Shown here: positions 1-64,000 of the stretch, piece after piece
How the letters are laid out: every line of letters starts with the position of its first letter
How positions within the stretch are numbered: the first letter of the stretch is position 1
Sequence record: PQ511146.1
Source of the DNA: Escherichia phage NHEP1
Length of the DNA stretch: 64,000 bases
Strand: one strand, 5' to 3'
Made by a program: the position numbers and the translations under genes
Notes under the pieces: generated by a model
Told to the model about the DNA's origin: nothing
The model's database searches: none
The model's input: the letters and a program-made list of their open reading frames with translations, nothing else

Positions 1-1467
1 CAACAATCACGTGGCGGTTCTGCAACAGTATCATTCCTTGCACTGGACCCGCAGATTGATGAGCTAATCCGTTTGAGAAACCCTATGACTGTTGCTTCAA
101 AAAGAATCAACACCATGGACTACTCTATAGGTATTAATAGGTCGTTTATCAACCGTGTGGCTAAGAATTTAGATTGGATGCTTGTTTCTTATAAGCACGC
201 GCCTCAACTGCATGAGGGTATCTTCACCATGTCTATGGAGGAGTTTGATGCAGAGGTTGATCGTATCGCTAAAGATGACAGTATTCCTAAAACATGGATC
301 CGAGCTAGAGATCTTGCTGTTGAGCTGATCACGCAGCGTACCGAGGTTGGAAGGCTGTACGTATACTGGACAGATGAGATGAATAGACATACACCTTTTA
401 AAGATGTAATCTATTCAAGTAACCTGTGTGCAGAAATAGCCCTCCCGACAAAAGGCTATTCAGATATGCGTAATATCTTCAAGTACGATGTTGATGATGG
501 CGAAGTTGCATTGTGCTTCCTGTCATCTCTTGTAGCTGGAAGGGTTACCCCAGAGGAGTATGAGGATGTTGCATACTACACGGTGCTTATGATTGACAAT
601 GTTATGGAAATCATGACATATCCGTATGAAAATATGGAGAGCACTGTTAAAAAACGCAGATCCATTGGGGTTGGCCTTACTAATGTTGCACATTTTATTG
701 CCAGCCACAAGGTTACTTACGGATCTCCTGAAAGTAAACAGCTTGTTCACGATCTTGCAGAGCTCCACAGCTACAGCTTGCATAAGGCAAGTTTACGATT
801 GGCAAAAGAGCGTGGTGTCTGTGAGTGGATGCATAAAACAAAATACCCGGAGGGTTGGTTACCAATCGACACCTATAACAAAGAGGTCGATAGTGTGGTG
901 AAAGATCCTTCTCTTAAGCAGGATTGGGAAGGGTTACGTAAAGAAATCATTGAAAATGGTGGGCTACGTAATAGCGTTCTTGAAGCATATATGCCTAATG
1001 AAAGCTCTTCGCTGGCAACAAACACCACTAACGGGGTTTATCCTGTCCGTGAGCACATTATCTTTAAAAAGTCGCCACAAGGTCAGGTGCTGTTTATCGT
1101 TCCTGAATATGATGAACTGAAAGAGTATTATACCTCGGCTTGGGACGTTGATACTAACGACATGATTGATATGTATGCTGTGATTCAAAAATTCACAGGG
1201 CAGGCAATCAGTGCTGACCTATATATTGATTACACCAAGTTGAAAGATGGTAAAATTTCAATGAAGGAGCAGCTGGGGTATCTTATCCGTGCTACTAAAT
1301 TCGGGATGAAGACATGGTATTACTTAAACTCTCGGGTTGGTGCTGGTGACTCTTTGACAGAGGAGCTTCACGCGAAGAAACAGGCTGAAGATGAAACCAG
1401 AAAGAACTATCCTTTGATTGCAGATAGTTCAGTTGAAGGTCCATATTGCGAAAGTTGTGCACTGTAA
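1..1467 (+). CDS. nrdA: Ribonucleotide reductase class I large subunit, 3' portion (gene begins upstream of window)
   Basis: Frame open from nt 1; active-site-like NLCAEI motif; C-terminal Cys pair CESCAL; followed by nrdB. Confidence 0.9.
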   Translation, partial: QQSRGGSATVSFLALDPQIDELIRLRNPMTVASKRINTMDYSIGINRSFINRVAKNLDWMLVSYKHAPQLHEGIFTMSMEEFDAEVDRIAKDDSIPKTWIRARDLAVELITQRTEVGRLYVYWTDEMNRHTPFKDVIYSSNLCAEIALPTKGYSDMRNIFKYDVDDGEVALCFLSSLVAGRVTPEEYEDVAYYTVLMIDNVMEIMTYPYENMESTVKKRRSIGVGLTNVAHFIASHKVTYGSPESKQLVHDLAELHSYSLHKASLRLAKERGVCEWMHKTKYPEGWLPIDTYNKEVDSVVKDPSLKQDWEGLRKEIIENGGLRNSVLEAYMPNESSSLATNTTNGVYPVREHIIFKKSPQGQVLFIVPEYDELKEYYTSAWDVDTNDMIDMYAVIQKFTGQAISADLYIDYTKLKDGKISMKEQLGYLIRATKFGMKTWYYLNSRVGAGDSLTEELHAKKQAEDETRKNYPLIADSSVEGPYCESCAL

Positions 1468-1475
1468 TTTAAAAA

Positions 1476-1495
1476 GGGGCTTCGGCCCCATTTTA
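1476..1495 (+). terminator. Stem-loop GGGGC-TTCG-GCCCC plus T-run between nrdA and nrdB (terminator or attenuator)
   Basis: Inverted repeat followed by ATTTT seen directly. Confidence 0.5.
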
Positions 1496-1506
1496 GAGGT
1501 AGAATA

Positions 1507-2595
1507 ATGGCTGTATTTAATACTGAGAACACTGCTCATAAAACTGGTGATTATCCGCTGTTTTTAGGACAGCAGATGGGGATGTACGACTCTATTAACA
1601 AAAAGTACCCACAGCTGTTTGAACTATACAAAAAACAAAAAGAACAAGATTGGGCAGAGGACGAAGTAGATTTGTCACAGTCTATTTCGGATTTCGTAAC
1701 ATGCTCAAAGTCAACTTACGATGTGATGGTGCAGACACTTATGTGGCAATGGGAGGCAGACAGTGTTGCAGCAAGATCTATCATTTGTCTGTTTTCACCA
1801 TTTATCACCAATAGTGAACTTTTCACCTTGTTGATGAAGCAGTCTGAGATTGAGGTTCTTCATGCACTAACTTACTCAGAGATTGTTAGACAATGCCTTC
1901 CTAATGCTCGTGAGATTATAGAAGAGATTCAGGAAAACCAGAACGTGCTGAGCAGATCTGGAGTTATTGTCAAATACATGCAAGAGCTTGAGGTTATTGG
2001 TGCAAAATACCGACTGGATCCTTCCAGTGTTGAAGAAGATGTTGTACGGAAATGTATCCTTAGAGCACTTTTTGCACTTTTAGCTCTAGAAAGTATTGAG
2101 TTTATTGCAAGTTTTGCATGTACGTTCGCAGTAGCTGAGCAAGGTATTTTTGTTCAAGTTGCACAACTCGTTCAAAAAATTATGCTTGATGAAATGCTGC
2201 ATTCGAAAGGCGATTTTGCTATCATCGATATCCTGCTTGATGATCCTGCATGGGAGCAAAGCTTTCTTGAGATTAAGGGTGAGTTAAAAGAAATTCTTGA
2301 CGAAGTGCGAATCAAGGAGTACGGTTGGAGTGACTATATTTTCAGCGAAGGAAGAGCAATTATAGGTCTTAACTCACCATTACTTAAAGAATGGGTTGAC
2401 TATAACTGCTCACCGATTTATGATTACTACAACATCGACAAAGACTTTGTGCCGCCAACAAAGGACCCGTTACCGTTTATGCAGGTGTGGATGAAACCTT
2501 CACTGCAACAGACGGCTAACCAGGAAATGTCTAACACCGACTACCGCGTCAACACAACTGTTAATGACGCTGAAGAAGAAATTTGGGAGTTTTAA
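1507..2595 (+). CDS. nrdB: Ribonucleotide reductase class I small subunit
   Basis: 362 aa, immediately downstream of nrdA, size and position typical of R2; no intron-like interruption seen. Confidence 0.8.
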   Translation: MAVFNTENTAHKTGDYPLFLGQQMGMYDSINKKYPQLFELYKKQKEQDWAEDEVDLSQSISDFVTCSKSTYDVMVQTLMWQWEADSVAARSIICLFSPFITNSELFTLLMKQSEIEVLHALTYSEIVRQCLPNAREIIEEIQENQNVLSRSGVIVKYMQELEVIGAKYRLDPSSVEEDVVRKCILRALFALLALESIEFIASFACTFAVAEQGIFVQVAQLVQKIMLDEMLHSKGDFAIIDILLDDPAWEQSFLEIKGELKEILDEVRIKEYGWSDYIFSEGRAIIGLNSPLLKEWVDYNCSPIYDYYNIDKDFVPPTKDPLPFMQVWMKPSLQQTANQEMSNTDYRVNTTVNDAEEEIWEF

Positions 2596-2598
2596 TAT

Positions 2599-2877
2599 AT
2601 GAGCTGTGAAAAATCTTTTTTCATTATCATCTACGGTAAGGATAACTGCCCACATTGTGTAAGAGCAAAAGAATTTGCAGCAAGCAAAGGTATACCTTTC
2701 GTATACAAGACGCTTGGTGAAGGATACACAAAAGAAGAGCTTATTGAGAAGTGTAGTCCATTTGTTCCCAGAACGTTGCCTCAGATCTTCTTGGAAAGCA
2801 ACCTTGATAGTGTCCACATCGGTGGTGCTGACGATTTCATCTCTTTTGTTAAGAATGGTTTTGGAGAGAAAAAGTGA
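2599..2877 (+). CDS. Glutaredoxin/NrdH-like thiol-disulfide oxidoreductase
   Basis: 92 aa with CPHC redox motif near N-terminus; sits between nrdB and nrdD. Confidence 0.7.
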   Translation: MSCEKSFFIIIYGKDNCPHCVRAKEFAASKGIPFVYKTLGEGYTKEELIEKCSPFVPRTLPQIFLESNLDSVHIGGADDFISFVKNGFGEKK

Positions 2878-4997
2878 AAATTGTAAAACGGGACGGTAGA
2901 GAAGAGGTCTATAACGGAGTTAAGGTAATCAAGGCGGCAGAGTCCGCCTTACTTGAGTCTGGGCATACTGAAGAAGAAGCTTACCGGATCGCTTGTACGG
3001 TTAATGAAGTTGTTGCCAACAATCTACCAACCGACCAGTGCACGATCTCTGTAAAAAATATCCATATCCTTGTTGAAGATGCTCTTATGGATATGGGTTT
3101 AAAATGTGCAGCCAGAGAATATATCCAGTATAGACAGACAAGAGATAATAACAGAGAGGCAGGTGGAAAACTGCTTGCAGATATTAGTGGCTTCTTGGAT
3201 CGAACTTGTGATGAATTTACAAAAGAAAACGCAAATAAGCCCACTAATCATGTACATACTCATCGTGACCTGCTTGCAGGTATCCTTAGCAAACACCTTG
3301 CATCAACACAGATACTGCCAGATCGTGTCTCCGAAGAGCACAACAAGGGATTCATCCATGTGCATGATCTTGACTATCTGATCAGTCCGTTAACAAACTG
3401 CTGTTTGGTGAATTATCCGGATATGCTGGAAAACGGATTCAACATTGGCAACGCCCATGTCAGTAAGCCGAAGTCAATAGGGGTTGCAACAACAATCCTC
3501 AGCCAAATCTCTAGTGCAGTAGCTAGTGCTCAATATGGTGGTCAGACCATGAGCCATATTGATCATTACCTGGCGCAGTATGCTGAAGCAACCTATGAGA
3601 AGAATCTTAAATTTTGTCAGGAACATTGGTTGCCGGATGCTGAGACTGTTGCAATGCAAATGACGGATAAAGACGTGTTTGATAGTATGCAAACTTTGCT
3701 ATACCAAATCAATACGTTAACTTCTGTCAACGGGCAAACCCCATTCATCACATTAAGTTTAGGACTGGATACCTCAATCTTTGGTAGAATGATTACCAAA
3801 AACTACCTGAAAGTCCACAAAATGGGTCTTGGTGAAGAACGTATCACACCTGTGTTCCCTAAGGTGCTGTTCTTCCTGGAGGAGGGTATCAACATGAACC
3901 CTGGGGATCCTAACTATGATTTGAAACGATTAGCTCTGGAATGCTCTGCAGAGCGGATTTATCCTGACTTCGTATCTGTACCACTAAATAGAAAAGTGAC
4001 AGGTTCAACAGAAGGTAATGTCACAAGCATGGGTTGCCGGAGTTTTCTTAGCAAATACAATGACTTGGAAACAGGAGAGGAGAAATACCTTGGCAGATTT
4101 AACTTAGGTGTTGTTAGCCTTAACCTACCAATGATTGCGGCAAAAGCTAAAACGGAAGGTGTTGATTTCTTTGCAGTTCTTGACGAGTACTTGGATCTGG
4201 CATACGAGGCTCACCTTGTAAGGGTTAACCGTCTAAAAGGAACAAAGGCAGGGCAGAACCCCATCATGTGGTGTGAAGGAGCCCTTGCTCGCCTGGATCC
4301 TGAAGAGAGCATTGATAAACTCTTCTATGACGGGTATGCTTCCATAAGTATTGGGTATATTGGTGTGTATGAAACCTGCCAGATTTTAGGCAGAGAGGGA
4401 GACAAGTCCTTAGCTCTTGGGATCCTTCAACACATGAAAGACGCTTGTGATCGGTACAAAAAAGAAAGTGGTCTGGCATTCAGCTTGTACGGCACTCCTT
4501 CAGAGAGCTTGTGCTATAAGGCTGCAACATGTCTAGATCGTGAATACCCTGAAGTGTTGAAGCACGAGCACGAATACCTTACCAACAGTTTCCACCAACC
4601 CGTGTGGATCAATAGCTCACCTTTTGACAAGTGGAAGTATGAGGAAGGTTTTGCTATGATCTCTTCTGGCGGCAACATTGGATACATAGAAACACCTAAC
4701 CTGAAAAACAACCTGGATGCTTTGGAATCCCTTGTCGATTTCGGGTATAAACACATTATGTATTTTGGTATTAACCAACCTGTGGATAAATGTCTTAAGT
4801 GCGGATTCTCTGGTGAGTTCAGTGCAACAGCTAAAGGCTTTGTATGCCCAGAGTGCGGAAACCATGAAGAGGGAACGATCAGTGTGATTAGACGTGTATC
4901 TGGGTATCTGTCCAGTCCAAACTCCCGCCCTTACAATAAGGGTAAGCAGGCTGAGGTTATAGAACGGGTTAAGCACTACGGAAGTTGTGGTTGCTGA
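2874..4997 (+). CDS. nrdD: Anaerobic ribonucleoside-triphosphate reductase (class III)
   Basis: 707 aa; C-terminal zinc ribbon CLKCGF...CPECG and glycyl-radical motif RVSGY. Confidence 0.9.
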   Translation: MKIVKRDGREEVYNGVKVIKAAESALLESGHTEEEAYRIACTVNEVVANNLPTDQCTISVKNIHILVEDALMDMGLKCAAREYIQYRQTRDNNREAGGKLLADISGFLDRTCDEFTKENANKPTNHVHTHRDLLAGILSKHLASTQILPDRVSEEHNKGFIHVHDLDYLISPLTNCCLVNYPDMLENGFNIGNAHVSKPKSIGVATTILSQISSAVASAQYGGQTMSHIDHYLAQYAEATYEKNLKFCQEHWLPDAETVAMQMTDKDVFDSMQTLLYQINTLTSVNGQTPFITLSLGLDTSIFGRMITKNYLKVHKMGLGEERITPVFPKVLFFLEEGINMNPGDPNYDLKRLALECSAERIYPDFVSVPLNRKVTGSTEGNVTSMGCRSFLSKYNDLETGEEKYLGRFNLGVVSLNLPMIAAKAKTEGVDFFAVLDEYLDLAYEAHLVRVNRLKGTKAGQNPIMWCEGALARLDPEESIDKLFYDGYASISIGYIGVYETCQILGREGDKSLALGILQHMKDACDRYKKESGLAFSLYGTPSESLCYKAATCLDREYPEVLKHEHEYLTNSFHQPVWINSSPFDKWKYEEGFAMISSGGNIGYIETPNLKNNLDALESLVDFGYKHIMYFGINQPVDKCLKCGFSGEFSATAKGFVCPECGNHEEGTISVIRRVSGYLSSPNSRPYNKGKQAEVIERVKHYGSCGC

Positions 4998-5060
4998 TAC
5001 TTGACAAAAGTCACAAGGATGTGGCATATTGTTGTCACACAGTAAACTAGGAGGTGCAAT

Positions 5061-5177
5061 ATGTCTACAGGTATTTATAAAATTTGCAAGTGTGGTTGTC
5101 ATTGCAATCTTCGTTGGTGTAAGGCACTGGACGATTTTATTTGGCATTGTCCTAAATGCGATGCGGAGTACGTATGA
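5061..5177 (+). CDS. Small Cys-rich zinc-ribbon-like protein (38 aa), stop overlaps nrdG start
   Basis: AGGAGG 6 nt upstream of ATG; translation MSTGIYKICKCGCHCNLRWCKALDDFIWHCPKCDAEYV; ATGA overlap with nrdG; below the 60-aa track cutoff. Confidence 0.5.
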   Translation: MSTGIYKICKCGCHCNLRWCKALDDFIWHCPKCDAEYV

Positions 5178-5647
5178 ATATTGTCGGGTATACAGAGATA
5201 TCTTACACCGAGGGGCCAGGCATTAGGACAGCTTTGTGGGTATCTGGGTGCCCACACGCTTGTCCTGGTTGCTTTAATCAAGCATTTTGGTCAAAAGATA
5301 AAGGAAGAGAGTTCACCGAAGAAGATTTGCAGAAAATTTTGTCGGATTTAGACAATGAATCTGTATGCGGTATTTCTTTGCTTGGTGGAGAGCCTTTGGC
5401 TACGTATAATGAGCCCGGTATTATTAAACTTATGAGGAGAATTAAGGAAAAGTTTGGTGACAAGAAAACTATTCTTGTGTATACTGGGTTCACATTTGAG
5501 CATATCTCTAGTGATGTTCTTGAGCTGGCTGATATCATCATTGATGGCAAGTATGTAAAAGATTTACCAACAAAGAAACCATTCCGAGGCAGCGATAACC
5601 AAAGAATGTTTAAAAAGGTAGCAGGCGGTTGGGTTCAGGTTGACTAA
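5174..5647 (+). CDS. nrdG: Anaerobic RNR activating enzyme (radical SAM)
   Basis: CPHACPGC (CxxxCxxC) cluster motif; start moved to ATG 5174 (MNIVGY). Confidence 0.85.
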   Translation: MNIVGYTEISYTEGPGIRTALWVSGCPHACPGCFNQAFWSKDKGREFTEEDLQKILSDLDNESVCGISLLGGEPLATYNEPGIIKLMRRIKEKFGDKKTILVYTGFTFEHISSDVLELADIIIDGKYVKDLPTKKPFRGSDNQRMFKKVAGGWVQVD

Positions 5648-5650
5648 TCG

Positions 5651-5680
5651 TTGACAAAGCTTTGGTAAGTTGGTTATAAT
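5651..5680 (+). promoter_or_regulatory. Sigma70-like promoter TTGACA-N18-TATAAT
   Basis: Consensus hexamers seen at 5651-5656 and 5675-5680. Confidence 0.5.
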
Positions 5681-5709
5681 TATCGTAATGAAAGCAGAGG
5701 AGGTGCCAA

Positions 5710-5823
5710 ATGGCTAAAAAAGCCTTGAAGAAGGCGTACAAGAAAGAGATTGCGCTTGAGCTTAAGAAAAAACACAAGCGTGAAAAGAAATATCATGAAG
5801 ATGAAGAGGGGGTGCAACAGTGA
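5710..5823 (+). CDS. Small lysine-rich protein (37 aa)
   Basis: GAGGAGG 6 nt upstream of ATG; MAKKALKKAYKKEIALELKKKHKREKKYHEDEEGVQQ; stop overlaps GTG start of next ORF. Confidence 0.4.
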   Translation: MAKKALKKAYKKEIALELKKKHKREKKYHEDEEGVQQ

Positions 5824-6170
5824 CACAAGAGCGTATTGATTTAGCCAGTAAGTTTGTAGATCTCATTTTGCCACGGTTGGTTACTCAACATGCAGACGCT
5901 ATTTCTACTAATCTTGATGGCTTACGCCTAATGCTGAACCGAACAGATGACCCACGTATTCGGGCCGATTTAGAGGCCTCTGCCAACAAACTGGAAAAGT
6001 TCTTGCAAGTAGACACGCAAGAAGCCTTGCACAAGATTATGGTGGAAGGTTTCTCTAAAGAATTCACCGTTAAAGAGCTTAAGGAGCTGATCCGCCAAGA
6101 AGAGATGAATATCCGAGTTCAGGCTGTTGCAAGCAGCATGGAAGCGGCTATTGAAAAACTGTTGCAGTAA
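5820..6170 (+). CDS. Hypothetical protein (GTG start)
   Basis: Track ORF, 116 aa, coupled to upstream small ORF. Confidence 0.5.
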   Translation: MTQERIDLASKFVDLILPRLVTQHADAISTNLDGLRLMLNRTDDPRIRADLEASANKLEKFLQVDTQEALHKIMVEGFSKEFTVKELKELIRQEEMNIRVQAVASSMEAAIEKLLQ

Positions 6171-6208
6171 AAGTCCTTGACACATCTCAATCTGAAAGGA
6201 GTCCCAAC

Positions 6209-6997
6209 ATGGGTCGAGCTAAAGAAACAAAACGCATGCGTGATGAAGCCAGAGAGGCTCGCAAATCTGATCGCCTGCGTAAGGCTGCTGAGAAATTTGC
6301 TGACGAACGAGAGCACACAGCTCCAGCTCTCCGACCAATGAACAAAAAGCAGCAAAAGTATCTTGATTATCTAGGATCGCGTAAGATTATTATTGTAAAC
6401 GGTGTGTTTGGATCCGGTAAGACATTCATGGCATCCGCATATGCAGGTGATCTTTTGCGTAAGAACGAGATTGATAAGATCATTGTTGCACGCCCTTACG
6501 TTCAGACAGGAAAGACTTCAGGGTTTAAACCTGGAAACGCAATGCAGAAACTGTGGCCCTATCTCCGAAGCATGATGGACACGATTTGTCGTCGTGTTGG
6601 CAAAGGTGCTTTTGCCGCAATGCTGGGAGATGGTCAGAACAGTCGTATCGAGATCTGTGAAGTTGAAAGCATTCGTGGTCGTAGTTTCGATGAGCGGTGC
6701 TTTGTCCTAATTGACGAGGCACAGCAAACTAACCCTGAAGAAATGTTGTCAATTATCACAAGGATCTCTGATCAGGCCACACTTGTAATCATGGGTGATA
6801 ATAGCCAACGTGACATCCCTGGTAAGTCTGGACTTGCATGGGTAACGGATTTCTTTACTCGTCATCCAGATCCTGAGGTTGGGATGATTAGCTTTGATAG
6901 CCCAGATGATGTCGTTCGTTCCGGGTTGGGTCGTCAGATTGCACTCAATCTTATCGAGGATCGTGCAAATCATATTTGGACCCCTGTTTCCGAGTAA
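6209..6997 (+). CDS. phoH: PhoH-like ATPase
   Basis: Walker A GVFGSGKT and PhoH-like downstream motifs; RBS AAAGGAG upstream. Confidence 0.9.
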   Translation: MGRAKETKRMRDEAREARKSDRLRKAAEKFADEREHTAPALRPMNKKQQKYLDYLGSRKIIIVNGVFGSGKTFMASAYAGDLLRKNEIDKIIVARPYVQTGKTSGFKPGNAMQKLWPYLRSMMDTICRRVGKGAFAAMLGDGQNSRIEICEVESIRGRSFDERCFVLIDEAQQTNPEEMLSIITRISDQATLVIMGDNSQRDIPGKSGLAWVTDFFTRHPDPEVGMISFDSPDDVVRSGLGRQIALNLIEDRANHIWTPVSE

Positions 6998-7042
6998 TAC
7001 AGAAGGGTGGTTATTCCACCCTTAAATATCTAAAACGATTAT

Positions 7043-7070
7043 TGACAAACAGATAAGTTTTAGGTATTAT
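7043..7070 (+). promoter_or_regulatory. Sigma70-like promoter TTGACA-N16-TATTAT
   Basis: Hexamers seen upstream of 7096 ORF. Confidence 0.4.
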
Positions 7071-7095
7071 CGAACAAAACAAGGAGAATGACAGT

Positions 7096-7407
7096 ATGGC
7101 TACAATACAAGAGAGACTGAATAAGATATACTGCCTATTTGTCTATAACGGTGAGACAATTTTGGCAAACAAAGGATACAAGAATGTGTGGATTAAGGAC
7201 AGCGGTGGTAACATAATCAACTTGGCGCTACTACGTGAGCGAAGACACCGATTCTTCACTGAGTCCCGTGTTATTGAAAGCAACACATTTTACAGAACAG
7301 GGGATAAAGTAATTGTTGACAATGACACGTGGTATGTGGTAGACTGGCAATCGTTGACCTGTGATGCTTCTGACAATTGTAAGTATTCCATGGTAATTGC
7401 TAAATAA
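7096..7407 (+). CDS. Hypothetical protein
   Basis: Track ORF 103 aa with AAGGAG RBS. Confidence 0.5.
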   Translation: MATIQERLNKIYCLFVYNGETILANKGYKNVWIKDSGGNIINLALLRERRHRFFTESRVIESNTFYRTGDKVIVDNDTWYVVDWQSLTCDASDNCKYSMVIAK

Positions 7408-7468
7408 AGGCAAATGAGAATCAGGTTTAAATAGATCGCTTTTAACTTTCCAACATTAAGGACCTCAC

Positions 7469-8518
7469 ATGAATTTAACACCTCGCAGCACCATGGTACA
7501 CGGCATGAAAGAAAAACAGAACGGCTTCGAACCGATGAGTAATAAAATGTTTGGTATGCCTGGTGGTATTATGGAAACATACAGCTACCCAACGCCAGTT
7601 GTTGACCACGTGCTTTATATTGACGATCTTGAGGATTTGCAGGATCATATGTCCCGTTTGCAAACAATTCGTATGGCACAGCCGGAAGAAAGTATCCGTG
7701 TAATTGTTAACAGCCCTGGTGGTTGCGTCCACATTGCCATGGCGTATTTGCAGGCATTCCGCGAGTCTCAGGCAAGCGTTGTTGTACACGCTGAAGGGAT
7801 GTGCTGCTCAGCAGGAACAATCTTATGGCTGGGTTGCAAAGAACGAACTGTGGCTCCGGACACAGAGTTTATGTTCCACTACTATCAAGGTGGCACCTAT
7901 GGCAACGGTGTGAACATGAATACTCAGGTCAACTACTGGAAGAAACGTTTTGAACGCCTGATCGAAAAATACTACGGTGGGGTTCTGACAGAAGATGAGA
8001 TCGCATCCATCACGGCTGGTGGAGAAGTGTGGTTGGATGGAGAAGAGCTGGCAGCTCGAACTGGTGCTATCATTCTGGACGATGAAAACATTCAGCGCAT
8101 TCAGAATGGGCAGAAACCGAAAAAGCTTTTGGCAAAAAGTGATGAAGAAGGTGTGCTAGGCGAAGCAGGCCTGCCAGAGATTCACCAATGCACATCTCTG
8201 GACGAGCTGGTTCACGCTGTTGAGTCTGCAAAAGCAAATGGTATGAAAGGTGATGTTCACACTGTGTTCCTGAATCTGCAGATGGAGAGTGGTGAGACCG
8301 TTAAGATTGCACTGGGTGAGATTACCTCGGAAGATCTGCAGCGATTCTCTGTGGTAGAGCTTCAGGACATTTTGTCCCAATTGAAAACCACCCTGAACGG
8401 AGGTGAAGAAGTTCAGGTTAAAGATAAGACCCGCAAGCGTCTGGTGGACAATATTATTAAAACAGCAAAAGAGCTCAATGAAAAAATCCTGGGCGCAGGA
8501 ATTATCGAAGAAGCTTAA
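7469..8518 (+). CDS. ClpP-family serine peptidase-like protein with C-terminal extension
   Basis: VNSPGG motif, candidate Ser in MCCSAG and His in MFHYYQGG spaced as in ClpP. Confidence 0.65.
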   Translation: MNLTPRSTMVHGMKEKQNGFEPMSNKMFGMPGGIMETYSYPTPVVDHVLYIDDLEDLQDHMSRLQTIRMAQPEESIRVIVNSPGGCVHIAMAYLQAFRESQASVVVHAEGMCCSAGTILWLGCKERTVAPDTEFMFHYYQGGTYGNGVNMNTQVNYWKKRFERLIEKYYGGVLTEDEIASITAGGEVWLDGEELAARTGAIILDDENIQRIQNGQKPKKLLAKSDEEGVLGEAGLPEIHQCTSLDELVHAVESAKANGMKGDVHTVFLNLQMESGETVKIALGEITSEDLQRFSVVELQDILSQLKTTLNGGEEVQVKDKTRKRLVDNIIKTAKELNEKILGAGIIEEA

Positions 8519-8530
8519 ACATTAATCTTA

Positions 8531-8556
8531 AAGCCCTCTTCGGAGGGCTTTTATGA
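8531..8556 (+). terminator. Rho-independent terminator
   Basis: AAGCCCTC-TTCG-GAGGGCTT followed by TTTAT. Confidence 0.6.
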
Positions 8557-8569
8557 TCTGGAGATTTGC

Positions 8570-9103
8570 ATGACTTGTGCTAGAAAACCTGACGAACAAC
8601 GTAACGCCTATGATGAATATGTGACACCAGAGTGGTGTGCAGAAGGGTTGTATGACCTCATTCCGTTCCCAGAAGATTGGACCTATTTGGAGCCTTGCAG
8701 GAATAGCGCCTCAGGTGTGTTCTACTCCCGTATGCCGTTAGGATCTGCATGGGGAGAAATCCAAGAAGGTGTTGACTATCTGAATACAGAATACAACCAT
8801 GTTGACTGTATTATCACCAACCCGCCGTACAGCCTGGCTCGTGAGTTTGTGGACAAGGCGTTGAAAGATGCCGACGTAGTTATTATGCTTTTGCGTCTTA
8901 ATTTTCTGGAAAGCAAGGCCAGATTTGAATGGTGGCTTGATAATGCCCCTACCACTGTGATCACAATATCTAAGCGTCCATCATTCCAATCGAATGGCAG
9001 AACTGACGGGCAAGCATATGCATATTTTGTGTGGGACAAGAAGAACCGTTTAGACCTACCACCATTTATGTGGTTGGCACCTCCGGAGGCAGATTTGAAA
9101 TGA
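8570..9103 (+). CDS. Small phage Dam-like DNA N6-adenine methyltransferase
   Basis: NPPY catalytic motif (ITNPPYS) and N-terminal W..TPEW-type motif typical of small phage Dam proteins. Confidence 0.65.
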   Translation: MTCARKPDEQRNAYDEYVTPEWCAEGLYDLIPFPEDWTYLEPCRNSASGVFYSRMPLGSAWGEIQEGVDYLNTEYNHVDCIITNPPYSLAREFVDKALKDADVVIMLLRLNFLESKARFEWWLDNAPTTVITISKRPSFQSNGRTDGQAYAYFVWDKKNRLDLPPFMWLAPPEADLK

Positions 9104-9384
9104 AAATGAGTGCTAAGGACAAGTTGCACCAGTTAGCGCTAAAACGTCCTGTAACTCTCCCTGACGAGCTTAACTCCATTTATGATGCGATTGTAGGGGA
9201 GATACAAAATAAGGCGTTAGCAGGCTTTCTGGGATGCGGATTTTCGATAAATCTTCCATCACACCTCTCAGACTACTTCCCACACATCGTTGGGGATTTG
9301 AGGGCAGGAGGTCTGCAGGTGGATGTTGTTGGCATCTCCCCGGAGAAAAATAACACAGTTGCCTACTTGACAGTGACCTGGTAG
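9100..9384 (+). CDS. Hypothetical protein
   Basis: ATGA start/stop overlap with preceding gene; start moved to ATG 9100. Confidence 0.5.
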   Translation: MKMSAKDKLHQLALKRPVTLPDELNSIYDAIVGEIQNKALAGFLGCGFSINLPSHLSDYFPHIVGDLRAGGLQVDVVGISPEKNNTVAYLTVTW

Positions 9385-9419
9385 TAGTGTATTTTGTTTT
9401 CAACAAGAGGGGGTCATCT

Positions 9420-9659
9420 ATGTATAAGTCATTTTCAATTTACTCAAGACAGGCAAAACACTACACAGAGATTCTGATCACTCAGAAAAAATCTGTGGAA
9501 GGTGAGTGGGAATATCATCATAAAATGTTGCGTCCAGACTGGGTTTTTGATAGGCTTATTGCTATGATCCCTCTTGGAGAAGTATACCCTCTGACAGGTC
9601 ATAGGGATGCTTGGGATTTAATTGACTATATAGATTCATTTAAGGAGCCTAGATTATGA
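9420..9659 (+). CDS. Hypothetical protein
   Basis: In-frame ATG at 9420 preceded by GAGGGGG. Confidence 0.5.
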   Translation: MYKSFSIYSRQAKHYTEILITQKKSVEGEWEYHHKMLRPDWVFDRLIAMIPLGEVYPLTGHRDAWDLIDYIDSFKEPRL

Positions 9660-10054
9660 AGATTGAGATTACTGAAGAAGGTAAGAAAGTCTCTGGTAAC
9701 TATGCAACAGTTATCCGTGATGTAATGTTCGAAGTCACTAAGATTGGCACATCCAAGGTTGGTCAAACGGTGAGTGTGCAAGGTAATATCACCTCAGGAG
9801 AGAAGATATTCATCGTGATAAAAGGCCAGGATCCTGTAGAAGGGACAGTTGGACGTGGTGGATACTTGTGTATCTCTGAAGAGCCTCGCATGCTAGTTGC
9901 TGATAACTCCACAGGTAAAAAGCGAGTATGTAACACGGACGAGGTGATGATTATCTATCCAGTCAACCCGGATGATCCGGCAACATGGATTGTGGGAAAT
10001 GAAATCTTCTCTTTAGAAGAGTTATCCTTCCCAGCTCCGCGATCTGTTCAGTAA
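9656..10054 (+). CDS. Hypothetical protein
   Basis: Track ORF 132 aa, ATGA overlap with upstream gene. Confidence 0.55.
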   Translation: MKIEITEEGKKVSGNYATVIRDVMFEVTKIGTSKVGQTVSVQGNITSGEKIFIVIKGQDPVEGTVGRGGYLCISEEPRMLVADNSTGKKRVCNTDEVMIIYPVNPDDPATWIVGNEIFSLEELSFPAPRSVQ

Positions 10055-10093
10055 TAATTTATCTTACCAGGGACGGTAAAAGCAGGAGGTAGC

Positions 10094-10327
10094 ATGAAAG
10101 TTAAATTTCTTACAGATTTAGGGTACCCTTCCTTGGTTGACTGCGTTGGTAAAATTGTGGAAGCAAAACGGCTATCTGCAAACGATAATGTTGTCATGGT
10201 TAAGGGAAAAGATTTACTAGCTGCAGGTGCAGAGTCTGGCAGGATCTCTCCTGACTATACGTATTACCTGTCTTTAAGTAATCTACCAGAACGAGGCGGC
10301 AAAGGCCTTGAAGTTGTGGAGGAGTGA
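10094..10327 (+). CDS. Small acidic protein, paralog family A (MKVK...KG.DL.AAGA...VVEE)
   Basis: Shares N-terminal MKVK, KGxDLxAAGA core and acidic C-terminus with 13749, 13966, 15838, 16106 ORFs. Confidence 0.55.
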   Translation: MKVKFLTDLGYPSLVDCVGKIVEAKRLSANDNVVMVKGKDLLAAGAESGRISPDYTYYLSLSNLPERGGKGLEVVEE

Positions 10328-10869
10328 CAGGTATGCTTCTGATTAACTGGGAAGACCTCTATGGGGACAAAGACCCTGTTGCGTTTGTTGATCGTAGGTG
10401 GAGATACACTGAAGAACAACTGGCTGCAAAAAATTTAACTGCAAAACGCAGAAAGATCATCCAGTGCAAGTACAAATACGCACAGTTTGCTGCAAAAGTG
10501 TCTCCACAAATCGAGAGTTTTGTACTTAAATTGTATGACGAGTACCTCAAATTCAAATTGGATTTTGTACAGGTATACCGTGCACAGGTACGTCCAGATA
10601 CCAACATCTGTAGATGGAAGGTTGTTTGTGATGGTAAAGATTTGCCGCTCAGTTTGACAATTGAGTGGCGTTGGGGGTATCATGAGTGCGGTTTGTGTGA
10701 TATTTGGGATGTCATTGTAGATCCTGCTAAGTACCTGAACACAGAGGAGCTGGAATATATCAATAAGGTTATTCTAGATATGTTTTTCAGCTACACCCGT
10801 GAAAACTCTGAGAAAGAACGGGATAATTTTCTTGACACCCTCGGCAACCACCTGCAGTGTACAATTTAA
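10324..10869 (+). CDS. Hypothetical protein
   Basis: Track ORF 181 aa. Confidence 0.55.
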   Translation: MTGMLLINWEDLYGDKDPVAFVDRRWRYTEEQLAAKNLTAKRRKIIQCKYKYAQFAAKVSPQIESFVLKLYDEYLKFKLDFVQVYRAQVRPDTNICRWKVVCDGKDLPLSLTIEWRWGYHECGLCDIWDVIVDPAKYLNTEELEYINKVILDMFFSYTRENSEKERDNFLDTLGNHLQCTI

Positions 10870-10887
10870 CCTACAAAGGAGGAGCCA

Positions 10888-11124
10888 ATGAGTATAGATG
10901 CTGTGCTGATAGGTTACCTGGTAGTAGCTGTTATAACAGCAGTAATCTTGGCAGGTATATGCATCGTGTCTACACGAAGGGTGAAGTTTGATGATTTTAT
11001 CACCATCATCACTGCTGCGCCCTTTTGGCCTGTTGTTATCTTCATCGTAATAATGTGCCTAGTTGATTACCACAAGAATACCCGTAAGGAGAAAAAGGAG
11101 AGTAGGGATGGATACCGCACCTAA
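10888..11124 (+). CDS. Small membrane protein
   Basis: Hydrophobic N-terminal segments; RBS AAGGAGGAG. Confidence 0.5.
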   Translation: MSIDAVLIGYLVVAVITAVILAGICIVSTRRVKFDDFITIITAAPFWPVVIFIVIMCLVDYHKNTRKEKKESRDGYRT

Positions 11125-11239
11125 AACTGTTTATACTGTTCTTAAAGAGATTGCGTTCTACGCAGATCTTAGCCGGGCACCTTTATGGGAAAAGAATATG
11201 TATTTAAAATGGTGCGTGAAATTAGAGGGGGCCTTCTAA
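11108..11239 (+). CDS. Small ORF (43 aa)
   Basis: AAGGAGAG RBS 7 nt upstream; TAATG overlap with next small ORF. Confidence 0.3.
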   Translation: MDTAPKTVYTVLKEIAFYADLSRAPLWEKNMYLKWCVKLEGAF

Positions 11240-11358
11240 TGTTTCAAGCCATGTTTATTGAAATGCTCTCTGGGGTATTACTGCTGGTAGCCATTTTGGG
11301 TGGCGCGGCACTGATGTATAATTATCTTGAAAAAGGAGACAGTAATGACAAAAAATAA
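11239..11358 (+). CDS. Hydrophobic micro-protein (39 aa)
   Basis: MFQAMFIEMLSGVLLLVAILGGAALMYNYLEKGDSNDKK; overlaps next gene by 14 nt; junction sequence repeated at 18635-18659. Confidence 0.35.
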   Translation: MFQAMFIEMLSGVLLLVAILGGAALMYNYLEKGDSNDKK

Positions 11359-11530
11359 ATCCTTAGAACAGGCTGAAAACCTTCTCCACGAGCTGGTAAA
11401 GGAGTGGAAAGTTGAATACTCAGATTTTAATGCAAGAGAGGGGGAAGATTATTGGCCTACGGAGCGCTCAGAGGGAGAGTGGTATCAAGATTTCATAGAA
11501 TGGCTATATCAGACGTGCGATGAGGGGTGA
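11345..11530 (+). CDS. Hypothetical protein
   Basis: ATG 11345 with AAAGGAG RBS; track start 11327 is TTG. Confidence 0.45.
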   Translation: MTKNKSLEQAENLLHELVKEWKVEYSDFNAREGEDYWPTERSEGEWYQDFIEWLYQTCDEG

Positions 11531-11988
11531 CGATGTTTGTTAAATATGTAAAAACGTGCCTCAACAACCTTGGTAGAGAGCATTGGTACACACTGCTTGA
11601 AAAAGGAGAAATTTTAACAAAATCTGGAAAGATAACTTTGATACCTTTGGACGATAAAGACCCGTCACTACTTGTCATAGATGATTACGTTACAGGTGTG
11701 TCGTACGAGGTATCTGTGGAGAGGTTAATACGCAGATCTGGAGGTCCTTATGACCGAAGAGAGTATGTTTTCGATTCCGTTACAGAGAAGGAAGATCCGT
11801 CCCTGATGTTTAGGATGGTAATCAGGGATATGAAATCATCTATAAATAGGATCGTAAAGGACATTAAGGAGCCTTTTAGGGTAAAAGTTAAGAAGTTTTT
11901 TGATTCTAAGATCAACATACTCGCCGTTGTGCTGGGCGTAATTCAACTTCTGTTAATTTTGCACTATTTTGAACTGTTGTTTAAGTAA
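11527..11988 (+). CDS. Hypothetical protein with C-terminal hydrophobic segment
   Basis: Track ORF 153 aa. Confidence 0.5.
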   Translation: MTMFVKYVKTCLNNLGREHWYTLLEKGEILTKSGKITLIPLDDKDPSLLVIDDYVTGVSYEVSVERLIRRSGGPYDRREYVFDSVTEKEDPSLMFRMVIRDMKSSINRIVKDIKEPFRVKVKKFFDSKINILAVVLGVIQLLLILHYFELLFK

Positions 11989-12048
11989 TGTGCATTATGG
12001 CACAAAGGATGTGCCATAATTAAATAAACTAAGAAAGAGGTAGAGAGA

Positions 12049-12396
12049 ATGTCAAAGATTAAATCGATATTAATGTGGGTGTCTGTTGTAGCTTTTGTAG
12101 GATACTGGACTTGGGAAACTGAATTAAAAGATATTGGGTATACCAGCCTTGAGAGTAAGGCGTGCATTGGCATAACCGATGCATTCAGGCAGAATGCTAT
12201 GGATCACGAATGTGTCGATGCAGATATAGATGAGAAACTGTCTAAGGACAAAGATTTTTACCATGGTCATGCCTTGCTTGATAGTGGTGACACTGTAGAA
12301 TTCTGGTCGTGGTTCCGTGAAGATGGGACAATAAAGACAGCAGTAAAGATTTCCAACAAAGAGTTGATGCTGTTGCAGCAGAAGGAGGTGCAATGA
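12049..12396 (+). CDS. Hypothetical protein with N-terminal signal/TM segment
   Basis: Track ORF 115 aa; AAAGAGG RBS. Confidence 0.5.
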   Translation: MSKIKSILMWVSVVAFVGYWTWETELKDIGYTSLESKACIGITDAFRQNAMDHECVDADIDEKLSKDKDFYHGHALLDSGDTVEFWSWFREDGTIKTAVKISNKELMLLQQKEVQ

Positions 12397-12680
12397 TCTG
12401 GATATCCTACGCTGATGGCACCATGCTGTATACTGCAGGTACTAGATATGAAGTTAAGGAGGACGATAAAAAATTTATCGTAAAAACATTTGACAAGGAC
12501 GACAACCTTTTGCTAGAATTGACTTACAAGGTTGGGGATGTATCTAGCATCCAATTGGATTGCGGTCATAAAGATAACCCGCTCAAGAAACCTGGGGTAG
12601 GTAAAGCTTCAGAAGAACGCCTGTCTCGTATTGCAGAAAGCGTTTCTGCACAAAAATCTAAAAAGGGGACTAGAAAATGA
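12393..12680 (+). CDS. Hypothetical protein
   Basis: Track ORF 95 aa. Confidence 0.5.
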   Translation: MIWISYADGTMLYTAGTRYEVKEDDKKFIVKTFDKDDNLLLELTYKVGDVSSIQLDCGHKDNPLKKPGVGKASEERLSRIAESVSAQKSKKGTRK

Positions 12681-12871
12681 AAAACTTACATTTTAACACT
12701 TATTACTACAACACTTTGAATGATTTGTATTATATTGTTCGAAGTAAAAATCCTGAAACAGTCCTATTCTGCCGCGAACCTTTCAAAGGAGAGGAAGTGG
12801 AGTCTGAGATGAATGTTAGCCAGATTACCTCTTTGTTGCTCTCAGGTGCAATGGAAGAAGCAATATTCTAA
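12677..12871 (+). CDS. Hypothetical protein
   Basis: Track ORF 64 aa. Confidence 0.4.
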   Translation: MKNLHFNTYYYNTLNDLYYIVRSKNPETVLFCREPFKGEEVESEMNVSQITSLLLSGAMEEAIF

Positions 12872-12889
12872 ACCAGGCGGGAGGGTTTT

Positions 12890-13075
12890 ATGAAGCACTA
12901 TTGTCTGTCTGGTAGGATGGGGGTGGATTGTGATTGGGTTTTCTTAAAACTTGTCAGCGTTCGAGAGTCCATTCCAGAGGAAGAGCAAGAAAGTGAGCTG
13001 ATGTCATGGATCAACTATTACGGCAACACTTTCCGGTATGTCAAAATGGAAGAGCTGCCAAACGAGGATGATTGA
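12890..13075 (+). CDS. Hypothetical protein
   Basis: Track ORF 61 aa. Confidence 0.4.
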   Translation: MKHYCLSGRMGVDCDWVFLKLVSVRESIPEEEQESELMSWINYYGNTFRYVKMEELPNEDD

Positions 13076-13170
13076 TTATGGTAGCATCAATATTAACGTT
13101 TATGGGTGGCGTGGCATTCGGATTCATTCTTTGTCTGTTTATAGTTATTATGGCTATGCGAGGCTGAATT

Positions 13171-13455
13171 ATGAAACTGTTCGAGTGGTTTAAAAAGTTT
13201 AAATACCAGGCTGTTGCTGTATCGAAATGGACCGTCCGCTGGGTGGACGATGATGGAACACAAATTCCTGGTGATCAGGATACCGGATACTGGGTTATGA
13301 TGGAGAACGGATTTGGGAAAAGGAAGTTTAAATGTGCTGGCGCTCCTACTCTTTTAAATGTTAGGAATGTACCAGGGTACAGCACTATGGTTGTTTGGGA
13401 GCTATCCGGTGTTCCTCCTGCCAATGTGCAATATCTGCCAAACCCAGAAAAATAA
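13171..13455 (+). CDS. Hypothetical protein
   Basis: Track ORF 94 aa. Confidence 0.5.
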   Translation: MKLFEWFKKFKYQAVAVSKWTVRWVDDDGTQIPGDQDTGYWVMMENGFGKRKFKCAGAPTLLNVRNVPGYSTMVVWELSGVPPANVQYLPNPEK

Positions 13456-13467
13456 AAGGAGAAGATA

Positions 13468-13752
13468 ATGAGCAATGGTGTCAGCAACAGTGCTGCAGAG
13501 TTTAAAGTGATCTGTAAAGGAACTTATTGGATAGTGAAACAGAAGGTGTACCTATTCGGTTTCATACCGTTTTGGCAGAGATTTTGCTGGGGAGCTAACG
13601 AGCTTAAGAGATACGCCACCAAGGCTATGGCACTTATTGGTATAGCTGAATACATTGCTGCCAGGGACAGAGAGGGGAAAACTTGTTACTACACTGCTGA
13701 CGAGATTCGTAACAGTGTTTACGTTCCACAACCGCCTGAGGGAGACCGTTGA
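13468..13752 (+). CDS. Hypothetical protein
   Basis: Track ORF 94 aa with AAGGAG RBS. Confidence 0.5.
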   Translation: MSNGVSNSAAEFKVICKGTYWIVKQKVYLFGFIPFWQRFCWGANELKRYATKAMALIGIAEYIAARDREGKTCYYTADEIRNSVYVPQPPEGDR

Positions 13753-13976
13753 TGAAAGTTAAAGTTTTAGATTCAAGCTTCTATATTGGTCAGGAGCCCT
13801 TAGTGGGGAAAGTGTTTACCGCTATCCCTAACGAAGATTATCCTGACCTTTTAAAAATAAAAGGTGCAGATCTTATTGCCGCTGGTGCATCCCAGGAATG
13901 CTTTGACAGTCAGTGGACCTACAACTTTGCCCTAGGAGAGGATGTGGAGATAGTGGAGGACGATCATGAAGGTTAA
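13749..13976 (+). CDS. Small acidic protein, paralog family A
   Basis: MMKVKVLDSSFYIGQ...IKGADLIAAGA motif. Confidence 0.55.
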   Translation: MMKVKVLDSSFYIGQEPLVGKVFTAIPNEDYPDLLKIKGADLIAAGASQECFDSQWTYNFALGEDVEIVEDDHEG

Positions 13977-14220
13977 AATTCTTGACTCTAACGTCTACTT
14001 GGGACAATCCTTCCTGAAAGGAAAGGTCGTACCTGCTGTATACTTCGAAGGGTTGCCGTGGGACGATCCTGTGCGGCAAAATCACAGCCATGTAGGCCAC
14101 AATGTGGTGTTCATCTTGGGATCAGACCTGATCGCGGCTGGTGCCCCGGAATATTATTTCGGAGAGGACTTGTATTATGCCTTTGGGGCAGGGTCAGATG
14201 CGGATATTTTAGAGCTGTGA
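13966..14220 (+). CDS. Small acidic protein, paralog family A
   Basis: MKVKILDSNVYLGQ...GSDLIAAGA motif; tandem to 13749. Confidence 0.55.
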   Translation: MKVKILDSNVYLGQSFLKGKVVPAVYFEGLPWDDPVRQNHSHVGHNVVFILGSDLIAAGAPEYYFGEDLYYAFGAGSDADILEL

Positions 14221-14232
14221 TGGGGAACTATT

Positions 14233-14631
14233 GTGAAAAATAAACTGTTCAAAGTTACAATGAAAATTCGCGGAGCTTGGAGCGTAAAGCAAGGGCGTAT
14301 CCCCGAATTTGAGAAAGACTTCTACGTAGTCTCCACCTCGGAGGAGGCTGCATGCTGGCAGGCTGGCTATGCCTATGCAAGAACCTGGTACGAAGGATAC
14401 CAGACTGGTGGCTATGACGGAGAAATTATCAGCAAGGGTGTAGAAGAAATTAATGTGTTGACAAGTGAAAAAGTTTTTGTTATAGTGCATCCAGATTCCA
14501 GAGTGAAGCATTACTGGAATGCCAGAACAAAAACTTGGACACCGTTTGCAGATTCTGCTACACCACTTTTAAGCCAGAAAGCTCTTGACTCTGCTCCAAG
14601 CTACGGGGTTGTTGAAGAAAAGCTAAACTGA
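14233..14631 (+). CDS. Hypothetical protein, paralog family B
   Basis: C-terminal half similar to 16438..16833 (HP.S...YYW.....W TP motif). Confidence 0.55.
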   Translation: MKNKLFKVTMKIRGAWSVKQGRIPEFEKDFYVVSTSEEAACWQAGYAYARTWYEGYQTGGYDGEIISKGVEEINVLTSEKVFVIVHPDSRVKHYWNARTKTWTPFADSATPLLSQKALDSAPSYGVVEEKLN

Positions 14632-14648
14632 AACAGTGAGGTACCAAC

Positions 14649-14939
14649 ATGATGGATTTAGTTCTGGACACTGATAACACCGGAGCGTTTAAAAAGGATG
14701 GTGCAATAAGCATTGACCAATTCTTCCCTGCCAAGATTGACTCAAAATGGACCTACAAGTTTGACGGTGAGATCTTCGCAAATGATGAGAAGGTCGTGGA
14801 TGCTGTAGCCATTTTAAACGCTTTAGGGTATGACCCTGTGAACTCATTGATCAAGGATCCTGTTGAGTTTGCAGAGTATGTTCGTAAAATGGCAGATCTT
14901 GCAGTAGATATTTTAAAAACTATCGACAACAAGTTGTAA
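14649..14939 (+). CDS. Hypothetical protein
   Basis: Track ORF 96 aa. Confidence 0.5.
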   Translation: MMDLVLDTDNTGAFKKDGAISIDQFFPAKIDSKWTYKFDGEIFANDEKVVDAVAILNALGYDPVNSLIKDPVEFAEYVRKMADLAVDILKTIDNKL

Positions 14940-14945
14940 AAACTG

Positions 14946-15001
14946 TTGACACAACGCTTCAGATTTAGTATCATTGTTTTCAAAGAGGGTTGGTTCCCTC
15001 T
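14946..15001 (+). promoter_or_regulatory. Sigma70-like promoter (TTGACA-N17-TATCAT) followed by 5'UTR stem-loop AGAGGG/CCCTCT
   Basis: Hexamers at 14946-14951 and 14969-14974; hairpin 14984-15001; precedes HPF-like gene. Confidence 0.5.
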
Positions 15002-15020
15002 TCTTTAAAAGGAACACATT

Positions 15021-15338
15021 ATGCAAATTGAAATCACTGGCAACGTAGAGATCACTGAAGGTATGGTGTCTTTCATTTCCAACAAAATGTCCAAGCTGGA
15101 GCGTTTGCACCCCTCTGCCAACTATGCACGTGTGAGTGTAAAAGTTGAAAATGATCACCAGGAAGTTATGGCTTTCATTTTTGACAATTCTGGGAAAGAA
15201 GTTATCGCCAAAGCTAAAGGCAGCGATGCTTACGAGGCAACTGACCGTATGGTGGATGTTGCAGCACGCCAGTTGGCTAAATGCGGTGGAAAGAAAGGTA
15301 AGGGAAAAGGTAAAGTAAAGATTGACTTTTTAGATTGA
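15021..15338 (+). CDS. Ribosome hibernation promoting factor / RaiA (S30Ae family) homolog
   Basis: MQIEITGNVEITEG...KLERL...VKVE...ARQLAK pattern matches bacterial HPF/YfiA; Lys/Gly-rich tail. Confidence 0.8.
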   Translation: MQIEITGNVEITEGMVSFISNKMSKLERLHPSANYARVSVKVENDHQEVMAFIFDNSGKEVIAKAKGSDAYEATDRMVDVAARQLAKCGGKKGKGKGKVKIDFLD

Positions 15339-15475
15339 GGTGCTACAATGGGCATGATTAAGAAATTAGTCCCAAATGTAGAGATTGCATGCTTTGAAAT
15401 TATGTTTGCAATCGCAGTTGTAGTTAATGTGTTAGGTTACGGCTATTAATATCAAATAATTGAGGAGACCTCTAA

Positions 15476-15745
15476 ATGAAAATTAAATTATTCCAAACTG
15501 AGCTGGCAGACAAAAACTGTGGACTGGTTGAAGGCATGATCGTTGAAGCACAACCAGTTGACTACATGAAGGTGGTTCGTGATGCCCTGGGTGAAGGTTT
15601 TGATCTGATGGAGCCAGCTCTGCGAGAAGATGTCATCGAGATGGCTAAAAAGCACACACCGGAAGGTTTGGTAGTGTTTGTTGCACCAGGTAACGGGGAA
15701 GAGTTGATTGTAACTCCGGATGTGTATGAGGTTGTAGAAGAGTAA
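15476..15745 (+). CDS. Small acidic protein (C-terminal YEVVEE), paralog subfamily
   Basis: MKIKLF start and C-terminal VYEVVEE shared with 16913 ORF. Confidence 0.5.
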   Translation: MKIKLFQTELADKNCGLVEGMIVEAQPVDYMKVVRDALGEGFDLMEPALREDVIEMAKKHTPEGLVVFVAPGNGEELIVTPDVYEVVEE

Positions 15746-15837
15746 TCCTGCTTGGGTTAGCATACTTTCCTCTACAAGAAAGGTTTGTAATTATTTGTGG
15801 GAAAGGAATCCCCATCTCTTACCAGAGGTGATACTAT

Positions 15838-16101
15838 ATGATTGTTTATTTTAAAACTTCAGGTGGATACCCTGATTCTCAAAGCTTGATTGGAAAAACG
15901 TGCACAGCATACTCACCTCTTGATGAGGAGGTAAGCAATATCCTACGAGATATGTATCGGATTGATCCCCAAGAAGCTTTTGATCAAAACCTTGTATTTG
16001 TCAAGGGATCAGACATAAAGTCTTTGGGGGCATTCCCTGAAGCAGATGATGATGCTGTTTATTCGTTTATGACACCTTTTGAAGCTATGATTGTGGGGTG
16101 A
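15838..16101 (+). CDS. Small acidic protein, paralog family A-like
   Basis: VFVKGSDIKSLGA core motif. Confidence 0.5.
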   Translation: MIVYFKTSGGYPDSQSLIGKTCTAYSPLDEEVSNILRDMYRIDPQEAFDQNLVFVKGSDIKSLGAFPEADDDAVYSFMTPFEAMIVG

Positions 16102-16105
16102 GAAT

Positions 16106-16438
16106 ATGAAAGTACGCTTTATTGGTGAAACAATTCCTGTGCATCTCCGGTCTCCTGAAGACTCTGCAGATCTTGCATCTCAAAAGGCGAGAGGGTATGA
16201 TAAGAAAGTGATCTCAAGCAATGTAGAGCTTGAGGCCACCAGTCTACCTGACCCAGCTGCATTCTTCAATCATTATGGCTACTATTTTAGCAATCTGATG
16301 AATATTGGTGAGCTTGTGTTTATTAGTGGTGGAGAGATAGTTAGCAAGCTTGGTGGAGATCCGGATATCTTTCATGAAACCTGCCCTTTTGCATTTGTGG
16401 TGGGTTCAGATGTGGAAGTTATTGAGGAGGTTCGGTAA
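16106..16438 (+). CDS. Small acidic protein, paralog family A-like
   Basis: ATG 16106 (MKVRF) after GGGGTGAG; C-terminal VEVIEEVR. Confidence 0.5.
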   Translation: MKVRFIGETIPVHLRSPEDSADLASQKARGYDKKVISSNVELEATSLPDPAAFFNHYGYYFSNLMNIGELVFISGGEIVSKLGGDPDIFHETCPFAFVVGSDVEVIEEVR

Positions 16439-16833
16439 TGGTAAGTCTATACCGTGTTGAGTATAGCTCGGATACTGTATACAATGTAAGAAGCAAAGAT
16501 CGCAGTGACAGAGTGCAAGAAATGTATGTTCTTGCAGACAGTCCGTTATCTGCAGCGTTCAAGGCAGGAGCTCTTGCATCTCGTTGGAAATTTGAGGGTG
16601 GATCTTTCTATGAAGAAACCCTTGAAGATTCTGTTGTTATTTCTTCTGTAGAGGTTTCAACCGACTACGAAGGGAAAAAGTTCGTAATGCGGCACCCACA
16701 CAGCAACATTGCGTACTACTGGGATGTTCTGAACAATGAGTGGACCCCTGATCTTCAGAAGGCCACTGTTCTAACCCCATTCCTGGCAGATAAGTTTCCA
16801 CCAGAAGGTAATTTATCTGCACTGTTTCAGTAA
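16438..16833 (+). CDS. Hypothetical protein, paralog family B
   Basis: Similar to 14233..14631 over C-terminal half. Confidence 0.55.
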   Translation: MVSLYRVEYSSDTVYNVRSKDRSDRVQEMYVLADSPLSAAFKAGALASRWKFEGGSFYEETLEDSVVISSVEVSTDYEGKKFVMRHPHSNIAYYWDVLNNEWTPDLQKATVLTPFLADKFPPEGNLSALFQ

Positions 16834-16842
16834 TTTTATGCC

Positions 16843-16880
16843 ACACAGGTGTTGACAACACCAACCCTGTGTGCAATAAT
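16843..16880 (+). promoter_or_regulatory. Promoter TTGACA-N17-AATAAT embedded in a 12-bp-arm palindrome
   Basis: CACACAGGTGTTG...CAACCCTGTGTG inverted repeat overlapping the -35. Confidence 0.4.
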
Positions 16881-16912
16881 ACCTTCATCTTAACAAGATA
16901 GGAGACCGATTG

Positions 16913-17170
16913 ATGAAGATTAAATTGAAAAACCTTGAAACGGCAGAGATTCAGGAAGGTATTGATTTCCGTTCTAAAGATGGAGACATCCTGGAGGCGA
17001 ATGTCCCGACATATAAGTTGATTAAAGGTTTTGGCAACGTTCCGGAGGAGGATATTACAGACATTCTTATGATGTTGATCCTTGACGGGACTGTGTTTGT
17101 AGGTGAAGGTGAGAACGCTATTGCAATCCCGAGCCATTTTTATGAAGTAGTTGACGAAGAGGTGCTGTAA
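16913..17170 (+). CDS. Small acidic protein (C-terminal YEVVDEEVL)
   Basis: ATG 16913 after AGGAG RBS. Confidence 0.5.
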   Translation: MKIKLKNLETAEIQEGIDFRSKDGDILEANVPTYKLIKGFGNVPEEDITDILMMLILDGTVFVGEGENAIAIPSHFYEVVDEEVL

Positions 17171-17521
17171 ATGAAAGTAGAGATCACAGGTTTTGATATG
17201 AATGCGGTTCCGGAAGATATTTTAGCTAAACTCCCGGAAGGTTTTGGTAACGGTGTTGTGGTTGATGCTGTTCCTCCTACCAAAGACATCCTGCTGCAGT
17301 ATGGTGTGGCAGAGGAAGATGTTGATAAAGTTCTTACAATGATGGCAATCGACCGTGTTGTCGTTGTTAAAGGTCTTGAAGGTTTTGATAACGATCCTCT
17401 GATTATTCGTGGTGATGACTATCATGTCATCGACAACGAAGGCCAAGAGTTCTACGAACCTTCTGCTGAAGATGTTCTTAACTTACTACTGGAAGCAGGC
17501 ACCGAAGAGGAGGAAGAATAA
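17171..17521 (+). CDS. Small acidic protein with poly-Glu C-terminus
   Basis: Track ORF 116 aa ending EEEEE. Confidence 0.5.
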   Translation: MKVEITGFDMNAVPEDILAKLPEGFGNGVVVDAVPPTKDILLQYGVAEEDVDKVLTMMAIDRVVVVKGLEGFDNDPLIIRGDDYHVIDNEGQEFYEPSAEDVLNLLLEAGTEEEEE

Positions 17522-17850
17522 TGAAAATTGATCCGTTACTGAAGGCTCGTGCAGAAAAAGCATACACTATCAAGCTGACCTCTCTGGTCCCTACTTGTCA
17601 TCCGGATGTAGGTTGGCCTGAAGGCTTGGTAGAGGGGACTGTAACAGCTGCATACCTTCCTAACATCAAATACCTCATGGAGATCTTGGAGATGGATGAG
17701 GAAACGGCAGAACAGTTCCAGTTAGACATGAAGCAAAGTGGGACTCTGGTTATTCACGGGTGGTATAATACTAAAGATGCAGAAGATCCCCTGGTAACTT
17801 CTAATCTGGCATATGAGATCTTAGGGCCTTTGAACTTGGGGGAAGACTAA
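17521..17850 (+). CDS. Hypothetical protein
   Basis: Track ORF 109 aa, ATGA overlap. Confidence 0.5.
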   Translation: MKIDPLLKARAEKAYTIKLTSLVPTCHPDVGWPEGLVEGTVTAAYLPNIKYLMEILEMDEETAEQFQLDMKQSGTLVIHGWYNTKDAEDPLVTSNLAYEILGPLNLGED

Positions 17851-18137
17851 TGAAAGATTTGGTTAAGATCAAGATTAAAGACACCAATGGAGAACTCAGC
17901 CATTTTGGAATTAACGATGGTGACGAGCTGATCGCCCACCTGCCTACCAAGGAAGTTGTAAGCAAAGCGGTTGCCGGAGAAGAAGATGCAATGCAGGCTG
18001 CAGGTGTGGATGAAAGCTATGTAGCAATGTGTATGTGCCGAGATCAGGTTGTTCTGTATAAAGCGTATCGACCAAATGGAGCACCTGAGTGGCTTGTTTT
18101 CCGACCCGAAGGGTATGAAATTTTAGAGACGCTATGA
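17850..18137 (+). CDS. Hypothetical protein
   Basis: Track ORF 95 aa. Confidence 0.5.
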   Translation: MKDLVKIKIKDTNGELSHFGINDGDELIAHLPTKEVVSKAVAGEEDAMQAAGVDESYVAMCMCRDQVVLYKAYRPNGAPEWLVFRPEGYEILETL

Positions 18138-18226
18138 TAAATCTTGCCAAGGTTGCAACGGCACTGTTAATTATTTGCTGGATAGTGACCTTGGCACTAT
18201 GTCTTGTATTTCATTAAGGGGGCTAT

Positions 18227-18490
18227 ATGAACATCTTGGTGTGGGTTGTAGCAGTAGCGTTTGTTGCGTGCCTCTCTTGTTGGGTTGCTGTGAGGATTTC
18301 TATAGCCACTCTTCGGAAATTAGGGTTCTCAGAGTGGGATATTAATATCCTTTCTTTTCGCAATGAGACAATCTCAGCCGCCCTGCTGTGTAAGAAGTTT
18401 AAGTGGGAACCTTGTGAGGTCATGAACTATCTAAGAACAGGAGATATTCCTGAGAGATTTAAAAAAGTTCTTGACGGCAAAGACAAATGA
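18227..18490 (+). CDS. Small membrane protein
   Basis: Hydrophobic N-terminus ILVWVVAVAFVACLSCWVAV. Confidence 0.5.
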   Translation: MNILVWVVAVAFVACLSCWVAVRISIATLRKLGFSEWDINILSFRNETISAALLCKKFKWEPCEVMNYLRTGDIPERFKKVLDGKDK

Positions 18491-18518
18491 TAGTATAGTG
18501 ACTAACAAGAGGTGAGGA

Positions 18519-18659
18519 ATGACTGATTTTACTGAAGCTTTAATGATGGCCTTATCTGTTTTAGCGCTATCGGTGTGTTTTGGGGCGTTATTCACATCTC
18601 TGGTTAAAGTTTTACATACCATATTCTCACCCAAGGAGCACAGTAATGACGAAGATTGA
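18519..18659 (+). CDS. Hydrophobic micro-protein (46 aa)
   Basis: GAGGTGAGGA RBS; overlaps next gene by 14 nt; C-terminus HSNDED resembles 11239 ORF C-terminus SNDKK. Confidence 0.35.
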   Translation: MTDFTEALMMALSVLALSVCFGALFTSLVKVLHTIFSPKEHSNDED

Positions 18660-18897
18660 CTTAAATGCTGGCGACCATGTTGTTGTCAAATGCATCGGGG
18701 ATTATCTTGGATTCACAATCGGCAATACTTACGAGGCAGTGGTGGCGAAGGTTTATCATGATAAAGTCCTCAGCCTTGTATTTGACTGCGATGATGACGG
18801 AGATGACCGTTACGTCTGTGAGGTGCTGGCACGTGACGATAGTGAAGACCAAAAATTCCTGGTTATTGAACTGAACGGTATTTTTGTAGAACGTTAA
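18646..18897 (+). CDS. Hypothetical protein
   Basis: ATG 18646 with AAGGAG RBS; track start is upstream alternative codon. Confidence 0.5.
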   Translation: MTKIDLNAGDHVVVKCIGDYLGFTIGNTYEAVVAKVYHDKVLSLVFDCDDDGDDRYVCEVLARDDSEDQKFLVIELNGIFVER

Positions 18898-18925
18898 TTT
18901 AAAACAATATAAGGAGACTCTTACT

Positions 18926-19231
18926 ATGGCTAAATCTAAAGTTGAACTGTTCACCTCTCTGCCTTCTGACATTGCAGAGCGTGATCGCCTCCGTAAAACA
19001 ATTGAAGAGCTGGTGGAACTTCAGCTTCAGATTAAAGATCTGAAAGATGCTATCAAAGATATTATTCTTGTCGAGAAGCAGGATCACTTGTATTCTCCTA
19101 AGTTTATCAAGTCATTGGTGGCTACCGAGTTCGATATCCGCTACGAAGCTGAAAAACGTCGAGCTAAAATCGAAGAGGAGGTTGAGCACATGTCTGAAGC
19201 AGACATTCTGTTCAAACGCTCTGCAGAATAA
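18926..19231 (+). CDS. Hypothetical coiled-coil-like protein
   Basis: Track ORF 101 aa; AAGGAG RBS. Confidence 0.5.
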   Translation: MAKSKVELFTSLPSDIAERDRLRKTIEELVELQLQIKDLKDAIKDIILVEKQDHLYSPKFIKSLVATEFDIRYEAEKRRAKIEEEVEHMSEADILFKRSAE

Positions 19232-19235
19232 TGAC

Positions 19236-19262
19236 AAAGAGGGGTCTTGGCCCCTCTTTTTA
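19236..19262 (+). terminator. Rho-independent terminator
   Basis: AGAGGGGTC-TTGG-CCCCTCT followed by TTTTT. Confidence 0.6.
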
Positions 19263-19284
19263 CTATCTATGAAGGAGATCAGAG

Positions 19285-19611
19285 ATGCTAATGCCGATTA
19301 CTGTAAAAGAACTAAATGAACGTGATGCAGGAGGCCTGTGGCCTGCACGGAAAATACGCTGCGTTTATATGAAAGAGAATCTTGAACACCTTGATCAACA
19401 GATTGCGGTTGGCGATATTTTCGAAGTTCTCTATTCTAATCGCCGCAACTGGGAAACCATTCAACCTTCCGGTTTTGTTCTTGCCAGACTTGATACCGGA
19501 GAAGTGATTATCCCCGGGCTGGATATTGTCTTCGAAATTATCCAGGAGTGGGATCCTGATAAGATTAAATATGAAGAGTTATTCGGCGAAGGTATTATCA
19601 AGCCTGTGTGA
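19285..19611 (+). CDS. Hypothetical protein
   Basis: Track ORF 108 aa; GAAGGAG RBS. Confidence 0.5.
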   Translation: MLMPITVKELNERDAGGLWPARKIRCVYMKENLEHLDQQIAVGDIFEVLYSNRRNWETIQPSGFVLARLDTGEVIIPGLDIVFEIIQEWDPDKIKYEELFGEGIIKPV

Positions 19612-19619
19612 GGTGGATT

Positions 19620-19919
19620 ATGTCTACAACGACAGCTAAATACTCCTATATGCCAGCAACCTCAGCAGAAATAGACTTCAGTTTCGATGTGTTTCCATTG
19701 TTTGAGATAGTCCTGGCATACCCAACAATTCTATCTACTCCTGAATCACTTGTACCTGTTAAGTTGCAGAACGCTATGCATTCCATGCACTACAACAATA
19801 AATGCAGGCACAGATGGTGTCAGGACGAGGAAAAAGATCTGGAGAGTTTGAAAGATTTTGACAGTCACCTTTTGACACCTTTTAGTTACTCAAACCTAGA
19901 CAAGCCTTCATGGGTATAG
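19620..19919 (+). CDS. Hypothetical protein
   Basis: ATG 19620; track start 19608 is GTG. Confidence 0.5.
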   Translation: MSTTTAKYSYMPATSAEIDFSFDVFPLFEIVLAYPTILSTPESLVPVKLQNAMHSMHYNNKCRHRWCQDEEKDLESLKDFDSHLLTPFSYSNLDKPSWV

Positions 19920-19943
19920 CAAAGTATCAAATTTAAGGCACAT

Positions 19944-19970
19944 AGGACGCTCTGTGGCGTCCTTTTCTTT
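19944..19970 (+). terminator. Rho-independent terminator
   Basis: AGGACGC-TCTGT-GGCGTCCT followed by TTTTCTTT. Confidence 0.6.
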
Positions 19971-20547
19971 ATCTGGTGAACGATTCCATACCTTAAGCAG
20001 TTAATATCATTACAGAGCGTTTAAAGGCGGCTTACAAGCAACTCTCTATTTCGAGCGTAGCGAGAACGCACGTCCGTTTTGACCCAAATCACCATACGCT
20101 CGGATTTTAACCAAACCCTCGCGGTGTTTCTGTTGACACATTACCGCTCCTGAAATATGCTTATAGCATCGACACGTTCCAGCCATATGTCGATAAAGTC
20201 TTATTTTTTAAACATGTTGCCGGAATACTCACGGGTGGAACATGACCAACACACATGCATCTACAGAAACATCTGGAGGAGTGAAAGAGGAAAACTTCAA
20301 TTCTGAGGATTCTCTATCTCCGTCCCAGGTGGATCCTGAGGCTGATGACCTAACGTGGGAGGATATCATAGCCATCTGGTTCTCTATTATGCCTGAGCAC
20401 GAAGAGTTCAGAGGTGGGAGACTATAAAGCACCGAGCCCACATAAGTTTATCATGCTAAAGCATGGCCTGAAGAGGCAAACGTGCATAATTCCATCGTAT
20501 TGGAACGTGTAAACCCTGTTCACACTCTCATTTCCAGAGGAGATTCC

Positions 20548-20763
20548 ATGAAAATAGAGATATTTGGTGGGGCTGACAACACTCGTGGCCTGATTTACCT
20601 TGAATTCGATGAATCATACCTGCCAGAGGTGTTAAATATAGATGCTGTTGCGGAAGCCCTTGATGTAGACCCTAAAGATCTCTACTCCCGTGCTGAGATT
20701 GATGGTTGGGAAGAGACTCTGAACATTGATTTCAGTGAAGTAGTAGATGAACCTTTGGACTGA
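20548..20763 (+). CDS. Small acidic hypothetical protein
   Basis: ATG 20548 after GAGGAG; 71 aa. Confidence 0.4.
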   Translation: MKIEIFGGADNTRGLIYLEFDESYLPEVLNIDAVAEALDVDPKDLYSRAEIDGWEETLNIDFSEVVDEPLD

Positions 20764-23270
20764 CACACAAGTCTGCTTTGCAGGTTTAGCTGCTCAGCTA
20801 AGGTTCTGGAGGCACCTATAACATCTTCCAACTAAATTTCCTACCAACACAGTTACTTACCTACCACACATGACTGTTTGCTTGTTTAGTGAGCAGTCAT
20901 CACTTGACATTCTTGCCTATCTTGATAAAATTAAGTTCTTCTCTTTTCTTTTACCGAGTAATTCGGGTTTTCTGTTCTCTTCGGTTTGAAGGGGTATGGA
21001 GATACACCTGAGTGAACAGGGTGAACAACCGAACCTTTAGCTATGGCATTAGCATGGCGAAGCGGACGGGTGACGAAAGAGGGGCCGGAGGACACCAGTC
21101 ACTGCCATATAGTATATGGGTGATAACCTGAAGAGTCTGAATAAGTGTTTAAGTACCAGTCAGAGGAAAAGGTGAATGGTAGCCGAAGGGGGAGGGGGGT
21201 TTCTTATATCTTTAATTTGTATACTTTATATACACTTGTAAACCAATTCAATTAGAATCTGTTTACCACACAAAGGGGATGGAGACAAATATCACCTATT
21301 AAACTTGAATTATTTATAGAAAATACCACAACACCCGTTAAGTCTTTGATTTTACACACAAATCTTACAAATATCCTACCTCCACATTTAACATACTTGT
21401 AACATATTCCATATCCTACCTGCCTGATCAATTTACTCCATCACATTCCCACATTTTCCCTGTCTGTACTACCCCACCCCCGCCGGGAGTCCCGTCATAT
21501 CTGGCTTTCCAGCAAATATCACACCAACAAATATCATCACCTGAAGAGGGTTTCATCCCATAATACCTGCCTTACCTGAAGAGCGCTTCATACACCACGT
21601 AAATTTTTTAATTGACCCCTCCCCGCCGCCAGAGAGGTTGGCTTTTCCCACACAGGCCTGAAGAGTCAGCCAGAAATATCTGAACAGGCAGTTATGTCCC
21701 GATTTTGTGCTTGTCCTACAGGAGTGCTGCCAGGCGGACGGAATGGGAATACTTCTCATTCTTATAATAATTCTCAAATATCGAGGCAGTGAGGCAAATT
21801 AATAGGCCAGGCCGTTCACACAGTGGCACAACATTTGCAATCTATCTTGTGTGGATGAATGAGAATACCTATCATTGTGAGAATGGTTATCATTACGGGC
21901 AATTTAACATAATACCCATTATGCGCACCACTGGCGATACATACAGGGATTGATAACATGGGTTACTGTTTACGCATATAACAATTATATTTCTTACTAT
22001 TTGTGTGGGATATAGTTAGCAACCAATAGATTAGATATTGACCTGCAGACTTCTGACCGTCCAGACGTCTAAACGCCCACACAACAAGGATTATACATAC
22101 ACTCCTGCATGTAACCAGGGCCGCAAAAATGCTACCATACCAGTTTGTAAATTTTTCATGCAGCACTTGACAAAGAGGAGAAAAACTTGTCTGACACAAT
22201 GTGACAATTTTGTCACTTTTGACACTTTTACCTTTGACACAATATGACACAATAACGGCTGTTACTATTCCATATCTCACTGTTTACGCCTGAATAGTTT
22301 ACGCAAAAACTGTTTACACAGAGATGATAAGCCATGCCATTCGTTTGCATGAAAACAATTAACAAGATAACAATTGACAAGCTAACAGCCAACAAGCTGA
22401 CAGTTAATAAGTTAATAAGTTATGACATAATATAAAAGCAGGGCAACTATTAGAAGATCTATAGTTGCCTTGCTTGTTATGTCATGATTAACTAAATACA
22501 AGGCAACTATGATCTGAATAATAGATTGCAGACAAACTATCACGGGGGTGATTGTTACTGCTTTTATATTATGTCGCGACTCCGTCGCGCCATGCCATTC
22601 GTTTGCATAGTTGCCTTATTGTTACAGGTAAAACAATTACATTATTAATTATTTCTTATCTTTCTCTTAGTCATCTAATGATTCCAGTCAGTATAGTAAT
22701 GTACAGTAAACATTAGACGACTAAATATTTCTCTGTGTATAATAACTTATCGTGACAATTTCGAACTGTTTACGAAAAATGTTGACACCTGAGCTGATTT
22801 ATGTTATGCAGTTTACACGAATAATTATTTTATGCAGGTATTGACTATTCCGTTATTCTGTGGTTGGAATAAATACTTTGCAGACTATAGAATGGCGTGC
22901 GTACGTGAATTCTGAGATCTGGCGGCTATAGTTATACTCGATTTTTCGCGTAGAACACGCTTTCGATGCTGTGTAAGTGTATGACTTATAAAGATTTTTA
23001 GTTGTTGACAAGATATTGGAGATGTGCATCAGGTTAAAATTTGTGCAATAGCGGCATTACGTGCACTTTTGGGAGAGAAAACGGGTAAAAATGGCCCTGC
23101 TACCACACAATGAAAGATTATGCAATAGTTATTTTCCATGTATATTTGTACAGTATGTGGGATTGATGGCTAGTCAATTATTCCACTTGCCAGGTAGGGC
23201 CGTTTATGGTAGGAGAAGAGCAGACAAAAAGAAAGGGGCCTTTAAGCCCCTTGATAATTCAGTTAAGAAA
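20764..23270. repeat. ORF-poor, repeat-dense non-coding zone at the convergence of plus and minus transcription blocks
   Basis: No convincing ORF of 100 aa or more; at least five short repeat families seen (see findings). Confidence 0.6.
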
Positions 23271-23690
23271 TTATAATGATTCGTATATTTCAAAAATCCG
23301 ATTTGCCAGGTCGTTACGGTAGCGGAATTTTTCATCGCGCTTGATCATTAAATCCTTATAGCCGTACTCTTTAAGCACTTCATTAACTTTATAGCGGCAT
23401 ACCTGCATATTATCTTGAGCGTCACCAATAAACTTGTTGCTGTGGTGCATTGCTTTAATTTCTTCTTCCAGGACCAGGGCAACTACCCGGACCGGATCAA
23501 GCTGATAGGCGGTAACATCTATGCGGCATTGTAGACGGCTTTTAACGTCTGCCACCGGATATACTGCAACCTCTTCCCCGTCAACATTGACAATAATTAG
23601 TTTACCATCGATTTCGAATCCTTTCGCCGCCGGACCGTGACAAAAAGCGTTATCAAAGCTATATGCCGGATTATCAGATTTAATGTTCAT
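23271..23690 (-). CDS. Hypothetical protein
   Basis: Track ORF 139 aa; ATG with AGAGG RBS. Confidence 0.5.
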   Translation of the reverse strand: MNIKSDNPAYSFDNAFCHGPAAKGFEIDGKLIIVNVDGEEVAVYPVADVKSRLQCRIDVTAYQLDPVRVVALVLEEEIKAMHHSNKFIGDAQDNMQVCRYKVNEVLKEYGYKDLMIKRDEKFRYRNDLANRIFEIYESL

Positions 23691-23834
23691 GGTGTTTTTA
23701 CCTCTTAGTTAATTTTCTTACAACTTCCCTTCAAAAAAGAATATAGCAAAACTGCCGATCCCTGTCAACAAGGGATAGCATAATTTTTATGTGATCAAGG
23801 GGCTTTATCGCCCCTGACCATGCAACCTGTTGTA

Positions 23835-24098
23835 TTATTTGTTGCTCATCCAGTTTTCCCAAGCTGCCTGATAATCTGCCTCACTACGGCGGATCTCTTC
23901 TTGTTCTTCAAGCCGGATCTCTTCTTCCAGGTACCCCAAGATGTCAGCCTTTTTAGTCTGGCGCAACATCCAATCGTCTTTTTTGCGAGTAAAGATCTTG
24001 TACGCTTTCTCGCAAACTTCTTTTTTGCTACCTTTTTGGACTTCAAGAATTCTGTAAGCCATGTACTGAACTAGTTTGAGCTGGTCAAGACGTTTCAT
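23835..24098 (-). CDS. Hypothetical protein
   Basis: Track ORF 87 aa; promoter and hairpin upstream. Confidence 0.45.
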   Translation of the reverse strand: MKRLDQLKLVQYMAYRILEVQKGSKKEVCEKAYKIFTRKKDDWMLRQTKKADILGYLEEEIRLEEQEEIRRSEADYQAAWENWMSNK

Positions 24099-24161
24099 GA
24101 TGTTTTCCTCTTTATGGGGTTCTGGTTTGGTGGGGGCCTTTTGGCCCGTGTCATTATCTTA

Positions 24162-24434
24162 TTACTTACGGCGGCAAAATTCAAGTGTTTTTAATTGATA
24201 ATCTTCCTCAGCCTGGAGTACAACCGCCTCGATCATTTCGTTGGCATTGTTGAAGCCATACCCTTGAGCGAACTCATCCGCGCCACCTTTGTGATCATGT
24301 TCTGCGTTCATCGCTTCCACAAAATGGAATTCAAGATTATTGAGGTAGGGGCTTGATGTTCCGTCCTCTTTTTCGATGAGATCCCAGATAGCGTTAAAAC
24401 GTGATTCGACTTCTTGGTTAATCCAGCTTGACAC
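24162..24434 (-). CDS. Hypothetical protein
   Basis: Track ORF 90 aa. Confidence 0.5.
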   Translation of the reverse strand: MSSWINQEVESRFNAIWDLIEKEDGTSSPYLNNLEFHFVEAMNAEHDHKGGADEFAQGYGFNNANEMIEAVVLQAEEDYQLKTLEFCRRK

Positions 24435-24537
24435 GGCGTTTTCCTCTCTTCTGGTTGTTGTGTGGGCACTTTTGCCCCTTCAAGGTAAATGCTACCCCAC
24501 CACCCGGCAGATGTCAACGGTTTTTATAGTTTTTTAT

Positions 24538-24588
24538 ATGACAGGCACCCCCGGTGATTGTCTCCCCCCGTCGCCAGGTGCCTGCCGT
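24538..24588. repeat. Imperfect hairpin element (copy A), related in inverted orientation to 33699-33880
   Basis: ACAGGCACCCCCGGTGATTGTCTCCC is the exact reverse complement of GGGAGACAATCACCGGGGGTGCCTGT at 33854-33879. Confidence 0.6.
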
Positions 24589-24639
24589 GAAATAAGCATA
24601 ACAAAAAACAGGACAAAAACAAGCCCTGTTTTGTAAAGA

Positions 24640-24843
24640 TTAGATGATCTGCATATCCTCCACGATAATTTCTAATTTCCAAATAAGATGATCTAAGCTC
24701 CCTGATAAAAATGATTCCGATACATAACCGCCATCGGATACCGTAGCAAGGATCTCGCCATTTGCTTGCTCTTTGATTTGAACATCCAGGCGGTTAGCCT
24801 TTGCTTTATTCAGGACGGCGATCAGGCGGTTAGCTGTAGTCAT
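24640..24843 (-). CDS. Hypothetical protein
   Basis: Track ORF 67 aa. Confidence 0.45.
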   Translation of the reverse strand: MTTANRLIAVLNKAKANRLDVQIKEQANGEILATVSDGGYVSESFLSGSLDHLIWKLEIIVEDMQII

Positions 24844-24927
24844 GGTGTTTTCCTTCCAGTTGTGAGCGGCACTATTGCCGCCCTACGTGATACATCTTAC
24901 ACTATCCGGCACATCATGCAAGCTATT

Positions 24928-25119
24928 TTATACTTCCTCACCTATAAAGTCGGATCTATTCTTCTCCGTCATGCGTTTAAGTAGTTCTTGCATGTTGCTG
25001 ATAGCTTGCAATGTATCTTCTTCCAGGCTTGAATCAAGATAATCAGGATCATTCTTCACCTTGCTATGATTGTGATACCGCAACGCTGCTAATACCTTTC
25101 TAACTTGTTCTGCATTCAT
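24928..25119 (-). CDS. Hypothetical protein
   Basis: Track ORF 63 aa. Confidence 0.45.
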   Translation of the reverse strand: MNAEQVRKVLAALRYHNHSKVKNDPDYLDSSLEEDTLQAISNMQELLKRMTEKNRSDFIGEEV

Positions 25120-25131
25120 TTTTATTACTCC

Positions 25132-25344
25132 TTAAAACCAGGTGCCAACCGTTTCCAATAGGTCACTGACTACCAGAACAACACCGATTAGCACATATTT
25201 AATCAGGAAGGGGATTAGCGCCAGCGCCGCTACTATGATCCCCATTGTCATGATTATTTTTCTCATGGTTAACGGTTCACGTAAGTTTTTTTTTCCCATC
25301 TTCTGATCCTCTGTTAGCATACGATAGCGATCACGCCGCCACAA
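25132..25344 (-). CDS. Small membrane protein
   Basis: Two hydrophobic segments. Confidence 0.45.
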   Translation of the reverse strand: MWRRDRYRMLTEDQKMGKKNLREPLTMRKIIMTMGIIVAALALIPFLIKYVLIGVVLVVSDLLETVGTWF

Positions 25345-25577
25345 ATAGAAGGTAAATCAAAACGGTCTAACTTGCAAGCTATTTTTAAACGAAAGGCAAC
25401 ATAAAAGAAAATTTGCAAACAATCGATCATTGTGTTAGCTGTTGAAACGCTGCCAGCATTAAACACCACCCCGCCCACGGCGTTAAACGTTGCGTTACTC
25501 ACGAAAGCGGAAAGGCAAGCGATCACGGTGGCGATCATAATGTTGCGTTTTGTCAATCTGTAGATGATGTTTTTCAT
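25314..25577 (-). CDS. Hypothetical membrane-like protein
   Basis: Start moved to ATG (MKNIIY) downstream of the promoter and GGCGGCAGCATTGCCGCC hairpin that the longer track ORF reads through. Confidence 0.45.
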   Translation of the reverse strand: MKNIIYRLTKRNIMIATVIACLSAFVSNATFNAVGGVVFNAGSVSTANTMIDCLQIFFYVAFRLKIACKLDRFDLPSICGGVIAIVC

Positions 25578-25646
25578 TCTGTCATGTTGGCGGCAGCATT
25601 GCCGCCCTACGAAATACATTCTACCCGATTTGTAATTGTTGTCAAA

Positions 25647-25916
25647 CTAATTTTTCAAGCTCGACCAGTCAAAACACGGCGGGATCTCGTTAAAACTTGT
25701 GCCCTGTAAAGCACATAATTTTTTAGCAATAGCCGCCGTGACCTGGCGCTGTACGCGCGGATCTGCTACTGATTGGAGAAAGTAGGCGGCTTTATACGTG
25801 ATCATGCTTTCGCCTGTTTCCTTGCTAACATGATGCACTATTTTAGCCTTATCATCTTTTACCAGGGTGTAACCGGATTCGATGGCCTTGATTGCAACGT
25901 CCAATGATATTTTCAT
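25647..25916 (-). CDS. Hypothetical protein
   Basis: Track ORF 89 aa. Confidence 0.5.
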   Translation of the reverse strand: MKISLDVAIKAIESGYTLVKDDKAKIVHHVSKETGESMITYKAAYFLQSVADPRVQRQVTAAIAKKLCALQGTSFNEIPPCFDWSSLKN

Positions 25917-25963
25917 GATTTATCTCTTTATTGATGGCGGGGAATACTCCCCCGCCTTATTAA

Positions 25964-26134
25964 TTACTCTTCATCGTCGCCGTTATAGTATTCAATGCCG
26001 TTTTCATCGGTTACGGTAATATTAACGCCACCGATAGCAACACGATCACGGGCAAACGTCATGGCTTCATTTAAATCTTCAGACCAAAAAATATTGTGAC
26101 CTTTGCGCGATACGTAAAACATAGTCGGGATCAT
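25964..26134 (-). CDS. Small ORF (56 aa)
   Basis: Not in track; ATG preceded by promoter plus GC-clamp hairpin cassette; translation MIPTMFYVSRKGHNIFWSEDLNEAMTFARDRVAIGGVNITVTDENGIEYYNGDDEE. Confidence 0.4.
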   Translation of the reverse strand: MIPTMFYVSRKGHNIFWSEDLNEAMTFARDRVAIGGVNITVTDENGIEYYNGDDEE

Positions 26135-26216
26135 GATTTGTTTCTCTTTTGTTGTGAGCGGGAAACCATTTCCCGCCCTATGTGATACATCTTAAACTAA
26201 TTTAAAACGTTGTCAA
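26135..26216 (-). promoter_or_regulatory. Promoter (TTGACA-N16-TAAGAT) followed by GC-clamp 5'UTR stem-loop (PeSL-like cassette)
   Basis: Minus-strand hexamers map to plus 26211-26216 and 26189-26194; hairpin GAGCGGGAAACCATTTCCCGCCC at 26156-26178. Confidence 0.5.
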
Positions 26217-26446
26217 TTATTTTCAAAAAATTTTTCTGCCGTGATATTCTTCCCGGTAGGGTTCGCTACTTTCAAAATTTTATCATGCACTGGACGCCCA
26301 AAAGAATAAGCGCCGTACACAGTGCACCAATAATCGCCGTCAGGCTGTACTATTACCGCCGCATAGGGTACGCCTTTTTCGTTTTTGCTGACAAAATAGA
26401 TCACATTGCCATTAATAGCCTCAGCGCGTTTAATTTGTTCCATCAT
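26213..26446 (-). CDS. Hypothetical protein
   Basis: Track ORF 77 aa. Confidence 0.5.
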   Translation of the reverse strand: MMEQIKRAEAINGNVIYFVSKNEKGVPYAAVIVQPDGDYWCTVYGAYSFGRPVHDKILKVANPTGKNITAEKFFENN

Positions 26447-26509
26447 GATGATTCACCTATCTTTATTTTTTCATAGTTTCAGGAGGGGCCTTTTTCGGCC
26501 CCGCCAGGC

Positions 26510-26794
26510 TTATTTATTGATGGCGTGCAGCGGGAAAGGTACGCCAGGTTGATAGATAACTTTTACAACCTCATCAGGGCAAAAGAAGTTACAAAATTCA
26601 CCCCGATAAGCTTCATCTTCTTTTAATTCTTCATCAACATACTCAAAAAAGTAGTCGATGCTTGGATAATCCTGGCCGGGATTATAGTCAACCATTGTCA
26701 GGACCAGTTCAAGATCGTTGCGTAGGATATGCATACCTGCTTTTAAGTATTTTGCTTCCATTTCTACTACATCGCCAACGGTAACAATAGCCAT
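26510..26794 (-). CDS. Hypothetical protein
   Basis: Track ORF 94 aa. Confidence 0.5.
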   Translation of the reverse strand: MAIVTVGDVVEMEAKYLKAGMHILRNDLELVLTMVDYNPGQDYPSIDYFFEYVDEELKEDEAYRGEFCNFFCPDEVVKVIYQPGVPFPLHAINK

Positions 26795-26998
26795 GGTTTT
26801 AACTCCTATCTATCTGGTTAATGATTGGAGGCCTCACCGCTCCCCCGACACCCTTTATTATCCATATTGTAGGACTTGATGCAAGTACTTCTTTAAAAAT
26901 TTTTAAGCGCCTTGAGGCCGCTGTAACGCCAAAATAATAAAGGCCATGCGGTTGCATAGCCATTAGATGATTATATCGCTGTAGGCCCTGCTGGGGCC

Positions 26999-27349
26999 TT
27001 ATTTTGCATTATTTCCTATATTGCCGCTACGGTACCAGCGTTTACGGTGAAAATGGTAATAATCGCCATCGGCATTAAACATCAGATGGTTTTCAATAAC
27101 CAGCTTACGAAGGTGGGCCGGATCTTGTTCCATTCTTGCCAGATTCTGGCGGCTGTTACGTAAGCGGATAAATTCCATATTCAGGCCGTTGATTGCAGCA
27201 TGGATGTCAAAGTAACCACCTTTGAGACGTTCACGCATGGCGTTAATCTCAACACAATATACAGATTTCTCACAAATCAAGGTATTAGCCAGGGCGCGGA
27301 CCTGGGCAAGGGGGTTAAGCTCATTAAGGTAATATAGTTTTACTTTCAT
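26999..27349 (-). CDS. Hypothetical protein
   Basis: Track ORF 116 aa. Confidence 0.5.
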   Translation of the reverse strand: MKVKLYYLNELNPLAQVRALANTLICEKSVYCVEINAMRERLKGGYFDIHAAINGLNMEFIRLRNSRQNLARMEQDPAHLRKLVIENHLMFNADGDYYHFHRKRWYRSGNIGNNAK

Positions 27350-27366
27350 AAAATAACCTGCTGAAA

Positions 27367-27672
27367 CTAGTTTGAGAAAACATCGTTCACAATAGCGATC
27401 ACAATGCCGTTCACCTTGTCACGGTCAACAATGCACAAATCACCATAGATCATGTGGTAGTCTGGATGATCTTTGACGGAATAGTCAATCAATGTTTTCT
27501 TATCATCCAGCTTACCAACTTCCATTCTCATAACGATATGAGAATCATCAAAGGCATTATTCCGAAAAGTCATAACCTGACCGCCAGGGCACCCAGTGAT
27601 TTCCACCTCCACGCCGTCTACGATCTGACCATCAAAGAAATAAAGATTATTAGCCTGGATAAACATGATCAT
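27367..27672 (-). CDS. Hypothetical protein
   Basis: Track ORF 101 aa. Confidence 0.5.
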   Translation of the reverse strand: MIMFIQANNLYFFDGQIVDGVEVEITGCPGGQVMTFRNNAFDDSHIVMRMEVGKLDDKKTLIDYSVKDHPDYHMIYGDLCIVDRDKVNGIVIAIVNDVFSN

Positions 27673-27716
27673 TACTCCTTTTTTGCACTGATTATTTTAA
27701 CAGGGTTTAAATTTAC

Positions 27717-27756
27717 TTTATTGATGGCCCTGGAATCAAGGCCATCTAAAAATAAA
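27717..27756. repeat. Conserved 40-bp hairpin cassette TTTATTGATGGCCCTG..CAAGGCCATCTAAAAATAAA (copy 1 of 3)
   Basis: Near-identical copies at 31423-31462 and 32045-32084. Confidence 0.6.
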
Positions 27757-27758
27757 TT

Positions 27759-27959
27759 TTACAGGCCTACAATCTCTTTAATTCGTTTTACTGCTGCCTC
27801 AGCGCCTTGAGGGTAAAAATTATGGTAACCAATCACGCGAGTGATACTAATCGCCGTTTGATGATCTTCATAATCACCTTTAAAGATTTCTTGACCGTCA
27901 ATCAGCACGGCAATTTTTTCTTCTTTTTTGAAGTTAATAACGCGGATATTGTTGCTCAT
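27759..27959 (-). CDS. Hypothetical protein
   Basis: Track ORF 66 aa; promoter, GGGGAGCAATCCCC hairpin and AAAGGAG RBS upstream. Confidence 0.5.
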   Translation of the reverse strand: MSNNIRVINFKKEEKIAVLIDGQEIFKGDYEDHQTAISITRVIGYHNFYPQGAEAAVKRIKEIVGL

Positions 27960-28434
27960 TTTGTTTCTCCTTTCTAGTCTTTGTGGTGGGGATTGCTCCC
28001 CGTTGATTGTTATTATCCATATTCCGGACCGGATTGCAACACCCTAGAAGAAAAATTTTTGAAAAAGTTAAGCCCCCAGGGATTGGGGGCCGTTATCAGT
28101 TACTTACAGCGATAAAGTACATCCCTACGCCTAACAATATTTCAAGAGCGATGATCTCAAGCCATACCGTAACACGGCGCACCTTATCGGTGCGGGGCTT
28201 ATCCTTGGGTGTCATCGTCTCCCCCTTTCCTCCTGTTAGCAGTTACGTGGTTTGCAATGGTCCCCAGGAGTATTATCACCACGCACATTACAAGAAAAAT
28301 TATCTCTGTCGTTGTTCGATCCATTGTTATAAAATTCCTTAAGATCAGGCCTGAAAATAAAGCTTTCGTTATTGAATCCATCCCGCCAGGCGGCTGGCTT
28401 CAAATCTTCACTAAATGGATTAATTAACGTGGCA

Positions 28435-28836
28435 TTATTTCGGCTGGCCCACATATTTTCTATTCCTCTTAAATAAGCGATCCGCCTCAGTTAAACAAAT
28501 CTCATGGGCGTGATCTCTGGTTTTAGCTTCATCGAAAACCTGTTGTGCAAGGCTGCAACGTAGGGAGACTGGAAGATCACTATAATAGGCGTTGACAAAC
28601 GTTTGAGCGTCGTACAGGTCTGAAAATACTTTACCCTTTCTATTATTCCCCTTGTCAACAATTGCAAGGATAACCAATACAATAGTTGCAACCACCCCCA
28701 GGAAAATAGATATAATAAACCATAAAAAGGCGGATCTTCCCATCTTGCCAGCGATCCAGGCGTTAAACAAGGCAACCAATACAGCCAAAATAATAAATTC
28801 CATTCTATGTACCTCTTTTACAGTTCTGATTAACAA
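28435..28836 (-). CDS. Membrane protein (two predicted TM segments)
   Basis: Hydrophobic stretches FIILAVLVALFNAWIAG and FLWFIISIFLGVVATIVLVILAIV. Confidence 0.5.
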   Translation of the reverse strand: MLIRTVKEVHRMEFIILAVLVALFNAWIAGKMGRSAFLWFIISIFLGVVATIVLVILAIVDKGNNRKGKVFSDLYDAQTFVNAYYSDLPVSLRCSLAQQVFDEAKTRDHAHEICLTEADRLFKRNRKYVGQPK

Positions 28837-28867
28837 TAAGGCGGCAAATATGCCGCCTGTTACCTGA

Positions 28868-29248
28868 TTAAAAATTATCGCCGTAAATCTTTCCGCTTTC
28901 TACCCATACCACCACGCGAGGCATACTATCCCACACGTCTTGTTTTAGATTGAGCGCGTGCAATTCTTCGGTGGTGCTCATACCAGGCACGGGCTGATTG
29001 TATACTGCAAAACGACCACCCGCATAATCATAGGCCAGGGTTAAATCACACTGGATCATCTTTTTGATCATGGCATTAAGCATGGCGTTAGCCGCATATT
29101 GATCACGTTTTAAAGGCAACTCTTTGATTAGTTTGCGATAGTTTTCGATATGGTCGCACACTGTTTCACGCGGAAGATCTTTCATATCTTCACGGAATGT
29201 GACCAGGTTAAACATAACGGTGTCAATAGCCTTGGTAGTGTTTTTCAT
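28868..29248 (-). CDS. Hypothetical protein
   Basis: Track ORF 126 aa. Confidence 0.5.
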   Translation of the reverse strand: MKNTTKAIDTVMFNLVTFREDMKDLPRETVCDHIENYRKLIKELPLKRDQYAANAMLNAMIKKMIQCDLTLAYDYAGGRFAVYNQPVPGMSTTEELHALNLKQDVWDSMPRVVVWVESGKIYGDNF

Positions 29249-29338
29249 GATGTTATCCTCTTTGTTTTGTGTTGGGGCAAACGTCTTGCCCCCTTGAGTT
29301 TTAATATAGCAGGTTTTTAGGTTATTGCAACACTTTAT

Positions 29339-29962
29339 TTATGAAAAAGTCATCTCACCATATTCATCGACATCAAACCGCCAATCATTGGCCTCGATAA
29401 GGCCGATCAGGTTTTCTGCGGTGAACTGTTCTAGATAGGCCTCCTCCAGGTCTACGTAAACCTTGCGGGATAGCTCCCGTGCCGTCTCGGTGATCAGTTC
29501 TTCCAGGTCTTCCACTTTGTTTTCTTGTTTGGCGGTCAGATCTAGCCAAGTGGTATCAATGTACCCGTTTACAGTGTTTTCATGGCTGTAATGGCTGTAC
29601 TTGTCGCGTTCAATACTGGCGGATAGTTCGCCATCGTGCATTGTGCCGAACAAGTGACGAATTGATCTGAACTTGGTCAGGGCCTTGACTTTACGCAAGA
29701 ATTTTTCTAAGTCTACATTTTCAGCACTGATCGATGCGCCATCGCCTTGACACCAAAAGCCGGACCAATGTACTTCGGTATCTTCAAGGCCGTACTCTGG
29801 AAAGATATATTCTTTGTAGTATTCAATTACATTTTCTGCAAAAAAGTCATCCCCGCTGCGTTCTTCTCTTTCGCGTACCATTTCAATGGCTTTTTCTTTT
29901 TGTTCGTCGGTCAGCACGTCGAAAGATAAATTGTAACCTGTGGTAATGTTAACGGTGGTCAT
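29339..29962 (-). CDS. Hypothetical protein
   Basis: Track ORF 207 aa; preceded by promoter and hairpin cassette. Confidence 0.55.
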   Translation of the reverse strand: MTTVNITTGYNLSFDVLTDEQKEKAIEMVREREERSGDDFFAENVIEYYKEYIFPEYGLEDTEVHWSGFWCQGDGASISAENVDLEKFLRKVKALTKFRSIRHLFGTMHDGELSASIERDKYSHYSHENTVNGYIDTTWLDLTAKQENKVEDLEELITETARELSRKVYVDLEEAYLEQFTAENLIGLIEANDWRFDVDEYGEMTFS

Positions 29963-30048
29963 GATATTTTCTCCTGTTTTCTTTGTTAGTGGCGGGAAGT
30001 TTTCCCGCCTGCGTGTTTAATTATACTTATTGGGATTTACTTGTCAAC
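29963..30048 (-). promoter_or_regulatory. Promoter (TTGACA-N16-TATAAT) followed by 5'UTR stem-loop GGCGGGAAGTTTTCCCGCC (PeSL-like cassette)
   Basis: Minus-strand hexamers map to plus 30042-30047 and 30020-30025; hairpin at 29991-30009. Confidence 0.55.
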
Positions 30049-30297
30049 ACTATTTTTTAAATTATTGTGGCGCAAAATGTTTAAAATCTCCTCAACGTCA
30101 TCAACACGGCGGCAATTTTTAAACGCTACCAATTGCCCCATGATTTTAATCACTGGGCGGCCTTGCCAGTGCCCCTGAAGAAAGCGCGCCTTGACTTTAT
30201 CGGTGGAACTATCACGCCACCAAATAGCCTTGTTGTTGCAGTAGTAAAAATTATTCAGGATAACATCAACTTTATCAAAATTTTTTAATTTACGCAT
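30037..30297 (-). CDS. Hypothetical protein
   Basis: Track ORF 86 aa. Confidence 0.5.
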   Translation of the reverse strand: MRKLKNFDKVDVILNNFYYCNNKAIWWRDSSTDKVKARFLQGHWQGRPVIKIMGQLVAFKNCRRVDDVEEILNILRHNNLKNSVDK

Positions 30298-30516
30298 GGC
30301 GTTTACTCCTTTCTCTCTTTGATGTGGTTAGTATAGCTAACCTGTTGACGATGTCAATGATATTTTTAACGCCATAAAACGGCCCTGGGCGATGTTTTCA
30401 GGTTAAAGGGGGGCGATTGCATAGGTGGGGGCCTTTTTGGCACTTACAGGGCCAACCAGGGGCGCTATTCGTAGGATAGAAATAAAAAGCCCCGCACAAT
30501 GGCGGGGCGTTGGTTG

Positions 30517-30738
30517 TTATTTGTCTTTATGGCGGTATCGTTCTGCCTGTCGTTCACGTTCCAAAAGTAGGCAGGGCAATTTACGATCATAATGATTCCG
30601 CCAGATCTTCCCAAACCTTTTTGGCTTATTCAGTTTATTGTTACGCTGTCGGCGTTCTGGCAGCTCTTCGGAATCATGAGGGCGCTTTACAATTTTCTCG
30701 AAATTAATTTTCATATATTCCCCCCTTGCTAACTTCAA
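30517..30738 (-). CDS. Small basic hypothetical protein
   Basis: Track ORF 73 aa, Arg/Lys-rich; chosen over the overlapping plus-strand ORF for strand consistency. Confidence 0.4.
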   Translation of the reverse strand: MKLARGEYMKINFEKIVKRPHDSEELPERRQRNNKLNKPKRFGKIWRNHYDRKLPCLLLERERQAERYRHKDK

Positions 30739-31075
30739 TATTGGCCTGAATGGCCCGGATACGGCGCTTTATAACTTCCTGATCTGTGTGGTCGTATCCC
30801 CAAAAGTCCACAATTTTTGCGCCCCCAGCCTCCAGGCGGTATAGTGTTTCCTGCATTTTGTAAGCCGGGATCGGTCGCGGTGTTACTTGGTCACCTTCTT
30901 TATTTTTATACTTTATAATATAATCTTCGTTATCGTTGAATTCCCAAAATGGATATTCTGCAAGGGCGGTACTTCCTCTTTCCTTTTTATCCTGGATCTT
31001 ATTTACAATTAAAGCCGTAGCAATAGCGCCAATAATAAAACTAGCCCCGCTGATCATGTTACTTTCTCCTTTCAT
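30704..31075 (-). CDS. Hypothetical protein with N-terminal TM segment
   Basis: Track ORF 123 aa. Confidence 0.5.
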   Translation of the reverse strand: MKGESNMISGASFIIGAIATALIVNKIQDKKERGSTALAEYPFWEFNDNEDYIIKYKNKEGDQVTPRPIPAYKMQETLYRLEAGGAKIVDFWGYDHTDQEVIKRRIRAIQANIEVSKGGIYEN

Positions 31076-31131
31076 GGTGTTAATAAATTATCTTTATAGA
31101 TGGCCCTGCAACCAGGACCACCGAAAAATAA

Positions 31132-31377
31132 CTATTTCACAATGCCTACAAAACAGATCCCGCCTTCACCTATGTAAGCAATATCGGTCACTTTGTAGTC
31201 GGTTAAGATCTGTTTATTCAGATCATTAATAAAATCGGTCATTGCGTTGGTGTAGTTGTCTTCTGTATCTAAGGCATAATCCCAGGTGTAAACCTTTTTA
31301 CGTCCGAAGCCTTTTACCATGATACGGGCGCTTTTGGTGTTAGTAGGGGCATAATACTTGGTGATTAGTGCTGCCAT
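31132..31377 (-). CDS. Hypothetical protein
   Basis: Track ORF 81 aa; GAGGAG RBS. Confidence 0.5.
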   Translation of the reverse strand: MAALITKYYAPTNTKSARIMVKGFGRKKVYTWDYALDTEDNYTNAMTDFINDLNKQILTDYKVTDIAYIGEGGICFVGIVK

Positions 31378-31422
31378 GGTTTTAACTCCTCATTAGTTCA
31401 GTGTTAACAGTGTAAAGTTTAC

Positions 31423-31462
31423 TTTATTGATGGCCCTGAAGTCAAGGCCATCTAAAAATAAA
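31423..31462. repeat. Conserved 40-bp hairpin cassette (copy 2) carrying a minus-strand TTGACT -35 in its loop
   Basis: Minus strand reads TTGACT-N18-TAAACT upstream of gene 31132..31377. Confidence 0.55.
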
Positions 31463-31464
31463 TT

Positions 31465-31806
31465 TTACTCGTTTTCTTCCAGCTTTGAAAGCTCTTCTTT
31501 CACTTCTTCAAGCTCTGTCTGCAATTCTTGGTATTCTTCGTCGTCCTCAATATCCAGGCTGTCGATGTAGTCGCTAAATCCGCAGCGGTAAGCGATAGGA
31601 TCTAACTCCTTGAGGATACGCGACGGAAGAAAAGAAATGCTTCCGATCATAATTTCGCCGTAGATCTCGTCTAACCATTCATCATAGTTTTCGTCGTACT
31701 TGTCCTCGTCGATTTCAAAGTTATCGATCTTGTTCTCAAGGTCTGCGATCTGTTTTTTCAGCGCGGCGATCTGCATAGCTTTTTCTGCGGCGGTCATAGT
31801 AGTCAT
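31465..31806 (-). CDS. Acidic coiled-coil-like hypothetical protein
   Basis: Track ORF 113 aa. Confidence 0.5.
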   Translation of the reverse strand: MTTMTAAEKAMQIAALKKQIADLENKIDNFEIDEDKYDENYDEWLDEIYGEIMIGSISFLPSRILKELDPIAYRCGFSDYIDSLDIEDDEEYQELQTELEEVKEELSKLEENE

Positions 31807-32044
31807 GGTGTTTTCTCCTTTTGTGTATTCTGGGAAGTTTTCCCGTTTACGTGTTTAAGTATATCAATCTAAGTTAGCTTGTCAATTAAAAATTTAAGAA
31901 AAATTTTGCAAAACTGTTAGCGCTACTCATTAACATTTGCGCCAGGATGTAACCGACAACGCAAACGATAATAGTTACCTTTGTGTATTGGCGTGTAGTG
32001 CTCATCTTAAAGCCCCCTTTTTCGCTTAGTTGAGACTAGTTTAC

Positions 32045-32084
32045 TTTATTGATGGCCCTGGAGTCAAGGCCATCTAAAAATAAA
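32045..32084. repeat. Conserved 40-bp hairpin cassette (copy 3)
   Basis: Same sequence family as 27717 and 31423. Confidence 0.55.
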
Positions 32085-32085
32085 C

Positions 32086-32490
32086 TTAATAAGTTTTCAG
32101 TACTTTACCGTCCAACCTGTCAAGCTGGATCTCAATAGCTGCAGAAAACCTATTGTACACCACGTCGCCCATGGAATCCAACCAGTCTATGACGTTATAC
32201 ACCTGCTCTTTGTTCTTGCAGGTCCGGATCCGTTTCATGATGTAAGCCGGATCAATATTGGTACTTTCGTTGGTGTTCCCCTGTACCTGATTTGCCGTAT
32301 TAGTTACATCTTTAATGGCCTTTACCACCACCTGGAAGGGCTTTAAGGTGCCTTTTGCGTTCATCTCACGCACTTTTGCGGCGCGGTTGTTATAGGTTAC
32401 ACAACGGCGGCAAATGTTCACTAAGTGCATGTCAATAATTTTTTCATCGTTTGCCAGTTCGTTCATGATGCGGCGTACGTTCTTATTCAT
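32086..32490 (-). CDS. Hypothetical protein
   Basis: Track ORF 134 aa. Confidence 0.5.
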   Translation of the reverse strand: MNKNVRRIMNELANDEKIIDMHLVNICRRCVTYNNRAAKVREMNAKGTLKPFQVVVKAIKDVTNTANQVQGNTNESTNIDPAYIMKRIRTCKNKEQVYNVIDWLDSMGDVVYNRFSAAIEIQLDRLDGKVLKTY

Positions 32491-32566
32491 GATCTTTTTC
32501 CTTTGTGTTGGCGGGAAACATTCCCGCCTTTTGTGATTAGTTTACTTGAATTTTGCAGCGTGTCAA
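32491..32566 (-). promoter_or_regulatory. Promoter (TTGACA-N16-TAAACT) followed by stem-loop GGCGGGAAACATTCCCGCC
   Basis: Minus-strand hexamers map to plus 32561-32566 and 32539-32544; hairpin 32510-32528. Confidence 0.5.
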
Positions 32567-32572
32567 CAATTT

Positions 32573-32971
32573 TTATTCGTGGGCGCATGTTACAATGTGC
32601 TTTTTATAGCCCAGGTGGTTAGCAAGTGCCGACAAAAACTCTTCTTCATAGATCCAGCCGTTGGCAGTGATCCCCATAGCATTTAATGCGCTCTCAAGTG
32701 CTGCATTAGCTTTATCGTAACCGTGACCGCTCGCCTTCCCGCCAGTATAACCGTACTTATTGTTCTTGTTGTCGTGAATCCAAAAAACACAGTATTGAGT
32801 GTTCCCGCTGGCGGCGGCATAATACCGGATCTCAGCTACTTCGTGCAAATTATTGTCATCGTCCAGGCCCACCAGATTATAAGCCTTGTAAAATCCACGA
32901 TCACGGCGGCAGTTCTTGACATCAGAAAAAGAAAAGTCCGCATTATCAAAATTAAAGGTAGTGGTTTTCAT
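32573..32971 (-). CDS. Hypothetical protein
   Basis: Track ORF 132 aa. Confidence 0.5.
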   Translation of the reverse strand: MKTTTFNFDNADFSFSDVKNCRRDRGFYKAYNLVGLDDDNNLHEVAEIRYYAAASGNTQYCVFWIHDNKNNKYGYTGGKASGHGYDKANAALESALNAMGITANGWIYEEEFLSALANHLGYKKHIVTCAHE

Positions 32972-33035
32972 GATTTTATCCTCTTAGTGTCTTTTGTGCT
33001 TTTAGTGTATTTGGTGTCAGAATGTATGTCAATAC

Positions 33036-33233
33036 TTATTTTTTATTAAACCAGTGGTTGATCTGGCCTTTTGTCAGGGCGCAACGATTAAGCTGTTGCC
33101 GGGTGTAGCTCTGACCGCGACGGAATTTATAAAGGCCTTGCCCGTTGTTGATGGTTACGTCCACCTGGCAAATCATTTGATCGGTGACGGCCTGGCGAGT
33201 GTTGCGACGTACTTTAATTCCGTAGGCGTTCAT
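33036..33233 (-). CDS. Hypothetical protein
   Basis: Track ORF 65 aa. Confidence 0.45.
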   Translation of the reverse strand: MNAYGIKVRRNTRQAVTDQMICQVDVTINNGQGLYKFRRGQSYTRQQLNRCALTKGQINHWFNKK

Positions 33234-33633
33234 GATTTTTATCCTCTCTGTTAATTAGTGTGGTGTTGTTCACCTTGCGAGGATAAGAATAACAGAACTA
33301 TCCGAGCTGTCAACCATTAGTTAGAATTATTTTTTGGGCAGAATTCTCCAGCCGCCGCCACTGCCAGGTTAACCATCATTTTTTCGTACTCTTCTTTATG
33401 TTCCAACGCTCCCGCCATAGCCTTTTCAACCAGGGCGATAGCCTCAGCGTCATTAATCGCTACATTTTCCAGGGGGGATCCTATTACCTTTCATTTTTGT
33501 ACCTCTTCTTCAGTTGTTGCCTACCCTGCATAGGCCCACCAGGTTTGCAAGCCTTCATTCTCCCCTACCTGGTCAGTTAGGTCCTGCCAGGCTGGCCCCG
33601 CCAGGTTGCAACGGTTAGCGCATCAGGTTAGAA

Positions 33634-34510
33634 TTTTTTTTTTTTTTGAAAGTGTTGACAGCGGCCCCGCCAGGTGGCACAATATACCTATCGAAAGGAC
33701 GGCAGGCACCGGTGACGGGGGAGACAACCACCGGGGATGGGCGCTGCATAAAATGAGAACGGTTATCATTATCATTTAAAAATTTATGCAAAAAATCCTT
33801 GCTCTCTTTGTCCTGTGTGATACTATAATAACAAGCCGGGGCAACAGGGGCCGGGAGACAATCACCGGGGGTGCCTGTTATTCTGCAAACGAGAATGATT
33901 ATCATTCAAAATTCTAAATGAGAACTTCTCGCATTTCATAAATTTAATTAGCATGCTAATTACCTACCGTGACAATTCTATATAAAATAATACCTCCTTA
34001 AGTATTTCCATATACAAATTTTAAAAATCCATTTCCGAAAACGAAAAATCGCTTTCGTTCCCAAAAATTTCAGGTCGAGCGCCGGAACGATTTCCAGAAA
34101 ATCTGATTCAGAAAACGAAAAACAGATCGAGTACTGAGAAATTTATCGAGAAAAATTTTCAGAAAATTCAATCTTTGAAATGAAAAACAGATCGAGTACT
34201 GAGAGAGATGTGCCTAAACTTCCTGATAATGATGGGCTTATTGTTATAAAAGGCCAGAAGTAAGTTGGGAAAGTTCTGGTAGATGGGTGAGAGTGTGTGC
34301 GGAAAATCTGGAACGGTGATTTGAAGTACGGTGCGAATGATAGAATGAGTAGCGCAGCTTATCGTGCCTGTCTTGAAAAAATCCATTTTAGTTTTCGATC
34401 CATTTTCTGATTTTCTAAGAATTTTAAAATATCCGACTAGGTAAAATATCAAAAGGAGGAAATCTATTTTAGAAACCCTCCTTATACTTGATGTGCCAGG
34501 GATTTTCAAG
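33634..34510. repeat. Repeat-dense non-coding hub: T14 tract, split hairpin element (copy B), direct repeats, 18-bp perfect palindrome
   Basis: T-run 33634-33647; GGGAGACAAYCACCGGGG twice; TAATTAGCATGCTAATTA at 33945-33962; GAAAAACAGATCGAGTACTGAGA twice. Confidence 0.55.
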
Positions 34511-34512
34511 TA

Positions 34513-34842
34513 TCAACTATCTTTGTTTTTAGGCTTGTACATGCGTAGAGGTATAGTTTTTATAACACTCCATCTCCCCAGCCCTTCCCAGTTCCAGTTG
34601 TGGGCATGGTACCCGGTTATGCATGCACTGCTGGCGTGATCATAAGCATAAGAGAACGCTATGCGTAACAAACGAGGCCAGTCTTTCCATGGTTGTGGTC
34701 CGTAAGCTTTTCTCCAACACCGACACAAACTAAATGTCTCAAGAATAGGCAGGATAACAAATCCATACACCGCCACCAGAATGGTCAGCGCAATGATTGT
34801 CAGGAATACATACCCTGCAGTTGAAATAATGATCTCTGTCAT
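34513..34842 (-). CDS. Hypothetical protein with N-terminal TM segment
   Basis: Track ORF 109 aa. Confidence 0.45.
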   Translation of the reverse strand: MTEIIISTAGYVFLTIIALTILVAVYGFVILPILETFSLCRCWRKAYGPQPWKDWPRLLRIAFSYAYDHASSACITGYHAHNWNWEGLGRWSVIKTIPLRMYKPKNKDS

Positions 34843-35042
34843 TTGTCATCCCCTTTCTTACGGATATAGATGTGAGAGCCTGCTTGTACATAAATTTCCC
34901 GACCATCTTCTGCAAAGATGTGGAATACACGGTCACCTTCGTATTCAATACGAGATATCTTCATAACGGTCTTCCCACCCGGAATGCGGATCTCATCGCC
35001 TACAGCAATGTTCCATGCAGATTTAAGCTTAAACATCGTCAC
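34839..35042 (-). CDS. Hypothetical protein
   Basis: Track ORF 67 aa. Confidence 0.45.
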   Translation of the reverse strand: MTMFKLKSAWNIAVGDEIRIPGGKTVMKISRIEYEGDRVFHIFAEDGREIYVQAGSHIYIRKKGDDK

Positions 35043-35274
35043 CCTCCTTTGGGAACTTGAACTCTGGCATAGCCATATACGCTACAACAGGGTTGTGATC
35101 AAAGTAGAACTGACCATTAATTATCCCAGTTTTTTGCACATAGTCACCAGATCCTGCAAGAACAACCTCGCAAGCTCCGAAATCTACATTGCCATTCTCG
35201 TCAGCCATGGCTACGATATACTTTCCGAGAGGCATGTTTTTAACGCCGTCTACAAATGTCCACCCTTTGTTCAT
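35029..35274 (-). CDS. Hypothetical protein
   Basis: Track ORF 81 aa. Confidence 0.45.
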   Translation of the reverse strand: MNKGWTFVDGVKNMPLGKYIVAMADENGNVDFGACEVVLAGSGDYVQKTGIINGQFYFDHNPVVAYMAMPEFKFPKEGDDV

Positions 35275-35294
35275 ACTTTATCTCCTGCACTTTC

Positions 35295-35627
35295 TTAAGG
35301 TAACCAGTAAACAATCTCGCCTTTCAGTTCCATACCATTACCTACATAAATTTGCCAGCCATCCATCTTAGCTGCTGCAGGAGTAAAATCTTCAGAGCCT
35401 CTAACCTCTTTCCATGAGCCATAGTCTGGCTGCCAGATATAAAATCCACCTTCTTTGTCCCATGCGCAATACACCACGTTCAACCAGTTACCCATTGCAA
35501 CAATGGTGGGCCGTGGGAATAATACATCTACAGATGCGCAGCAATATCGGGTATCTTTTAAATTGCAATCCCAAAAGATGTCTGCCAGTGTGGCGGCGAT
35601 AGCTTTACGTCTTTCTAATGTTACCAT
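35295..35627 (-). CDS. Hypothetical protein
   Basis: Track ORF 110 aa. Confidence 0.5.
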   Translation of the reverse strand: MVTLERRKAIAATLADIFWDCNLKDTRYCCASVDVLFPRPTIVAMGNWLNVVYCAWDKEGGFYIWQPDYGSWKEVRGSEDFTPAAAKMDGWQIYVGNGMELKGEIVYWLP

Positions 35628-35637
35628 GGTACGATAC

Positions 35638-35829
35638 TCACTTGTTGTTAAGAAGTTCTAAAACTTTCTGTTTTACTTTATCAAGATCTGTTGATTCAAA
35701 AACTGTGCGATATCCCCAACTTTGCCCATAGGAATGACTGCAATCACCGTAACACCATTGCTCAACCTGATAGTATTCAAGGAATGGGTGCTGTCTAACT
35801 ATGATACCGTCTCGATTAAAAATTACCAT
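35638..35829 (-). CDS. Hypothetical protein
   Basis: Track ORF 63 aa. Confidence 0.45.
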   Translation of the reverse strand: MVIFNRDGIIVRQHPFLEYYQVEQWCYGDCSHSYGQSWGYRTVFESTDLDKVKQKVLELLNNK

Positions 35830-35892
35830 AATTTATCCCTCTCTGCTAGTTTATGTTTATATTATATACCGCAGTTTTCAGATGTCAACCTT

Positions 35893-36144
35893 TTACAGGT
35901 TACTCCAGTATACTCGGCATTTACACTTCGGGCAATGAGGTTCTTTTATGTAATAACCGTCAGTCTTTGGAACACTTTTTGGTGCAGTTTTAAGATTGTA
36001 CCGAGTAAAGCAACGGAAGCAGGTTACCTCTCCTACCTGTTGATCGTTTATCCACTCGCCAGAGTAAAGCTCTTTCTTGTTTCTCATAATTATCTCCCCA
36101 AGCCTCTGCAATCTTCTACCAGAATCTCCAGCCAGAAAGCACAC
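35893..36144 (-). CDS. Small Cys-rich zinc-ribbon-like protein
   Basis: CFRCF...CPKCKC motif pairs. Confidence 0.5.
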   Translation of the reverse strand: MCFLAGDSGRRLQRLGEIIMRNKKELYSGEWINDQQVGEVTCFRCFTRYNLKTAPKSVPKTDGYYIKEPHCPKCKCRVYWSNL

Positions 36145-36338
36145 GGGAACACTTTGATGATTGAATCTTCACTCGGCTCGGAAGTTCTTTTTCCGTAGGG
36201 CAGGTAGAAATACCCTCCTGCAGATTCAAACATGGCTCCTTCTGTTGTATCTATCACAGCTAGAATTAAGATTTTAGTCTCCATAGTGCTCCCCTGTCTT
36301 AATCGTTGTGGTGACTATACCACCTTAAAATATAGCTG

Positions 36339-36878
36339 TCAACACTCTTTGTACTCCACCACGATAATATCTATATCAAAAGTGGCAAGGTTAATAATGT
36401 CCTCTACATGTTCCCACTTCAAACCGCCTATGCCGCACCCGATCTTAGGGATGTAGAATGGTAAAATCGACCCCTCAAATACTTCATTGACTCGCTCAAA
36501 TCCTTTCAGTATTGAGAAATATTCAGCATTAGGCCCTGGGTAGAACTGAGTATACAGATTTATTCCGTAGACAATACCTCTCGGAGATAAGTGCTCCCAG
36601 CGGGAGAACGCGCCCAGTTTACTTAGGCAACCGTGCATAGTCATTTTATCAGCTTCCAATGCTTGAGGGAACTCACGGGCAATCTGTTTTGCTACACCCT
36701 TACCCATTGTGTGGAAGCAGTTACAACCGTGGATCAGGTGACCATCACCGCTCTTAAAAAGGGAGATTAAATCTCCCTCTACAGTATCAATAATCACGAT
36801 ATTCCAGCTCCTCTTCCACAATTTCAAAAAACTCAGTCCAGCACTGTGGCATATTGGAGTTACCGAAGTGGCTTTCAT
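36339..36878 (-). CDS. Macro-domain-like protein (putative ADP-ribose binding/processing)
   Basis: GDLI...HGCNC...MGKGVAKQI and later GCGIGG glycine-rich motif, in the order expected for macro domains. Confidence 0.5.
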   Translation of the reverse strand: MKATSVTPICHSAGLSFLKLWKRSWNIVIIDTVEGDLISLFKSGDGHLIHGCNCFHTMGKGVAKQIAREFPQALEADKMTMHGCLSKLGAFSRWEHLSPRGIVYGINLYTQFYPGPNAEYFSILKGFERVNEVFEGSILPFYIPKIGCGIGGLKWEHVEDIINLATFDIDIIVVEYKEC

Positions 36879-37212
36879 AGTAAAGGTTTTTACCGCTCGG
36901 AAGATAAAAATCTGTTACCTCATAAAATCCACAATCGTCGCACTCTCCCTCTTCAAACTTGGCCTTAACCTTAATGCCGAGGAAGGTGAAAAGTTTATGG
37001 ATATCTTCGGTCTCGAACTCCCAATTAATGTTGTTTTCCGCATCGGTGTAAAACTGGATCAGTAGGCCATCATCCATTTTTCCAAAATATTCTGTGAAGT
37101 AGCTTCCTTCCCAGAAGTCTTTGTGACAAATAATATCCATGCGCTTGCCCATAATAAAGGTGTGGGCGTTTCGTGCATCGTCACGAATCAGTTTTGGCAT
37201 TTCATAAATCAT
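36787..37212 (-). CDS. Hypothetical protein
   Basis: Track ORF 141 aa. Confidence 0.5.
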   Translation of the reverse strand: MIYEMPKLIRDDARNAHTFIMGKRMDIICHKDFWEGSYFTEYFGKMDDGLLIQFYTDAENNINWEFETEDIHKLFTFLGIKVKAKFEEGECDDCGFYEVTDFYLPSGKNLYYESHFGNSNMPQCWTEFFEIVEEELEYRDY

Positions 37213-37277
37213 CGTAGTTCTCCAGGATCAATAGGTGGTGCTACAGGAAGATCATAAAACATGGCGATCACATTCTC

Positions 37278-37475
37278 TTACGCAGGGATTGCTTCAAACA
37301 GGCCGTTATCGATACCATCCTTCAAGTAAAGATTATACTCTATGTCAGTATCTGTGTAAAGGGCAGCATCTAGCATTCTATCTGTTAGTCCATCCATTGG
37401 GTGGAGAAACCACCACCCACGCCAGTCAAAGTAACAACCTGGTGCATCTTCTCTCACACGGATTCGATAAATCAT
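37278..37475 (-). CDS. Hypothetical protein
   Basis: Track ORF 65 aa; AGGAGG RBS. Confidence 0.4.
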   Translation of the reverse strand: MIYRIRVREDAPGCYFDWRGWWFLHPMDGLTDRMLDAALYTDTDIEYNLYLKDGIDNGLFEAIPA

Positions 37476-37571
37476 GGGCAGTGGCCTCCTGTTAGTTACA
37501 CATCCCAGTTTTCTTCGTTCATTACATCCTCCAGCTCAACAAGGTTATAATTGCACACCTTACAACCCGTG

Positions 37572-37988
37572 TCAACAGAAAACTTCAACAAATTCTTCCA
37601 CAGTTTTAATGTCGTGGGAAAAAGGTTTGCGGCTATAACGGGCAATAGCACTGTCAACCACCGCCCGGTACTCCAAATCTTCAGAATATTTCATGAAGCA
37701 TTGCAACGTCTCTGGACAGATAGCCAGATAGCTCCACCACCCCTCTTCAGATTGGTAGTCAAATCCCATACTCTCTAGCCACGAAGCGTATACACCTGCA
37801 CCTTCCAGCCAGTGAGTATTTTCATCAAGGAACTTGTTCACAGTCATGTGAGCTTCTAAGCATTTATCCAACTCTTTTCCGTTAACCAGCCACGCACTGA
37901 CAGTGGCGCATCCAAGGTCCACAGATTGGGTTGATAGATTGTATTGGTCATAGTTCTCAGGTTTAACAATGATATCTTCTAATGTCAT
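37572..37988 (-). CDS. Hypothetical protein
   Basis: Track ORF 138 aa. Confidence 0.5.
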   Translation of the reverse strand: MTLEDIIVKPENYDQYNLSTQSVDLGCATVSAWLVNGKELDKCLEAHMTVNKFLDENTHWLEGAGVYASWLESMGFDYQSEEGWWSYLAICPETLQCFMKYSEDLEYRAVVDSAIARYSRKPFSHDIKTVEEFVEVFC

Positions 37989-38007
37989 TTTTCAGTCCTC
38001 TCTATAC

Positions 38008-38035
38008 AAAAATGCCCCACCCTTTCGGGCAGGGC
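38008..38035 (-). terminator. Rho-independent terminator (minus strand)
   Basis: Minus strand GCCCTGCCC-GAAA-GGGTGGGGC followed by ATTTTTGT; identical hairpin recurs at 49129-49150. Confidence 0.6.
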
Positions 38036-38050
38036 TATGTTGACTAGATG

Positions 38051-39277
38051 TTAAAAAGGTATGTCATCATCAAAGGCGTACTGTGCCGGATTCTGATCCA
38101 TCGGGTCGTCTTCCGCATCATCTACAGGAGGAGCGTCTACAGTGTTTTGCTGTGGGGCGGCTTCCTGTTTGGCAGCTTGAGGCTCTTGATGGTCAGTGAC
38201 TCCAGCACCGTTCTTGATCCAATCATACAACGGTTCAGCAAGATTAGTCAAGACATCTTTTGCCTCTGCAGTAATTGCTACTGCAAAATCATCAACTTTC
38301 GTTTTCTTGTCAATACGGCGACAAGCGTTCAATACCGCATTACCAACACTGGCACCTACTTCATCTTCAGTTCGGTTAGTGGCTTGAGCGTACTCTTTCT
38401 TAAGCTCGATGGTGACCACGTGCAGTGTTTTAGCCACATCTAAAGGACTGTCAATCTTAAACCCGCGATCCAGGATGATCTGCAATGCATTGATACTGTG
38501 CCCTGTCTCTACACCGATGGGGTCGTAAGAGGATTTACGCTTACCACCAGAACCTTGTGTACCGTTCTCTGCTTTAGGCGGGTAGGCCTTGAAGCCGCTG
38601 ATAATATTCCCGGTGTCTTTGTCAACAATAGCTGCAACACGACCACCTACCACCAGGTCTTTAAGCTGCTCATCAGAGACAACCATAGCACCTTCACCAA
38701 TCTTGTGATCATTGACAGTAACCACGTTGCCAACAATCTGAGTCACATCGCCATAGATGCGTAAAACGTCCTGATTGGCATTCTGCTGAGGTTTCTGCTT
38801 CTGGCCTTGTGATTGTGCACCTTGTTGCTGTTTTTGCTGCTGAGTCGCTGCTGGAGCCTCTCCTGCACCCAGCTTGACCATCTTAGCCAGGGAGCCTTTG
38901 TAATAGATCTTACCGTTATGCTCGTTTGCCTTCAAAGGGATATTTACGATCCATCCTGGCGTTACAGTTTCCCACTTGTCATCAATTTTAACAGAGACAG
39001 AGTCTTGATGACCCGGTTTAAGCAGCTTATCACCCATACTGATCCAAACTTCTTCACCACCTTGAAGCAGGTTATCAGAGGAATCCAGTTCAGAAATCAG
39101 TAAAGAGATGGTGTGGCTGGATTCAATTTTCTTACCTTGCCACACAGTGGTTTTAATACCTGTTGTAGGATCAGCACCTTTGATAGGCTTGATGCTGACA
39201 CGTTTAATCATGCCGTGAGCCAGTAAAACAGTTTCACGCGGATTCATCGGGTTAGCGAATTGTTGAATAACGCTCAT
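38051..39277 (-). CDS. Hypothetical protein with Gln-rich linkers and bacterial SSB-type C-terminal tail (DDDIPF)
   Basis: 408 aa; C-terminus ...AQYAFDDDIPF; N-terminal region unlike a canonical SSB OB fold by eye. Confidence 0.6.
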   Translation of the reverse strand: MSVIQQFANPMNPRETVLLAHGMIKRVSIKPIKGADPTTGIKTTVWQGKKIESSHTISLLISELDSSDNLLQGGEEVWISMGDKLLKPGHQDSVSVKIDDKWETVTPGWIVNIPLKANEHNGKIYYKGSLAKMVKLGAGEAPAATQQQKQQQGAQSQGQKQKPQQNANQDVLRIYGDVTQIVGNVVTVNDHKIGEGAMVVSDEQLKDLVVGGRVAAIVDKDTGNIISGFKAYPPKAENGTQGSGGKRKSSYDPIGVETGHSINALQIILDRGFKIDSPLDVAKTLHVVTIELKKEYAQATNRTEDEVGASVGNAVLNACRRIDKKTKVDDFAVAITAEAKDVLTNLAEPLYDWIKNGAGVTDHQEPQAAKQEAAPQQNTVDAPPVDDAEDDPMDQNPAQYAFDDDIPF

Positions 39278-39753
39278 TATTTATCTCCTTGTTCTTCGTT
39301 AGTGTTTGCCGTGTGTGCAAACCCTGCTTGAATTAATTTGTCCTGAACTTGAGCCAACAGGCCCATTGCAAAACTTGTGGTCCCAGAGAGGGCCATCAGC
39401 ATATCTCGTTGTTGAGCTACCCAACCTAAGGCATAGTCCAAACGACGATATTTTTCTTCTTCACGCAGAGCCTGGAATAATTGTTCAGCCTCTGGCTGTT
39501 GTGTAAGCTCCTGAAGTCTTCCCATGAAAGAAGAAAGCACTAGCAGAAGAGACACTTGATCTTTACTTAACCCTAAGAAAAATTCTTGAGGTTGTTCTTG
39601 CTCGTTCATCGCAACCGACGCTTGATCGTTCATTTGTTCCATTATGGAATCTCCGATTTTATTTGAACAACATAGAAGGAGACACCATTTTAGCATCTCC
39701 TTCTGCAAATTACAACAGGTATTTGTTAGCCAATTACTTCGAAAGTACCCCAA
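39277..39753 (-). CDS. Hypothetical protein
   Basis: Track ORF 158 aa. Confidence 0.5.
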   Translation of the reverse strand: MGYFRSNWLTNTCCNLQKEMLKWCLLLCCSNKIGDSIMEQMNDQASVAMNEQEQPQEFFLGLSKDQVSLLLVLSSFMGRLQELTQQPEAEQLFQALREEEKYRRLDYALGWVAQQRDMLMALSGTTSFAMGLLAQVQDKLIQAGFAHTANTNEEQGDK

Positions 39754-39971
39754 CTCCCGTTCAGCAGGCAGGTGATCGGATCACCATCATCGTCAATTAT
39801 TTCAAAGTTTTCAACATCCAGAATATGGTCATCGAACACAATGCTCTTATCGCCACCACCAGAAATAACAGCGTATTCCTTACCTTGTGTTAGGTTCTGG
39901 CAACCTTTGCCGCCGAAACCAACTTCAACACAACGTACTTTCTGTCCTGCGCGAGCAACTACTCCAGCCAT
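39726..39971 (-). CDS. Hypothetical protein
   Basis: Track ORF 81 aa. Confidence 0.45.
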   Translation of the reverse strand: MAGVVARAGQKVRCVEVGFGGKGCQNLTQGKEYAVISGGGDKSIVFDDHILDVENFEIIDDDGDPITCLLNGSWGTFEVIG

Positions 39972-39988
39972 CTTAAGGTCTCCTGATA

Positions 39989-40309
39989 TTAATCGTCAAG
40001 TTCAAAATAGATTTTAACAGCTTCATCAAAGATTGGAATCCCGATGTTGTTGATAAGCTGCCAAACTACCATATCTTTTCCTGGATCTGGGAGAATGTCA
40101 ACCTTTCTCCATGCGCTATATATCCAGTTCGGACCGCCTTCTGCACTAACTGGTAGATTTTCACCAGCTTCTTGTAAATACTTATACAGCAAAAGGTATT
40201 CTGGGTACTCTAGAACACTGTCCTCTGTAGTATATAGCAGTTCACGGTATACTTTCAAGAATCCTGTTGGGTTGATGTTTTCAGTCTTCATTTGCTGCTT
40301 CTCCTGCAT
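39989..40309 (-). CDS. Hypothetical protein
   Basis: Track ORF 106 aa. Confidence 0.5.
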   Translation of the reverse strand: MQEKQQMKTENINPTGFLKVYRELLYTTEDSVLEYPEYLLLYKYLQEAGENLPVSAEGGPNWIYSAWRKVDILPDPGKDMVVWQLINNIGIPIFDEAVKIYFELDD

Positions 40310-40685
40310 TCATCAGATCTGCCATAGCGTCACCAACGAAGAGGACAACCACGTCGTTGACAGCGTCAGCATCATCTTTATTGATGTTGCTGAATTTGGG
40401 GCACACTGCAATGACCATATAGACCCCGTTGCCCAACTGAACAGTGCGTGTAGTGCACATTAGTGTGGTGCTTGTGCCTTCTTTAAAGGCAAATCCTTGC
40501 AGACGTTCTTCCAGAGAGTCACCTGTGGATTTCAACAAGGCAAGATCGCCCAATGCGTAGGTAGTGTCCTCATAGGTCAGTCCAGAGGTCAATGTTGCCT
40601 TTCCATCAGAAACTATAATAACCCCATCGGCACCGTCAAGCTCAGAGGCTTCAAAGATATTAATATCCCAAATGTTTTTCATCAC
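40281..40685 (-). CDS. Hypothetical protein
   Basis: Track ORF 134 aa. Confidence 0.5.
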   Translation of the reverse strand: MMKNIWDINIFEASELDGADGVIIVSDGKATLTSGLTYEDTTYALGDLALLKSTGDSLEERLQGFAFKEGTSTTLMCTTRTVQLGNGVYMVIAVCPKFSNINKDDADAVNDVVVLFVGDAMADLMNAGEAANED

Positions 40686-41002
40686 GCTTCCTCGTCATCT
40701 AATGGGTTGAAGATTTCACCGAAGTATTCTAAGACTTCCAGCTCACGGGTGGTGCAGAAAACACAGTCCCCGTTGTCATCTTCGATAACGGCCTCTTTAC
40801 CAAGAACATCAACTTCAAATTCGTCGTTTAACAGAACGGAACCTGTGTAAACTTTATCTGCCGTGCAGTCCCGAAAAGCAGAGTCCTTCTCCAAGTAGTC
40901 TGGCTTAACCTTGGCTTTAATTCGTTGATATTGTTTGGTCATTGCTGTGGTCCCCTTTCGTTTTGATAGGGCCATTATATTAGGCCCTATCGCTATTGTC
41001 AA
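40682..41002 (-). CDS. Hypothetical protein (paralog of 41006..41260)
   Basis: Shared AF(R/K)DCT and DD(N/E)GD.V(F/W)CT motifs. Confidence 0.5.
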   Translation of the reverse strand: MTIAIGPNIMALSKRKGTTAMTKQYQRIKAKVKPDYLEKDSAFRDCTADKVYTGSVLLNDEFEVDVLGKEAVIEDDNGDCVFCTTRELEVLEYFGEIFNPLDDEEA

Positions 41003-41005
41003 GTA

Positions 41006-41260
41006 TTAATGCTCAGGTTTTACAAAAACTACTTCGTTAACAGTGCACCAGACAGAATCCCCTTCATCATCTTTAAAGGTAAGACACTGGGCCGAGTTTT
41101 CCAACTCATCAAGTTCTTCTTGTGATAAATAGGTCCCTTCTTCCAGAAGGGCTTTTACCAGAGGGTTCTCACAAAACTCTGCTTCATAAATTGCACCGAG
41201 TGTGCAATCTTTAAAAGCTCGGTCATTTGCAACGCATTCTGGCTTCAAAGTAATTTTCAT
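41006..41260 (-). CDS. Hypothetical protein (paralog of 40682..41002)
   Basis: Shared motifs with the upstream neighbour. Confidence 0.5.
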   Translation of the reverse strand: MKITLKPECVANDRAFKDCTLGAIYEAEFCENPLVKALLEEGTYLSQEELDELENSAQCLTFKDDEGDSVWCTVNEVVFVKPEH

Positions 41261-41335
41261 CTTGGCGGTCTCCTTAATTATTTAAAATCAACGCTCTGTC
41301 TGTGTGGGGTATCTTACATCTACCCCAACTTGTTG

Positions 41336-41734
41336 TCAACGACTATTTTCAATCATCCACCAAGGATCGAGATAAGTTTGTTGACTTTTTGCCCACTGGC
41401 AAACTTCATTGTACATCTGGATCTCTTTGTCCGTCAGTTCACGAATAGGCTCATCTATACCCTCATTTTTGTGGTAATCCCAGTCGGCATCGATTTCCCA
41501 CAACCATGACTTACGATCTTCACGTTTACGCACACAGAAGTCCCCAGGACGGCCTGCCAGTGCATTTAGGAACTCGTTCTCCGCTCGCTCCTGGAGAATA
41601 CTAAGGAGCAAAACGTTGGAGCATGACCGTAAAATATGCTTCAGCTCACAATCATCGATCTCAACTTCAATACGTTGCTTGACTGTGTGGGTACCTTTTA
41701 CTAACATTCTACCTCCTCTAGACGAACTCTGCAA
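41336..41734 (-). CDS. Hypothetical protein
   Basis: Track ORF 132 aa; consensus promoter upstream. Confidence 0.5.
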   Translation of the reverse strand: MQSSSRGGRMLVKGTHTVKQRIEVEIDDCELKHILRSCSNVLLLSILQERAENEFLNALAGRPGDFCVRKREDRKSWLWEIDADWDYHKNEGIDEPIRELTDKEIQMYNEVCQWAKSQQTYLDPWWMIENSR

Positions 41735-41912
41735 GGGTTGTGTTGTTCACTGCACCGCAGTAGATGGAGTATCCCAACCCGTTAGGGTGTAGAAACCACG
41801 GCACACCTTGATCATCCTTCACGTATACATCTCCATTTTCCGTAAAGGGCCAATACTCTTCTCCAAGGGTAAAATACCTACTCATACCTTCAGCCAGATA
41901 CTTTACTTTCAT
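41718..41912 (-). CDS. Small protein, DDxGxxW(F/Y)L paralog family
   Basis: KDDQGVPWFLHPNGLGYSIY motif shared with the next two ORFs. Confidence 0.45.
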   Translation of the reverse strand: MKVKYLAEGMSRYFTLGEEYWPFTENGDVYVKDDQGVPWFLHPNGLGYSIYCGAVNNTTLAEFV

Positions 41913-42136
41913 AGATCCTCTTCAACAGCTACAAACTTGGCAAGTAGGGTGGTTCCATAGATATGATACTCACCGTTTGCCAGATGGGAGATAAACCAGG
42001 CAACACCGTCCTCGTCTTCGATCATATTGTTTCTGCGATCCTCGTCGTAATAAACCTTGTAGACCTTACCTTCTTCAAAGAATGATAGGTCTGTCATCTT
42101 CTCTTCTACAAATGTCGCTTTAACCAAAGTTGTCAT
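41909..42136 (-). CDS. Small protein, DDxGxxW(F/Y)L paralog family
   Basis: DEDGVAWFISHLANGEYHIY. Confidence 0.45.
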   Translation of the reverse strand: MTTLVKATFVEEKMTDLSFFEEGKVYKVYYDEDRRNNMIEDEDGVAWFISHLANGEYHIYGTTLLAKFVAVEEDL

Positions 42137-42507
42137 TGATCTGCCTCCTTCTTGTTGAGCCGGAACACTGCAATAATAGCATTTCCAAGATGCAGTGTCA
42201 AATCATTTCCCAGATACCATAACATTCCACGGTCATCTTTAATGAAAGGGTAACAATCCGGTGCCTTCCAGACATTATACACTTTGCCGACCTGAAAGAA
42301 ATCAGGCCCTGTTGGAATTTTAGTACCGGGCCATACTTGGGACACCTGAACGCATTCTACCTGCATAATGACAGGGATAGTCATGGAGGTAAATGTTTTT
42401 GTTGGTTCTACTACCATAAAAGTCTCCTCTCTGTCTAACAACACTTCCGTGTGTTGATAGTTTACATTAGTGACAATCACCCCAGTTACGACCGCACAAG
42501 TATTCAC
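42133..42507 (-). CDS. Small protein, DDxGxxW(F/Y)L paralog family
   Basis: KDDRGMLWYLGNDLTLHLG. Confidence 0.5.
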   Translation of the reverse strand: MNTCAVVTGVIVTNVNYQHTEVLLDREETFMVVEPTKTFTSMTIPVIMQVECVQVSQVWPGTKIPTGPDFFQVGKVYNVWKAPDCYPFIKDDRGMLWYLGNDLTLHLGNAIIAVFRLNKKEADQ

Positions 42508-45500
42508 CTGTGATCTGGAACGGAACGCCCATCATTTTAGAAGCCTGCCAGAAGCAATGCACCACCATTTCGCCCACAGGGCTCCAGATAAGCTCAAGCT
42601 TTCCGTCATCATTCAAGATAGGATCGTATACCGTATTTCCATCCTTGTCAACCACTTCGTTTCCGTCCTCATCTTTGCGTGCCTTTTTGTACTTATGACC
42701 GTCGAACACATGAAGTTTAGCCTCTTGTTGGGCTTTAAATGTTTCCAGCTCTTCAATTGTGTCGAAGGTGTATACGGTTTTATACTTAGGTGTGTCAGGC
42801 ACTTGAAGCTGATATTCGTCATGGTAATAGATAATACGACGAACACCCTCATCATACCATCCACGCTTCACCATCTGGTGGTGCATGAGGATTCCGACCA
42901 AGTCGCACAACGATGCACCGCCATTTTGCTGATATGCATTAAGCAAAGAGTGTTTAGAGCGGGTCCAAATGGCATGCCCGTCAAAAGAGTAGATAAATTT
43001 CTTACCTGTTGCTTCCCAGAATTTCTCCAGATCCTCTTTACGCCCCTTAAGGCCCGGGTTGGCATCCCAGAGAGCATCAATTACTCTCTGTCCAAGTTCT
43101 GGAGAGATATCTAGCATATCTGCAACTTTATCTTTTTGTGCCCCGTACATAACCCCATATGTGACAGGCTTACCATCGTTACGGGAAATCTCCTTGCCTG
43201 CTACAGAAGAGTAAGCTTTGGCGTTATTACAGTTACCGCACACTGCCACTTTACCATTCCTTCTCACAATGATTGCTCCAGAAGGGACGGTAACGCAATA
43301 AACCAAAGAACCGCTCACCTCGACAGACTCTTTAGATAGTGTCAGCAACCCTGCTCTCTGTTTGCTACCAATCGTGATTCTGTGCTGTACGGAACGACCT
43401 TTTTTGTGAATCGCCACCGTATTATTCCGTAAACCACACTGAGTAGCCAGCGCAGACACAACCTCTACAGATTTCTTCCTGCACCCGGCCTGAGAGTAGT
43501 AGGCAACTTTTCCACCTTCGGAAGATACCCACCCGTCCCAGTTAGATAAAGAAGCTATAAACAGGTTTTTAGATTCTTTATCAAGGTCCATCAGGTTGTA
43601 GGTGAAATCCTTATTGCTGTCCAAAAACTCAAATACCCAGGACGGAACGTGGAATTGGAACCTTCTCGCCAGTAAGCCCCCTTTTGTGGTTTTCCCGCTC
43701 TGCTCTACATAACTAAGGCTTAGAGCAGAAAAAGTATCTAAAAGCGTTGCAACTTTTCTGCCCTTCCCGACCTGAATCCTGCACACGATGCTGCCGTCCT
43801 TATTTGTATGCAAGTGCCCATCATCGTGAATAGCAATAAGCAAATTAACCTGGGCAGGAGATAAGGTTGTATTCCCATAAAACTCTGCCGCATGGATAAA
43901 CCTTCTTCCTGAATTAGACCCTTTACCTGCTTTCAGGTCTTTTGCCAAATCTTCAAACAATTTATTGCTTCTGTGATCCACGGTCAGCATCCTGTGTTGA
44001 TCTGTAACCATAAAATCCACACTGCTGTTGTGGAAATGATACATATCCCCACAATAACTACGCTTAACGTAATTTAATGGAGTAACAAGGTTCATCGACG
44101 AGGTGTTGTGATCGTACTGGAACACCTGTGTTCCCGGATCAAGATCTTCAAACCTCACCCACCCTTTCTCCGTGAGAATTTGTGTATCTCCTGAATAACA
44201 GTGTGCATCGCCGTTACTTACAACATCATAATACAGACCGTTGTCAAACTCAAAGGCACCCCAGGCCCCGATGAGCTGCTCTAAGTTGGACCCGTCAATA
44301 CCGATCTCAAAGTATCCTGGAGGAACACCCCACAGACTACGCATCTCTTTACCCATAACCACTTTAGGAGATGGTTTAGGCATGTTTGCACAAATACTAT
44401 GTTTCTGTCTGGAAGTGTTTGTTAATCCAGAACTTTTAGCAGGAAGCTTGTGGTCAATCTTCAAACGTGGATGATTAAGAAGACCAGTATCAACCTTATC
44501 TTCCTTGATTGGATCAAGGACCGATCTGCGGTTTCGCAATGATAACCACAAAACGATATCTTTAGCCATCTCTCCGTTCAATTTTTCAAGATTCGGGCAC
44601 AGGTGTCCAAACGTATCTTTCAGTTGCGGAGAAGTAATAAGCGCTCTGGCTTTTCTACGTATCTTCCCAAACACTTCCTTTTTAATCCTTTCTGAGTTAG
44701 GGAAGCTTCGGAACTTATGCACAGTTGTCTGGAACTTGGCATCAGTTTTGTTCCAGAAGTTGATAATTAGATCACAATACTCTGACTCCAAAAGCTCGTC
44801 CATATATGCATATACTCGTGCATCAACATCTGCATCAGGTAAAGCTTTCTTCTTGCTGTCTTTAGTTACATCTTTAGTTCTCCACATTGTTGGGAGCCAA
44901 CCAGCACTGATCAGGTATCGCTTGATGTCGTCCTGATTGCTGATTTTCATAGGTATCTTGCAGTCAGGCATTCGCTTCTGCTGTAGGTCACTTATCGCCT
45001 GATCCATCAGCTCTTTAGGTAAAGGGTGTGGTGTAGAAGTTCCTTTGATATACCCCCTCAAGAAATCAGCCATCTTATCGGGGTCTTTACAGCCCATCTC
45101 TTCACACCATTTTATCCCCATCTTACTTACATCCCCTGTGGAGGTAAATGCTCGCTTAGGAGGAGCTTTGAACTCTAAAGCACTCATGTCCACAGGGTAG
45201 CCAAGCTTGTCTTTTAACCATTTCCAACCATTATTGGAGATTGTCCCATCTTGGTTAAACGGCTTTTCAGGGAACTTAGGCCGCTGAGACATTGATAACT
45301 CTTTTAAAGGAAGTTGTGGTTCAACACGATCAGCGATCTCTTTCATCCACGCATCGCAACGGTCACGTAAAGCAATAGCCCCATCTATGTCGAAATACAC
45401 CCCCTGTCGAGCCTGCAGCTCCATCAGGAAGTGCTGTAACATGCCTCGGCGTAATGCGTTCTTCCAGGTGATCTTCTTGAAGCCTTTCGGCTTCTCTTTG

Positions 45501-46213
45501 GCAGGATCGTACATAAAGTTCTGCATGTCAGATTTGCCGTAGAATACACCTTTTGATTCCGCTACCAACTCCTTCCAGAGCAACTCCTGGATGATAACGT
45601 CCTCGAACACACGATCCACATACTTCCACAGTGGAAGCTCACGCCAGTCATCGATTTGAACTTTCTGGTTACCAAGGGCATAGCCCCATGCCATAAGGCC
45701 ATGAGGCCCAACAGGCTGCATTTTCTTGGTAACTGGATTGAATACTGCGTCCGGACAACCTTTTGGCAAAGGGCGGTCAGGCCACAAGATTCGGCTCATC
45801 GCTAACGTATCAAACAGATTAACCGGGTGGTCGTTGATAGTCCCCATGCATTTAGGATCACGGAACATATCAAAATGAATACCGGATAATCTTTCCATCA
45901 GCATAAAGTCGTAACTGTAGCAGTTATGACAGTTCAAAGCCGTAGGTGACCAGTCTGAATTGCCTGTAAGCCAACCTTCCAACTCTGAAAAATCTGCTAT
46001 GCGAGCCTCAAAATCTGTATAAAGGGTCTTCTTTGCCAGAATGAAGTTCTTAGCTTTCTCCACATCCTCTTCAGAGTAGTGTGTGCGGTCATTTAGAGGA
46101 AGGAACAGCATAAAACGGTTCTTATTCAGCTCTTTAAACAAACCGCAGTGATAATAAAGATCTGGGTCTTCCAGCAGGCCAGAGGCCTCAAAATCGAACG
46201 ACCACATGCTCAT
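42467..46213 (-). CDS. DNA polymerase, family A (T7 gp5-like), intein-containing
   Basis: N-terminal exonuclease motif FDFEASGL and YHCG; motif A-like GIDGSNLEQ...FDNG; motif B-like NAK...YGVMYGA; motif C-like YYHDEYQ; AAGGAG RBS. Confidence 0.85.
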   Translation of the reverse strand: MSMWSFDFEASGLLEDPDLYYHCGLFKELNKNRFMLFLPLNDRTHYSEEDVEKAKNFILAKKTLYTDFEARIADFSELEGWLTGNSDWSPTALNCHNCYSYDFMLMERLSGIHFDMFRDPKCMGTINDHPVNLFDTLAMSRILWPDRPLPKGCPDAVFNPVTKKMQPVGPHGLMAWGYALGNQKVQIDDWRELPLWKYVDRVFEDVIIQELLWKELVAESKGVFYGKSDMQNFMYDPAKEKPKGFKKITWKNALRRGMLQHFLMELQARQGVYFDIDGAIALRDRCDAWMKEIADRVEPQLPLKELSMSQRPKFPEKPFNQDGTISNNGWKWLKDKLGYPVDMSALEFKAPPKRAFTSTGDVSKMGIKWCEEMGCKDPDKMADFLRGYIKGTSTPHPLPKELMDQAISDLQQKRMPDCKIPMKISNQDDIKRYLISAGWLPTMWRTKDVTKDSKKKALPDADVDARVYAYMDELLESEYCDLIINFWNKTDAKFQTTVHKFRSFPNSERIKKEVFGKIRRKARALITSPQLKDTFGHLCPNLEKLNGEMAKDIVLWLSLRNRRSVLDPIKEDKVDTGLLNHPRLKIDHKLPAKSSGLTNTSRQKHSICANMPKPSPKVVMGKEMRSLWGVPPGYFEIGIDGSNLEQLIGAWGAFEFDNGLYYDVVSNGDAHCYSGDTQILTEKGWVRFEDLDPGTQVFQYDHNTSSMNLVTPLNYVKRSYCGDMYHFHNSSVDFMVTDQHRMLTVDHRSNKLFEDLAKDLKAGKGSNSGRRFIHAAEFYGNTTLSPAQVNLLIAIHDDGHLHTNKDGSIVCRIQVGKGRKVATLLDTFSALSLSYVEQSGKTTKGGLLARRFQFHVPSWVFEFLDSNKDFTYNLMDLDKESKNLFIASLSNWDGWVSSEGGKVAYYSQAGCRKKSVEVVSALATQCGLRNNTVAIHKKGRSVQHRITIGSKQRAGLLTLSKESVEVSGSLVYCVTVPSGAIIVRRNGKVAVCGNCNNAKAYSSVAGKEISRNDGKPVTYGVMYGAQKDKVADMLDISPELGQRVIDALWDANPGLKGRKEDLEKFWEATGKKFIYSFDGHAIWTRSKHSLLNAYQQNGGASLCDLVGILMHHQMVKRGWYDEGVRRIIYYHDEYQLQVPDTPKYKTVYTFDTIEELETFKAQQEAKLHVFDGHKYKKARKDEDGNEVVDKDGNTVYDPILNDDGKLELIWSPVGEMVVHCFWQASKMMGVPFQITGEYLCGRNWGDCH
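43232..44200 (-). mobile_element. Intein (about 323 aa) with LAGLIDADG-like endonuclease motifs inside the polymerase gene
   Basis: Begins CYSGDTQIL right after GDAH; T..H block; LIAIHDDGHL and FIASLSNWDGW motifs; ends ...VAVCGN before +1 Cys; extein boundaries by alignment-by-eye. Confidence 0.75.
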
Positions 46214-46219
46214 ATACAG

Positions 46220-46260
46220 TTCTCCTTAAAGGGGAGGCGGTTGTACTACCCCTCCCACTC
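46220..46260 (-). terminator. Stem-loop between primase-helicase and polymerase (terminator or attenuator)
   Basis: Minus strand GGGAGGGGTAGTACAACCGCCTCCCC followed by TTTAAGGAG. Confidence 0.4.
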
Positions 46261-46271
46261 TTGGTTAAACA

Positions 46272-48350
46272 TTAAAAAGGTGTTTCGTCGTCTTCAAAAC
46301 CAGGAACGTGGTTAGAGGACGGATCATCATACTGAAGGTCTTCCTGTGTGTCAACAGGGTTAACAGCAGGGGTTATAACCTTATCAGCCACAACCTTGCC
46401 CACAGGTGTTTCTACAACTGCATGCTCCTGATCCTCAAACATAGCCTGAGGTCTCCAAACAACCTCCCCACCTTCCCCGTCTGTAAACATCTGCATTTCT
46501 TTGTCCCAGTACCAGTTGCTGGCATCATAGAACTTGCCTGTGTGGGGATCCATAACTAGAGTGTCCGCAATACCTAAGGTTTTTGCTGGGCGGTTTTTAA
46601 GACCTACCAGTCGGACACGTCCACGGGAACGATCCACCATCTCCTCTGCCTCTACCCCGACAACCACCCAGCTAAGTTGCTCCAATCCGGCACTACCGCG
46701 AAGGTTCTCTTTTCGTACAGGGTACCAGAAAGGTAACGGATTTCCATCCTTATCCTTCGGAGGTACAATCTCTGTGCGCTTCAGGTGAGCAATCACCAAG
46801 ATAAACACATTAAACTGCTTACAGAACGCGGCTAGTTGAGTCATAGCCATGTCAAGCTCTTTACGCTCATCCTTAACATTAAGCCCTGAAATCACCATAG
46901 ACAGGTGATCCAGCACAATGTAACGGCAGTGATACAGGCACACCATTTGTTTAAGCTTAGTGATCAGCTCATCTACAGGGATGGAGCCGAAATGCTTGAA
47001 CACTTTGATTTTTCCGGCCTTGGCCCAAGATTGATGAATCTCAGCGTGCTCCTGATCGGTCAGGAACTGACTGGGGTCTTCAACAAACTCTTTAACATCA
47101 AACCCCAGCTGGTTAGCGTACAGAGAGTTGATTGCTTCCTCAGGATCCTCTTCAAGGTGAATCAGGCACAGGCGATCATCCTCTTCATAATCATCAGCTT
47201 TAGGGCATGTTGGATCCATCAAGTATCTTGCAATGCAATGTTCCAGCTTCTTGGCTACAGTTGTTTTACCACCGCCAGACGGGCCTGTCAGCATCATCAA
47301 GGTGCCTTTGTGGAGTCCTTTCAGCATCTTCTGCAGTTTAGGGAACTCTGCACTGATATCTACGCCATTGGAAGTCTTCTTACGAAGAGATTCAATGGAG
47401 AAGTCTTCTAAATCAGATACAGCATCAGGCACATATTTGACTGGGTGACGGAACATGTTGACAATATCTTCCAGCTTTTTAGCCTTCAGCATGTCACGAA
47501 TATCTTTTACACCATCAGGGTCGTTTACCTCACCCGGGTATTCCACGTGGTAAACGTTATCAGCCATCAAAAATGCTGCGATATTATGTGTGGCTTCAAC
47601 ACCTTTAATAACGTGTTTTTGCTTCTCTACCTCGTTAGCTGCATCGTTGTCCATTGCAAGGACCACTGTTCCGTAGCTACGGATAAATTTCTCATTGTTC
47701 GCAAAAGTGTCTACGGCGTTTGCACACCCACAGTTAATTCCAACAAAAGGCAGGCATGGTTTTCCTGCCAGATCCCCGCCGTTGATAACTGCATCAATCC
47801 CATCCTGGACTTCTTTAGCCCACTGCTTCACCTTCGCTGGGGCTTTAGCATTGGTGAGAATTCCTTTTACTTGTATCTGATATGCAGCCTGCCACGCTGC
47901 AATAACATCTCCTTCTCCCTCACAAACGTTAATCTGCTTACGGTTGTTGGAGGATGCACACAGCTTTTGACCAAACATCTGGGAGTTGGCCTTTACTATG
48001 CCAACAACCGAGAAATGGCCCCTTTGCTCTTTAGGGATTGTCCAGTCACGCTTTTTAAAGCCAGATAGATTACCGTAGCGGTCATAATACGGAAAGTAGG
48101 TGGCAGTAACAGTTACACCATCCTCTTGGGATAGCGATGATCGTACACCAAAATATTGTGCAGCCATCAGTCCAATATTTTGTTGTGGAACAGGGACAAT
48201 TTTAGTGTTTTCTAAAACAGTCTCCACAGTTTCAACTTCTTTTTCATCACGATAGTCTCGTTTCACACTCCCCCCACTTTTATACTTAGTTGCTTTCGGG
48301 TTTGGCTCACCGAAACGGTTGTATGCAGATGCCATGAATTTACTGCCCAT
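46272..48350 (-). CDS. DNA primase-helicase (TOPRIM plus DnaB-family helicase, T7 gp4-like)
   Basis: TOPRIM-like VCEGEGD and LAMDNDAAN; Walker A GPSGGGKT; Walker B-like FILVIAHL; AAGGAG RBS. Confidence 0.8.
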   Translation of the reverse strand: MGSKFMASAYNRFGEPNPKATKYKSGGSVKRDYRDEKEVETVETVLENTKIVPVPQQNIGLMAAQYFGVRSSLSQEDGVTVTATYFPYYDRYGNLSGFKKRDWTIPKEQRGHFSVVGIVKANSQMFGQKLCASSNNRKQINVCEGEGDVIAAWQAAYQIQVKGILTNAKAPAKVKQWAKEVQDGIDAVINGGDLAGKPCLPFVGINCGCANAVDTFANNEKFIRSYGTVVLAMDNDAANEVEKQKHVIKGVEATHNIAAFLMADNVYHVEYPGEVNDPDGVKDIRDMLKAKKLEDIVNMFRHPVKYVPDAVSDLEDFSIESLRKKTSNGVDISAEFPKLQKMLKGLHKGTLMMLTGPSGGGKTTVAKKLEHCIARYLMDPTCPKADDYEEDDRLCLIHLEEDPEEAINSLYANQLGFDVKEFVEDPSQFLTDQEHAEIHQSWAKAGKIKVFKHFGSIPVDELITKLKQMVCLYHCRYIVLDHLSMVISGLNVKDERKELDMAMTQLAAFCKQFNVFILVIAHLKRTEIVPPKDKDGNPLPFWYPVRKENLRGSAGLEQLSWVVVGVEAEEMVDRSRGRVRLVGLKNRPAKTLGIADTLVMDPHTGKFYDASNWYWDKEMQMFTDGEGGEVVWRPQAMFEDQEHAVVETPVGKVVADKVITPAVNPVDTQEDLQYDDPSSNHVPGFEDDETPF

Positions 48351-49134
48351 TAATTCTTCTCCTTACTGCAGGCTCGTTTGCTAAGAATACAGCTCTTGCC
48401 CAGCCACGTGGTGTAAGGCTTCGAATCATCTTCGTCCTTGCACTCTTTCCACCTAGCTTAGCGTGTTGCATGGAATAACCACTAACCGCATCAACTATTT
48501 GCGGGACAGGTTTTGTGGCGGGGATTATAAATCCATTGCCTATCCAACCGCAAGTTATTTTTGGGTAGGCATCACGTGGAGCTATAAATTCAGGAAACCA
48601 TGGGTTTACATCATCCTCTGGTAAATACCCACCATAATCCGAAGGATGAAAACGGTAATCAGGTTTTCGCCACAGTGTTGACATAACTCCTACAGGGTTC
48701 TCTACATGCCACGGGCAATCGTAAATCTCTCCCAACTCTTCTGCAACCCGAGCATCTTTCACAGCATTAATTTGGATCAGAGGATCCTTAGCCAGCTTTT
48801 TCTTAAAGTGTGCAGCTCCGGATACTGCTAAATGCGTGCACGGAGGAAATGCAAGAATAAAGTCTGGAGCCGGATACATGCAAAAAGTTTCTTGAGGGAA
48901 CCATGGATCAATCCAATAATCCACATAGTGAATGTTAGGATGATCGGTTATCACCTCTACATAACTACCGTGGTCAGCACCTTCTGCATTAAAGCACAGG
49001 CACAGGTACCCAGCTTTTGCCCAGTCAATAACTGCACCACCGGACCCGTCAAATAGACTCCACACGACACCTTTGTGGTAGTGTTCTTTGTAGATAAATT
49101 TCAATTTGCTGTCTCCTAATGCAAAAAGCCCCAC
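48340..49134 (-). CDS. Putative C5-cytosine DNA methyltransferase-like protein (start codon uncertain)
   Basis: Motifs LFDGSGGA (I-like), FPPCTHLAVSGA (PC motif), HVENPVG (ENV-like) in canonical order; track start is GTG inside a terminator hairpin, TTG at 49104 with GGAGA RBS is an alternative. Confidence 0.4.
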   Translation of the reverse strand: MGLFALGDSKLKFIYKEHYHKGVVWSLFDGSGGAVIDWAKAGYLCLCFNAEGADHGSYVEVITDHPNIHYVDYWIDPWFPQETFCMYPAPDFILAFPPCTHLAVSGAAHFKKKLAKDPLIQINAVKDARVAEELGEIYDCPWHVENPVGVMSTLWRKPDYRFHPSDYGGYLPEDDVNPWFPEFIAPRDAYPKITCGWIGNGFIIPATKPVPQIVDAVSGYSMQHAKLGGKSARTKMIRSLTPRGWARAVFLANEPAVRRRINGQ

Positions 49135-49150
49135 CCTTTCGGGCAGGGCA
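49129..49150 (-). terminator. Terminator hairpin identical to the one at 38012-38033
   Basis: GCCCCACCCTTTCGGGCAGGGC on plus strand. Confidence 0.45.
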
Positions 49151-49155
49151 TAGTG

Positions 49156-49638
49156 TTAAACCCGGATACCTATTGTATACTCGGTGGATACCAATGTCAA
49201 ATCTAAATTTAAAATTTCTTGCATCTCATAGTATGCGTCCAGGGTGAGATACATTTCACCATCCTTTTCTACATACTTGTCAAGGTGTTTTAGGCACTTT
49301 GGATAGCTATCAAGGGCAGCCTTTAGGCACTCAAACTCCGTGCTGTTGATGAATCCTTCCATCTTGGCTACCCGTTCCGGAGTAACGATAGCACTGTAGT
49401 GAGATTTAGCTTCCTGAATGCAATGGGTCCAAGCATCAACTTTCTCTTCGAAAAGTCCGAAGAACTTCTTCTTGGTGAGCTTCAGATTCTTTAAGTGCTT
49501 AAGAACTCGGTTGCCGATTACAGACACATCACGAAACTTAAGGATCACTTTGTCAATATCCTCGCGGCCTATTTTCACAAAGCAGGCCTCACACATTTCA
49601 GGAGAGGCATAGCCTACTTTCCACATAAAATCTGACAT
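49156..49638 (-). CDS. Hypothetical protein
   Basis: Track ORF 160 aa. Confidence 0.5.
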   Translation of the reverse strand: MSDFMWKVGYASPEMCEACFVKIGREDIDKVILKFRDVSVIGNRVLKHLKNLKLTKKKFFGLFEEKVDAWTHCIQEAKSHYSAIVTPERVAKMEGFINSTEFECLKAALDSYPKCLKHLDKYVEKDGEMYLTLDAYYEMQEILNLDLTLVSTEYTIGIRV

Positions 49639-49650
49639 AGCACTCCCTCC

Positions 49651-50049
49651 TTATTCCTGAAAAGCAACGATATCGTATGAGCTTGCAGACGAGCCGGGGG
49701 AAGAGTGACTCCAGTCTAGATCATCAGAGAAGTCAGCATACTGTGCACCACTCCGCAGTTTATATTTTACCCACTTACCTGGTGCAGGGTTTTCACCACC
49801 CTCCCATACTTCCCAACCTTCTGGCAAGCCGTTATCTTGGGAGTAACCATCAACTTCACTAGTGATCTCTGGGTTTGGCACCAAGATCCATGCAGGCTCT
49901 TCCTTCTTAGCAAGTGTCCACACAATGTATGTGTCTGAGCAGGAGCATGTCAGTAAAGTATACCCACTGTTCAGAACTTCTGCAAGCTCTTTTTCAGCAT
50001 CTTCTAATTTGGTTAGGTGGTATTGGATAATCTTCACATCTGTAATCAT
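49651..50049 (-). CDS. Hypothetical protein
   Basis: Track ORF 132 aa. Confidence 0.5.
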   Translation of the reverse strand: MITDVKIIQYHLTKLEDAEKELAEVLNSGYTLLTCSCSDTYIVWTLAKKEEPAWILVPNPEITSEVDGYSQDNGLPEGWEVWEGGENPAPGKWVKYKLRSGAQYADFSDDLDWSHSSPGSSASSYDIVAFQE

Positions 50050-50351
50050 TAGAAGCCTCCTACTTCTTCAGCAAATGCTGCCGCTGTCGTCGCTGCATCC
50101 AGATAGGACTCTAGTTCACGTGCTGCACGTTTGTAAATCGAGTGGCGCAGATCGTTTGGTAACTGGTGAAAATCCACCTCTTCTCCGTTGTGGTAAACAT
50201 GCACATCAGTAATCTGTCTAAATCCATAATAATCAACATCAGAATCACGGCACTCCAGATCTGGCAACTGGACAACTGCCTGAGCCTCTACAGTGAGCAT
50301 ATCGTCAAGTTCGAAATCGATTTCAAAAGTGTATGGTTTATAACGCTTCAT
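50049..50351 (-). CDS. Hypothetical protein
   Basis: Track ORF 100 aa. Confidence 0.5.
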   Translation of the reverse strand: MKRYKPYTFEIDFELDDMLTVEAQAVVQLPDLECRDSDVDYYGFRQITDVHVYHNGEEVDFHQLPNDLRHSIYKRAARELESYLDAATTAAAFAEEVGGF

Positions 50352-50410
50352 TATTCGGTGTTCTCCTTATCTTGTGTGAAGAGTAGACCTCTCCTTCGAT
50401 ATTTTAAATA

Positions 50411-51754
50411 TTACTCTAAATCTTCTTCTGAGTCAAGCTTATCTTTCACAGCTAAATTAGGGGCAAGTTTGTAATAGCGAAAGCCCCCACCGCCTTGCCA
50501 GTTTACAGATTTAGAAATACCACTTTGATCTTCACCATCGATCACTTTTTGCAAGCGTGGAATAATATGGGTATGACAATGATCTCCTAGCTCAACCGAG
50601 ATCCAACGTCTTTTCATCTTGTGAGCTACAGCAGCAGTAGTTCCAGAACCACCAAATGAATCCAATACTAAATCTCCTTCTCGCGTACACATTTCTAAAA
50701 TCCGCTTCAAAAGCGCTTCAGGTTTTTTTCCATTTTTGAAACTAACGCCCCCTTCATTTGCTATTCCATTCCAACTAATGTCAGTCCAAACATCAGTTAT
50801 TAGTTCAGCAGGCTGCATCTCACCGTCAATTTCCAAAAGCCTGTTGGAATAAAAGACCATTTGCCTACCATTTGCGATATAAAAGCCTTCGACATCCTCA
50901 TTTGGATGTACATAAACCTTATCCCTATCTTTCTTTGACTTCTCGATAGTTTCTTTTCTCTTTATTTTGGCACCACCGCCAATTGCAACGGATTGAAATA
51001 CACGTTCTGCATTATCAATTGCAAATTGTGCTAATTCATCATCAAATGTATCAGGCAGTTTTTTCTTGGCTTCTTTTGTATCTTTATAGCCATTGGCCTT
51101 TGCAAACGCATCGGCAATACCGCACCACGTCCAACTTTTATAATGGTCATCTGGGTTTAATAGATATTTGTTATATCCCGTATCATACTCTTTAGGTATA
51201 TAGATTTTGTTAAGTGGTTTCTTGGTACGATCTTTTGCATATACAAGCAAAAAGTTTGCTGTGGAGAAAACTGTAGTTCCTGTTGCCTTAAAGCCTGAAG
51301 GGCAATTTGTAGTCATCGATATGGTATTTAACTGATTTGCACGACCAAAAATCTCGTCCATCAAGACTTTTAAATAAGCCATTTCGCAGTCATCTAAGTG
51401 AACGAATATCACTCCATCATCGCTTAGCAGATTACGAATTATTTCTAATCTGTCCCGCATTAAGCCCAGCCAAAGGGAGTGCTCCAGGCTATCATCGTAG
51501 TGCTCAAAATCCCTTCCGGTATTGAATGGCGGGTCTATGTAAACACACTTCACTTTGCCTGCATACTCTTGCTCTAGTGCCTTCAATGCCAGTAAGTTAT
51601 CTCCAAAAATCAGTTTATTATCAAAAATATCGTTTTCGGTCACCTTTTTACTGGCGTGATAAGACTTGCTCGAATCTTCTAACAAAATGTGAGGCTCTAG
51701 CTTTTTGCGCTCGTTCTTACCTATCCAGGTAAGTTCTAATTTGGTTTTACTCAT
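50411..51754 (-). CDS. DNA methyltransferase, beta-class N6-adenine/N4-cytosine type
   Basis: Catalytic DPPF motif (YIDPPFN) preceding SAM-binding FGGSGTT motif. Confidence 0.8.
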   Translation of the reverse strand: MSKTKLELTWIGKNERKKLEPHILLEDSSKSYHASKKVTENDIFDNKLIFGDNLLALKALEQEYAGKVKCVYIDPPFNTGRDFEHYDDSLEHSLWLGLMRDRLEIIRNLLSDDGVIFVHLDDCEMAYLKVLMDEIFGRANQLNTISMTTNCPSGFKATGTTVFSTANFLLVYAKDRTKKPLNKIYIPKEYDTGYNKYLLNPDDHYKSWTWCGIADAFAKANGYKDTKEAKKKLPDTFDDELAQFAIDNAERVFQSVAIGGGAKIKRKETIEKSKKDRDKVYVHPNEDVEGFYIANGRQMVFYSNRLLEIDGEMQPAELITDVWTDISWNGIANEGGVSFKNGKKPEALLKRILEMCTREGDLVLDSFGGSGTTAAVAHKMKRRWISVELGDHCHTHIIPRLQKVIDGEDQSGISKSVNWQGGGGFRYYKLAPNLAVKDKLDSEEDLE

Positions 51755-51815
51755 CGTTTGGTGCTCTCCTTAGTTTTTGTGGGGAGGAGTGCCTCCCCTT
51801 TATACTCACATCTTA

Positions 51816-52157
51816 CTACTCAAGGTCTTCAGAGTCAAGCTCAAAAAGAATCAAACTGTGCATGCCTGCAGAGAGATCAACACACCCTGCAACAATAAGG
51901 GTTTGATAGTAAGGTTCAGCACCCTCAATATCTTCGTTAAAATCCACAACAAGGTAGTCACCTTTGTTAAAGGTGTATTTGTCCGATGTAAACGCAAAAC
52001 CTGCCCAGTCCCCTACTGCAGGATCTTTATCAGTCACCTTTGTTAGCAGTAGATCTTTTTCACGAGATCTTTTAGTAAAATCGTGAATCACAACATCCTT
52101 CTCTTCAGGAGTCGGATTGCCACACACGTAGTTAACGATATTTCTCCACAAACTCAT
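51816..52157 (-). CDS. Hypothetical protein
   Basis: Track ORF 113 aa. Confidence 0.5.
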   Translation of the reverse strand: MSLWRNIVNYVCGNPTPEEKDVVIHDFTKRSREKDLLLTKVTDKDPAVGDWAGFAFTSDKYTFNKGDYLVVDFNEDIEGAEPYYQTLIVAGCVDLSAGMHSLILFELDSEDLE

Positions 52158-53524
52158 ACGTCCCCCTTTTCTGCTCTAGTTTCAAAATCTTTCCTGACTT
52201 TCTCGTCTAAGCCAGGGAAAGTTGTATTATAAAACTCTACGACTCTCGGGTCAACAATAATATCCACCTCTCTTAATGGACGCAACAAGTTTATTCCTTG
52301 TATCGTCTTAACCCGACTCAAGGCAACATACGTCATTCCGGGAGAGAAAGCTCCGTTCTTTCCGAGGTCTAGGTTGTAACAATCTAACGTAAGTCCTTGA
52401 CTTTTATGCGATGTTACTGCGTACCCAGATTTCAAAGGAAGTTGCTCATAAGACCCGATCACAACCCTCTCTATGAACTTCTCCATCTTCCTTTCGGCAA
52501 TATTGTACCTCTGGGAAGGTTTGTACTCGTTATTCTCCCACAATCTCGGCTCAATTTCAACCTGTGTCCCGTCTTCCAGCTCAACCACCACAGACTTGGT
52601 CTTGAATTTTACCACTGTGGCGCGTGTCCCGTTGACATAGTACGGAACTTTATGTGTCGGGTCAACATCGTTTGAGGTTATCATAACCTTCATCCCTATC
52701 TTCAGCCTCATTTCCTGCTCCACAGGCAGTGTGGAGGGGAACTTACCTTTCATTTTACCAATGTAGGTCTTCTCTGGGGCCTTGATGGCATCATAGAAAC
52801 GTCTGTTCACCTCCTCTGCTTGCTTATTGGTGGCACAGATGGTCAAGGCATCTGTTGGGACACCACCATGATAGCAACGAGTGTTAAGCTCTGCTACAAC
52901 CTCTTTTATGCGACGACCTTCACGAACACAGTTCAACATTGTGGCGAAGCGAACAGATTCCTGACGGAACTGGTCTACTAATGCTATATTGTGAAGATTA
53001 AGATCCTCCCAAGATTTTGTATAGCAACACAGGTCTGTGTGGTAGAAGTTGAAGTAGGCTTCTTTCTCCATAGAAGAGACAACTGGGGGTGCTTGGTAGA
53101 AATCTCCAAACAATAGCACCTGAATGCCTCCGAAAGGTTTGTCATTTTTCCGAAGAAAGCGGAGTTTTCTATCCATCTCTATGAACTTGTCAGCACGGAT
53201 CATAGAGATTTCATCGATAATTAGGATGGTAAATGCCTTGCTTTTCAGAGGCTTTGCTGTTTTTGCCCTTATTGCTGTCCAGTCTGACTCCATGCTCACA
53301 CCTGCGGCAAGATCGAAAGTTCGGTGCGCTGTTGCTCCATTAACGTTTAAAGCGGCTACCCCTGTCGGGGCAACCGTTATGCAAGAGTCTCCATACATGG
53401 ACTGGATCATGTTGATAAGATATGTCTTCCCGGTTCCACCGGGTCCACTTACGAAGACATTCTCACCACTCATGATTGCAACAAGGGCAGCATCTGTGCC
53501 TACATCGTACTGCCCTTTTTCCAT
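52154..53524 (-). CDS. SF1 DNA helicase, Dda/RecD-like
   Basis: Walker A GPGGTGKT; IIDEISM Walker B-like; HKSQGLT motif. Confidence 0.85.
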   Translation of the reverse strand: MEKGQYDVGTDAALVAIMSGENVFVSGPGGTGKTYLINMIQSMYGDSCITVAPTGVAALNVNGATAHRTFDLAAGVSMESDWTAIRAKTAKPLKSKAFTILIIDEISMIRADKFIEMDRKLRFLRKNDKPFGGIQVLLFGDFYQAPPVVSSMEKEAYFNFYHTDLCCYTKSWEDLNLHNIALVDQFRQESVRFATMLNCVREGRRIKEVVAELNTRCYHGGVPTDALTICATNKQAEEVNRRFYDAIKAPEKTYIGKMKGKFPSTLPVEQEMRLKIGMKVMITSNDVDPTHKVPYYVNGTRATVVKFKTKSVVVELEDGTQVEIEPRLWENNEYKPSQRYNIAERKMEKFIERVVIGSYEQLPLKSGYAVTSHKSQGLTLDCYNLDLGKNGAFSPGMTYVALSRVKTIQGINLLRPLREVDIIVDPRVVEFYNTTFPGLDEKVRKDFETRAEKGDV

Positions 53525-54765
53525 TACGCCTCCTCGTAGATAATGTCGATAGTATTACCGTCGCGGTCAACCACGTACTCAATTGGGTCGCCATCTTTGC
53601 GTGATTCTGGAGCTACTACGATTTCGTAGCGGCATGCACGGCACTTGGCGCTGTTGTGTTGGTAAGGTACACTAACTACATCAGCAGGGTCAACCATGAC
53701 CGTCATCACAGTTCCGTAGCTCTTTGCATACTCTTTGCTGGCACAGTGCAGGCCATAAGAGCATGCAGCTTCCGGATCATCCTCTACAAAGTTACGGGGC
53801 ATGGATACAAAAGCTCCCTGGTATTGTGGGACTTTACCACTGTGCCAATCCACCCACTTGTCGCCGTTAAACTGAACCCCTTTGTAGCAAATGATTCGAC
53901 CATCTTCTGCAATCTGAATGTCGTTTGCCTGCATAAAATCGTAGAGCATGTTTACAGATTTTGCAGAAGGATTGCGTAGCAGGCGAACGAGGAATTTCAC
54001 ATAGCGGTCATCCAGTGTTCCGTCTGCATAATCTTTCTCAATTTTCTTTGCAATGGTGGATCGCATCTCTACACCGTAGTAGTAGAGCTTACCATCTTTC
54101 ATGATCAGGTTGTCTGCAAGTGTGGTGAACTCATTCTTGCGTTCCAGCCAGACAAGGATTTCACCAATTGCCTCGTCATATTCCTGAACAGAGATATGGT
54201 CGAAGACTTTCTGGTAAACTTCCTCACTTTCACTGCGGCGAATTTCAAAAATACCTTCGTTGCAGGTGATCTGGAGGAGTTCCCCGCAAATAACCACCAA
54301 AGGCTCGATGCTTCGGGTCTGTTGCTGAGACACACTGCTCACCACCTCCAGCACCGGGTCTTTTACTTCTACTAAAGGTTCTTCTGACTTGATTGCTACC
54401 CCAGTGAACCCTACACCGTGAACAACACACAGTGGATATACCACACCCCAACGTTTAACGGAACCTTCTCCTGAATCTAAGATCATGGCGTACTTACCGT
54501 TATCTTCCAGCCCATATCGAAATAAACGGGCCTCTTCACGGGTTTCAAAATCCTCACGGGTGTAGCAGACGCTGTCACGGTCAGGATCGAACAACTCTGG
54601 GGCACCTACTGCCAGTGTCCAGGTTGTGTTACCTTTCTCAATAGCGCATGTGAAACCCTTCTTCTCAAGCTCTGCACGGCGGTCACGTGCTTCTTTACGA
54701 GTTTTGAAATGTTCGTAGATGAAAATCATCTTGGTCTCCTTATTTGATGTTATTCTTTGTATCAA
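53524..54765 (-). CDS. rIIB: rIIB-like protein
   Basis: Motifs LYDFMQANDIQIAEDG and ACSYGLHCASKEY...VVSVPYQHNSAKCRACRYEIV resemble T4 rIIB; adjacent to rIIA. Confidence 0.8.
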   Translation of the reverse strand: MIQRITSNKETKMIFIYEHFKTRKEARDRRAELEKKGFTCAIEKGNTTWTLAVGAPELFDPDRDSVCYTREDFETREEARLFRYGLEDNGKYAMILDSGEGSVKRWGVVYPLCVVHGVGFTGVAIKSEEPLVEVKDPVLEVVSSVSQQQTRSIEPLVVICGELLQITCNEGIFEIRRSESEEVYQKVFDHISVQEYDEAIGEILVWLERKNEFTTLADNLIMKDGKLYYYGVEMRSTIAKKIEKDYADGTLDDRYVKFLVRLLRNPSAKSVNMLYDFMQANDIQIAEDGRIICYKGVQFNGDKWVDWHSGKVPQYQGAFVSMPRNFVEDDPEAACSYGLHCASKEYAKSYGTVMTVMVDPADVVSVPYQHNSAKCRACRYEIVVAPESRKDGDPIEYVVDRDGNTIDIIYEEA

Positions 54766-56722
54766 TCAGTTCACGGTATTCAATCATAGCAGGAGTGTCC
54801 CAATATTTCAAGCCTACATGCTTCAAAAGTGGATATTTCTTTTCCAATCTTGCAATATAGGCCTTCCCGCACTTAACCCGGTTGGCGATTAAGATTTTGG
54901 CACGATGATTTAGCTCACCGTACTTCCACGTGGTGCTACCTTCCCACTTGTGGAAATGTGGCCGATAACTTCCAAAATCCTGCATGGGGATAATTTTACC
55001 TAACTGTCTGTACAGGCTGTCATATGAAGTTTCATTTGCTGCGCGAGTTAGTAAGAATTTCCAAGCATCCTCTTTCAACAAATGTTCCACATTCTTCTCT
55101 GTAACATATTGGCAATCAGGATCAGTCCAAAGCAGACGAGATTCCGACACCAGGTACAGATCTTCCCCTTCAGGAATCTGGAGTGCCGCACGCACACGGT
55201 CATAATCTTGCTGGTAGATGTTGCTCATCTGCCCTAGCCAACAACTTCCGCGTTGGATATCCCCCTCATACGGTATGCAGTGCTTAATCTTCCTGAACTC
55301 TGCCTTAGTAATACGCTCACGCCGGAAGTAACCATCCTTCTCAAGTTTTTTAACCCAATAGCCTGGTTCGTAACGGGTTTTGGTTTCACCTTTCTTCGTA
55401 GGTCGGCGTGGAAGCTCCGATAACAATTTGACCGTATCTGCAAAAAACGGATGGTGTGCCGCCTCTTTAAACTCTTTCACCAGATCCGTGTTACGGCAAT
55501 AGAAAACGTTGCGTCCGGTAATCTCGCTTAAGTAGTTACACTTATTCCGGTTATATTTGCCGTCTCCGTCGTTAAATACTAAATAAACTCCCCGTAAGAA
55601 TTCTACCTTTCCGTAGCAGGCGTAACCTATGCGGCCTTTATTTAAGCCGCCAGCGAAGATCTCGCAGTCCCCCAAATTTCCTAGCCCTGTTTCTTCCCAG
55701 CGGTCATACATAAAATTCTTACCGAAGATGTGCCCGAACACTCCACTGTTCTTCATCATCTCGCGTGCTTCTGAGGATGTTTTTGCTGTCTCCAGTTCTG
55801 CAACAACTTCTGCTCCACGAAGGCGAATGCCTTCTTTGACAAAAGCTTCCAAACGCTCTTGGAATCCACCATCGTCGTGACCTTCTATGGTCCATTCACG
55901 CCCTGGGTTAATATTGCAATCTCCGATAGGGATCTCTACACAAATTGCAGGATAATCTATTAGTGTCTCCAGGAACTTAGAACGGTAAGGTTGGTGACCC
56001 ATTACCACACGACTCTCGTCAGAGCTGGTATAACCCTTCAGGATGGTCATCTTCCAACCATCTTTTTCATAATAATACTGCGCCTCTACTTTGTCTCCCT
56101 CCAGCATCTTGCTCGTCATCGGGTCGGTGACAGTGAACGGAAATTTTGCATAGCGCAGGCATGATGCAATAGCGGTGCGATATTTCAGAACATGCTCTTT
56201 CTTAACATGAAACTGAACTTTTACCCCGTTGTGCTCTTCAGTCTTCCGCTCACGGATCTTGGTGACATTTGGGATACCCTGGTCCAAGAACAATAGGTAT
56301 GTGCTTTCCACACCGTTGTGCACACTGATTACATCGAAAGTGTCCACCATACTGAACGGGGCCTTTGAACCAACACCTTTATTGCCTACCAGAGCGTTGC
56401 TGTTGCGCTTGGTTGACTCTCCGAGGTTCATGAAGGTGTTGCGGACCATCTCTTCTGACATGCCTAATCCAACGTCCTGCACAAAGAAGTATGGTTCAAG
56501 GTCTGTAGGAGAGTGAATGATGATCGGAACATCACCCCGTCCAGACTCAACATGGGAGTCCACAGCATTGAAGATCGGTTCACGGCAGCTTGCCAGCACC
56601 TTATCTTCATAAATCCCTTTGATGATTAGCCCAAAAGTCTCTTTGTTCAGAGAAATTGATCCCCTGGTTACCTCCATATTCCCAGTTAGCACCGCTTTAG
56701 TTTCACTGCTGTTTACAATCAT
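54740..56722 (-). CDS. rIIA: rIIA-like protein (GHKL ATPase-like N-terminus)
   Basis: LEPYFFVQDVGLGMSEEM and VGNKGVGSKA motifs resemble T4 rIIA N-terminal domain. Confidence 0.85.
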   Translation of the reverse strand: MIVNSSETKAVLTGNMEVTRGSISLNKETFGLIIKGIYEDKVLASCREPIFNAVDSHVESGRGDVPIIIHSPTDLEPYFFVQDVGLGMSEEMVRNTFMNLGESTKRNSNALVGNKGVGSKAPFSMVDTFDVISVHNGVESTYLLFLDQGIPNVTKIRERKTEEHNGVKVQFHVKKEHVLKYRTAIASCLRYAKFPFTVTDPMTSKMLEGDKVEAQYYYEKDGWKMTILKGYTSSDESRVVMGHQPYRSKFLETLIDYPAICVEIPIGDCNINPGREWTIEGHDDGGFQERLEAFVKEGIRLRGAEVVAELETAKTSSEAREMMKNSGVFGHIFGKNFMYDRWEETGLGNLGDCEIFAGGLNKGRIGYACYGKVEFLRGVYLVFNDGDGKYNRNKCNYLSEITGRNVFYCRNTDLVKEFKEAAHHPFFADTVKLLSELPRRPTKKGETKTRYEPGYWVKKLEKDGYFRRERITKAEFRKIKHCIPYEGDIQRGSCWLGQMSNIYQQDYDRVRAALQIPEGEDLYLVSESRLLWTDPDCQYVTEKNVEHLLKEDAWKFLLTRAANETSYDSLYRQLGKIIPMQDFGSYRPHFHKWEGSTTWKYGELNHRAKILIANRVKCGKAYIARLEKKYPLLKHVGLKYWDTPAMIEYRELIDTKNNIK

Positions 56723-57219
56723 TTATTGCGCTCCTTGTAGTAGATATGACTCCCGAATTGAGCTGTCCTCTGCATCTTTTTTGCCCATTTCGGTCGTACT
56801 TTTGTTGTATGGTAGTGTGTTGCTCCGCCTGTTATATCCATAGCCATGTATGCAACATGGTTGTTATTATAGACCTTTAGAAGCATCTTTGCAAGACTTT
56901 TAGCGTGATCCCATGAATCTTTTTCTGTCACCTTAAAAGTTTTGCCGTGGTTTGTCCACGAAAACTGGTTAGGTTGGTAGACAATCTTTCTTATAGTGTC
57001 TGGGTATTTGGGGTGAGATTTCCTGTTTAGTGTGGCAAACCCAGATGCCAGCATACCCATCGTGCCATCCCCTCTAGCCTCCCTGTAGATATTGCATGCC
57101 AGAATGTTTTCCTTAGTATCCGACGGCTTGCAGGTGTGATATACTTTTTGTTTTGGTGCTGCAACAACAGGCAGCGATAAAAATGCGCTCAAAATAATAG
57201 CAAAGATCTTAGTTTTCAC
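56719..57219 (-). CDS. Secreted cell-wall hydrolase, SleB/CwlJ (Hydrolase_2) family
   Basis: N-terminal signal-peptide-like segment; NIYREARGDG...ATLNR...IVYQPNQFSW motif. Confidence 0.75.
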   Translation of the reverse strand: MKTKIFAIILSAFLSLPVVAAPKQKVYHTCKPSDTKENILACNIYREARGDGTMGMLASGFATLNRKSHPKYPDTIRKIVYQPNQFSWTNHGKTFKVTEKDSWDHAKSLAKMLLKVYNNNHVAYMAMDITGGATHYHTTKVRPKWAKKMQRTAQFGSHIYYKERNK

Positions 57220-57224
57220 AATAG

Positions 57225-57250
57225 CTCCAAATAGAAAATCCCCGCCGAAG
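57225..57250 (-). terminator. Terminator hairpin (minus strand)
   Basis: Minus strand CCCCGCTTCGGCGGGG followed by ATTTTCTATTT. Confidence 0.5.
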
Positions 57251-57268
57251 CGGGGTGTGTCTTAGAAA

Positions 57269-57649
57269 TTAATCGTAGTGTGCCAAAATCTCTCCATCGT
57301 TGCAAGTCCCCTCTACGAAGTTGTGAAGATTCATGCATTCATCTTGATAGAAGAATTTACCGCTTTTCAGCCGTAGACCAAACAACTCCGCATCTCCACG
57401 ATGGCAAGCCTCTACAAGTTCATAGATTTCATACGGTAACTCTCCATCGTCATGGAAGAACCCCGCTTTATCGTTGACATAGATGAAGAAATAGTCACTG
57501 CTGTCGCAAGCGTCCAGTATTTTAAACCAGATTTCATCCACATCTTTTTCTCGGATATCGATCACACAAGTGGAGCTGCATTCGTACTCCTTCTCCGGCT
57601 CCTCGGTCAATACCACCAAGTAGTTTCCCCGCTTACCTACTTTAGCCAT
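57269..57649 (-). CDS. Hypothetical Cys-containing acidic protein
   Basis: Track ORF 126 aa. Confidence 0.5.
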   Translation of the reverse strand: MAKVGKRGNYLVVLTEEPEKEYECSSTCVIDIREKDVDEIWFKILDACDSSDYFFIYVNDKAGFFHDDGELPYEIYELVEACHRGDAELFGLRLKSGKFFYQDECMNLHNFVEGTCNDGEILAHYD

Positions 57650-57658
57650 ACAACCTCC

Positions 57659-58843
57659 TCAAGCTTTAGCTAAAATGGCGCTAAACTCTTCACCAAACTC
57701 TTTTACAATCTTCATCAGGTTTGGGTATGCTTTGATCAGCTGAGCGACGATCTTGTCCCTGCCTTTACCAATAAGTAAGGCATTTCCTAAGGCGTTAGGT
57801 TTCATCATCGCCATAAAGACTGAGAATACAAAGTCTCGGTTCTCATCCTTGAAATTTTCCCAAAGGAAATCAAGGAAGTTTGCCACACAGCTGACAAGAT
57901 CTTCGTCGGAGATACTTGCATTTTCCATCATATTACGAATAGCGATACAACCTTCTGACCCCAGAATCCACAAGATGTCTGGCTGCTTAGGACCTACATA
58001 TTCTTTGCAGCCTCCTGCCATAATCCGACCGATTTCTGGCAAGTTTCGTTTCTTGGTGTGGTAGGTCCAAATTTCTACCGCTGCAGTGTGACCAATTGCA
58101 CCTTGTAGAAGGACACGGGCCATAGCGTCAGAAATAATACCGCTGTCAAAATCGTGCAGGATGTCAGATGCAGCAACCCAAGATCGCGGTGTGGCAAAAG
58201 ATGGACAATTAATCTCAGCCATGGCCTCATAATTATCAATGGCTGATGGGACTCTTTTCAGATATCCAATTACAGAGGAGTGCACCCCATTAAGGAATGC
58301 ATAGTCCTCAATAAACACCTCTGCACTGCTTGTAACTTCTACAATGATAAAGCGGTTAGCTAGAGGAGCTTCGAGCGCCGAAAGAACAGCACCGTCTGTA
58401 GCACGGTTACCTGCAGCTACAAAAACAGAGCCCTTAGGAAATGCATAGGTGCCGCACTTGTGGTCGAGCATAATTTGCATTGCAACCTTCTGCAGGTAGT
58501 TATCTGCATGAGTAAGCTCGTCTAGAAAGATAATTCCGCTCCAGTCCGGATCTGCAGGCCAAAATTCTGGAATTGCAAACACTGTACGTGTAGTCCCATC
58601 CGACTCTACAGGGATAGGTAGCCCAGATAAGTCAGCAGGGTCTTTATCTGACAGTCGCACGTCAACAAGGTTGTCATCTCGCTCACCGAACATATTATCA
58701 GCGATCTGCTTCATCACCTGACTTTTACCCACACCCATTGGTCCCAAAATTAGGACAGATCGGCTATGACGTTGGGCAAACTGAATAATGGCTGGCAACT
58801 CACGGACAGTGATTTGACCACTTTCGAATACGTTTCTTGACAT
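57659..58843 (-). CDS. MoxR-like AAA+ ATPase
   Basis: Walker A GPMGVGKS; Walker B IIFLDELTHA; about 390 aa. Confidence 0.8.
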   Translation of the reverse strand: MSRNVFESGQITVRELPAIIQFAQRHSRSVLILGPMGVGKSQVMKQIADNMFGERDDNLVDVRLSDKDPADLSGLPIPVESDGTTRTVFAIPEFWPADPDWSGIIFLDELTHADNYLQKVAMQIMLDHKCGTYAFPKGSVFVAAGNRATDGAVLSALEAPLANRFIIVEVTSSAEVFIEDYAFLNGVHSSVIGYLKRVPSAIDNYEAMAEINCPSFATPRSWVAASDILHDFDSGIISDAMARVLLQGAIGHTAAVEIWTYHTKKRNLPEIGRIMAGGCKEYVGPKQPDILWILGSEGCIAIRNMMENASISDEDLVSCVANFLDFLWENFKDENRDFVFSVFMAMMKPNALGNALLIGKGRDKIVAQLIKAYPNLMKIVKEFGEEFSAILAKA

Positions 58844-59145
58844 TAGTAAAAGTCCTCTACTTGTGTGTAAGTGTTTTCAAAGTTTTCCAAAACAGATGTC
58901 ACATCGGATCTGTCAATATCGTACACAACTTCCCAGTTGTATGCAACCCTTTCTGCTGTTGCTTCTTCGGGACTTAACCGCCTACTGGGGTGAAAGAATG
59001 TTGGAGTGCACTTTCTTAGCTGTTTCCCGATTTTCCCATAACAATACCTGTGGATAATTTTGTCAAAATTTAACTCTTTTTCTGCACAAAGTTCATGTTT
59101 CTGGTATAGCATGTTTATTACTCTTTTAAGTGGCCTCCTTGCCAC
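58843..59145 (-). CDS. Hypothetical protein
   Basis: Track ORF 100 aa. Confidence 0.5.
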   Translation of the reverse strand: MARRPLKRVINMLYQKHELCAEKELNFDKIIHRYCYGKIGKQLRKCTPTFFHPSRRLSPEEATAERVAYNWEVVYDIDRSDVTSVLENFENTYTQVEDFY

Positions 59146-59151
59146 TACCTG

Positions 59152-59532
59152 CTAGAATGCAGTTCGAATCCAAACAAGGTTTTTATCTGCCCAATCATAA
59201 AGGCAAGTCATTGCACTGTTGAATTGCTCGCATGGTGGATAATCCTCTTCCATTCGGCGCATACCAGAACCTTGAGGGAAAAGACTCATTGCTGCAAACC
59301 ACGAATCGTAGTCATCCACAGTGTCGAAGTAGTATACAACATCCTCCAATTCAGGGTCGAATTTTAAATTATCAGGATCCAGCAGCTCAGGAAACTTGGC
59401 ACGTAACTTGCCAGCTACGATACTTGCCAGCTCGCTAACATGCTTGTTGTCCCAATCTACCAGTTTCCCGTCTTCATCGATGCGTCCTAGCCACTGTTCA
59501 TGGAGATCAACTGTTGTCTTCCACTGTGCCAT
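59152..59532 (-). CDS. Hypothetical protein
   Basis: Track ORF 126 aa. Confidence 0.5.
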   Translation of the reverse strand: MAQWKTTVDLHEQWLGRIDEDGKLVDWDNKHVSELASIVAGKLRAKFPELLDPDNLKFDPELEDVVYYFDTVDDYDSWFAAMSLFPQGSGMRRMEEDYPPCEQFNSAMTCLYDWADKNLVWIRTAF

Positions 59533-59534
59533 TA

Positions 59535-59792
59535 TCAGTCTACCTCTTCTTCCCGTTGCAGCTCAAGATACCCATAGGTCTGGATATCTTCAAGGGTGTG
59601 AAACTCCCCGTCAGCAGCCAAGGCGCGAACAACTTGGCGCAAAACTTTATGAGGGACTTCATCCAGCCCTAGATTCAGTGCAGGAAACACCTTATCTAAG
59701 TCAACAAAATAAACGAACTGTAGTTCACCAGCTTCAAAAGGTGTATCTTCAATAAACATCTTCTCGGCATTGGTCAAGATCTGCACTTTCAT
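59535..59792 (-). CDS. Hypothetical protein
   Basis: Track ORF 85 aa. Confidence 0.5.
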   Translation of the reverse strand: MKVQILTNAEKMFIEDTPFEAGELQFVYFVDLDKVFPALNLGLDEVPHKVLRQVVRALAADGEFHTLEDIQTYGYLELQREEEVD

Positions 59793-60148
59793 TATTCTAC
59801 CCCCTCTTCTTTTTCTTCAGCATTAGTTTCAGTGCTACCCCACTCTGGAGTTTCCACCTCGATAGTAAACTCACGCACTACACGGTAATTGCCCATGAAG
59901 CGCTCCACTTCTTCAAGGCTTATGGAGAGGCCATTGGCAACCAAGTCTGCAGCACCCTTCTCTACCAGGTAGTCCAGATTGGCTTCCAAGGCTTCAGGCT
60001 CAAACCCTGTCAATGCAATCATATAACCTTCCCCTTCATCAGGGAGGGCAATACAGCCCAACTGATTTTCTTTAAAAAAGCAGTGACCATCATTATTGAT
60101 TGGGTGCTCATTGCAGTAAATAGCTGCACGATAAGTAACTTTAGACAT
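59792..60148 (-). CDS. Hypothetical protein
   Basis: Track ORF 118 aa. Confidence 0.5.
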   Translation of the reverse strand: MSKVTYRAAIYCNEHPINNDGHCFFKENQLGCIALPDEGEGYMIALTGFEPEALEANLDYLVEKGAADLVANGLSISLEEVERFMGNYRVVREFTIEVETPEWGSTETNAEEKEEGVE

Positions 60149-60160
60149 TGATAGGCCTCC

Positions 60161-60439
60161 TTAGGCAACTGTCATTTTACATTCTTTGAATTTTAGCACA
60201 AGACGGTGATTGTGTCTAGTGTCTAAAAAGATTTTTTCAACCATCAGGCACACGGTGTAACCGTCCATCTTATTGACAACAAAATCTCCAGGGTAAGGGA
60301 GAATGTCACCTGGACTGGGGAAACATAGCCCACTCAAGAAGGCATCGTCGGTGGTGGATTTAATGGATTTCCACACACTGTCTGCCTGAATATTTTCACC
60401 CACATAATATACACTACCACATGCCTTCATCATAGTCAA
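60161..60439 (-). CDS. Hypothetical protein
   Basis: Track ORF 92 aa. Confidence 0.5.
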   Translation of the reverse strand: MTMMKACGSVYYVGENIQADSVWKSIKSTTDDAFLSGLCFPSPGDILPYPGDFVVNKMDGYTVCLMVEKIFLDTRHNHRLVLKFKECKMTVA

Positions 60440-61335
60440 ATCTCCGCGTAAATTAAACTGGAATCAGTATACTTCTTTAGTGGGTAAATATCCTGTCCAT
60501 AGATGCCGTCATTAAACACCTCATCTACCCAAAGGCTACACTTATATCCCATCATCTCTAAAACACCCATCTCTTCTTCGGTAAACTTATCACCGCTCTT
60601 GCAAGATGTCAATACCTCATTCTGTACTCTTGCCACCTCGAAGCGGTTATTGGCAATATCGCTATTAGCGATCAAATACTCACCCAAAGGGTGTGCGGCA
60701 TTAAAGATGCACAGTGGACGGTTGACGTAATAGTCTCCAGGTGTATAAAAATTATTGAGGTCTTTCACTAGAACATTCTTATCAGTCACTTCATTCATAA
60801 CATCATGCATATCGCACATCTTTATATGTTTGAGGATTCCATCCCCCATCACAAAATAAAAACTTGCTGAAACACTTTCGGCATAGATCTTACTAGATCC
60901 GTTGTAGTTGTATTTTACTCGGATGCTAACGGGGGTTTTTCCTGTCGCGTTAGCCATCATCCAAAGAAATGGCAGCTCATACTTCTCCTCTGAGGAAACA
61001 AAAGGTGAAGTTGCCAGAGATCGGAAACCTCCAGAGAAGTTGAAAGTTACAGAACCGCTCCGGCGGTATGATACTGCGTATTCCACTTTTATATCAACAT
61101 ATCCGTTGGAGTAAGTATGCCCTCCATTATCAAGGTATGTCCACTTATCGGACCCAGATACCAACCTCCGCTCAATTACCTTCATCACTACAGGGATTAG
61201 CGGATTAGTACAAACCGATTTTGAAGTAGCTTTATCATCCAAAGCCTCGTAAATTGCAGAAAGGATATCACCTGCTGAGAGATTGGTTGTGATATCTTGT
61301 TTCCACCTGGTGCTAAAACTGTTAAGATTTGCCAT
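60436..61335 (-). CDS. Hypothetical protein
   Basis: Track ORF 299 aa; first gene of the minus-strand block. Confidence 0.55.
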   Translation of the reverse strand: MANLNSFSTRWKQDITTNLSAGDILSAIYEALDDKATSKSVCTNPLIPVVMKVIERRLVSGSDKWTYLDNGGHTYSNGYVDIKVEYAVSYRRSGSVTFNFSGGFRSLATSPFVSSEEKYELPFLWMMANATGKTPVSIRVKYNYNGSSKIYAESVSASFYFVMGDGILKHIKMCDMHDVMNEVTDKNVLVKDLNNFYTPGDYYVNRPLCIFNAAHPLGEYLIANSDIANNRFEVARVQNEVLTSCKSGDKFTEEEMGVLEMMGYKCSLWVDEVFNDGIYGQDIYPLKKYTDSSLIYAEI

Positions 61336-61375
61336 GAGTAAGTGCTCCTATGTTAGTTTTCTTTTGAATGGGTGC

Positions 61376-61446
61376 ACTATATCGTGGATTTAGAGTAAAG
61401 TCAACACGTTTTTCAGGTTGACATCTTCTCAGGCACTTGGTAAGAT
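61376..61446. promoter_or_regulatory. Divergent sigma70-like promoter pair
   Basis: Plus: TTGACA (61418-61423)-N17-TAAGAT (61441-61446); minus: TTGACT (plus 61399-61404)-N17-TATAGT (plus 61376-61381). Confidence 0.5.
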
Positions 61447-61477
61447 TTCTCCACCCACAGAGAACAAGAGACAACTC

Positions 61478-62467
61478 ATGAATCTTGAAAAATATTATAC
61501 ACCAGAAGAGTTAGAGCGCTTGCTCAAAAAATACAGACGCAAACAGAATAACGCACGGAAACGGGATATAGAGTTCAACCTGTCATGGGAAGAATATCTC
61601 CTATTTGGTAAAAAACTTTTAGGAGAGGGAGTATGCGACTATACCCTTATACCTTTCGACATGCACACAGATGAAAACGGACTGGGAAATCCTTTCTACC
61701 CATCTCTGGAGCGGATAGATGATGAAGGTCCTTATGCGGTTGACAATTGTTGTGTGGTGGGATTGAGATGCAACTCCCTAAAGGACTGCCTGGTAGATAA
61801 AAAGACCGCAGTCTTGATTAAAGACAAAACTGATCGAAAAATTGTCCAGCAGATGATGCTCCACCTGAGCGAAGAGCGTATGGAGAAATTGAAAGGTGAT
61901 TACACTTTTGAAGATTTCATCTTGCAATATGGAACGGAAGAGGATAAACTAGCACTCTTTGACGAAGAATGGGAGGAAGATATGTCACCGATGCAGGATT
62001 TTAAAAACTTCATGGCTAATCGTGGAGCCAACAAGCACATTTCTGACATTGTAAACGAGCCTGTAGTAGAGGAGATTGGAGAGATGACGCAACAGGCTTA
62101 CGAAGAGGAAAAAGAGCCTCAAGTGGTCGAAGAAGAGCTTACAGAAGAGGTTCCTGCACTGCCTGACGATGTTGAGATTGCCAAAGCTTACACTTTCTAT
62201 TGCCAGACGTTCTACGATGCAGGTATGAAAGTTGATCTGTCATTCAGCCAGTTTAAGAGCACATACATTCGAAAATGTTGTGCTTTAACTGGTGAACGTC
62301 TCGGTGCCGGACTTAAACCCCTATTAGTTACCGACTGGAACAAAGGTTTCACCAAAGGTAACTTCATGGTAGTATCTCCAATCATGGAGAAGGCTATGAC
62401 AGACCTTATGAAGACCACTCGCATGACAATGACCGAGTTGGCTGGTATTTTCAAGCACGTTAAATAA
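61478..62467 (+). CDS. Hypothetical protein
   Basis: ATG 61478 (MNLEKYY); the longer track ORF begins at a TTG that is the promoter -35. Confidence 0.55.
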   Translation: MNLEKYYTPEELERLLKKYRRKQNNARKRDIEFNLSWEEYLLFGKKLLGEGVCDYTLIPFDMHTDENGLGNPFYPSLERIDDEGPYAVDNCCVVGLRCNSLKDCLVDKKTAVLIKDKTDRKIVQQMMLHLSEERMEKLKGDYTFEDFILQYGTEEDKLALFDEEWEEDMSPMQDFKNFMANRGANKHISDIVNEPVVEEIGEMTQQAYEEEKEPQVVEEELTEEVPALPDDVEIAKAYTFYCQTFYDAGMKVDLSFSQFKSTYIRKCCALTGERLGAGLKPLLVTDWNKGFTKGNFMVVSPIMEKAMTDLMKTTRMTMTELAGIFKHVK

Positions 62468-62500
62468 TGACAGGGGCCATTGGCCCCTTCTGGAGTTTTA

Positions 62501-63961
62501 ATGGATAGCAGAAGTTCAGAAATCATTACCGCACAAAAAGATGATGCCTTGCGAATGCTGCAGGCCGCTCGCATGTACCTTCTTGAAAAGCTGCCGTTTT
62601 ATGGCACACTGTTGTCAGGGTTGCAGTTCGTAGAAAACCACACATGGTGCTCCACTATGGCAACAGACCATAAACGCATCTACTACAGCCCTGAGTTCAT
62701 TATGGGGTTGGCAGATGAGCGTAAAACCATTCTTAAAGCATCTCTGACTGACAAGCAGTTTGAGATGGCTGAAGTTTTCTATTCCCCAAAATCTGTGAAA
62801 GAGGTGGCCTTTCTTCTGTCACATGAGGTGGGGCATATTATCTGTGATCATCTGGTCCGTGGTAAAAGCTTTGAGCCGGAACTGTTCAATATTGCTTGTG
62901 ATCACGTTATCAACACAGGTCTTGTGGTTGACTTTAGCAAGCCTCCTTGTGTTTTCTTCCCGAAGGGGAAAAGCACTGAGTTCGTAAAAGGTAAGCCTTT
63001 TGGCTTCTTAGCTAATTGCTACTGCGACATGAAGTTTCATGGATGGATTGCGGAGAACGTCTATGCAGTTCTTGATAAACAAAGAGATCAGAATGGCGGT
63101 AAAAGTAAGAACGGTAAAGGTGAGAACTCCCAAGGAGATAAACGACAAACCGATGATCACATGAGCGGGAACGGTGGCACTAGTGATGATCTTGGAAAGG
63201 CTATGGGGTATGATCAGCCGCAACCAGTAATCAGTCAATCGGATAAAGATCAGGCCATGCAGGACTCTGGTGACATGTTGGAAGCAGCAATGCAAGCTTC
63301 AGGAGGTCGTTGCCCCGAGGCGGTGCGCGAGTTTGTCAAAAACAGAGGCAAGCCTGTAATCAATTATATAGATATTATTAAGCAACGTATGTTATCTAAA
63401 AGAAAGGCTGAGTTAACCTACAGAAAACCTGGTCGCCGATCTGGGTCTTTGACCACCACAATGCGAAAAGTTGGAGCTATAAACAAGAATCAACACGTTA
63501 TTGTTCCTGGTCGTAATCCGGAAAACACTATAGATATTGTAGTGGCTTTAGACGTTTCTGGGTCGATCTCACAAAGAACTTTAAAGAAAATGTTCAATGA
63601 GATCACCGGGTTGTGCAATTTGTATAAAGAGTTTAAGGTTACGATGTTCTGTTGGTCAACCGAGGTTGGAGAGGTTAAAGTATACACTCGCGGTAACATC
63701 GATGAGATGATCAACTATGAGGTCCACTCAACATGGGGCACAACAGCCGCCTGCGTGTTCGAGTATCTTGATGCTAACATACCGAATGCAAAAGATGTCA
63801 TCGTCCTTACCGACCTCTACTTTGAGCATAACTTTGAACAAAAGGCTGTTGACAACAAGTGGAAAAAGTACGATACTTTATGGGTTCTCACCGAAGGGTA
63901 TAATAAAAATTATATCCCGAGCTTTGGGAAAACTGTGGAATTAATCGAGTACGCTAAGTAA
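62501..63961 (+). CDS. VWA-domain protein with N-terminal HExxH metallopeptidase-like motif
   Basis: HEVGHIICDH and MIDAS-like DVSGS motifs; ATG 62501 after GGGGCC/GGCCCC hairpin. Confidence 0.7.
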   Translation: MDSRSSEIITAQKDDALRMLQAARMYLLEKLPFYGTLLSGLQFVENHTWCSTMATDHKRIYYSPEFIMGLADERKTILKASLTDKQFEMAEVFYSPKSVKEVAFLLSHEVGHIICDHLVRGKSFEPELFNIACDHVINTGLVVDFSKPPCVFFPKGKSTEFVKGKPFGFLANCYCDMKFHGWIAENVYAVLDKQRDQNGGKSKNGKGENSQGDKRQTDDHMSGNGGTSDDLGKAMGYDQPQPVISQSDKDQAMQDSGDMLEAAMQASGGRCPEAVREFVKNRGKPVINYIDIIKQRMLSKRKAELTYRKPGRRSGSLTTTMRKVGAINKNQHVIVPGRNPENTIDIVVALDVSGSISQRTLKKMFNEITGLCNLYKEFKVTMFCWSTEVGEVKVYTRGNIDEMINYEVHSTWGTTAACVFEYLDANIPNAKDVIVLTDLYFEHNFEQKAVDNKWKKYDTLWVLTEGYNKNYIPSFGKTVELIEYAK

Positions 63962-63976
63962 GAGAGGATGGTATTT

Positions 63977-64000
63977 ATGGCAACAGAGGTAGTAATTAAA
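63977..64000 (+). CDS. Start of a further plus-strand gene (truncated by window end)
   Basis: AGAGAGGA RBS then ATG; only 8 codons visible. Confidence 0.3.

Follow-up and report, generated by a model that had tools for sequence, protein, structure and literature searches.

The closest described counterparts of the locus analyzed in this work are found in rV5-like phages of Escherichia coli (Vequintavirus), in which the ribonucleotide reductase cluster is already known and annotated, and both reductases are listed in the rV5 genome paper (PMC3606486). Phage CB7 of the sister genus Certrevirus has the same reductase set together with a glutaredoxin, and some members of that genus are devoid of nrdD and nrdG (PMC7344957), which indicates that not all relatives need the anaerobic enzyme. 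In a survey of phage genomes, the combination of class I and class III enzymes was found in 27% of reductase-carrying phages and in most phages of facultative anaerobes, and the pair was read as advantageous under fluctuating oxygen (PMC3653736). Phage T4 possesses the same functional set, i.e., class Ia (nrdA/nrdB), a small glutaredoxin-fold thiol reductant (nrdC), and class III (nrdD, also known as sunY) with its activase (nrdG); however, the T4 genes are dispersed, with nrdD, nrdG, and nrdC localized outside the 43 kb around nrdA-mobE-nrdB, whereas in the locus described below all of them lie within approximately 6.5 kb. The enzymes of E. coli (NrdAB with Grx1, and NrdDG) also represent the same classes and share the catalytic residues, and the E. 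coli reductase genes are placed at separate loci.

The window analyzed here comprises 64,000 nt of the Escherichia phage NHEP1 genome (PQ511146.1), and its initial part is very probably the cluster by which an rV5-like phage of E. coli (Vequintavirus) supplies deoxynucleotides, encoding two independent ribonucleotide reductases (Table 1). Positions 1-6000 show 98.8% identity to B9-1 and ECP26, two phages with the same set of annotated genes, and in 117 records the coverage of the reductase region reaches 80% or more. In rV5 and the other Vequintavirus phages compared (B9-1, ECP26, FV3, and Murica) the genes and their order are the same, with 93-99% DNA identity; the differences from NHEP1 are only allelic. 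This identification is based on what the sequence shows, namely the identities of the genes, their intact catalytic residues, and synteny together with conservation; what we infer is that the genes are expressed, which reductants serve the enzymes, and that the phage gains an ecological benefit.

An earlier note, prepared from the sequence alone, had described a complete, contiguous module of nrdA, nrdB, a glutaredoxin-like gene, nrdD, and nrdG. The gene set, the order, and the common strand were borne out by very strong family matches, and the pairing of an aerobic (class Ia) with an anaerobic (class III) enzyme is fully supported by these matches and by the aligned residues. The module is, however, not complete within the window, as nrdA is cut by its edge, and strict contiguity does not hold, since a 38-aa ORF with an AGGAGG ribosome-binding site separates nrdD from nrdG. 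The packing is tight, with 4-nt start/stop overlaps at the junctions of the glutaredoxin-like gene with nrdD and of the 38-aa ORF with nrdG, which suggests co-translation at both sites.

Table 1. Features of the NHEP1 reductase cluster and its surroundings (positions within the window).
Feature	Position	Strand	Description
nrdA, 3' part	1-1467	+	C-terminal 488 aa of the ~771-aa class Ia large subunit
GC hairpin	1476-1489	+	GGGGCUUCGGCCCC, UUCG loop; nrdA/nrdB gap
nrdB	1507-2595	+	class Ia small subunit, 362 aa, diiron-tyrosyl type
grx-like gene	2599-2877	+	92 aa, active site C17-P-H-C20, cis-Pro motif TLP
nrdD	2874-4997	+	class III reductase, 707 aa, N-terminal ATP-cone, intron-less allele
Empty homing site in nrdD	3734-3735	+	codon 287/288 junction (VNG/QTPF), intron position in relatives
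Promoter-like site	5001-5030	+	TTGACA-18-CATATT, upstream TG; overlaps weak hairpin 5010-5025, just past nrdD stop
38-aa Cys-rich ORF	5061-5177	+	MSTGIYKICKCGCHCNLRWCKALDDFIWHCPKCDAEYV; between nrdD and nrdG; missed in the earlier note
nrdG	5174-5647	+	radical-SAM activase of NrdD, 157 aa, C26-x3-C30-x2-C33
Sigma-70 consensus promoter	5651-5680	+	TTGACA-18-TATAAT, 12/12 hexamer matches; rV5 "P118"
K-rich 37-aa ORF	5710-5823	+	GAGGAGG ribosome-binding site; not part of the reductase module
116-aa ORF	5820-6170	+	GTGA overlap with K-rich ORF
phoH-like ATPase gene	6209-6997	+	Pfam PhoH, E = 3.6e-47

The residues of the radical pathway, the metal ligands, and the active sites are all intact and align with those of the E. 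coli and T4 enzymes of known structure. The frame of nrdA is open from base 1 and only the last codons are present, hence the completeness of this gene rests on near-identical relatives: the ECP26 homolog has 2316 nt and its start would correspond to a position about 849 nt upstream of the first base of the window. The fragment matches the ten-stranded barrel domain of Pfam Ribonuc_red_lgC (E = 7.8e-88, from profile position 75). Its SNLCAEIA motif (nt 418-441) aligns with the active-site residues N437/C439/E441 of the E. coli enzyme, VALCFLS with C462 (the second redox Cys), TWYYLN with the radical-transfer pair Y730/Y731, and the C-terminal YCESCAL with the Cys pair serving re-reduction, while the C225 equivalent, encoded before the first base of the window, could be identified only in ECP26. 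The full-length ECP26 protein scored 500 against the TIGR02506 (NrdE_NrdA) cutoff of 341, but 520 against the cutoff of 813 for the class-1a equivalog NF006578. In the same protein no Pfam match (E ≤ 0.01) to an N-terminal ATP-cone was obtained (this part of the gene is outside the window), so the overall activity of NrdA may be controlled differently than in E. coli; a degenerate ATP-cone is possible, given that HMMER aligned the ECP26 protein to E. coli R1 from position 12 onward.

In the case of NrdB, the match to Pfam Ribonuc_red_sm (ferritin-like fold) has an E-value of 6.1e-29, and among proteins of known structure those of the E. coli R2 type match it best (E = 1e-33). The diiron ligands D85, E116, H119, E195, E229, and H232 align with D84, E115, H118, E204, E238, and H241 of E. 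coli, the radical Tyr Y123 with Y122, and the radical-transfer residues W49 and Y346 with W48 and Y356. The score against the class Ia beta equivalog NF006576 (151 bits) is below the cutoff of 346, and judging by its sequence this protein is a member of a divergent phage lineage.

The product of the third gene matches the thioredoxin-fold domain of Pfam Glutaredoxin (PF00462; E = 6.9e-9, 36.2 bits vs. the cutoff of 22.9), and the closest protein of known structure is E. coli Grx1 (1ego, E = 7e-11). In the alignment of the two, CPHC corresponds to CPYC of Grx1, and TLP and IGGADD to its cis-Pro (TVP) and Gly-Gly (IGG) motifs. The canonical CPYC is absent from this protein, being replaced by CPHC in Vequintavirus and CQHC in Salmonella phage PVP-SE1 (Seunavirus); the active site of the T4 thiol reductant, in turn, is CVYC. 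As the site is atypical and the score against the GrxA equivalog is below the cutoff (53.8 bits vs. 84), the reductant and the partner of this protein are not certain.

NrdD and NrdG, like the ECP26 homolog of NrdA in the case of TIGR02506, exceed curated family cutoffs. NrdD, which begins with GTG within a GTGA overlap with the stop of the preceding gene, matches Pfam NRDD (E = 2.8e-161) as well as Gly_radical and ATP-cone, and scored 827.7 bits against NCBIfam NF006732 (cutoff 657). It thus passes an equivalog cutoff and has the same ATP-cone architecture as E. coli NrdD, whereas NrdB, the glutaredoxin-like protein, and ECP26 NrdA are too divergent for the E. coli-type cutoffs. Among solved structures, T4 NrdD (1h78, E = 1e-167) is the best match; this 605-aa protein, unlike that of NHEP1, is devoid of the ATP-cone. 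In NHEP1 NrdD, the glycyl-radical residue G677 and the finger-loop thiyl Cys C388 align with G580 and C290 of T4, the four-cysteine zinc site C640/C643/C658/C661 aligns with the T4 zinc cysteines, and C176/C177 are also conserved. M386-G-C388 and N410 are the same as in T4 and E. coli; such a Met-Gly-Cys plus Asn motif marks the formate-using subtype, and formate is most likely the reductant of this enzyme. NrdG scored 151.6 bits against NCBIfam TIGR02491 (cutoff 126.1; alignment from residue 3) and matches Pfam Fer4_12 (E = 5e-43) and Radical_SAM. Its start is the one used in the annotations of ECP26, Murica, and rV5, where the gene has 474 nt.

It could be considered whether all or some of these genes were captured recently from the nrd genes of the E. 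coli host and are carried as a passenger block, as the known structures most similar to NrdA and NrdB are those of E. coli enzymes. This seems highly improbable: blastn of positions 1-4000 gave no match in 5,426 complete E. coli genomes, which argues against a recent pick-up from the host; the equivalog scores of NrdA and NrdB given above are far below the E. coli-type cutoffs; the best solved relative of NrdD comes from a phage; and the synteny is kept across genera of Vequintavirinae.

In the proposed mechanism, NrdB would use oxygen to build its diiron-tyrosyl radical; by way of the conserved Trp and Tyr, this radical would reach the active-site cysteine of NrdA, and NrdA would reduce nucleoside diphosphates. 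The oxidised NrdA cysteines would be re-reduced by the glutaredoxin-fold protein through the C-terminal Cys-x-x-Cys tail, with host glutathione as the probable supplier. NrdG, with its 4Fe-4S cluster and S-adenosylmethionine, would set the glycyl radical on G677 of NrdD, which would then reduce nucleoside triphosphates (most likely with formate), the ATP-cone providing on/off control by ATP and dATP. From what is established for these enzyme classes, the module also depends on host factors which it does not encode: the class III enzyme needs flavodoxin, flavodoxin reductase, S-adenosylmethionine, and formate, and the glutaredoxin presumably needs glutathione and glutathione reductase. Both enzymes together would supply DNA precursors with or without oxygen in a facultatively anaerobic gut host. 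This variable-oxygen reading, which we infer from a correlation in the literature, is the standard interpretation and agrees with surveys in print.

Oxygen destroys the class III glycyl radical and is required by class Ia for radical formation, so the two enzymes cannot both add flux under one oxygen condition. This weighs against a different view, which we regard as unlikely, namely that the two reductases are kept for flux and host independence (more dNTPs, the use of both NDP and NTP pools, escape from host regulation or from dNTP-depleting defences) and oxygen is incidental. Large-genome lytic phages do commonly carry reductases whatever their niche (PMC3653736), some Certrevirus relatives manage without nrdDG (PMC7344957), and the NrdD ATP-cone together with the divergent N-terminus of NrdA suggests phage-specific regulation; in the survey, however, the class I plus class III combination tracks facultatively anaerobic hosts (PMC3653736), in agreement with the variable-oxygen reading.

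The earlier note also mentioned internal stem-loops and a consensus promoter, implying control elements inside the reductase module. Of the stem-loops, the one in the nrdA/nrdB gap withstood the comparison with shuffled sequences (-14.6 kcal/mol, z = -3.0; 0 of 200 shuffles as stable), and the hairpin after nrdD (5010-5025) was no better than shuffles (z = -0.36). The sequence of the former is invariant in ECP26, FV3, and Murica, and also in PVP-SE1 despite divergent flanks; in PVP-SE1 a T-run is located 3' of it. This hairpin probably stabilises the RNA or acts as a leaky terminator. The consensus promoter was confirmed and does precede the K-rich ORF, but it begins 4 nt past the nrdG stop (5647), i.e., outside positions 1-5647, and points away from the module. 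Perfect matches of this kind are expected by chance about 0.003 times in 7.5 kb on both strands (own calculation); promoter-like sites overall are not enriched (18 observed vs. 16.3 ± 3.6 in shuffles). In rV5 the same promoter follows nrdG and is annotated in the RefSeq record as "Sigma70-type promoter; P118", i.e., the promoter of ORF 118, and its hexamers are invariant in nine relatives, with a variable spacer. It is predicted to start the next transcription unit (the K-rich ORF, the 116-aa ORF, and probably phoH), not that of the reductases.

A weaker site just past nrdD, with 10 of 12 hexamer matches, could serve the 38-aa ORF and nrdG. It is kept in ECP26, FV3, Murica, rV5, and phita32, and replaced in nom, naswa, and Mangalyan, which have another gene inserted there. 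Thus, a perfect promoter and a stable hairpin exist in the region, but with only one significant stem-loop, the strong promoter directed elsewhere, and the weaker one not retained in relatives with the insertion, there is hardly any chance that these elements are internal controls of the module.

Downstream of the promoter, the K-rich ORF matches phrog_7670 (unknown function; E = 5e-20), is annotated as hypothetical in relatives, and has a homolog in PVP-SE1; the 116-aa ORF matches phrog_7650 (E = 2e-55) and gave no Pfam match.

The 38-aa Cys-rich ORF, whose stop overlaps the nrdG start (ATGA), matches phrog_20137 (E = 6e-30) and is present in 121 phage records, all of them rV5-like, with only three true relatives among 1.84 billion cluster representatives. 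Sixteen of its codons are variable, 10 of them purely synonymously (including four Cys codons), and every Cys is invariant; it probably encodes a small metal-binding protein. In NHEP1 this ORF alone fills the nrdD-nrdG gap, whereas rV5, naswa, and Mangalyan have two more small ORFs there, and nom and naswa, unlike NHEP1, an endonuclease-like gene product of 310-321 aa. In PVP-SE1, which shares with NHEP1 the nrdA-nrdB-grx-nrdD-nrdG order and the nrdA/nrdB hairpin, the Cys-rich ORF was not found and nrdD overlaps nrdG directly; moreover, unlike in NHEP1, an additional 115-aa ORF precedes grx and there is no promoter after nrdG.

A further allelic difference concerns the homing site within nrdD. 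At the codon 287/288 junction, which is empty in NHEP1, the gene is interrupted in about a third of the relatives by a group I intron that encodes an HNH endonuclease: the segment around it is not spanned in one place by 36 of the 117 related records (those listed are split there), and the intron is present in FV3, slur16, FFH2, and JEP1. In FV3, nrdD contains 798 extra nt exactly at this junction. The end of exon 1 (...CAACGGU) pairs with intron GCCGUUG (P1, with the exon-final U facing G), the insert ends with ...ACAG (final G), its 3' core AAGAGAUAGUCUGG with a hairpin matches Rfam Intron_gpI (E = 4.6e-4; 25 bits, with a gathering score of 50), and its ORF carries an HNH_3 domain. The insert has the sequence features of an HNH endonuclease-encoding group I intron. 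The T4 and rV5-like lineages are alike in this respect, as in both of them group I introns with homing endonucleases invade reductase genes.

A megablast search of phage genomes with positions 1-6000 of the window matched 135 phage records; in 117 of them the match extends over 80% of the query or more. The closest were Escherichia phages B9-1 (98.8%), ECP26 and ECP32 (both 98.6%), followed at 93-95% by the genus Vequintavirus, including FV3, rV5 derivatives and Murica. All annotated records carry the labels ribonucleotide reductase alpha and beta chains, glutaredoxin 1, and anaerobic ribonucleoside-triphosphate reductase with its small activating subunit. Based on these matches and labels, the window belongs to a myovirus genome of the rV5 type, about 136 kb in length. 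It is also worth mentioning that about 20 unannotated GenBank records (MG0656xx), titled "Campylobacter phage", are approximately 90-94% identical to the cluster; these are probably rV5-like coliphages, either mislabelled or co-isolated.

The earlier note had described the cluster as a complete and contiguous module of nrdA, nrdB, a glutaredoxin-like gene, nrdD and nrdG. Its gene assignments were right in substance, as family matches, catalytic residues and the labels of relatives, compared as the note had proposed, all agree. The other two attributes need correction. Of the roughly 771 nrdA codons, the window contains only the final 488, since the reading frame is already open at base 1, the domain profile is matched partially, and nrdA of ECP26 (2316 nt, positions 2152-4467 of the ECP26 stretch) starts about 849 nt upstream of the window's first base. 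Furthermore, a gene for a 38-aa protein, which had been missed, separates nrdD from nrdG. All cluster genes share one orientation (Table). As to the start of nrdG, a mechanical ORF list contains a further ATG upstream, at 5156. Alignment to the family model begins at residue 3 of the 157-aa version, and a 474-nt gene is annotated in relatives.

Table. Features of the reductase cluster and the region downstream of it (window coordinates).
Feature	Position	Strand	Remarks
nrdA, 3' part	1-1467	+	frame open from base 1 to stop; barrel domain matched only from profile position 75
nrdA/nrdB intergenic hairpin	1476-1489		
nrdB	1507-2595	+	
glutaredoxin-fold gene	2599-2877	+	92 aa
CPHC active site	2647-2658		
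nrdD	2874-4997	+	GTG start; overlaps preceding glutaredoxin stop as GTGA
empty site in nrdD	3734/3735		between codons 287 and 288
weaker promoter-like site	5001-5030		10/12, with upstream TG
38-aa ORF	5061-5177	+	63-nt gap after nrdD; AGGAGG ribosome-binding site; stop overlaps nrdG start (ATGA) at 5174
nrdG	5174-5647	+	157 aa, 474 nt
consensus promoter	5651-5680		TTGACA-18 nt-TATAAT, 12/12
K-rich ORF	5710-5823		37 aa
116-aa ORF	5820-6170		
phoH	6209-6997		
near-consensus promoter	7042-7070		TTGACA-17-TATTAT, 11/12
103-aa ORF	7096-7407		

As judged from their sequences, the enzymes of the cluster are intact. NrdB aligns with E. coli R2 (E = 1e-33) and keeps all six iron ligands, the radical tyrosine Y123 and the transfer residues W49 and Y346. 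The NrdA fragment contains the Asn-x-Cys-x-Glu active site, the second redox cysteine, the Tyr-Tyr pair and the C-terminal Cys-x-x-Cys; the remaining redox cysteine lies upstream of the window and was observed only in ECP26. In the full-length NrdA of ECP26, the Pfam ATP-cone was not matched and the N-terminus aligns loosely with E. coli R1. Both class III proteins pass the curated equivalog cutoffs (NrdD, 827.7 bits against 657; NrdG, 151.6 against 126.1). NrdD comprises an ATP-cone, the NRDD barrel and a glycyl-radical domain, and its alignment with T4 NrdD (E = 1e-167) shows conservation of the radical glycine G677, the asparagine, four zinc cysteines and the thiyl cysteine in its Met-Gly-Cys context, by which the literature recognises the formate-using NrdD subtype. 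NrdG carries the C-x3-C-x2-C cluster motif.

The nearest solved relative of the glutaredoxin-fold protein is E. coli Grx1 (E = 7e-11), its score being under the GrxA equivalog cutoff. Its active site reads CPHC, not CPYC. The site is CPHC in Vequintavirus and CQHC in the Salmonella phage PVP-SE1 (Seunavirus), and the active-site histidine is therefore conserved across genera. The CPHC dipeptide is known from DsbA, and it may shift the redox potential of the phage protein. This unusual site is a loose end of some interest.

A module of this kind could be thought of as a recent acquisition from the host. This was rejected, as window positions 1-4000 had no DNA match in any of 5,426 complete E. 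coli genomes, and NrdA, NrdB and the glutaredoxin score far under the E. coli-type equivalog cutoffs. Phage T4, whose counterpart has been described since the 1990s, has the same functional set as the window phage. Nevertheless, nrdD, nrdG and nrdC of T4 are absent from the 43 kb around its nrdA-mobE-nrdB, whereas the genes of the window are tightly clustered, which is the main organisational difference between the two; moreover, the ATP-cone present in NrdD of the window phage is missing in T4 NrdD. The cluster itself is ordinary and was already described for rV5 in 2013; both reductases are listed in the rV5 genome paper (PMC3606486). In the Certrevirus CB7, a member of the same subfamily, NrdA/NrdB, NrdD/NrdG and a supporting glutaredoxin were reported (PMC7344957). 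The predicted consequence of such a gene set is that the phage would make its DNA precursors itself, whether oxygen is present or not, and this bears on the use of rV5-like phages to combat E. coli O157 in the gut, where conditions are largely anoxic. The suggestion of the earlier note that carrying both reductases points to niches of variable oxygen is the textbook one: a survey covering 685 phage genomes reported classes I and III together in 27% of reductase-carrying phages, for the most part phages infecting facultative anaerobes and phages from sewage, and interpreted the pairing as advantageous when oxygen fluctuates (PMC3653736). Beyond correct annotation, the finding of the cluster has little significance.

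The nrdD gene is polymorphic: in FV3 and many other phages it is annotated as two ORFs flanking an HNH endonuclease gene. The additional 798 nt of FV3 (positions 6734-7531 of the FV3 stretch) lie exactly between the codons corresponding to 287 and 288 of the window nrdD, i.e., between VNG and QTPF. This insert can be read as an intron. The end of exon 1, CAACGGU, would then pair with GCCGUUG close to the 5' end of the putative intron, its final U forming a terminal U-G pair; the last base of the putative intron is G; and predicted splicing yields VNGQTPF again, the flanking codons of FV3 (GGT|CAG ACT) showing three synonymous differences from those of the window (GGG CAA ACC). The 3' core AAGAGAUAGUCUGG with its hairpin matched the Rfam group I model in a relaxed scan only (E = 4.6e-4, below the gathering score); at gathering thresholds Rfam gave no match in the window or in FV3. 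The ORF of the insert encodes an HNH_3 domain and an I-HmuI-like domain. The 271 nt surrounding the site were matched in 117 records. In 81 of them the match runs through the site in one piece; in the other 36 it does not, the listed ones being broken there. At least three of the 81 carry an insertion that is shorter, about 257 nt, and probably without an ORF. At this codon junction, about a third of the related genomes carry a putative group I intron of 798 nt that contains an HNH endonuclease gene. The window nrdD represents the empty site, and the T-even nrdD alleles among the tblastn matches listed were all intron-less. Splicing of HNH introns has been demonstrated by RT-PCR for the reductase genes of CB7 (PMC7344957). 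This presence/absence polymorphism of a homing intron in nrdD, a further loose end of some interest, makes the window genome a natural recipient allele for homing experiments.

The overlooked 38-aa ORF (MSTGIYKICKCGCHCNLRWCKALDDFIWHCPKCDAEYV) encodes seven invariant cysteines and a histidine, and is matched along its whole length by phrog_20137 (E = 6e-30). It was found in 121 phage records, rV5-like without exception; its place is always between nrdD and nrdG. Nine copies of equal length differ at 16 codons. The changes at 10 of these are purely synonymous, four of the 10 being Cys codons, and no cysteine is replaced in any copy; since synonymous changes prevail and the cysteines do not vary, the ORF encodes a protein under purifying selection. 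An exhaustive HMMER search of 1.84 billion cluster representatives returned five matches, i.e., three true relatives from the same phage family and two repeat-protein artefacts. Neither Pfam nor NCBIfam contained a family for this ORF or for the K-rich ORF, the idea that the 38-aa ORF was copied from the zinc ribbon at the C-terminus of NrdD was rejected (BLASTP E = 0.9), and the AlphaFold model is of low confidence (pLDDT 62.7, pTM 0.29).

The position of this gene would fit an accessory of the class III reductase, e.g., a rubredoxin-like or zinc-ribbon mini-protein that might pass electrons or metal on to the iron-sulfur cluster of NrdG, or protect the enzyme. PVP-SE1 is devoid of the ORF, and its nrdD overlaps nrdG directly. 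In rV5, naswa, Mangalyan and phita32, two further small ORFs (34 and 78 aa) precede nrdG, and in nom and naswa nrdD is followed by a gene whose product of 310-321 aa combines T5orf172 with treble-clef zinc-finger domains and resembles a free-standing endonuclease. The nrdD-nrdG gap is an insertion hot spot, and the place of the 38-aa ORF beside nrdG is therefore weak evidence of a functional link. We consider it improbable that the protein is an unrecognised reductase accessory rather than the product of an unrelated small gene residing in this hot spot. This cysteine-rich micro-protein, encoded next to nrdG and confined to the genus Vequintavirus, is a loose end of some interest.

Concerning transcription signals, the consensus promoter noticed earlier before the K-rich ORF is real and constitutes the sole 12/12 site within 7.5 kb, but it begins four bases past the nrdG stop, is oriented downstream, and belongs to the next unit (K-rich ORF, 116-aa ORF and probably phoH); it marks where the reductase module ends, without being part of it. 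The rV5 RefSeq record labels this element "Sigma70-type promoter; P118", and across nine relatives its hexamers are invariant and its spacer variable. The weaker site directly 3' of nrdD, kept in five relatives and replaced where another gene is inserted, could drive the 38-aa ORF and nrdG. The near-consensus promoter preceding the 103-aa ORF is conserved in ECP26, FV3 and Murica.

From the internal stem-loops also proposed in the earlier note, the nrdA/nrdB intergenic hairpin GGGGCUUCGGCCCC (-14.6 kcal/mol, z = -3.0) was the only one beating shuffled sequence, while the stem after nrdD was not significant against shuffles. The hairpin is invariant across two genera, including PVP-SE1, where the flanks have diverged and a T-run comes after it, and it is likely a leaky terminator or an RNA-stabilising hairpin. 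A "terminator" annotated in Murica inside the 38-aa ORF was discarded, the equivalent stretch of the window being no better than shuffles (z = -1.0).

At the scale of the whole window, no tRNA genes were found, and ORFs of at least 150 aa are very scarce between 12 and 35 kb. The sign of the GC skew reverses near 20 kb and once more near 61.5 kb, and the large ORFs change strand at both points, which fits the described boundaries of the transcription units of rV5.

Follow-up and report, generated by a model that had tools for sequence, protein, structure and literature searches.

The locus between nrdD and nrdG in rV5-like coliphages raises a simple question: is the short cysteine-rich open reading frame (ORF) lodged there a partner of the anaerobic (class III) ribonucleotide reductase (RNR) on either side of it, or does it have a role of its own? 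The stretch of DNA analyzed here (the window) comprises 64,000 nucleotides of Escherichia phage NHEP1 (PQ511146.1), an rV5-like coliphage (Vequintavirus), and the region in question is 92-98% identical to about 120 such phages. An initial annotation had described the ORF as an unannotated zinc ribbon with four Cys pairs, translationally coupled to nrdG, and had proposed it as a small metal-binding partner inside the anaerobic RNR module. We refer to the ORF and its product as Cys7. The genes in its neighborhood are nrdA, nrdB, a glutaredoxin gene, nrdD, Cys7, nrdG, two small ORFs, phoH, and a clpP-like gene. nrdD is uninterrupted in the window, and the C-terminus of its product carries a Zn ribbon (CLKC...CPEC), the glycyl-radical motif RRVSGY, and the tail GSCGC. 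The features on which the following argument depends are these:

2874..4997, + strand: nrdD, class III RNR catalytic subunit, 707 aa (Pfam NRDD, 2.8e-161; Gly_radical; ATP-cone).
5001..5030, + strand: sigma-70-like promoter TTGACA-18 nt-(TG)CATATT, 10/12 matches to consensus with an extended -10 TG, presumably in use.
5049..5054, + strand: Shine-Dalgarno (SD) sequence AGGAGG of the Cys7 ORF, with a 6-nt spacer to the ATG.
5061..5177, + strand: Cys7 mini-protein gene, 38 aa, PHROG 20137, identified from sequence, dN/dS, and codon-position variability.
5165..5168, + strand: GGAG SD for the next cistron, inside Cys7 codons A35-E36, 5 nt from the nrdG ATG.
5174..5177, + strand: ATGA stop/start overlap, formed by the Cys7 TGA and the nrdG ATG (5174-5176).
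5174..5647, + strand: nrdG, radical-SAM activase, 157 aa, "allele 1" (Pfam Fer4_12, 4.6e-43; Radical_SAM).
5651..5680, + strand: perfect sigma-70 consensus promoter TTGACA-18-TATAAT (12/12), just after nrdG and equal to the annotated P118 of rV5.

Homology searches used a 43-aa in-frame extension of Cys7 and a 54-column alignment as queries. By tblastn, about 120 Vequintavirus records contained Cys7, as did a single unrelated phage (ACG-C91), and nearly all known loci (about 130/131) lie between nrdD and nrdG. An index of 5.8 billion proteins yielded nine Cys7 clusters. An exhaustive HMMER search of 1.84 billion representative proteins returned two, containing only the 54-aa and 41-aa forms, and detected among these proteins no remote homologs or domain fusions, including fusions to NrdD or NrdG. 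IMG/VR contributed three loci and a metagenome scan five, and these were only further type A/B Vequintavirus loci plus ACG-C91 itself (the types are defined below). No relative was present in the genomes of 185,579 bacterial and archaeal species, and no convincing analogous Cys-rich ORF was seen beside nrdG in Slopekvirus, Mooglevirus, or phAPEC8. The peptide occurs in three length forms: 38 aa, with a CKC knuckle; 41 aa, with CKHC, in typing phage 14; and 53-54 aa, with a Lys/Glu-rich N-terminal extension and CK[DH]C. The canonical N-terminal knuckle CK[DH]C is thus a property of the 41- and 53-54-aa forms. Four arrangements of the locus can be distinguished:

Type A (the window; 85 records): nrdD, an optional endonuclease gene, Cys7, the ATGA overlap, nrdG allele 1.
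Type B (rV5 itself; about 33 records): Cys7 ending in TAA, then orf34, orf78, and nrdG allele 2.
Type C (metagenomic myoviruses L006-L008, our lineage C): the 53-54-aa form of Cys7, whose stop overlaps (ATGA or GTGA) the start of a third nrdG allele.
Type D (podovirus vB_EcoP_ACG-C91, Vectrevirus): a nucleotide kinase gene, Cys7, ATGA, and a gene with ATP-dependent DNA ligase domains, in a genome with no nrdD or nrdG.

The ORF runs from the ATG at 5061 to the TGA at 5175-5177 and specifies the 38-residue product MSTGIYKICKCGCHCNLRWCKALDDFIWHCPKCDAEYV. Both the AGGAGG ribosome-binding site and the overlap of the ORF's TGA with the nrdG ATG, as described in the initial annotation, were confirmed. 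AGGAGG followed by ATG at a distance of 4-8 nt occurs 18 times in the window against a chance expectation of 2.6, and therefore this signal marks genuine gene starts in NHEP1. An SD sequence before the Cys7 ORF (AGGAGG, AGGAG, or AAGGAG) lies at the same distance from the ATG in all myovirus loci, including those with unrelated upstream DNA. At the 3' end, the GAG codon of E36 is invariant across 15 distinct Cys7 sequences, and the same GGAG stands ahead of the ligase ATG in ACG-C91. The window accordingly has the two marks of a coupled gene pair, an overlapping stop/start and a downstream SD inside the upstream ORF, and this arrangement is found equally in type A loci, type C loci, and ACG-C91. 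An alternative nrdG start, the ATG at 5156, was rejected, as it runs directly into a stop in relatives such as L001.

Upstream, the nrdD/Cys7 spacer is 63 nt long and contains the promoter at 5001-5030, with a weak hairpin (5010-5025) within the promoter's own spacer. The promoter sequence is kept in all Vequintavirus loci without a homing-endonuclease insertion; loci with an upstream endonuclease gene, as well as lineage C loci, have a stable hairpin before the SD instead (z -2.35 in L006). Given this promoter and the one at 5651-5680, which bounds the Cys7-nrdG unit, Cys7 and nrdG resemble a two-gene unit, and Cys7 would be transcribed from the spacer promoter.

Cys7 is a real gene under strong purifying selection. 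Selection was analyzed over a 28-codon core common to 20 loci, which represent 15 distinct sequences. The window and lineage C differ by 10 synonymous and 4 non-synonymous substitutions (dS about 2.1, dN 0.06, omega 0.03, binomial p 1e-5). Omega was 0.06 for the window against the podovirus (ACG-C91) copy and 0.01-0.05 for other inter-lineage pairs, giving an overall dN/dS of 0.01-0.06 with dS near-saturated. Variable sites are distributed 9/2/19 over the three codon positions (p 7e-4), and the Cys7 frame is open in 20/20 loci, whereas each alternative frame is interrupted in one locus or more. All seven cysteines and 20+ other positions are invariant; the invariant residues include C9, K10, C11, G12, C13, C15, N16, L17, R18, W19, C20, K21, L23, D24, and D25, followed in the C-terminal part by I27, W28, C30, P31, C33, E36, and Y37. 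The initial annotation had named conservation in relatives as the check on its claim; Cys7 withstands it, being conserved in those relatives with a clearly coding pattern of substitution. Its "four Cys pairs" were a miscount; the cysteines number seven (C9, C11, C13, C15, C20, C30, and C33).

Nor is the ORF unannotated, as had been supposed. The exact coding sequence (CDS) is present in the records of S127 BCL3, FFH2, the BASEL phages, and many others, and it was called in roughly two-thirds of the public records among the matches listed. In PHROGs it corresponds to phrog_20137, a 38-position family (E 6.3e-30, residues 1-38 on profile positions 1-38). The description of a small, Cys-rich, zinc-ribbon-like ORF that is easily missed was nevertheless borne out. 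For example, rV5_ev147 has no CDS at this position, and Murica has none either and carries an annotated terminator inside the ORF (the equivalent of about 5111-5134). The rV5 RefSeq record calls a 75-aa ORF in another frame at the locus, and the ORF in the ACG-C91 record is unannotated. Where a function has been assigned, the name is misleading. FFH2 ORF107 (RefSeq YP_009031017) is labeled "ribonucleotide reductase," while the peptide has no Pfam or NCBIfam match at E <= 1 and no homology to NRDD (PF13597), Gly_radical (PF01228), or radical SAM (PF13353 and PF04055); this label and "putative anaerobic ribonucleoside-triphosphate reductase" stem from adjacency only. No paper on the peptide was found in the searched literature. 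Cys7 is thus already catalogued in GenBank, RefSeq, and PHROGs, yet uncharacterised.

Pfam, NCBIfam, and PDB sequence searches with Cys7 gave nothing significant, and the best match of an HMM search against the PDB was likewise non-significant (E 0.44). AF2, run on a shallow alignment, returned a low-confidence model (mean pLDDT 63) with strands at residues 16-20, 25-30, and 35-37. The best Foldseek matches in the PDB were all zinc ribbons (Rpb9, the NUDIX N-terminal ribbon, and ZifS), at non-significant E values of 2.2-3.3. The first knuckle in the 38-aa form of the window is CKC (CxC), not CxxC; the C-terminal knuckle CPKC is present and invariant. The label "zinc-ribbon-like" is consequently reasonable, if unproven, and Cys7 may bind a metal, zinc or another, via a ribbon-like fold. 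A single structural zinc site would not need seven invariant cysteines, and the excess hints at redox or Fe-S chemistry. As for rubredoxin, Cys7 has no Pfam or NCBIfam match to it, and the likeness in motif is limited to CPxC. Two possible origins of the peptide were considered and rejected: the Zn ribbon of NrdD (hhalign probability 9.7%, generic knuckles only) and the zinc fingers of the neighboring endonuclease (2.4%, knuckle-level likeness).

A dedicated partner of NrdG would be expected to lie beside nrdG, and to be coupled to it, in all carriers, and to vary and be inherited together with it. Adjacency and coupling are lacking in the rV5-type loci and in ACG-C91, and the breakpoint between the two main arrangements falls between Cys7 and nrdG. 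At >=90% identity, allele 1 of nrdG is found in 85 phage records; allele 2, with 54% identity to allele 1, occurs in 33. Pairwise identity among the three NrdG alleles is 50-57%, compared with 83-95% for the Cys7 peptide. Between the window and rV5, identity is about 90-97% up to about 5175, that is, to the Cys7 stop codon; similarity collapses over a 385-nt insertion and the diverged nrdG, and is back to about 97% at about 5575-5600. Because the break in similarity coincides with the Cys7 stop, Cys7 belongs to the backbone together with nrdD, and nrdG is the swapped module. In lineage C, the Cys7 core is 83-88% identical, versus 53-57% for NrdG, 51-59% for PhoH, and 35% for orf116. The C-terminus of NrdD, at 96% identity over the last 45 aa in L006, is comparable to the Cys7 core in its conservation, and the order nrdD-Cys7-nrdG is kept in this lineage though the genes that flank this trio on either side differ. 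In phAPEC8, which bears the nearest outside NrdG (47%), nrdD directly overlaps nrdG (ATGA) and there is no Cys7. The Cys-pair tail at the C-terminus of NrdD was rejected as a co-varying feature; it is present in Vequintavirus and L008 and missing in L006. A coupling-type ATGA overlap with nrdG, as initially described, is present in the window; rV5-type phages, a third of the genus, lack such coupling. The reading of Cys7 as a metal-binding NrdG partner is weakened by these rV5-type loci, by the lack of co-variation with the three NrdG alleles, by the breakpoint, and by ACG-C91 and phAPEC8.

An RNR-directed role need not be confined to NrdG. Cys7 could be a dedicated accessory subunit of the class III enzyme that binds either the Zn/glycyl-radical domain at the NrdD C-terminus or NrdG. 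There it would supply or stabilise metal, or pass electrons to the [4Fe-4S] cluster of the activase in the manner of a rubredoxin or desulforedoxin, and so aid anaerobic activation. The location of Cys7 between nrdD and nrdG, across three lineages and some 130 loci, speaks for this, as do the synteny retained in lineage C despite a changed wider neighborhood, the way in which Cys7 conservation tracks the NrdD C-terminus, and the seven invariant cysteines. Small redox helpers are also generally known from other RNR operons, where YfaE goes with nrdAB, and NrdI and NrdH with nrdEF. We nonetheless consider this reading doubtful, though it is the main rival: in addition to the lack of adjacency, coupling, and co-variation just described, and the absence of Cys7 from phAPEC8, the peptide occurs in a podovirus that has neither nrdD nor nrdG. 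Fusions to either protein are missing among 1.84 billion proteins, neither rubredoxin nor any other family gives a signal, and the alignment to the NrdD Zn ribbon involves only generic knuckles. It is unlikely, too, that Cys7 is an unrecognised third component of class III RNR, a redox-active or metal-delivering mini-subunit docking on the NrdD C-terminal domain or feeding the activase cluster, and working with any NrdG allele or even with the host enzyme. Action of that breadth would explain both the swapping of alleles and the survival of Cys7 in ACG-C91.

Mobility is a second theme of this locus. The nrdD/Cys7 spacer is a homing hotspot, with genes for GIY-YIG-type endonucleases (T5orf172/MUG113 with DUF723 and DUF4379) directly upstream of Cys7 in L005, L007, and L012, and HNH genes interrupt nrdD in L006 and many relatives. 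The Cys7 gene of typing phage 14 is chimeric. Up to about codon 16, and including the upstream hairpin and SD, it resembles lineage C and is accompanied by an endonuclease 50% identical to that of L007; from "cttcgttggtg" onward, 29-30 of 30 positions are identical to ordinary Vequintavirus. This chimera matches the signature of homing-associated co-conversion described for T4, and in T4-like phages both nrdD and nrdG are known to be targeted by seg and mob (PMC2988022). A different kind of movement is seen in ACG-C91, where the Cys7 ORF has been swapped in, start codon to start codon, relative to the content of the same slot in sister podoviruses. There, the sister phages have one of two ORFs unrelated to Cys7, a four-Cys zinc ribbon of 38 aa or an ORF of 57 aa, and each overlaps the ligase ATG. 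The 8 nt common to the start of the ligase gene, ATGAATAT(A/C)TTC, and that of nrdG, ATGAATATTGTC, would offer a plausible microhomology through which the exchange could have occurred. L009 has the sequence nearest to the ACG-C91 copy, and as this match amounts to only 72/84 nt, the transfer was not very recent. Cys7 has, then, undergone one lateral transfer to a different downstream enzyme gene.

Observations of this kind would be expected if Cys7 were a hitch-hiking or selfish cassette, spread via endonuclease co-conversion or ORF-precise movement with little benefit to the phage. The endonuclease genes in and around nrdD, the 5' part of the typing-phage-14 gene that arrived with an endonuclease gene, the transfer to ACG-C91 with the junction ATGAATAT in common, and the targeting of nrdD and nrdG by seg and mob in T4-like phages are all in its favor. 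However, co-conversion accounts for mobility and not for a dN/dS this low at saturated dS, and it leaves the invariance of the seven cysteines along with NLRW, LDD, IW, and EY unexplained. Cys7 is, moreover, present in every one of the about 120 Vequintavirus records, with or without an endonuclease gene in the vicinity. A purely selfish cassette is consequently improbable.

It is more improbable still that Cys7 is a pure leader ORF, in which only the act of translation counts, be it by delivering ribosomes to nrdG or by sensing Cys-tRNA. The ATGA/GTGA overlap and the placement of the following cistron's SD in the final Cys7 codons would suit such a function, and four Cys codons within seven recall the amino-acid-sensing leader peptides of trp and his attenuation. 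Nevertheless, constraint acts at the amino-acid level along the whole core, non-Cys residues included, rV5-type phages retain Cys7 without any overlap, and there is no conserved terminator or antiterminator. The terminator annotated in Murica, or a Cys-sensing attenuator within the ORF, was examined separately and rejected: the hairpin is no stabler than shuffled sequences (z -1.24 to +1.13), and it is broken in L006 and L007 with no compensatory changes. That the interval is not a gene at all, but a chance ORF or a non-coding spacer or terminator, as Murica's terminator without a CDS and the pipelines that skip the ORF might suggest, is effectively refuted by the substitution pattern over codon positions, the frame open in all 20 loci, the SD conserved across unrelated upstream contexts, and the non-significant RNA fold.

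With somewhat better than even confidence, we favor the view that Cys7 is an autonomous small metal-binding accessory protein, its coupling to nrdG being a property of the cassette and its target not specific to NrdG. Most likely, the peptide would form a zinc-ribbon-like, three-stranded sheet clamped by the N-terminal CxC/CxxC and the C-terminal CPxC knuckles, and the three further invariant cysteines may be free for a second or an intermolecular metal site. Its gene follows nrdD directly and is part of the backbone conserved among rV5-like myoviruses. The unit in the window would read from the sigma-70-like promoter at 5001-5030 into Cys7 as the first cistron and on into nrdG, and the embedded GGAG and ATGA overlap suggest that NrdG translation is probably coupled to Cys7 translation by termination-reinitiation. 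In rV5, the same cassette precedes other ORFs and another nrdG allele, and in ACG-C91 a ligase gene, which argues against an NrdG-specific target. Stop/start overlaps are also used by selfish cassettes, for example T4 nrdA/mobE (PMC2988022), and the overlap is therefore weak evidence of partnership. A link of Cys7 to NrdD or to class III RNR is possible; if Cys7 does act on a component of the RNR module, NrdD with its highly conserved C-terminal domain would be a more plausible target than NrdG.

Several counterpoints to an autonomous Cys7 should be kept in view. Among them are the low confidence of the AF2 model with its non-significant fold matches, and the surplus of invariant cysteines noted above. 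The near-exclusive nrdD-nrdG synteny is how a class III RNR accessory factor would be expected to look. In addition, ACG-C91 represents just one genome, and NrdD and NrdG are available to it from the host; an RNR-directed role is compatible with this.

If Cys7 proves to be merely another small zinc-binding accessory protein, the main value of this analysis will be annotation hygiene: the gene should be called consistently, and it should no longer carry the labels "ribonucleotide reductase" and "anaerobic ribonucleoside-triphosphate reductase." Beyond this, Cys7 is the most conserved product of its gene block across lineages whose synonymous sites are saturated, and at 38 aa it is easily synthesized, which makes it a cheap and well-defined candidate for the question of small helpers in class III RNR. 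The locus also provides a clean natural case of ORF-precise cassette exchange between unrelated coliphages, as well as one of homing-endonuclease co-conversion ending inside a gene.

Among catalogued proteins, FFH2 ORF107 and the other members of PHROG 20137, S127 BCL3 WGL32831, and BASEL bas51_0185 ("hypothetical protein") belong to the same family over 38/38 positions and occupy the same nrdD-nrdG locus; the sole difference in the window from the PHROG 20137 members is V38 in place of L. Small zinc-ribbon/CPxCG proteins (ZifS TTHA0897, PDB 8yoz; the haloarchaeal PDB 8q5b; and the Rpb9/TFIIS ribbons) are like Cys7 in size and in the CPxC knuckle, and also in the three-stranded sheet predicted for it at low confidence; the top-ranked fold matches of Cys7, though not significant, are of this kind. 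Cys7 differs from these proteins in having seven invariant cysteines rather than four, a CxC first knuckle in the 38-aa form, and a very narrow distribution. The 38-aa four-Cys ribbon of K1E/SHAK7163-type podoviruses (MTCPNCG...CHSC) has the same length, slot, and ATGA onto the ligase gene as the ACG-C91 copy. It is a positional analogue, unrelated in sequence to Cys7, and shows weak sub-threshold NCBIfam matches (GDCCVxC, ECs_2282, and Lar restriction alleviation) that Cys7 does not.

Within RNR clusters, the YfaE ferredoxin, the NrdI flavodoxin, and the NrdH redoxin are small proteins like Cys7, and they would serve as its precedent should it prove to be an RNR partner. Neither these nor rubredoxin and desulforedoxin have homology to Cys7 in Pfam, NCBIfam, or the PDB, and YfaE, NrdI, and NrdH serve class I enzymes. 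To our knowledge, and in the searched literature, no class III RNR helper of this kind has been described. The nrd cassettes of T4 resemble the Cys7 locus in their stop/start overlap (the UAAUGA of nrdA/mobE, with mobC between nrdG and nrdD), and the nrdD/nrdG interval of T4 is a landing site for mobile ORFs, as is the Cys7 locus (PMC2988022). Unlike T4 mobE, Cys7 is not an endonuclease, and it is the upstream rather than the downstream member of its overlap. Considering these comparisons together, Cys7 is best filed among the small Cys-rich, zinc-ribbon-like phage proteins encoded in compact coupled operons.

Across 15 distinct sequences of the gene for the 38-aa seven-cysteine (Cys7) peptide, dS is saturated except at four codons, which show zero synonymous variation. 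In window coordinates these are:

5109-5111, codon L17, CTT
5133-5135, codon D25, GAT
5151-5153, codon P31, CCT
5166-5168, codon E36, GAG

E36 is invariant because the GGAG Shine–Dalgarno sequence of nrdG (5165-5168) is embedded there. At L17, D25 and P31 the lack of variation may be down to a preferred codon, to the target site of an endonuclease, or to the small number of sequences compared.

The 41-aa version of the gene in typing phage 14 (KP869112.1; L005 1501-1626, compared with L007 and L003) arose by recombination. The 5′ flank, together with roughly the first 16 codons, resembles lineage C, the metagenomic myoviruses encoding a 53-54-aa form, and came along with a GIY-YIG-type homing endonuclease gene, while the 3′ part of the gene is native Vequintavirus sequence; the co-conversion tract therefore terminates within the gene. 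The nrdG gene exists as two alleles in the genus Vequintavirus (85 vs. 33 records), which share only ~54% identity (window 5174-5647 vs. 3502-3975 of the rV5 RefSeq locus) within flanks that are >95% identical. Two additional ORFs, of 34 aa (highly basic) and 78 aa, accompany the rV5-type allele; the label of the latter, "putative minor capsid protein," is a mislabel.

Annotation errors also affect the peptide gene itself. In the rV5 RefSeq record, a 75-aa ORF (gp109/ORF114; L011 2936-3163) was called over the peptide gene in a different, non-conserved frame; in Murica, a terminator annotated within the peptide ORF (L024 451-474) is an annotation error; and the 61-aa P0002 of phage Alma represents the peptide with a frameshift. 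Approximately 18 GenBank records (MG0656xx) are named "Campylobacter phage," with C. jejuni as the listed host, yet share 92% identity with rV5-like coliphages across the region, which casts doubt on the organism or host given for them.

In Vectrevirus podoviruses, the gap between the nucleotide kinase and DNA ligase genes is a small-ORF slot of variable content, for which we compared L004 3998-4108 (ACG-C91; NC_019403.1 18871-18981), L014 773-889 and L015 773-946. The slot holds the Cys7 peptide in ACG-C91 (without annotation in that record), an unrelated 38-aa four-cysteine zinc ribbon of the K1E/SHAK7163 type, with weak, sub-threshold matches to Lar-type restriction alleviation proteins, or an unrelated 57-aa ORF. 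All three overlap the ligase ATG.

Further genes in the window lie close together or overlap:

2599-2877, glutaredoxin gene, 4-nt overlap with the nrdD GTG start
5698-5823, 37-aa Lys/Glu-rich ORF (phrog_7670), own AGGAGG at 5698
5820-6170, 116-aa gene (phrog_7650), GTGA overlap with the preceding ORF

A perfect sigma-70 promoter (5651-5680) lies just upstream of the 37-aa ORF, which together with the 116-aa gene repeats the compact, coupled layout seen for the peptide gene and nrdG. The window nrdD (2874-4997) is uninterrupted; an HNH homing-endonuclease insertion splits the gene in many relatives, including FV3, FFH2, slur16, YP-6 and WalterGehring. NrdD ends in ...HYGSCGC (4983-4994), with a terminal cysteine pair that recalls the redox-shuttle tails found in class I ribonucleotide reductases. 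In Vequintavirus the pair takes the form CGC or CSC; of two lineage C loci, L008 has CC and L006 lacks the pair.

Follow-up and report, generated by a model that had tools for sequence, protein, structure and literature searches.

The 64,000-nt stretch of phage DNA analysed here (the window) carries, directly behind a host-type promoter, an open reading frame (ORF) of 37 codons that almost certainly encodes a real, translated and functional protein. This small protein, 37-52 amino acids (aa) in length across relatives, is the product of a core gene in a whole phage subfamily, one that includes rV5, PVP-SE1, Mydovirus and relatives and has found use in biocontrol and therapy work. At its N terminus it carries a motif conserved like the PhoH enzyme, and it has an obligatory partner, which together make it a well-defined and cheap experimental target; the case also illustrates that very short phage ORFs can be under strong selection. 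As the best explanation, we consider it reasonably probable that an early, basic, single-helix protein works with its co-translated, acidic partner on a conserved polyanionic target.

Identity of the gene and its surroundings

The feature is already known: it is gene 118, with promoter P118, of phage rV5, published in 2013. The rV5 GenBank record (DQ832317) lists 'Sigma70-type promoter; P118', followed by ORF 118 (37 aa) and ORF 119 (116 aa). Kropinski et al. 2013 (PMC3606486) give P118 as TTGACAAAGCTTTGTTAAGTTGGTTATAAT in Table S4B, one spacer base away from the sequence of the window, and in Table S3 assign gene 118 a length of 37 aa, a mass of 4482 Da and a pI of 9.8, with no homologues or function; they located the promoter by visual inspection, without experimental mapping. 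The micro-protein of the window is identical to that of rV5 ORF 118, the order nrdG - P118 - 118 - 119 - phoH is the same (DQ832317; PMC3606486), and apart from the one promoter spacer base nothing substantive differs. We use the rV5 names, gp118 and gp119, for the two proteins. Related records mostly call the ORF a hypothetical protein; in PVP-SE1, the annotation of genes 144 and 145 notes their similarity to the rV5 pair.

Over 2 kb around the micro-ORF, identity to Escherichia phage S127 BCL3 is 98.7%, and a further comparison gives matches at 90-99% in 120 rV5-like records; on these matches, the source is an rV5-type (Vequintavirus) E. coli myophage. The features considered here are as follows.

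2874-4997: nrdD, intact, 707 aa in the window
5061-5177, plus strand: Cys-rich 38-aa ORF between nrdD and nrdG
5174-5647: nrdG, immediately 5′ of P118
5651-5680, plus strand: sigma-70-type promoter, equivalent to rV5 P118, 12/12 consensus match
5697-5703, plus strand: Shine-Dalgarno (SD) sequence GAGGAGG, six nt before the ATG
5710-5823, plus strand: micro-protein gene (rV5 ORF 118), 37 aa, 4.48 kDa, pI 9.7
5767-5772, plus strand: A6 run within the Lys stretch, length polymorphic in database relatives
5806-5812, plus strand: SD sequence GAGGGGG for gp119, inside the 3′ end of the micro-ORF
5820-6170, plus strand: partner gene (rV5 ORF 119), 116 aa, phrog_7650 E 2e-55
6209-6997, plus strand: gene for a PhoH-like ATPase (phoH), from the ORF and annotation in relatives
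7042-7070, 10654-10683, 30020-30047, 35861-35888 and 40974-41002: examples of other TTGACA-N16-18-TANNNT sites

The gene order in the window is thus nrdG, micro-ORF, partner and phoH, followed downstream of phoH by a 103-aa ORF and a ClpP-like gene. Because a terminator scan was blank before the next promoter at 7042-7070, phoH probably belongs to one transcription unit with 118 and 119.

Promoter P118

The sequence-only reading had described a consensus promoter, TTGACA-N18-TATAAT, and such a promoter is present as claimed, with a -35 element TTGACA (5651-5656), an 18-nt spacer and a -10 element TATAAT (5675-5680) that together match the consensus at 12/12 positions. P118 begins 4 nt past the nrdG stop codon and lies 30 nt upstream of the ATG. 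Its -10 element has no TGn extension, and transcription would start near 5687-5688.

P118 is the only 12/12 match within positions 1-20000. Four perfect TTGACA-N16-18-TATAAT sites occur in the whole window (0.03 expected), and the relaxed pattern TTGACA-N16-18-TANNNT is found 33 times across positions 1-64000, with 2.8 expected. Up to about 21 kb most of these sites are on the plus strand, and between about 23 and 49 kb most are on the minus strand, so that their strand tracks gene orientation. Since the counts are far above expectation, P118 is a regular member of a set of host-type promoters of this phage, with about 30 in the window. A dense set of such promoters has been reported for rV5. 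Sigma-70-like promoters were described as rV5's own promoter type (PMC3606486) and likewise as that of a Certrevirus phage, where they are concentrated in the presumed early region (PMC7344957). Our literature search found no transcription-start data or transcriptome for any Vequintavirinae phage.

Comparison with relatives points the same way. In an alignment of six Vequintavirus sequences with the metagenomic lineages L015 and L016, the spacer changes in sequence within Vequintavirus but keeps its 18 nt, and neither hexamer changes, as would be expected of a functional promoter. TTGACA-type promoters stand at the equivalent position in L015, L005, L018, L020 and L021, and, of the 11 full-length lineages examined, six keep the promoter in position. 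The promoter is missing from the other five (L011, L017, L019, L022 and L023), in which the ORF follows nrdG or grx directly after a short gap; it is thus dispensable for gene 118, which appears, from this gene arrangement, to be often but not always the first gene of its transcription unit. Taken together, we regard P118 as very probably a functional promoter.

Some Mydovirus/Seunavirus-like relatives, L005 (2272-2300), L018, L020, L021 and L019, carry a stable GC-rich hairpin just 5′ of the SD sequence (z -2.5 to -4.9). In the four promoter-bearing lineages it lies between the -10 element and the SD sequence, at the 5′ end of the inferred transcript; in the promoterless L019 it follows the upstream stop codon. 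The hairpins differ in sequence but share the same shape and have no U-tract, and they could be 5′ mRNA-stabilizing stem-loops or protein-binding sites. The 5′ untranslated region (UTR) of the window contains no such hairpin.

Gene 118 encodes a conserved basic protein

The micro-ORF runs from an ATG at 5710 to a TGA at 5821-5823 and translates as MAKKALKKAYKKEIALELKKKHKREKKYHEDEEGVQQ. Both the GAGGAGG sequence and the 37-codon ORF were found as the sequence-only reading had them, whereas its count of 15 Lys/Arg among 37 residues needs correction: there are 13 (12 Lys and 1 Arg), and 15 is reached only by adding two His. A GGAG-type SD motif occupies the same place in all 11 lineages examined, and in phage Murica a ribosome_binding_site is annotated at this SD of the orthologue. 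The protein consists of a conserved N-terminal basic helix (residues 1-19, 5710-5766), a basic run and an acidic tail, with a net charge of +10 over residues 1-27 and -4 in the tail.

With 89 ORFs of at least 25 aa overlapping positions 3000-9500, a length of 37 codons is by itself uninformative, and it is conservation that marks this ORF as real. We treat the overlapping ORFs (5680-5826 and 5610-5777 on the minus strand, and 5750-5839 in another frame of the plus strand) as incidental, since conservation follows the reading frame that opens at 5710. No second copy of the motif was found elsewhere in the window.

Variation in the A6 run is seen among database sequences. Variant P0004 has two extra Lys at this run, and P0005, present in three contigs of up to 138 kb, is frameshifted after ELKK, retaining the conserved N terminus and gaining a new tail that extends past the start of the partner. 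These variants could reflect sequencing error or real length variation.

To define the family, an exhaustive profile search with the 116-aa partner covered 1.8 billion proteins and returned only 16 representatives; we examined the region upstream of the partner in ten divergent representatives and in the genus Mydovirus, 11 lineages in all. A small ORF lies directly 5′ of the partner homologue in each of the 11, encoding 37-52 aa in the ten full-length copies, with the remaining copy ended by the end of its contig. A profile search with the small proteins gave 43 clusters; every one consists of free-standing proteins of 32-52 aa, and none has the sequence as a segment of something longer. The micro-protein occurs in every rV5-like genus returned by the phage-collection search. 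The phages concerned infect Escherichia, Salmonella (PVP-SE1 and SSE121), Cronobacter, Enterobacter, Klebsiella, Raoultella, Proteus and Erwinia.

Residues 1-19 follow the motif M-[SA]-K-[KR]-x-L-[RK]-K-A-Y-x-K-E-[LIM]-A-[LM]-x-L-[RK], in which position 17 is mostly E or A; the window has MAKKALKKAYKKEIALELK. Among 36 sequences, M1, K8, E13 and A15 are invariant, and L6, A9, Y10, K12, L14, L18 and R19 are conserved in at least 89%. Mean pairwise identity in the same genomes is 73% for residues 1-19 of gp118, 34% for the partner and 71% for PhoH; for so small a gene, such conservation is unusual. Over these 19 codons, synonymous change is saturated (pS 0.79) and third positions vary at 18 of 18, while pN is 0.19 and pN/pS 0.25. 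Synonymous sites are thus saturated and the amino acids kept, which places the selection on the peptide and not on the RNA. The comparative-genomic check that the sequence-only reading had named came out strongly positive, in 11/11 lineages and at 73% identity over residues 1-19. The net charge of the whole peptide is +5 to +7 in every lineage, and that of the partner 0 to -10.

The C-terminal tail comes in three types, short acidic, EEELxQLVADAAAR and DFGF...W, each of which tracks its partner clade. The PHROG 7670 profile matches gp118 with E 5.4e-20 (72 bits), aligning residues 1-37 with profile positions 1-37 of 46; PHROG 7670 is a family of function unknown, as is PHROG 7650 of the partner. 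Pairs of these two families, such as genes 144/145 of PVP-SE1 and CPT_Mydo_133/132 of Proteus phage Mydo, share with the window the N-terminal motif, the position 5′ of the PHROG 7650 partner and the synteny from ribonucleotide reductase to PhoH. The gp118 of the window is the short Vequintavirus form, 37 aa and Lys-rich with a short acidic tail, whereas the 46-52-aa forms of PHROG 7670 have a second conserved segment, EEELxQLVADAAAR, or the DFGF...W tail. Unlike the window, genera with the 46-52-aa forms have an endolysin gene between the partner and PhoH.

A truncated 28-aa copy, comprising the N-terminal motif and the basic run only, is present in Salmonella phage NINP13076 (MZ326168; lineage L025, 2001-2087), where the next gene is of the PRPP-synthase family and is not the partner. 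This 161-kb record gives three matches to the peptide, which suggests a rearrangement or an assembly artefact.

Searches of Pfam, NCBIfam and PDB sequences gave no significant match for gp118 or gp119, and no function for gp118 was found from any known family, fold or paper. The resemblance of 'ELALALR' to the ubiquitin-interacting motif of proteasome subunit S5a (E 1.2) and that of 'FRKAYQREL' to Slr1964 (E 0.9) are at chance level, and we rejected both. Our literature search turned up neither a transcriptome nor ribosome profiling nor any functional work on gene 118, and no non-virion proteome of a Vequintavirinae phage; 'gp118' and its protein accession are absent from the rV5 virion mass spectrometry data, which were searched by name and accession. 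Trypsin would cut so Lys-rich a peptide to pieces, and its absence from tryptic data therefore says nothing.

The partner gp119 and translational coupling

The protein gp119 is acidic (net charge -4, pI 5.2) and is predicted by AlphaFold2 (AF2) to form four helices (pLDDT 92.5); its homologues in the family are 114-152 aa, acidic and helical. The 118-119 pair lies between ribonucleotide-reductase genes and phoH in the 11 other lineages as well. The GTG start of gp119 (5820-5822) overlaps the TGA of the micro-ORF (5821-5823), so the 4-nt GTGA overlap with the following gene (5820-5823), another element of the sequence-only reading, is confirmed. In the relatives, stop and start share 1 nt (TAATG or TGATG) or 8 nt, or lie 7-9 nt apart. 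In L017, L018 and L020 the ATG of the partner stands 7-9 nt after the stop codon and has its own GGGG/GGTGA motif, and an SD-like motif of the partner's own is present in every lineage examined; in Murica, a ribosome-binding site is annotated at the site equivalent to GAGGGGG. Judging from the overlap, gp118 and gp119 are likely co-translated.

The mRNA across this region (5687-5860) folds no better than shuffled controls (z = -1.4), which led us to reject an RNA element in the ORF or the 5′ UTR, and the scan found no terminator between the micro-ORF and gp119. Because the partner has its own SD sequence and the mRNA has no significant structure, the micro-ORF is not merely a coupling device. 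A hairpin, GCCTT-GAAG-AAGGC at 5722-5735, was scored as a minus-strand 'terminator' and was rejected, as its codons vary in other lineages.

In Escherichia phage Mangalyan (OR449013.1, 91281-91628), the gp119 homologue is named 'calcyclin-binding protein'. Foldseek shows just a 35-residue match to the dimerization helix of Siah-interacting protein (E 3.9). This lends no support to the name, which was probably transferred automatically from a short helical similarity.

Structure and proposed role of gp118

The AF2 model of gp118, based on a 35-sequence alignment, is a single helix with pLDDT 88-89 over residues 1-20 and a weakly predicted tail. On a helical wheel, K4, K8, K12 and R19 would form one basic stripe, with L6, A9, Y10, L14, L16 and L18 on the opposite face. 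Eisenberg hydrophobicity averages -0.38, and over residues 2-21 the hydrophobic moment reaches a modest 0.19-0.28, which means that the helix is not cleanly amphipathic. The charge of +10 over the first 27 residues and the predicted helix are compatible with nucleic-acid binding, one of the two roles raised by the sequence-only reading; our family and PDB searches returned no homology to any known nucleic-acid-binding family.

In the scheme that we favour, E. coli RNA polymerase would produce a gp118-gp119-PhoH transcript, early or middle, from about 5687. The micro-protein would be translated efficiently by virtue of GAGGAGG and its AAA-rich start, and ribosomes would pass to gp119 at the GTGA overlap; through this hand-over, gp118 and gp119 would be made together. 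The smaller protein would then serve as a basic subunit or adaptor of gp119, its hydrophobic face (L6, A9, Y10, L14, L16 and L18) docking on a protein, and its K4/K8/K12/R19 stripe, with the following K/R run, touching a conserved polyanion, most likely nucleic acid. The variable C-tail, which differs by clade along with the partner, would contact gp119. Taken singly, the chances appear evenly balanced that gp118 works together with gp119, and nucleic acid as the target of gp118 is possible but doubtful. That gp119 is far less conserved than the N-terminal motif of gp118 argues that the motif mainly contacts something else, perhaps a conserved host component or a conserved phage enzyme.

A broader proposal, which we put forward tentatively, is that the 19-residue basic helix (MSKKTLRKAYQKELALELR and its variants) is an uncharacterized effector motif common to all rV5-like phages that engages a slowly evolving polyanionic machine of the infected cell and has the fast-evolving, acidic gp119 for a chaperone or adaptor. 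Candidates for this machine include RNA, the ribosome, RNA polymerase and the nucleoid. If the proposal is true, few core phage proteins with a conserved molecular target of their own would be smaller than gp118.

Alternative explanations

The other role raised by the sequence-only reading, a leader peptide, is not supported. A regulatory upstream ORF of this kind would exist only to start or set gp119, its peptide being functionless, and would fit the GTGA overlap, the weak GTG start of gp119 in this phage, the tight adjacency of the two genes in all lineages and the strong SD sequence of the micro-ORF. A pure coupling device, however, would not constrain its peptide, and residues 1-19 are 73% conserved despite saturated synonymous change (pN/pS 0.25). 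Moreover, gp119 has its own SD sequence at 5806-5812, a gap of 7-9 nt separates the two genes in L017, L018 and L020, there is no significant mRNA structure to unwind (z = -1.4), and neither a regulatory codon run nor a terminator/antiterminator is present. We therefore regard this explanation as very improbable. Leader peptides of the trpL or ermCL type are very short ORFs that head an operon; gp118 resembles them in length, in heading an operon and in the overlap of its stop codon with the next start, but differs in that its peptide is under purifying selection and in having no regulatory codon runs, alternative RNA structures or terminator. A lysis-associated role, with gp118 as a holin, antiholin or membrane-active helix, is suggested only by the genes next door in other genera: an endolysin gene, GH19 or M15, follows the partner in Mydo, PVP-SE1, L017, L018, L019, L020, L021 and L023. 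In the window and all Vequintavirus relatives, by contrast, phoH comes next and the endolysin gene is not adjacent. Neither gp118 nor gp119 has a hydrophobic stretch long enough for a transmembrane segment, the mean hydrophobicity of gp118 is negative (-0.38) with a low hydrophobic moment, and the promoter is of the host-RNA-polymerase type of the early, DNA-metabolism region; a lysis role is scarcely credible.

Two further explanations take the peptide itself as the active element. In one, gp118 would be a host take-over peptide whose N-terminal helix binds and modulates a conserved Enterobacterales machine (for example RNA polymerase, the ribosome, a protease or a nucleoid protein), with gp119 a chaperone or an unrelated neighbour. 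An early promoter of the host type and a motif that is near-invariant across phages of Escherichia, Salmonella, Klebsiella, Proteus, Cronobacter, Enterobacter and Erwinia agree with this, and the partner drifts to about 25% identity while the motif stays, as a host target that itself evolves slowly would lead one to expect. We nevertheless judge it unlikely: take-over and anti-defence genes are usually accessory and variable, whereas gp118 is encoded by a core gene in fixed synteny, and the searches found no similarity to any characterized phage inhibitor. In the other, gp118 would bind nucleic acid alone, without gp119, as an RNA binder like those with arginine-rich motifs or as a small histone-like DNA coat. 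Its basic helix and acidic tail, the +10 charge over residues 1-27 and the predicted helix would suit this role, and the 5′ hairpin that Mydovirus/Seunavirus-like relatives have in the gene's own mRNA could be an operator. Against it, the hydrophobic residues L6, A9, Y10, L14, A15 and L18 point to a protein contact, the 5′ UTR of the window is hairpin-free, the basic residues are nearly all Lys, and there is no homology to known binders, which leaves a stand-alone binder improbable. The lambdoid N proteins, early proteins whose genes are transcribed by host RNA polymerase, have an arginine-rich motif in a short N-terminal basic helix. The short basic helix and early-type host promoter of gp118 recall them, as does the hairpin in the same transcript in some relatives; gp118 differs in having no sequence similarity to them, 12 Lys against 1 Arg and, at 37 aa, no further domain, and the window has no nut/boxB-like hairpin and no known antitermination context.

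Other features of the region

The ORF at 5061-5177 (MSTGIYKICKCGCHCNLRWCKALDDFIWHCPKCDAEYV) contains eight Cys with a zinc-ribbon-like spacing, and its stop codon overlaps the annotated start of nrdG (ATGA, 5174-5177). A 38-aa ORF is called at this position in the 68%-identity lineage L011 (2269-2385) too, and S127 and JeffSchatz have it as a hypothetical protein; the product may be another conserved micro-protein, perhaps tied to the anaerobic reductase. In the metagenomic lineages L015 (10-2235) and L016 (1-2235), nrdD is split by inserted ORFs, including an HNH_3 endonuclease, an arrangement reminiscent of homing-endonuclease or intron insertions.

Farther downstream on the plus strand, a 177-aa ORF (8570-9103) contains IITNPPYSL, with the NPPY motif typical of N6-adenine DNA methyltransferases. 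The ClpP-like protein (7469-8518, plus strand), at 349 aa, is far longer than bacterial ClpP; it has a long, acidic, helical-looking C-terminal extension, and its gene is syntenic 3′ of phoH in all related lineages.

Follow-up and report, generated by a model that had tools for sequence, protein, structure and literature searches.

The window is the 64,000-nucleotide stretch of the genome of Escherichia phage NHEP1 (PQ511146.1) that was analysed. Its region 6,000–10,000 matched 122 phage records in a megablast search. The top match was Escherichia phage vB_EcoM-ECP26 (99.8% identity), and the remaining matches were to rV5-like phages of the genus Vequintavirus. The locus contains a ClpP-like protease gene together with the following genes and features:

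6,209–6,997, plus strand: gene of a PhoH-like P-loop ATPase (Pfam PhoH, 3.6e-47)
7,042–7,070, plus strand: predicted sigma-70-type promoter (TTGACA, 17-nt spacer, TATTAT; 11 of 12 consensus positions matched)
7,096–7,407, plus strand: open reading frame of 103 residues, orthologue of rV5 gp121 (PHROG 5456), without a Pfam match
7,469–8,518, plus strand: ClpP-like protease gene, 349 residues plus stop, ATG start, orthologue of rV5 gp122 (PHROG 5410)
7,469–7,600, plus strand: N-terminal segment of the protease, residues 1–44, modelled as disordered (AF2 pLDDT below 50 for residues 1–42)
7,601–8,110, plus strand: ClpP-fold core, residues 45–214, with the NSPGG motif, Ser114, His137, Glu186 and the handle
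7,808–7,810, 7,877–7,879 and 8,024–8,026, plus strand: codons of Ser114, His137 and Glu186, the last at the position of the triad aspartate
8,111–8,197, plus strand: linker, residues 215–243, variable, charged and disordered (pLDDT below 50 for residues 222–240)
8,198–8,494, plus strand: C-terminal alpha/beta domain, residues 244–342, composed of a helix, a beta-hairpin and three helices, clade-specific
8,533–8,554, plus strand: intrinsic terminator directly after the ClpP-like gene (GCCCTC-TTCG-GAGGGC-TTTTAT)
8,570–9,103, plus strand: methyltransferase gene, 177 residues (PHROG 799, 5e-67)

The open reading frame of the ClpP-like protein is preceded by an AAGGA Shine-Dalgarno sequence approximately 7 nt 5' of its start. 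The rV5 orthologue gp122, which has 349 residues and a pI of 5.0, was named "ClpP (ATP-dependent) protease subunit" in 2013 (PMC3606486). The gene is present at 96–100% identity in 118 Vequintavirus records, and core-only homologues were identified by tblastn in 947 phage records. The profile of PHROG 5410, a Vequintavirinae-type group labelled "ATP-dependent protease", matches the protein with E=1.4e-154, and the alignment of residues 24–344 to profile positions 4–321 of 323 includes the C-terminal domain. The original prediction placed the gene between phoH and a Dam-like gene in an early-type region. The flanking genes were correctly named, but the 103-residue reading frame was omitted, and the matches of the methyltransferase to Pfam Dam and EcoRI_methylase are below threshold. 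The region is better described as belonging to a middle, DNA-metabolism class than as early. It is not a head cluster, and no capsid, portal or scaffold gene was found close to the ClpP-like gene in its neighbourhood within the window.

The 103-residue reading frame and the ClpP-like gene are predicted from the sequence to be co-transcribed as one unit between the promoter and the terminator. The promoter corresponds to the predicted rV5 promoter P121, and the terminator is rV5 t122, with a dG of −14.9 kcal/mol (both in Table S4 of PMC3606486). The predicted late promoters of rV5 are all located in the structural region (PMC3606486). A late promoter for the ClpP-like gene was rejected, since no match to the late motif of rV5, TGGTAAAATA, is present in the 61-nt spacer upstream of the gene. 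A single match to TGGTAAAATA with one mismatch, at 7,206–7,215, lies inside the 103-residue reading frame and is unconvincing. A literature search found no transcriptome of a Vequintavirus or of PAK_P3. The 103-residue reading frame has a weak homologue in Seunavirus (pairwise E=2e-5), and the Seunavirus and Certrevirus homologues are similar to each other with E=9e-15. Both are located immediately 5' of a ClpP-like gene, 1 nt away from it in Seunavirus and with an overlap of 1 nt in Certrevirus. The small reading frame thus abuts the ClpP-like gene in both genera, which points to a conserved two-gene module, and the 103-residue protein is a candidate partner, adaptor or regulator of the ClpP-like protease.

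The ClpP-like motifs and the long C-terminal extension announced by the original prediction are both present: the reading frame, the ClpP core and an extension of approximately 145 residues were confirmed. The Pfam CLP_protease model matches residues 59–169 with E=9.6e-13 and 48.8 bits, above the cutoff of 20.2, although only positions 32–144 of the 182-position profile are covered. No Pfam match to Peptidase_S49 (PF01343) was found at E<=0.01. Pfam thus places the protein with the S14 model, and its assignment to S49 was dropped. A phmmer search with the protein matched more than 100 solved ClpP structures. In an AF2 monomer model built on 35 family sequences, residues 45–215 form a core with a pLDDT of approximately 90. 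The best 50 matches of the model in the PDB, identified by Foldseek, are all ClpPs, with target-normalised TM-scores of 0.56–0.72, or 0.63–0.72 once one chloroplast ClpP chain is set aside. The fold resembles that of bacterial ClpP (S14; PDB 1TYF, 1YG6 and 6WR2), with TM-scores of approximately 0.65–0.70 over about 160–174 columns, whereas the sequence identity is 17–23%.

The protein misses every curated NCBIfam cutoff, and the family is therefore, judged by its sequence, a separate branch within the ClpP superfamily. The models of genuine ClpPs, including the PRK models, give 20–40 bits against cutoffs of 228–361. The top NCBIfam model is "head maturation protease, ClpP-related" (NF045542, Clp_rel_HeadMat; 1e-16, 61.4 bits against a cutoff of 120), and NF045540 matches the core with 1.5e-14. 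PHROGs 1684, 94, 2976 and 133, which are labelled "head maturation protease", match the ClpP core only, at 1e-22 to 1e-14. PHROG 1827, a stand-alone phage ClpP-like group, matches at 6.6e-39. In profile comparisons, the phage head-protease branch is thus closer to the protein than cellular ClpP is, and the stand-alone phage group is the nearest. Since the best NCBIfam model and several PHROGs describe head maturation proteases, descent of the gene from a capsid protease is plausible.

The serine and histidine of the catalytic centre are preserved. Ser114 aligns with Ser97 of E. coli ClpP and His137 with His122, and the NSPGG motif, the glycine-rich handle strand and the handle helix (strand and helix together comprising residues 138–169) are retained. 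The strand following the catalytic histidine reads YQGGTYGNGVNM in the phage protein and QPLGGYQGQATDI in E. coli. Alignments show that Ser114, His137, N81, G84 and G85 are invariant across the family and in the homologues from ICP1, PaoP5, nt-1 and Sugarlandvirus. The third triad position is less uniform: the equivalent of Asp171 of bacterial ClpP is Glu186 in NHEP1, glutamine in most relatives from Seunavirus, Certrevirus and Erwinia phages, and aspartate in the homologues from ICP1, nt-1 and Sugarlandvirus. The prevalence of glutamine in the family could be taken to indicate a weakened or inactive ClpP-fold protein that works by binding, for instance by inhibiting host Clp components, by serving them as a decoy, or by forming a chaperone-like cage. 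The same could be read from the Arg-Asp pair beside the triad aspartate, which serves as an oligomerisation sensor in bacterial ClpPs and is replaced by Gly-Gly here. However, the invariance of Ser114 and His137, of N81 and G84-G85 and of the substrate-binding glycine-rich strand over very divergent phages is hard to explain without catalysis. Furthermore, there are other serine hydrolases that work with a Ser-His dyad and a third residue that is not acidic. We consider a non-catalytic role very improbable.

The features that connect ClpP to its AAA+ partners are altered. Tyr60 and Tyr62 of the ClpP docking pocket are replaced by the family-invariant Arg77 and by Ile79, so that IYLYINSPGG of E. 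coli ClpP corresponds to IRVIVNSPGG in the phage protein. This suggests that the hydrophobic pocket that docks the IGF/IGL loops of ClpX and ClpA has been lost. No counterpart of the ClpP axial loop and helix A could be aligned in the N-terminal segment, of which residues 28–44 are conserved in the family (F28, G29, Y40 and P41) and residues 37–45 are proline-rich. The protein could nevertheless be a genuine ClpP subunit, the tetradecamers of which dock host ClpX or ClpA, or which mixes with host ClpP, and thereby redirects ATP-dependent proteolysis. The ClpP fold with its handle helix and glycine-rich strand and the above-threshold CLP_protease match are consistent with such a subunit, as is the mild increase of host clpS and clpA during ICP1 infection (PMC7567579, supplement). 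No AAA+ unfoldase gene adjoins the ClpP-like gene, and a genuine subunit would therefore need a host partner. The substituted tyrosines and the disordered region in place of the axial loop and helix A argue against such docking, as does the TIGR00493 clpP score of 32.4 bits against a cutoff of 308.6. Known ClpP structures indicate, in addition, that 145-residue domains at the C-termini would leave little room for docking on the apical face. Recruitment into the host Clp system is therefore unlikely.

The extension comprises residues ~205–349 (145 residues) and begins past the end of the ClpP fold. The members of approximately 40 family clusters are all 300–375 residues long, which makes the extension a conserved feature. 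The linker differs in length and sequence across the family, and the C-terminal domain was modelled with a pLDDT of 70–90 and contains the invariant residues F293, E297 and R322. The original prediction described the region as acidic. It is acidic, with a pI of 4.95, a net charge of −8 and 17.9% aspartate plus glutamate, but the core is equally so (pI 4.78, net charge −11). The acidity of the tail is therefore not distinctive, and it was dropped as a distinguishing mark. Profile alignment with hhalign gave a probability of 0.2% for similarity of the tail to the scaffold of the phage itself, and of 0.3% for similarity of the rV5-type tail to the tail of ICP1 gp211. By these comparisons, the tail is an orphan, clade-specific domain. 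A nested gene of the lambda C/Nu3 type was ruled out, as no in-frame start preceded by a Shine-Dalgarno sequence is present near the domain boundary.

The head module of these phages lies outside the window and was therefore read from the complete genomes of FV3 and ECP26. In FV3, it is located about 34 kb from the ClpP-like gene and contains, in order, the large terminase, the portal (Pfam Portal_Mu), FV3_00062, FV3_00061, the decoration protein and the major capsid protein (Phage_cap_E). FV3_00062 matches Pfam Peptidase_S78_2, the XkdF/HK97-type prohead protease family (1.1e-17, 64.6 bits against a cutoff of 24), and is 41% identical (1e-19) to ICP1 GP125, a "capsid protease" that also belongs to S78_2. 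FV3_00061 matches the ICP1 scaffold GP124 (5e-12), the scaffold activity of which was verified experimentally (PMC10945586). ECP26, the closest genome, has an identical module layout, with the S78_2 match in ECP26_00084 at 8.7e-18. At a threshold of at least 95% identity, the S78_2 gene is found in 117 phage records and the ClpP-like gene in 118. Sequence searches with the S78_2 protease of the head module identified no homologue of solved structure. In RefSeq, FV3_00062 is labelled "DNA methyltransferase", which the S78_2 match shows to be a mis-annotation.

With an S78_2 protease and a scaffold homologue of its own, the head module is thus complete without the ClpP-like protein. Because this separate protease adjoins the portal and scaffold genes, capsid maturation is very probably not the task of the ClpP-like protein. 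The original prediction, which disfavoured a prohead protease, is in this respect well supported, albeit indirectly. A prohead-protease assignment of the ClpP-like protein together with an adjoining scaffold or capsid gene was looked for in FV3 and ECP26 and found in neither. Mass spectrometry of the rV5 virion identified 19 proteins (gp1, 27, 30, 32, 33, 36, 37, 41, 42, 43, 45, 49, 52, 53, 60, 61, 64, 133 and 228), and gp122 is absent from the set. Prohead proteases normally leave the virion, and the absence of gp122 is therefore weak evidence.

A morphogenetic role could also take a different form, in which the ClpP-like protein is a second head protease or processes internal or virion proteins, for instance the gp133 orthologue. 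The tail would then serve in capsid targeting or as a kind of scaffold, comparable to lambda C/Nu3 or to the C-terminal signal that targets the HK97 protease. Such a role is favoured by the Clp_rel_HeadMat and PHROG matches described above, and by the fact that capsid-targeted proteases typically have a helical tail at the C-terminus. Moreover, the gene of gp133, an abundant virion protein of rV5, is located only about 3 kb downstream of the ClpP-like gene, so location alone cannot settle the case against a virion role. However, the head-maturation matches are below the curated cutoffs, at about half of the cutoff or less, and are confined to the common ClpP core. The ClpP-related head maturation proteases (NF045542, NF045540, PHROGs 1684, 94 and 133), which provide the nearest curated core models, are phage-borne ClpP folds often fused C-terminally to a scaffold or capsid protein. 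In contrast, the NHEP1-type gene lies away from portal, scaffold and capsid genes, its tail is unlike the scaffold of the phage and lacks an internal start at the domain boundary, and the head protease of NHEP1-type phages is of the S78_2 family. The sigma-70-type promoter and the absence of the late motif from the 61-nt spacer also speak against morphogenesis, as does the position of the ICP1 homologue outside the late capsid class. Homologues occur, in addition, in T4-like and T5-like phages, which have prohead proteases of their own, gp21 and pb11, respectively. Lambda gpC and SppA (S49) share the ClpP-superfamily fold, and the C-terminal third of lambda C houses Nu3, a nested scaffold. The "protease plus tail" likeness to lambda gpC is superficial. 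The ClpP-like gene has no S49 match at E<=0.01 and no internal start and is located outside the head module. We regard participation in virion assembly as quite improbable.

The genomic context of the homologues is non-structural. The linkage of phoH to the ClpP-like gene, seen in FV3, PBES02 and ICP1, is conserved in three genera of Vequintavirinae and in ICP1. In Seunavirus and Certrevirus, the ClpP-like gene again follows PhoH and small reading frames, and in the Certrevirus context of PBES02 a methyltransferase gene adjoins it on the 3' side. EspYZU15 contains an unannotated 262-residue reading frame at the position equivalent to phoH. The ICP1 homologue gp211 has 326 residues, and its core is 35% identical to that of NHEP1 (E=7e-28). 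The gene order in ICP1, nrdA-nrdB-...-PhoH(gp208)-gp209-gp210-gp211, shows the same synteny as in NHEP1. Within the stand-alone phage group (PHROGs 1827 and 5410), gp211 and the NHEP1 protein have in common the catalytic serine and histidine, the NSPGG motif, the nrd-phoH-clpP neighbourhood and a long C-terminal tail, whereas the tails of gp211 and the NHEP1 protein are unlike and the third triad residue is aspartate in ICP1 and glutamate in NHEP1. In more distant phages, the ClpP-like gene is located between frd and uvsX (nt-1, a KVP40-like phage of the T4 type), beside a dNMP kinase gene (T5-like Sugarlandvirus) or in the non-structural arm (PaoP5, Pakpunavirus). RNA-seq of ICP1 placed gp203–gp211 in the "Middle-late" class together with nucleic-acid-metabolism genes, and the capsid cluster gp122–126, including the protease gp125, was described as late (PMC7567579).

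Based on the separate head module, the conserved catalytic serine and histidine and the position of the gene, we propose that the ClpP-like protein is a second protease of this Vequintavirus and is not involved in morphogenesis, a reading to which we assign a probability of about 60%. The host RNA polymerase would transcribe the bicistron of the gp121 orthologue and the protease from the sigma-70 promoter. Judging from the predicted signals and by analogy with ICP1, expression would be timed with the nucleotide-metabolism and replication genes. The protein would assemble into ClpP-like rings and degrade cytoplasmic proteins of the infected cell, host or early phage ones, rather than scaffold in proheads. 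The original prediction suggested host proteins as the targets, but phage early proteins could equally be the substrates. The C-terminus of ClpP exits on the apical face, which is the docking site of ClpX and ClpA, and seven 145-residue tails would therefore cover that face. This position of the tail, together with the loss of Tyr60/Tyr62 and the axial loops, suggests that the tail may stand in for the AAA+ partner as a gate or substrate-recognition element, with the gp121-like protein possibly acting as an adaptor.

We speculate further that the protease could be a self-contained, AAA+-independent machine. Its seven C-terminal domains would serve as a built-in cap in place of ClpX or ClpA, and specific host proteins would be destroyed in mid-infection. 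The conserved small protein, and perhaps also the PhoH ATPase, might then help to select targets such as defence or replication factors. A machine of this kind directed against the host is unlikely. A search with PADLOC returned no meaningful anti-defence or defence homology. If it existed, it would represent a takeover strategy whose core is common to ICP1-like, T4-like, T5-like and PAK_P1-like phages.

A second, non-morphogenetic protease would fit a broader pattern. Large virulent phages, including rV5-like phages, ICP1, KVP40-like phages, T5-like Sugarlandvirus and PAK_P1-like phages, often pair a ClpP-like gene in a replication or nucleotide module with a dedicated capsid protease, and several of them are therapy candidates. 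If the ClpP-like protein does cleave host or phage proteins in mid-infection, it would constitute a widespread, unstudied layer of phage control over the proteome of the cell, and the rV5-type tail would exemplify the AAA+-independent regulation of a ClpP barrel. A literature search found no functional study of rV5 gp122, ICP1 gp211 or any homologue beyond annotations and the ICP1 temporal class. The gene has already been annotated in more than 100 genomes, and its family is catalogued in PHROGs. As far as the literature search went, three observations are new: the explicit distinction between the ClpP-like protein and the true head protease, whose RefSeq annotation is wrong; the nrd-phoH-clpP synteny conserved with ICP1; and the combination of an orphan tail with lost AAA+-docking features. 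The label "ATP-dependent Clp protease subunit" and the label "head maturation protease" of its PHROG neighbours are probably both misleading for this gene.

The head modules of phages FV3 and ECP26 encode a protein that matches Pfam Peptidase_S78_2 at 1e-17 and shares 41% identity with the capsid protease GP125 of Vibrio phage ICP1. Judged by these similarities, it is the real prohead protease of the head module. The neighboring gene encodes a 325-residue protein that matches the ICP1 scaffold GP124 (E=5e-12), whose scaffold role was verified by experiment (PMC10945586). This GP124-like protein probably serves as the scaffold in Vequintavirus; the FV3 annotation calls it "hypothetical", and the ECP26 annotation "head stabilization/decoration protein". 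Coordinates are those of the FV3 (L002) and ECP26 (L011) genome regions:

L002 6404-6976, minus strand: prohead protease FV3_00062, Peptidase_S78_2
L011 4505-4924, minus strand: prohead protease ECP26DNA_00084, Peptidase_S78_2
L002 5427-6404, minus strand: putative scaffold FV3_00061, homology to ICP1 GP124
L011 3525-4505, minus strand: putative scaffold ECP26DNA_00083, homology to ICP1 GP124

The S78_2 protease carries the RefSeq label "DNA methyltransferase" in FV3, JES2013, CR3, and further records, and its gene is labelled "hypothetical" in the ECP26 record. The methyltransferase mislabel seems to have spread via the label of PHROG 1530. The gene model of FV3_00062 has its start placed some 50 codons too far upstream and overlaps the portal gene.

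The ClpP-like protease gene of the window is preceded by a small open reading frame, and the two are predicted to be co-transcribed:

7096-7407, plus strand: 103-residue ORF

In Seunavirus and Certrevirus, the ClpP-like gene is directly preceded by a diverged homologue of this ORF. No known domain was found in its product, which may be a partner or regulator of the ClpP-like protease. The clpS and clpA genes of V. cholerae are modestly upregulated in ICP1 infection, with log2 fold changes of about 1.0 and 0.7, respectively (PMC7567579 supplement); ICP1 itself encodes gp211, a homologue of the ClpP-like protease.

About 3 kb 3' of the ClpP-like gene, in the non-structural arm, lies another ORF:

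11527-11988, plus strand: 153-residue ORF, hydrophobic C-terminus

Its position, taken from coordinates and FV3 annotation, points to an orthologue of rV5 gp133. Despite this non-structural location, gp133 is among the predominant virion proteins of rV5 detected by mass spectrometry.

The rV5 late-promoter core TGGTAAAATA, with at most one mismatch, occurs at 17 sites in the whole window (for example 7206-7215, 10147-10156, and 52605-52614), compared with 7.05 ± 2.5 expected, and no shuffled sequence reached 17. The excess is seen although most structural genes fall outside the window.

The anaerobic ribonucleotide reductase gene is uninterrupted in the window, whereas in FV3 (L002 35636-38554) an HNH homing endonuclease gene divides it into two parts:

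2874-4997, plus strand: nrdD, single intact 707-residue ORF

Approximately twenty GenBank "Campylobacter phage" records, including MG065653, MG065676, MG065677, and MG065690, contain proteins 96–100% identical to those of E. coli Vequintavirus genes, and probably represent coliphage contamination or mislabelling.
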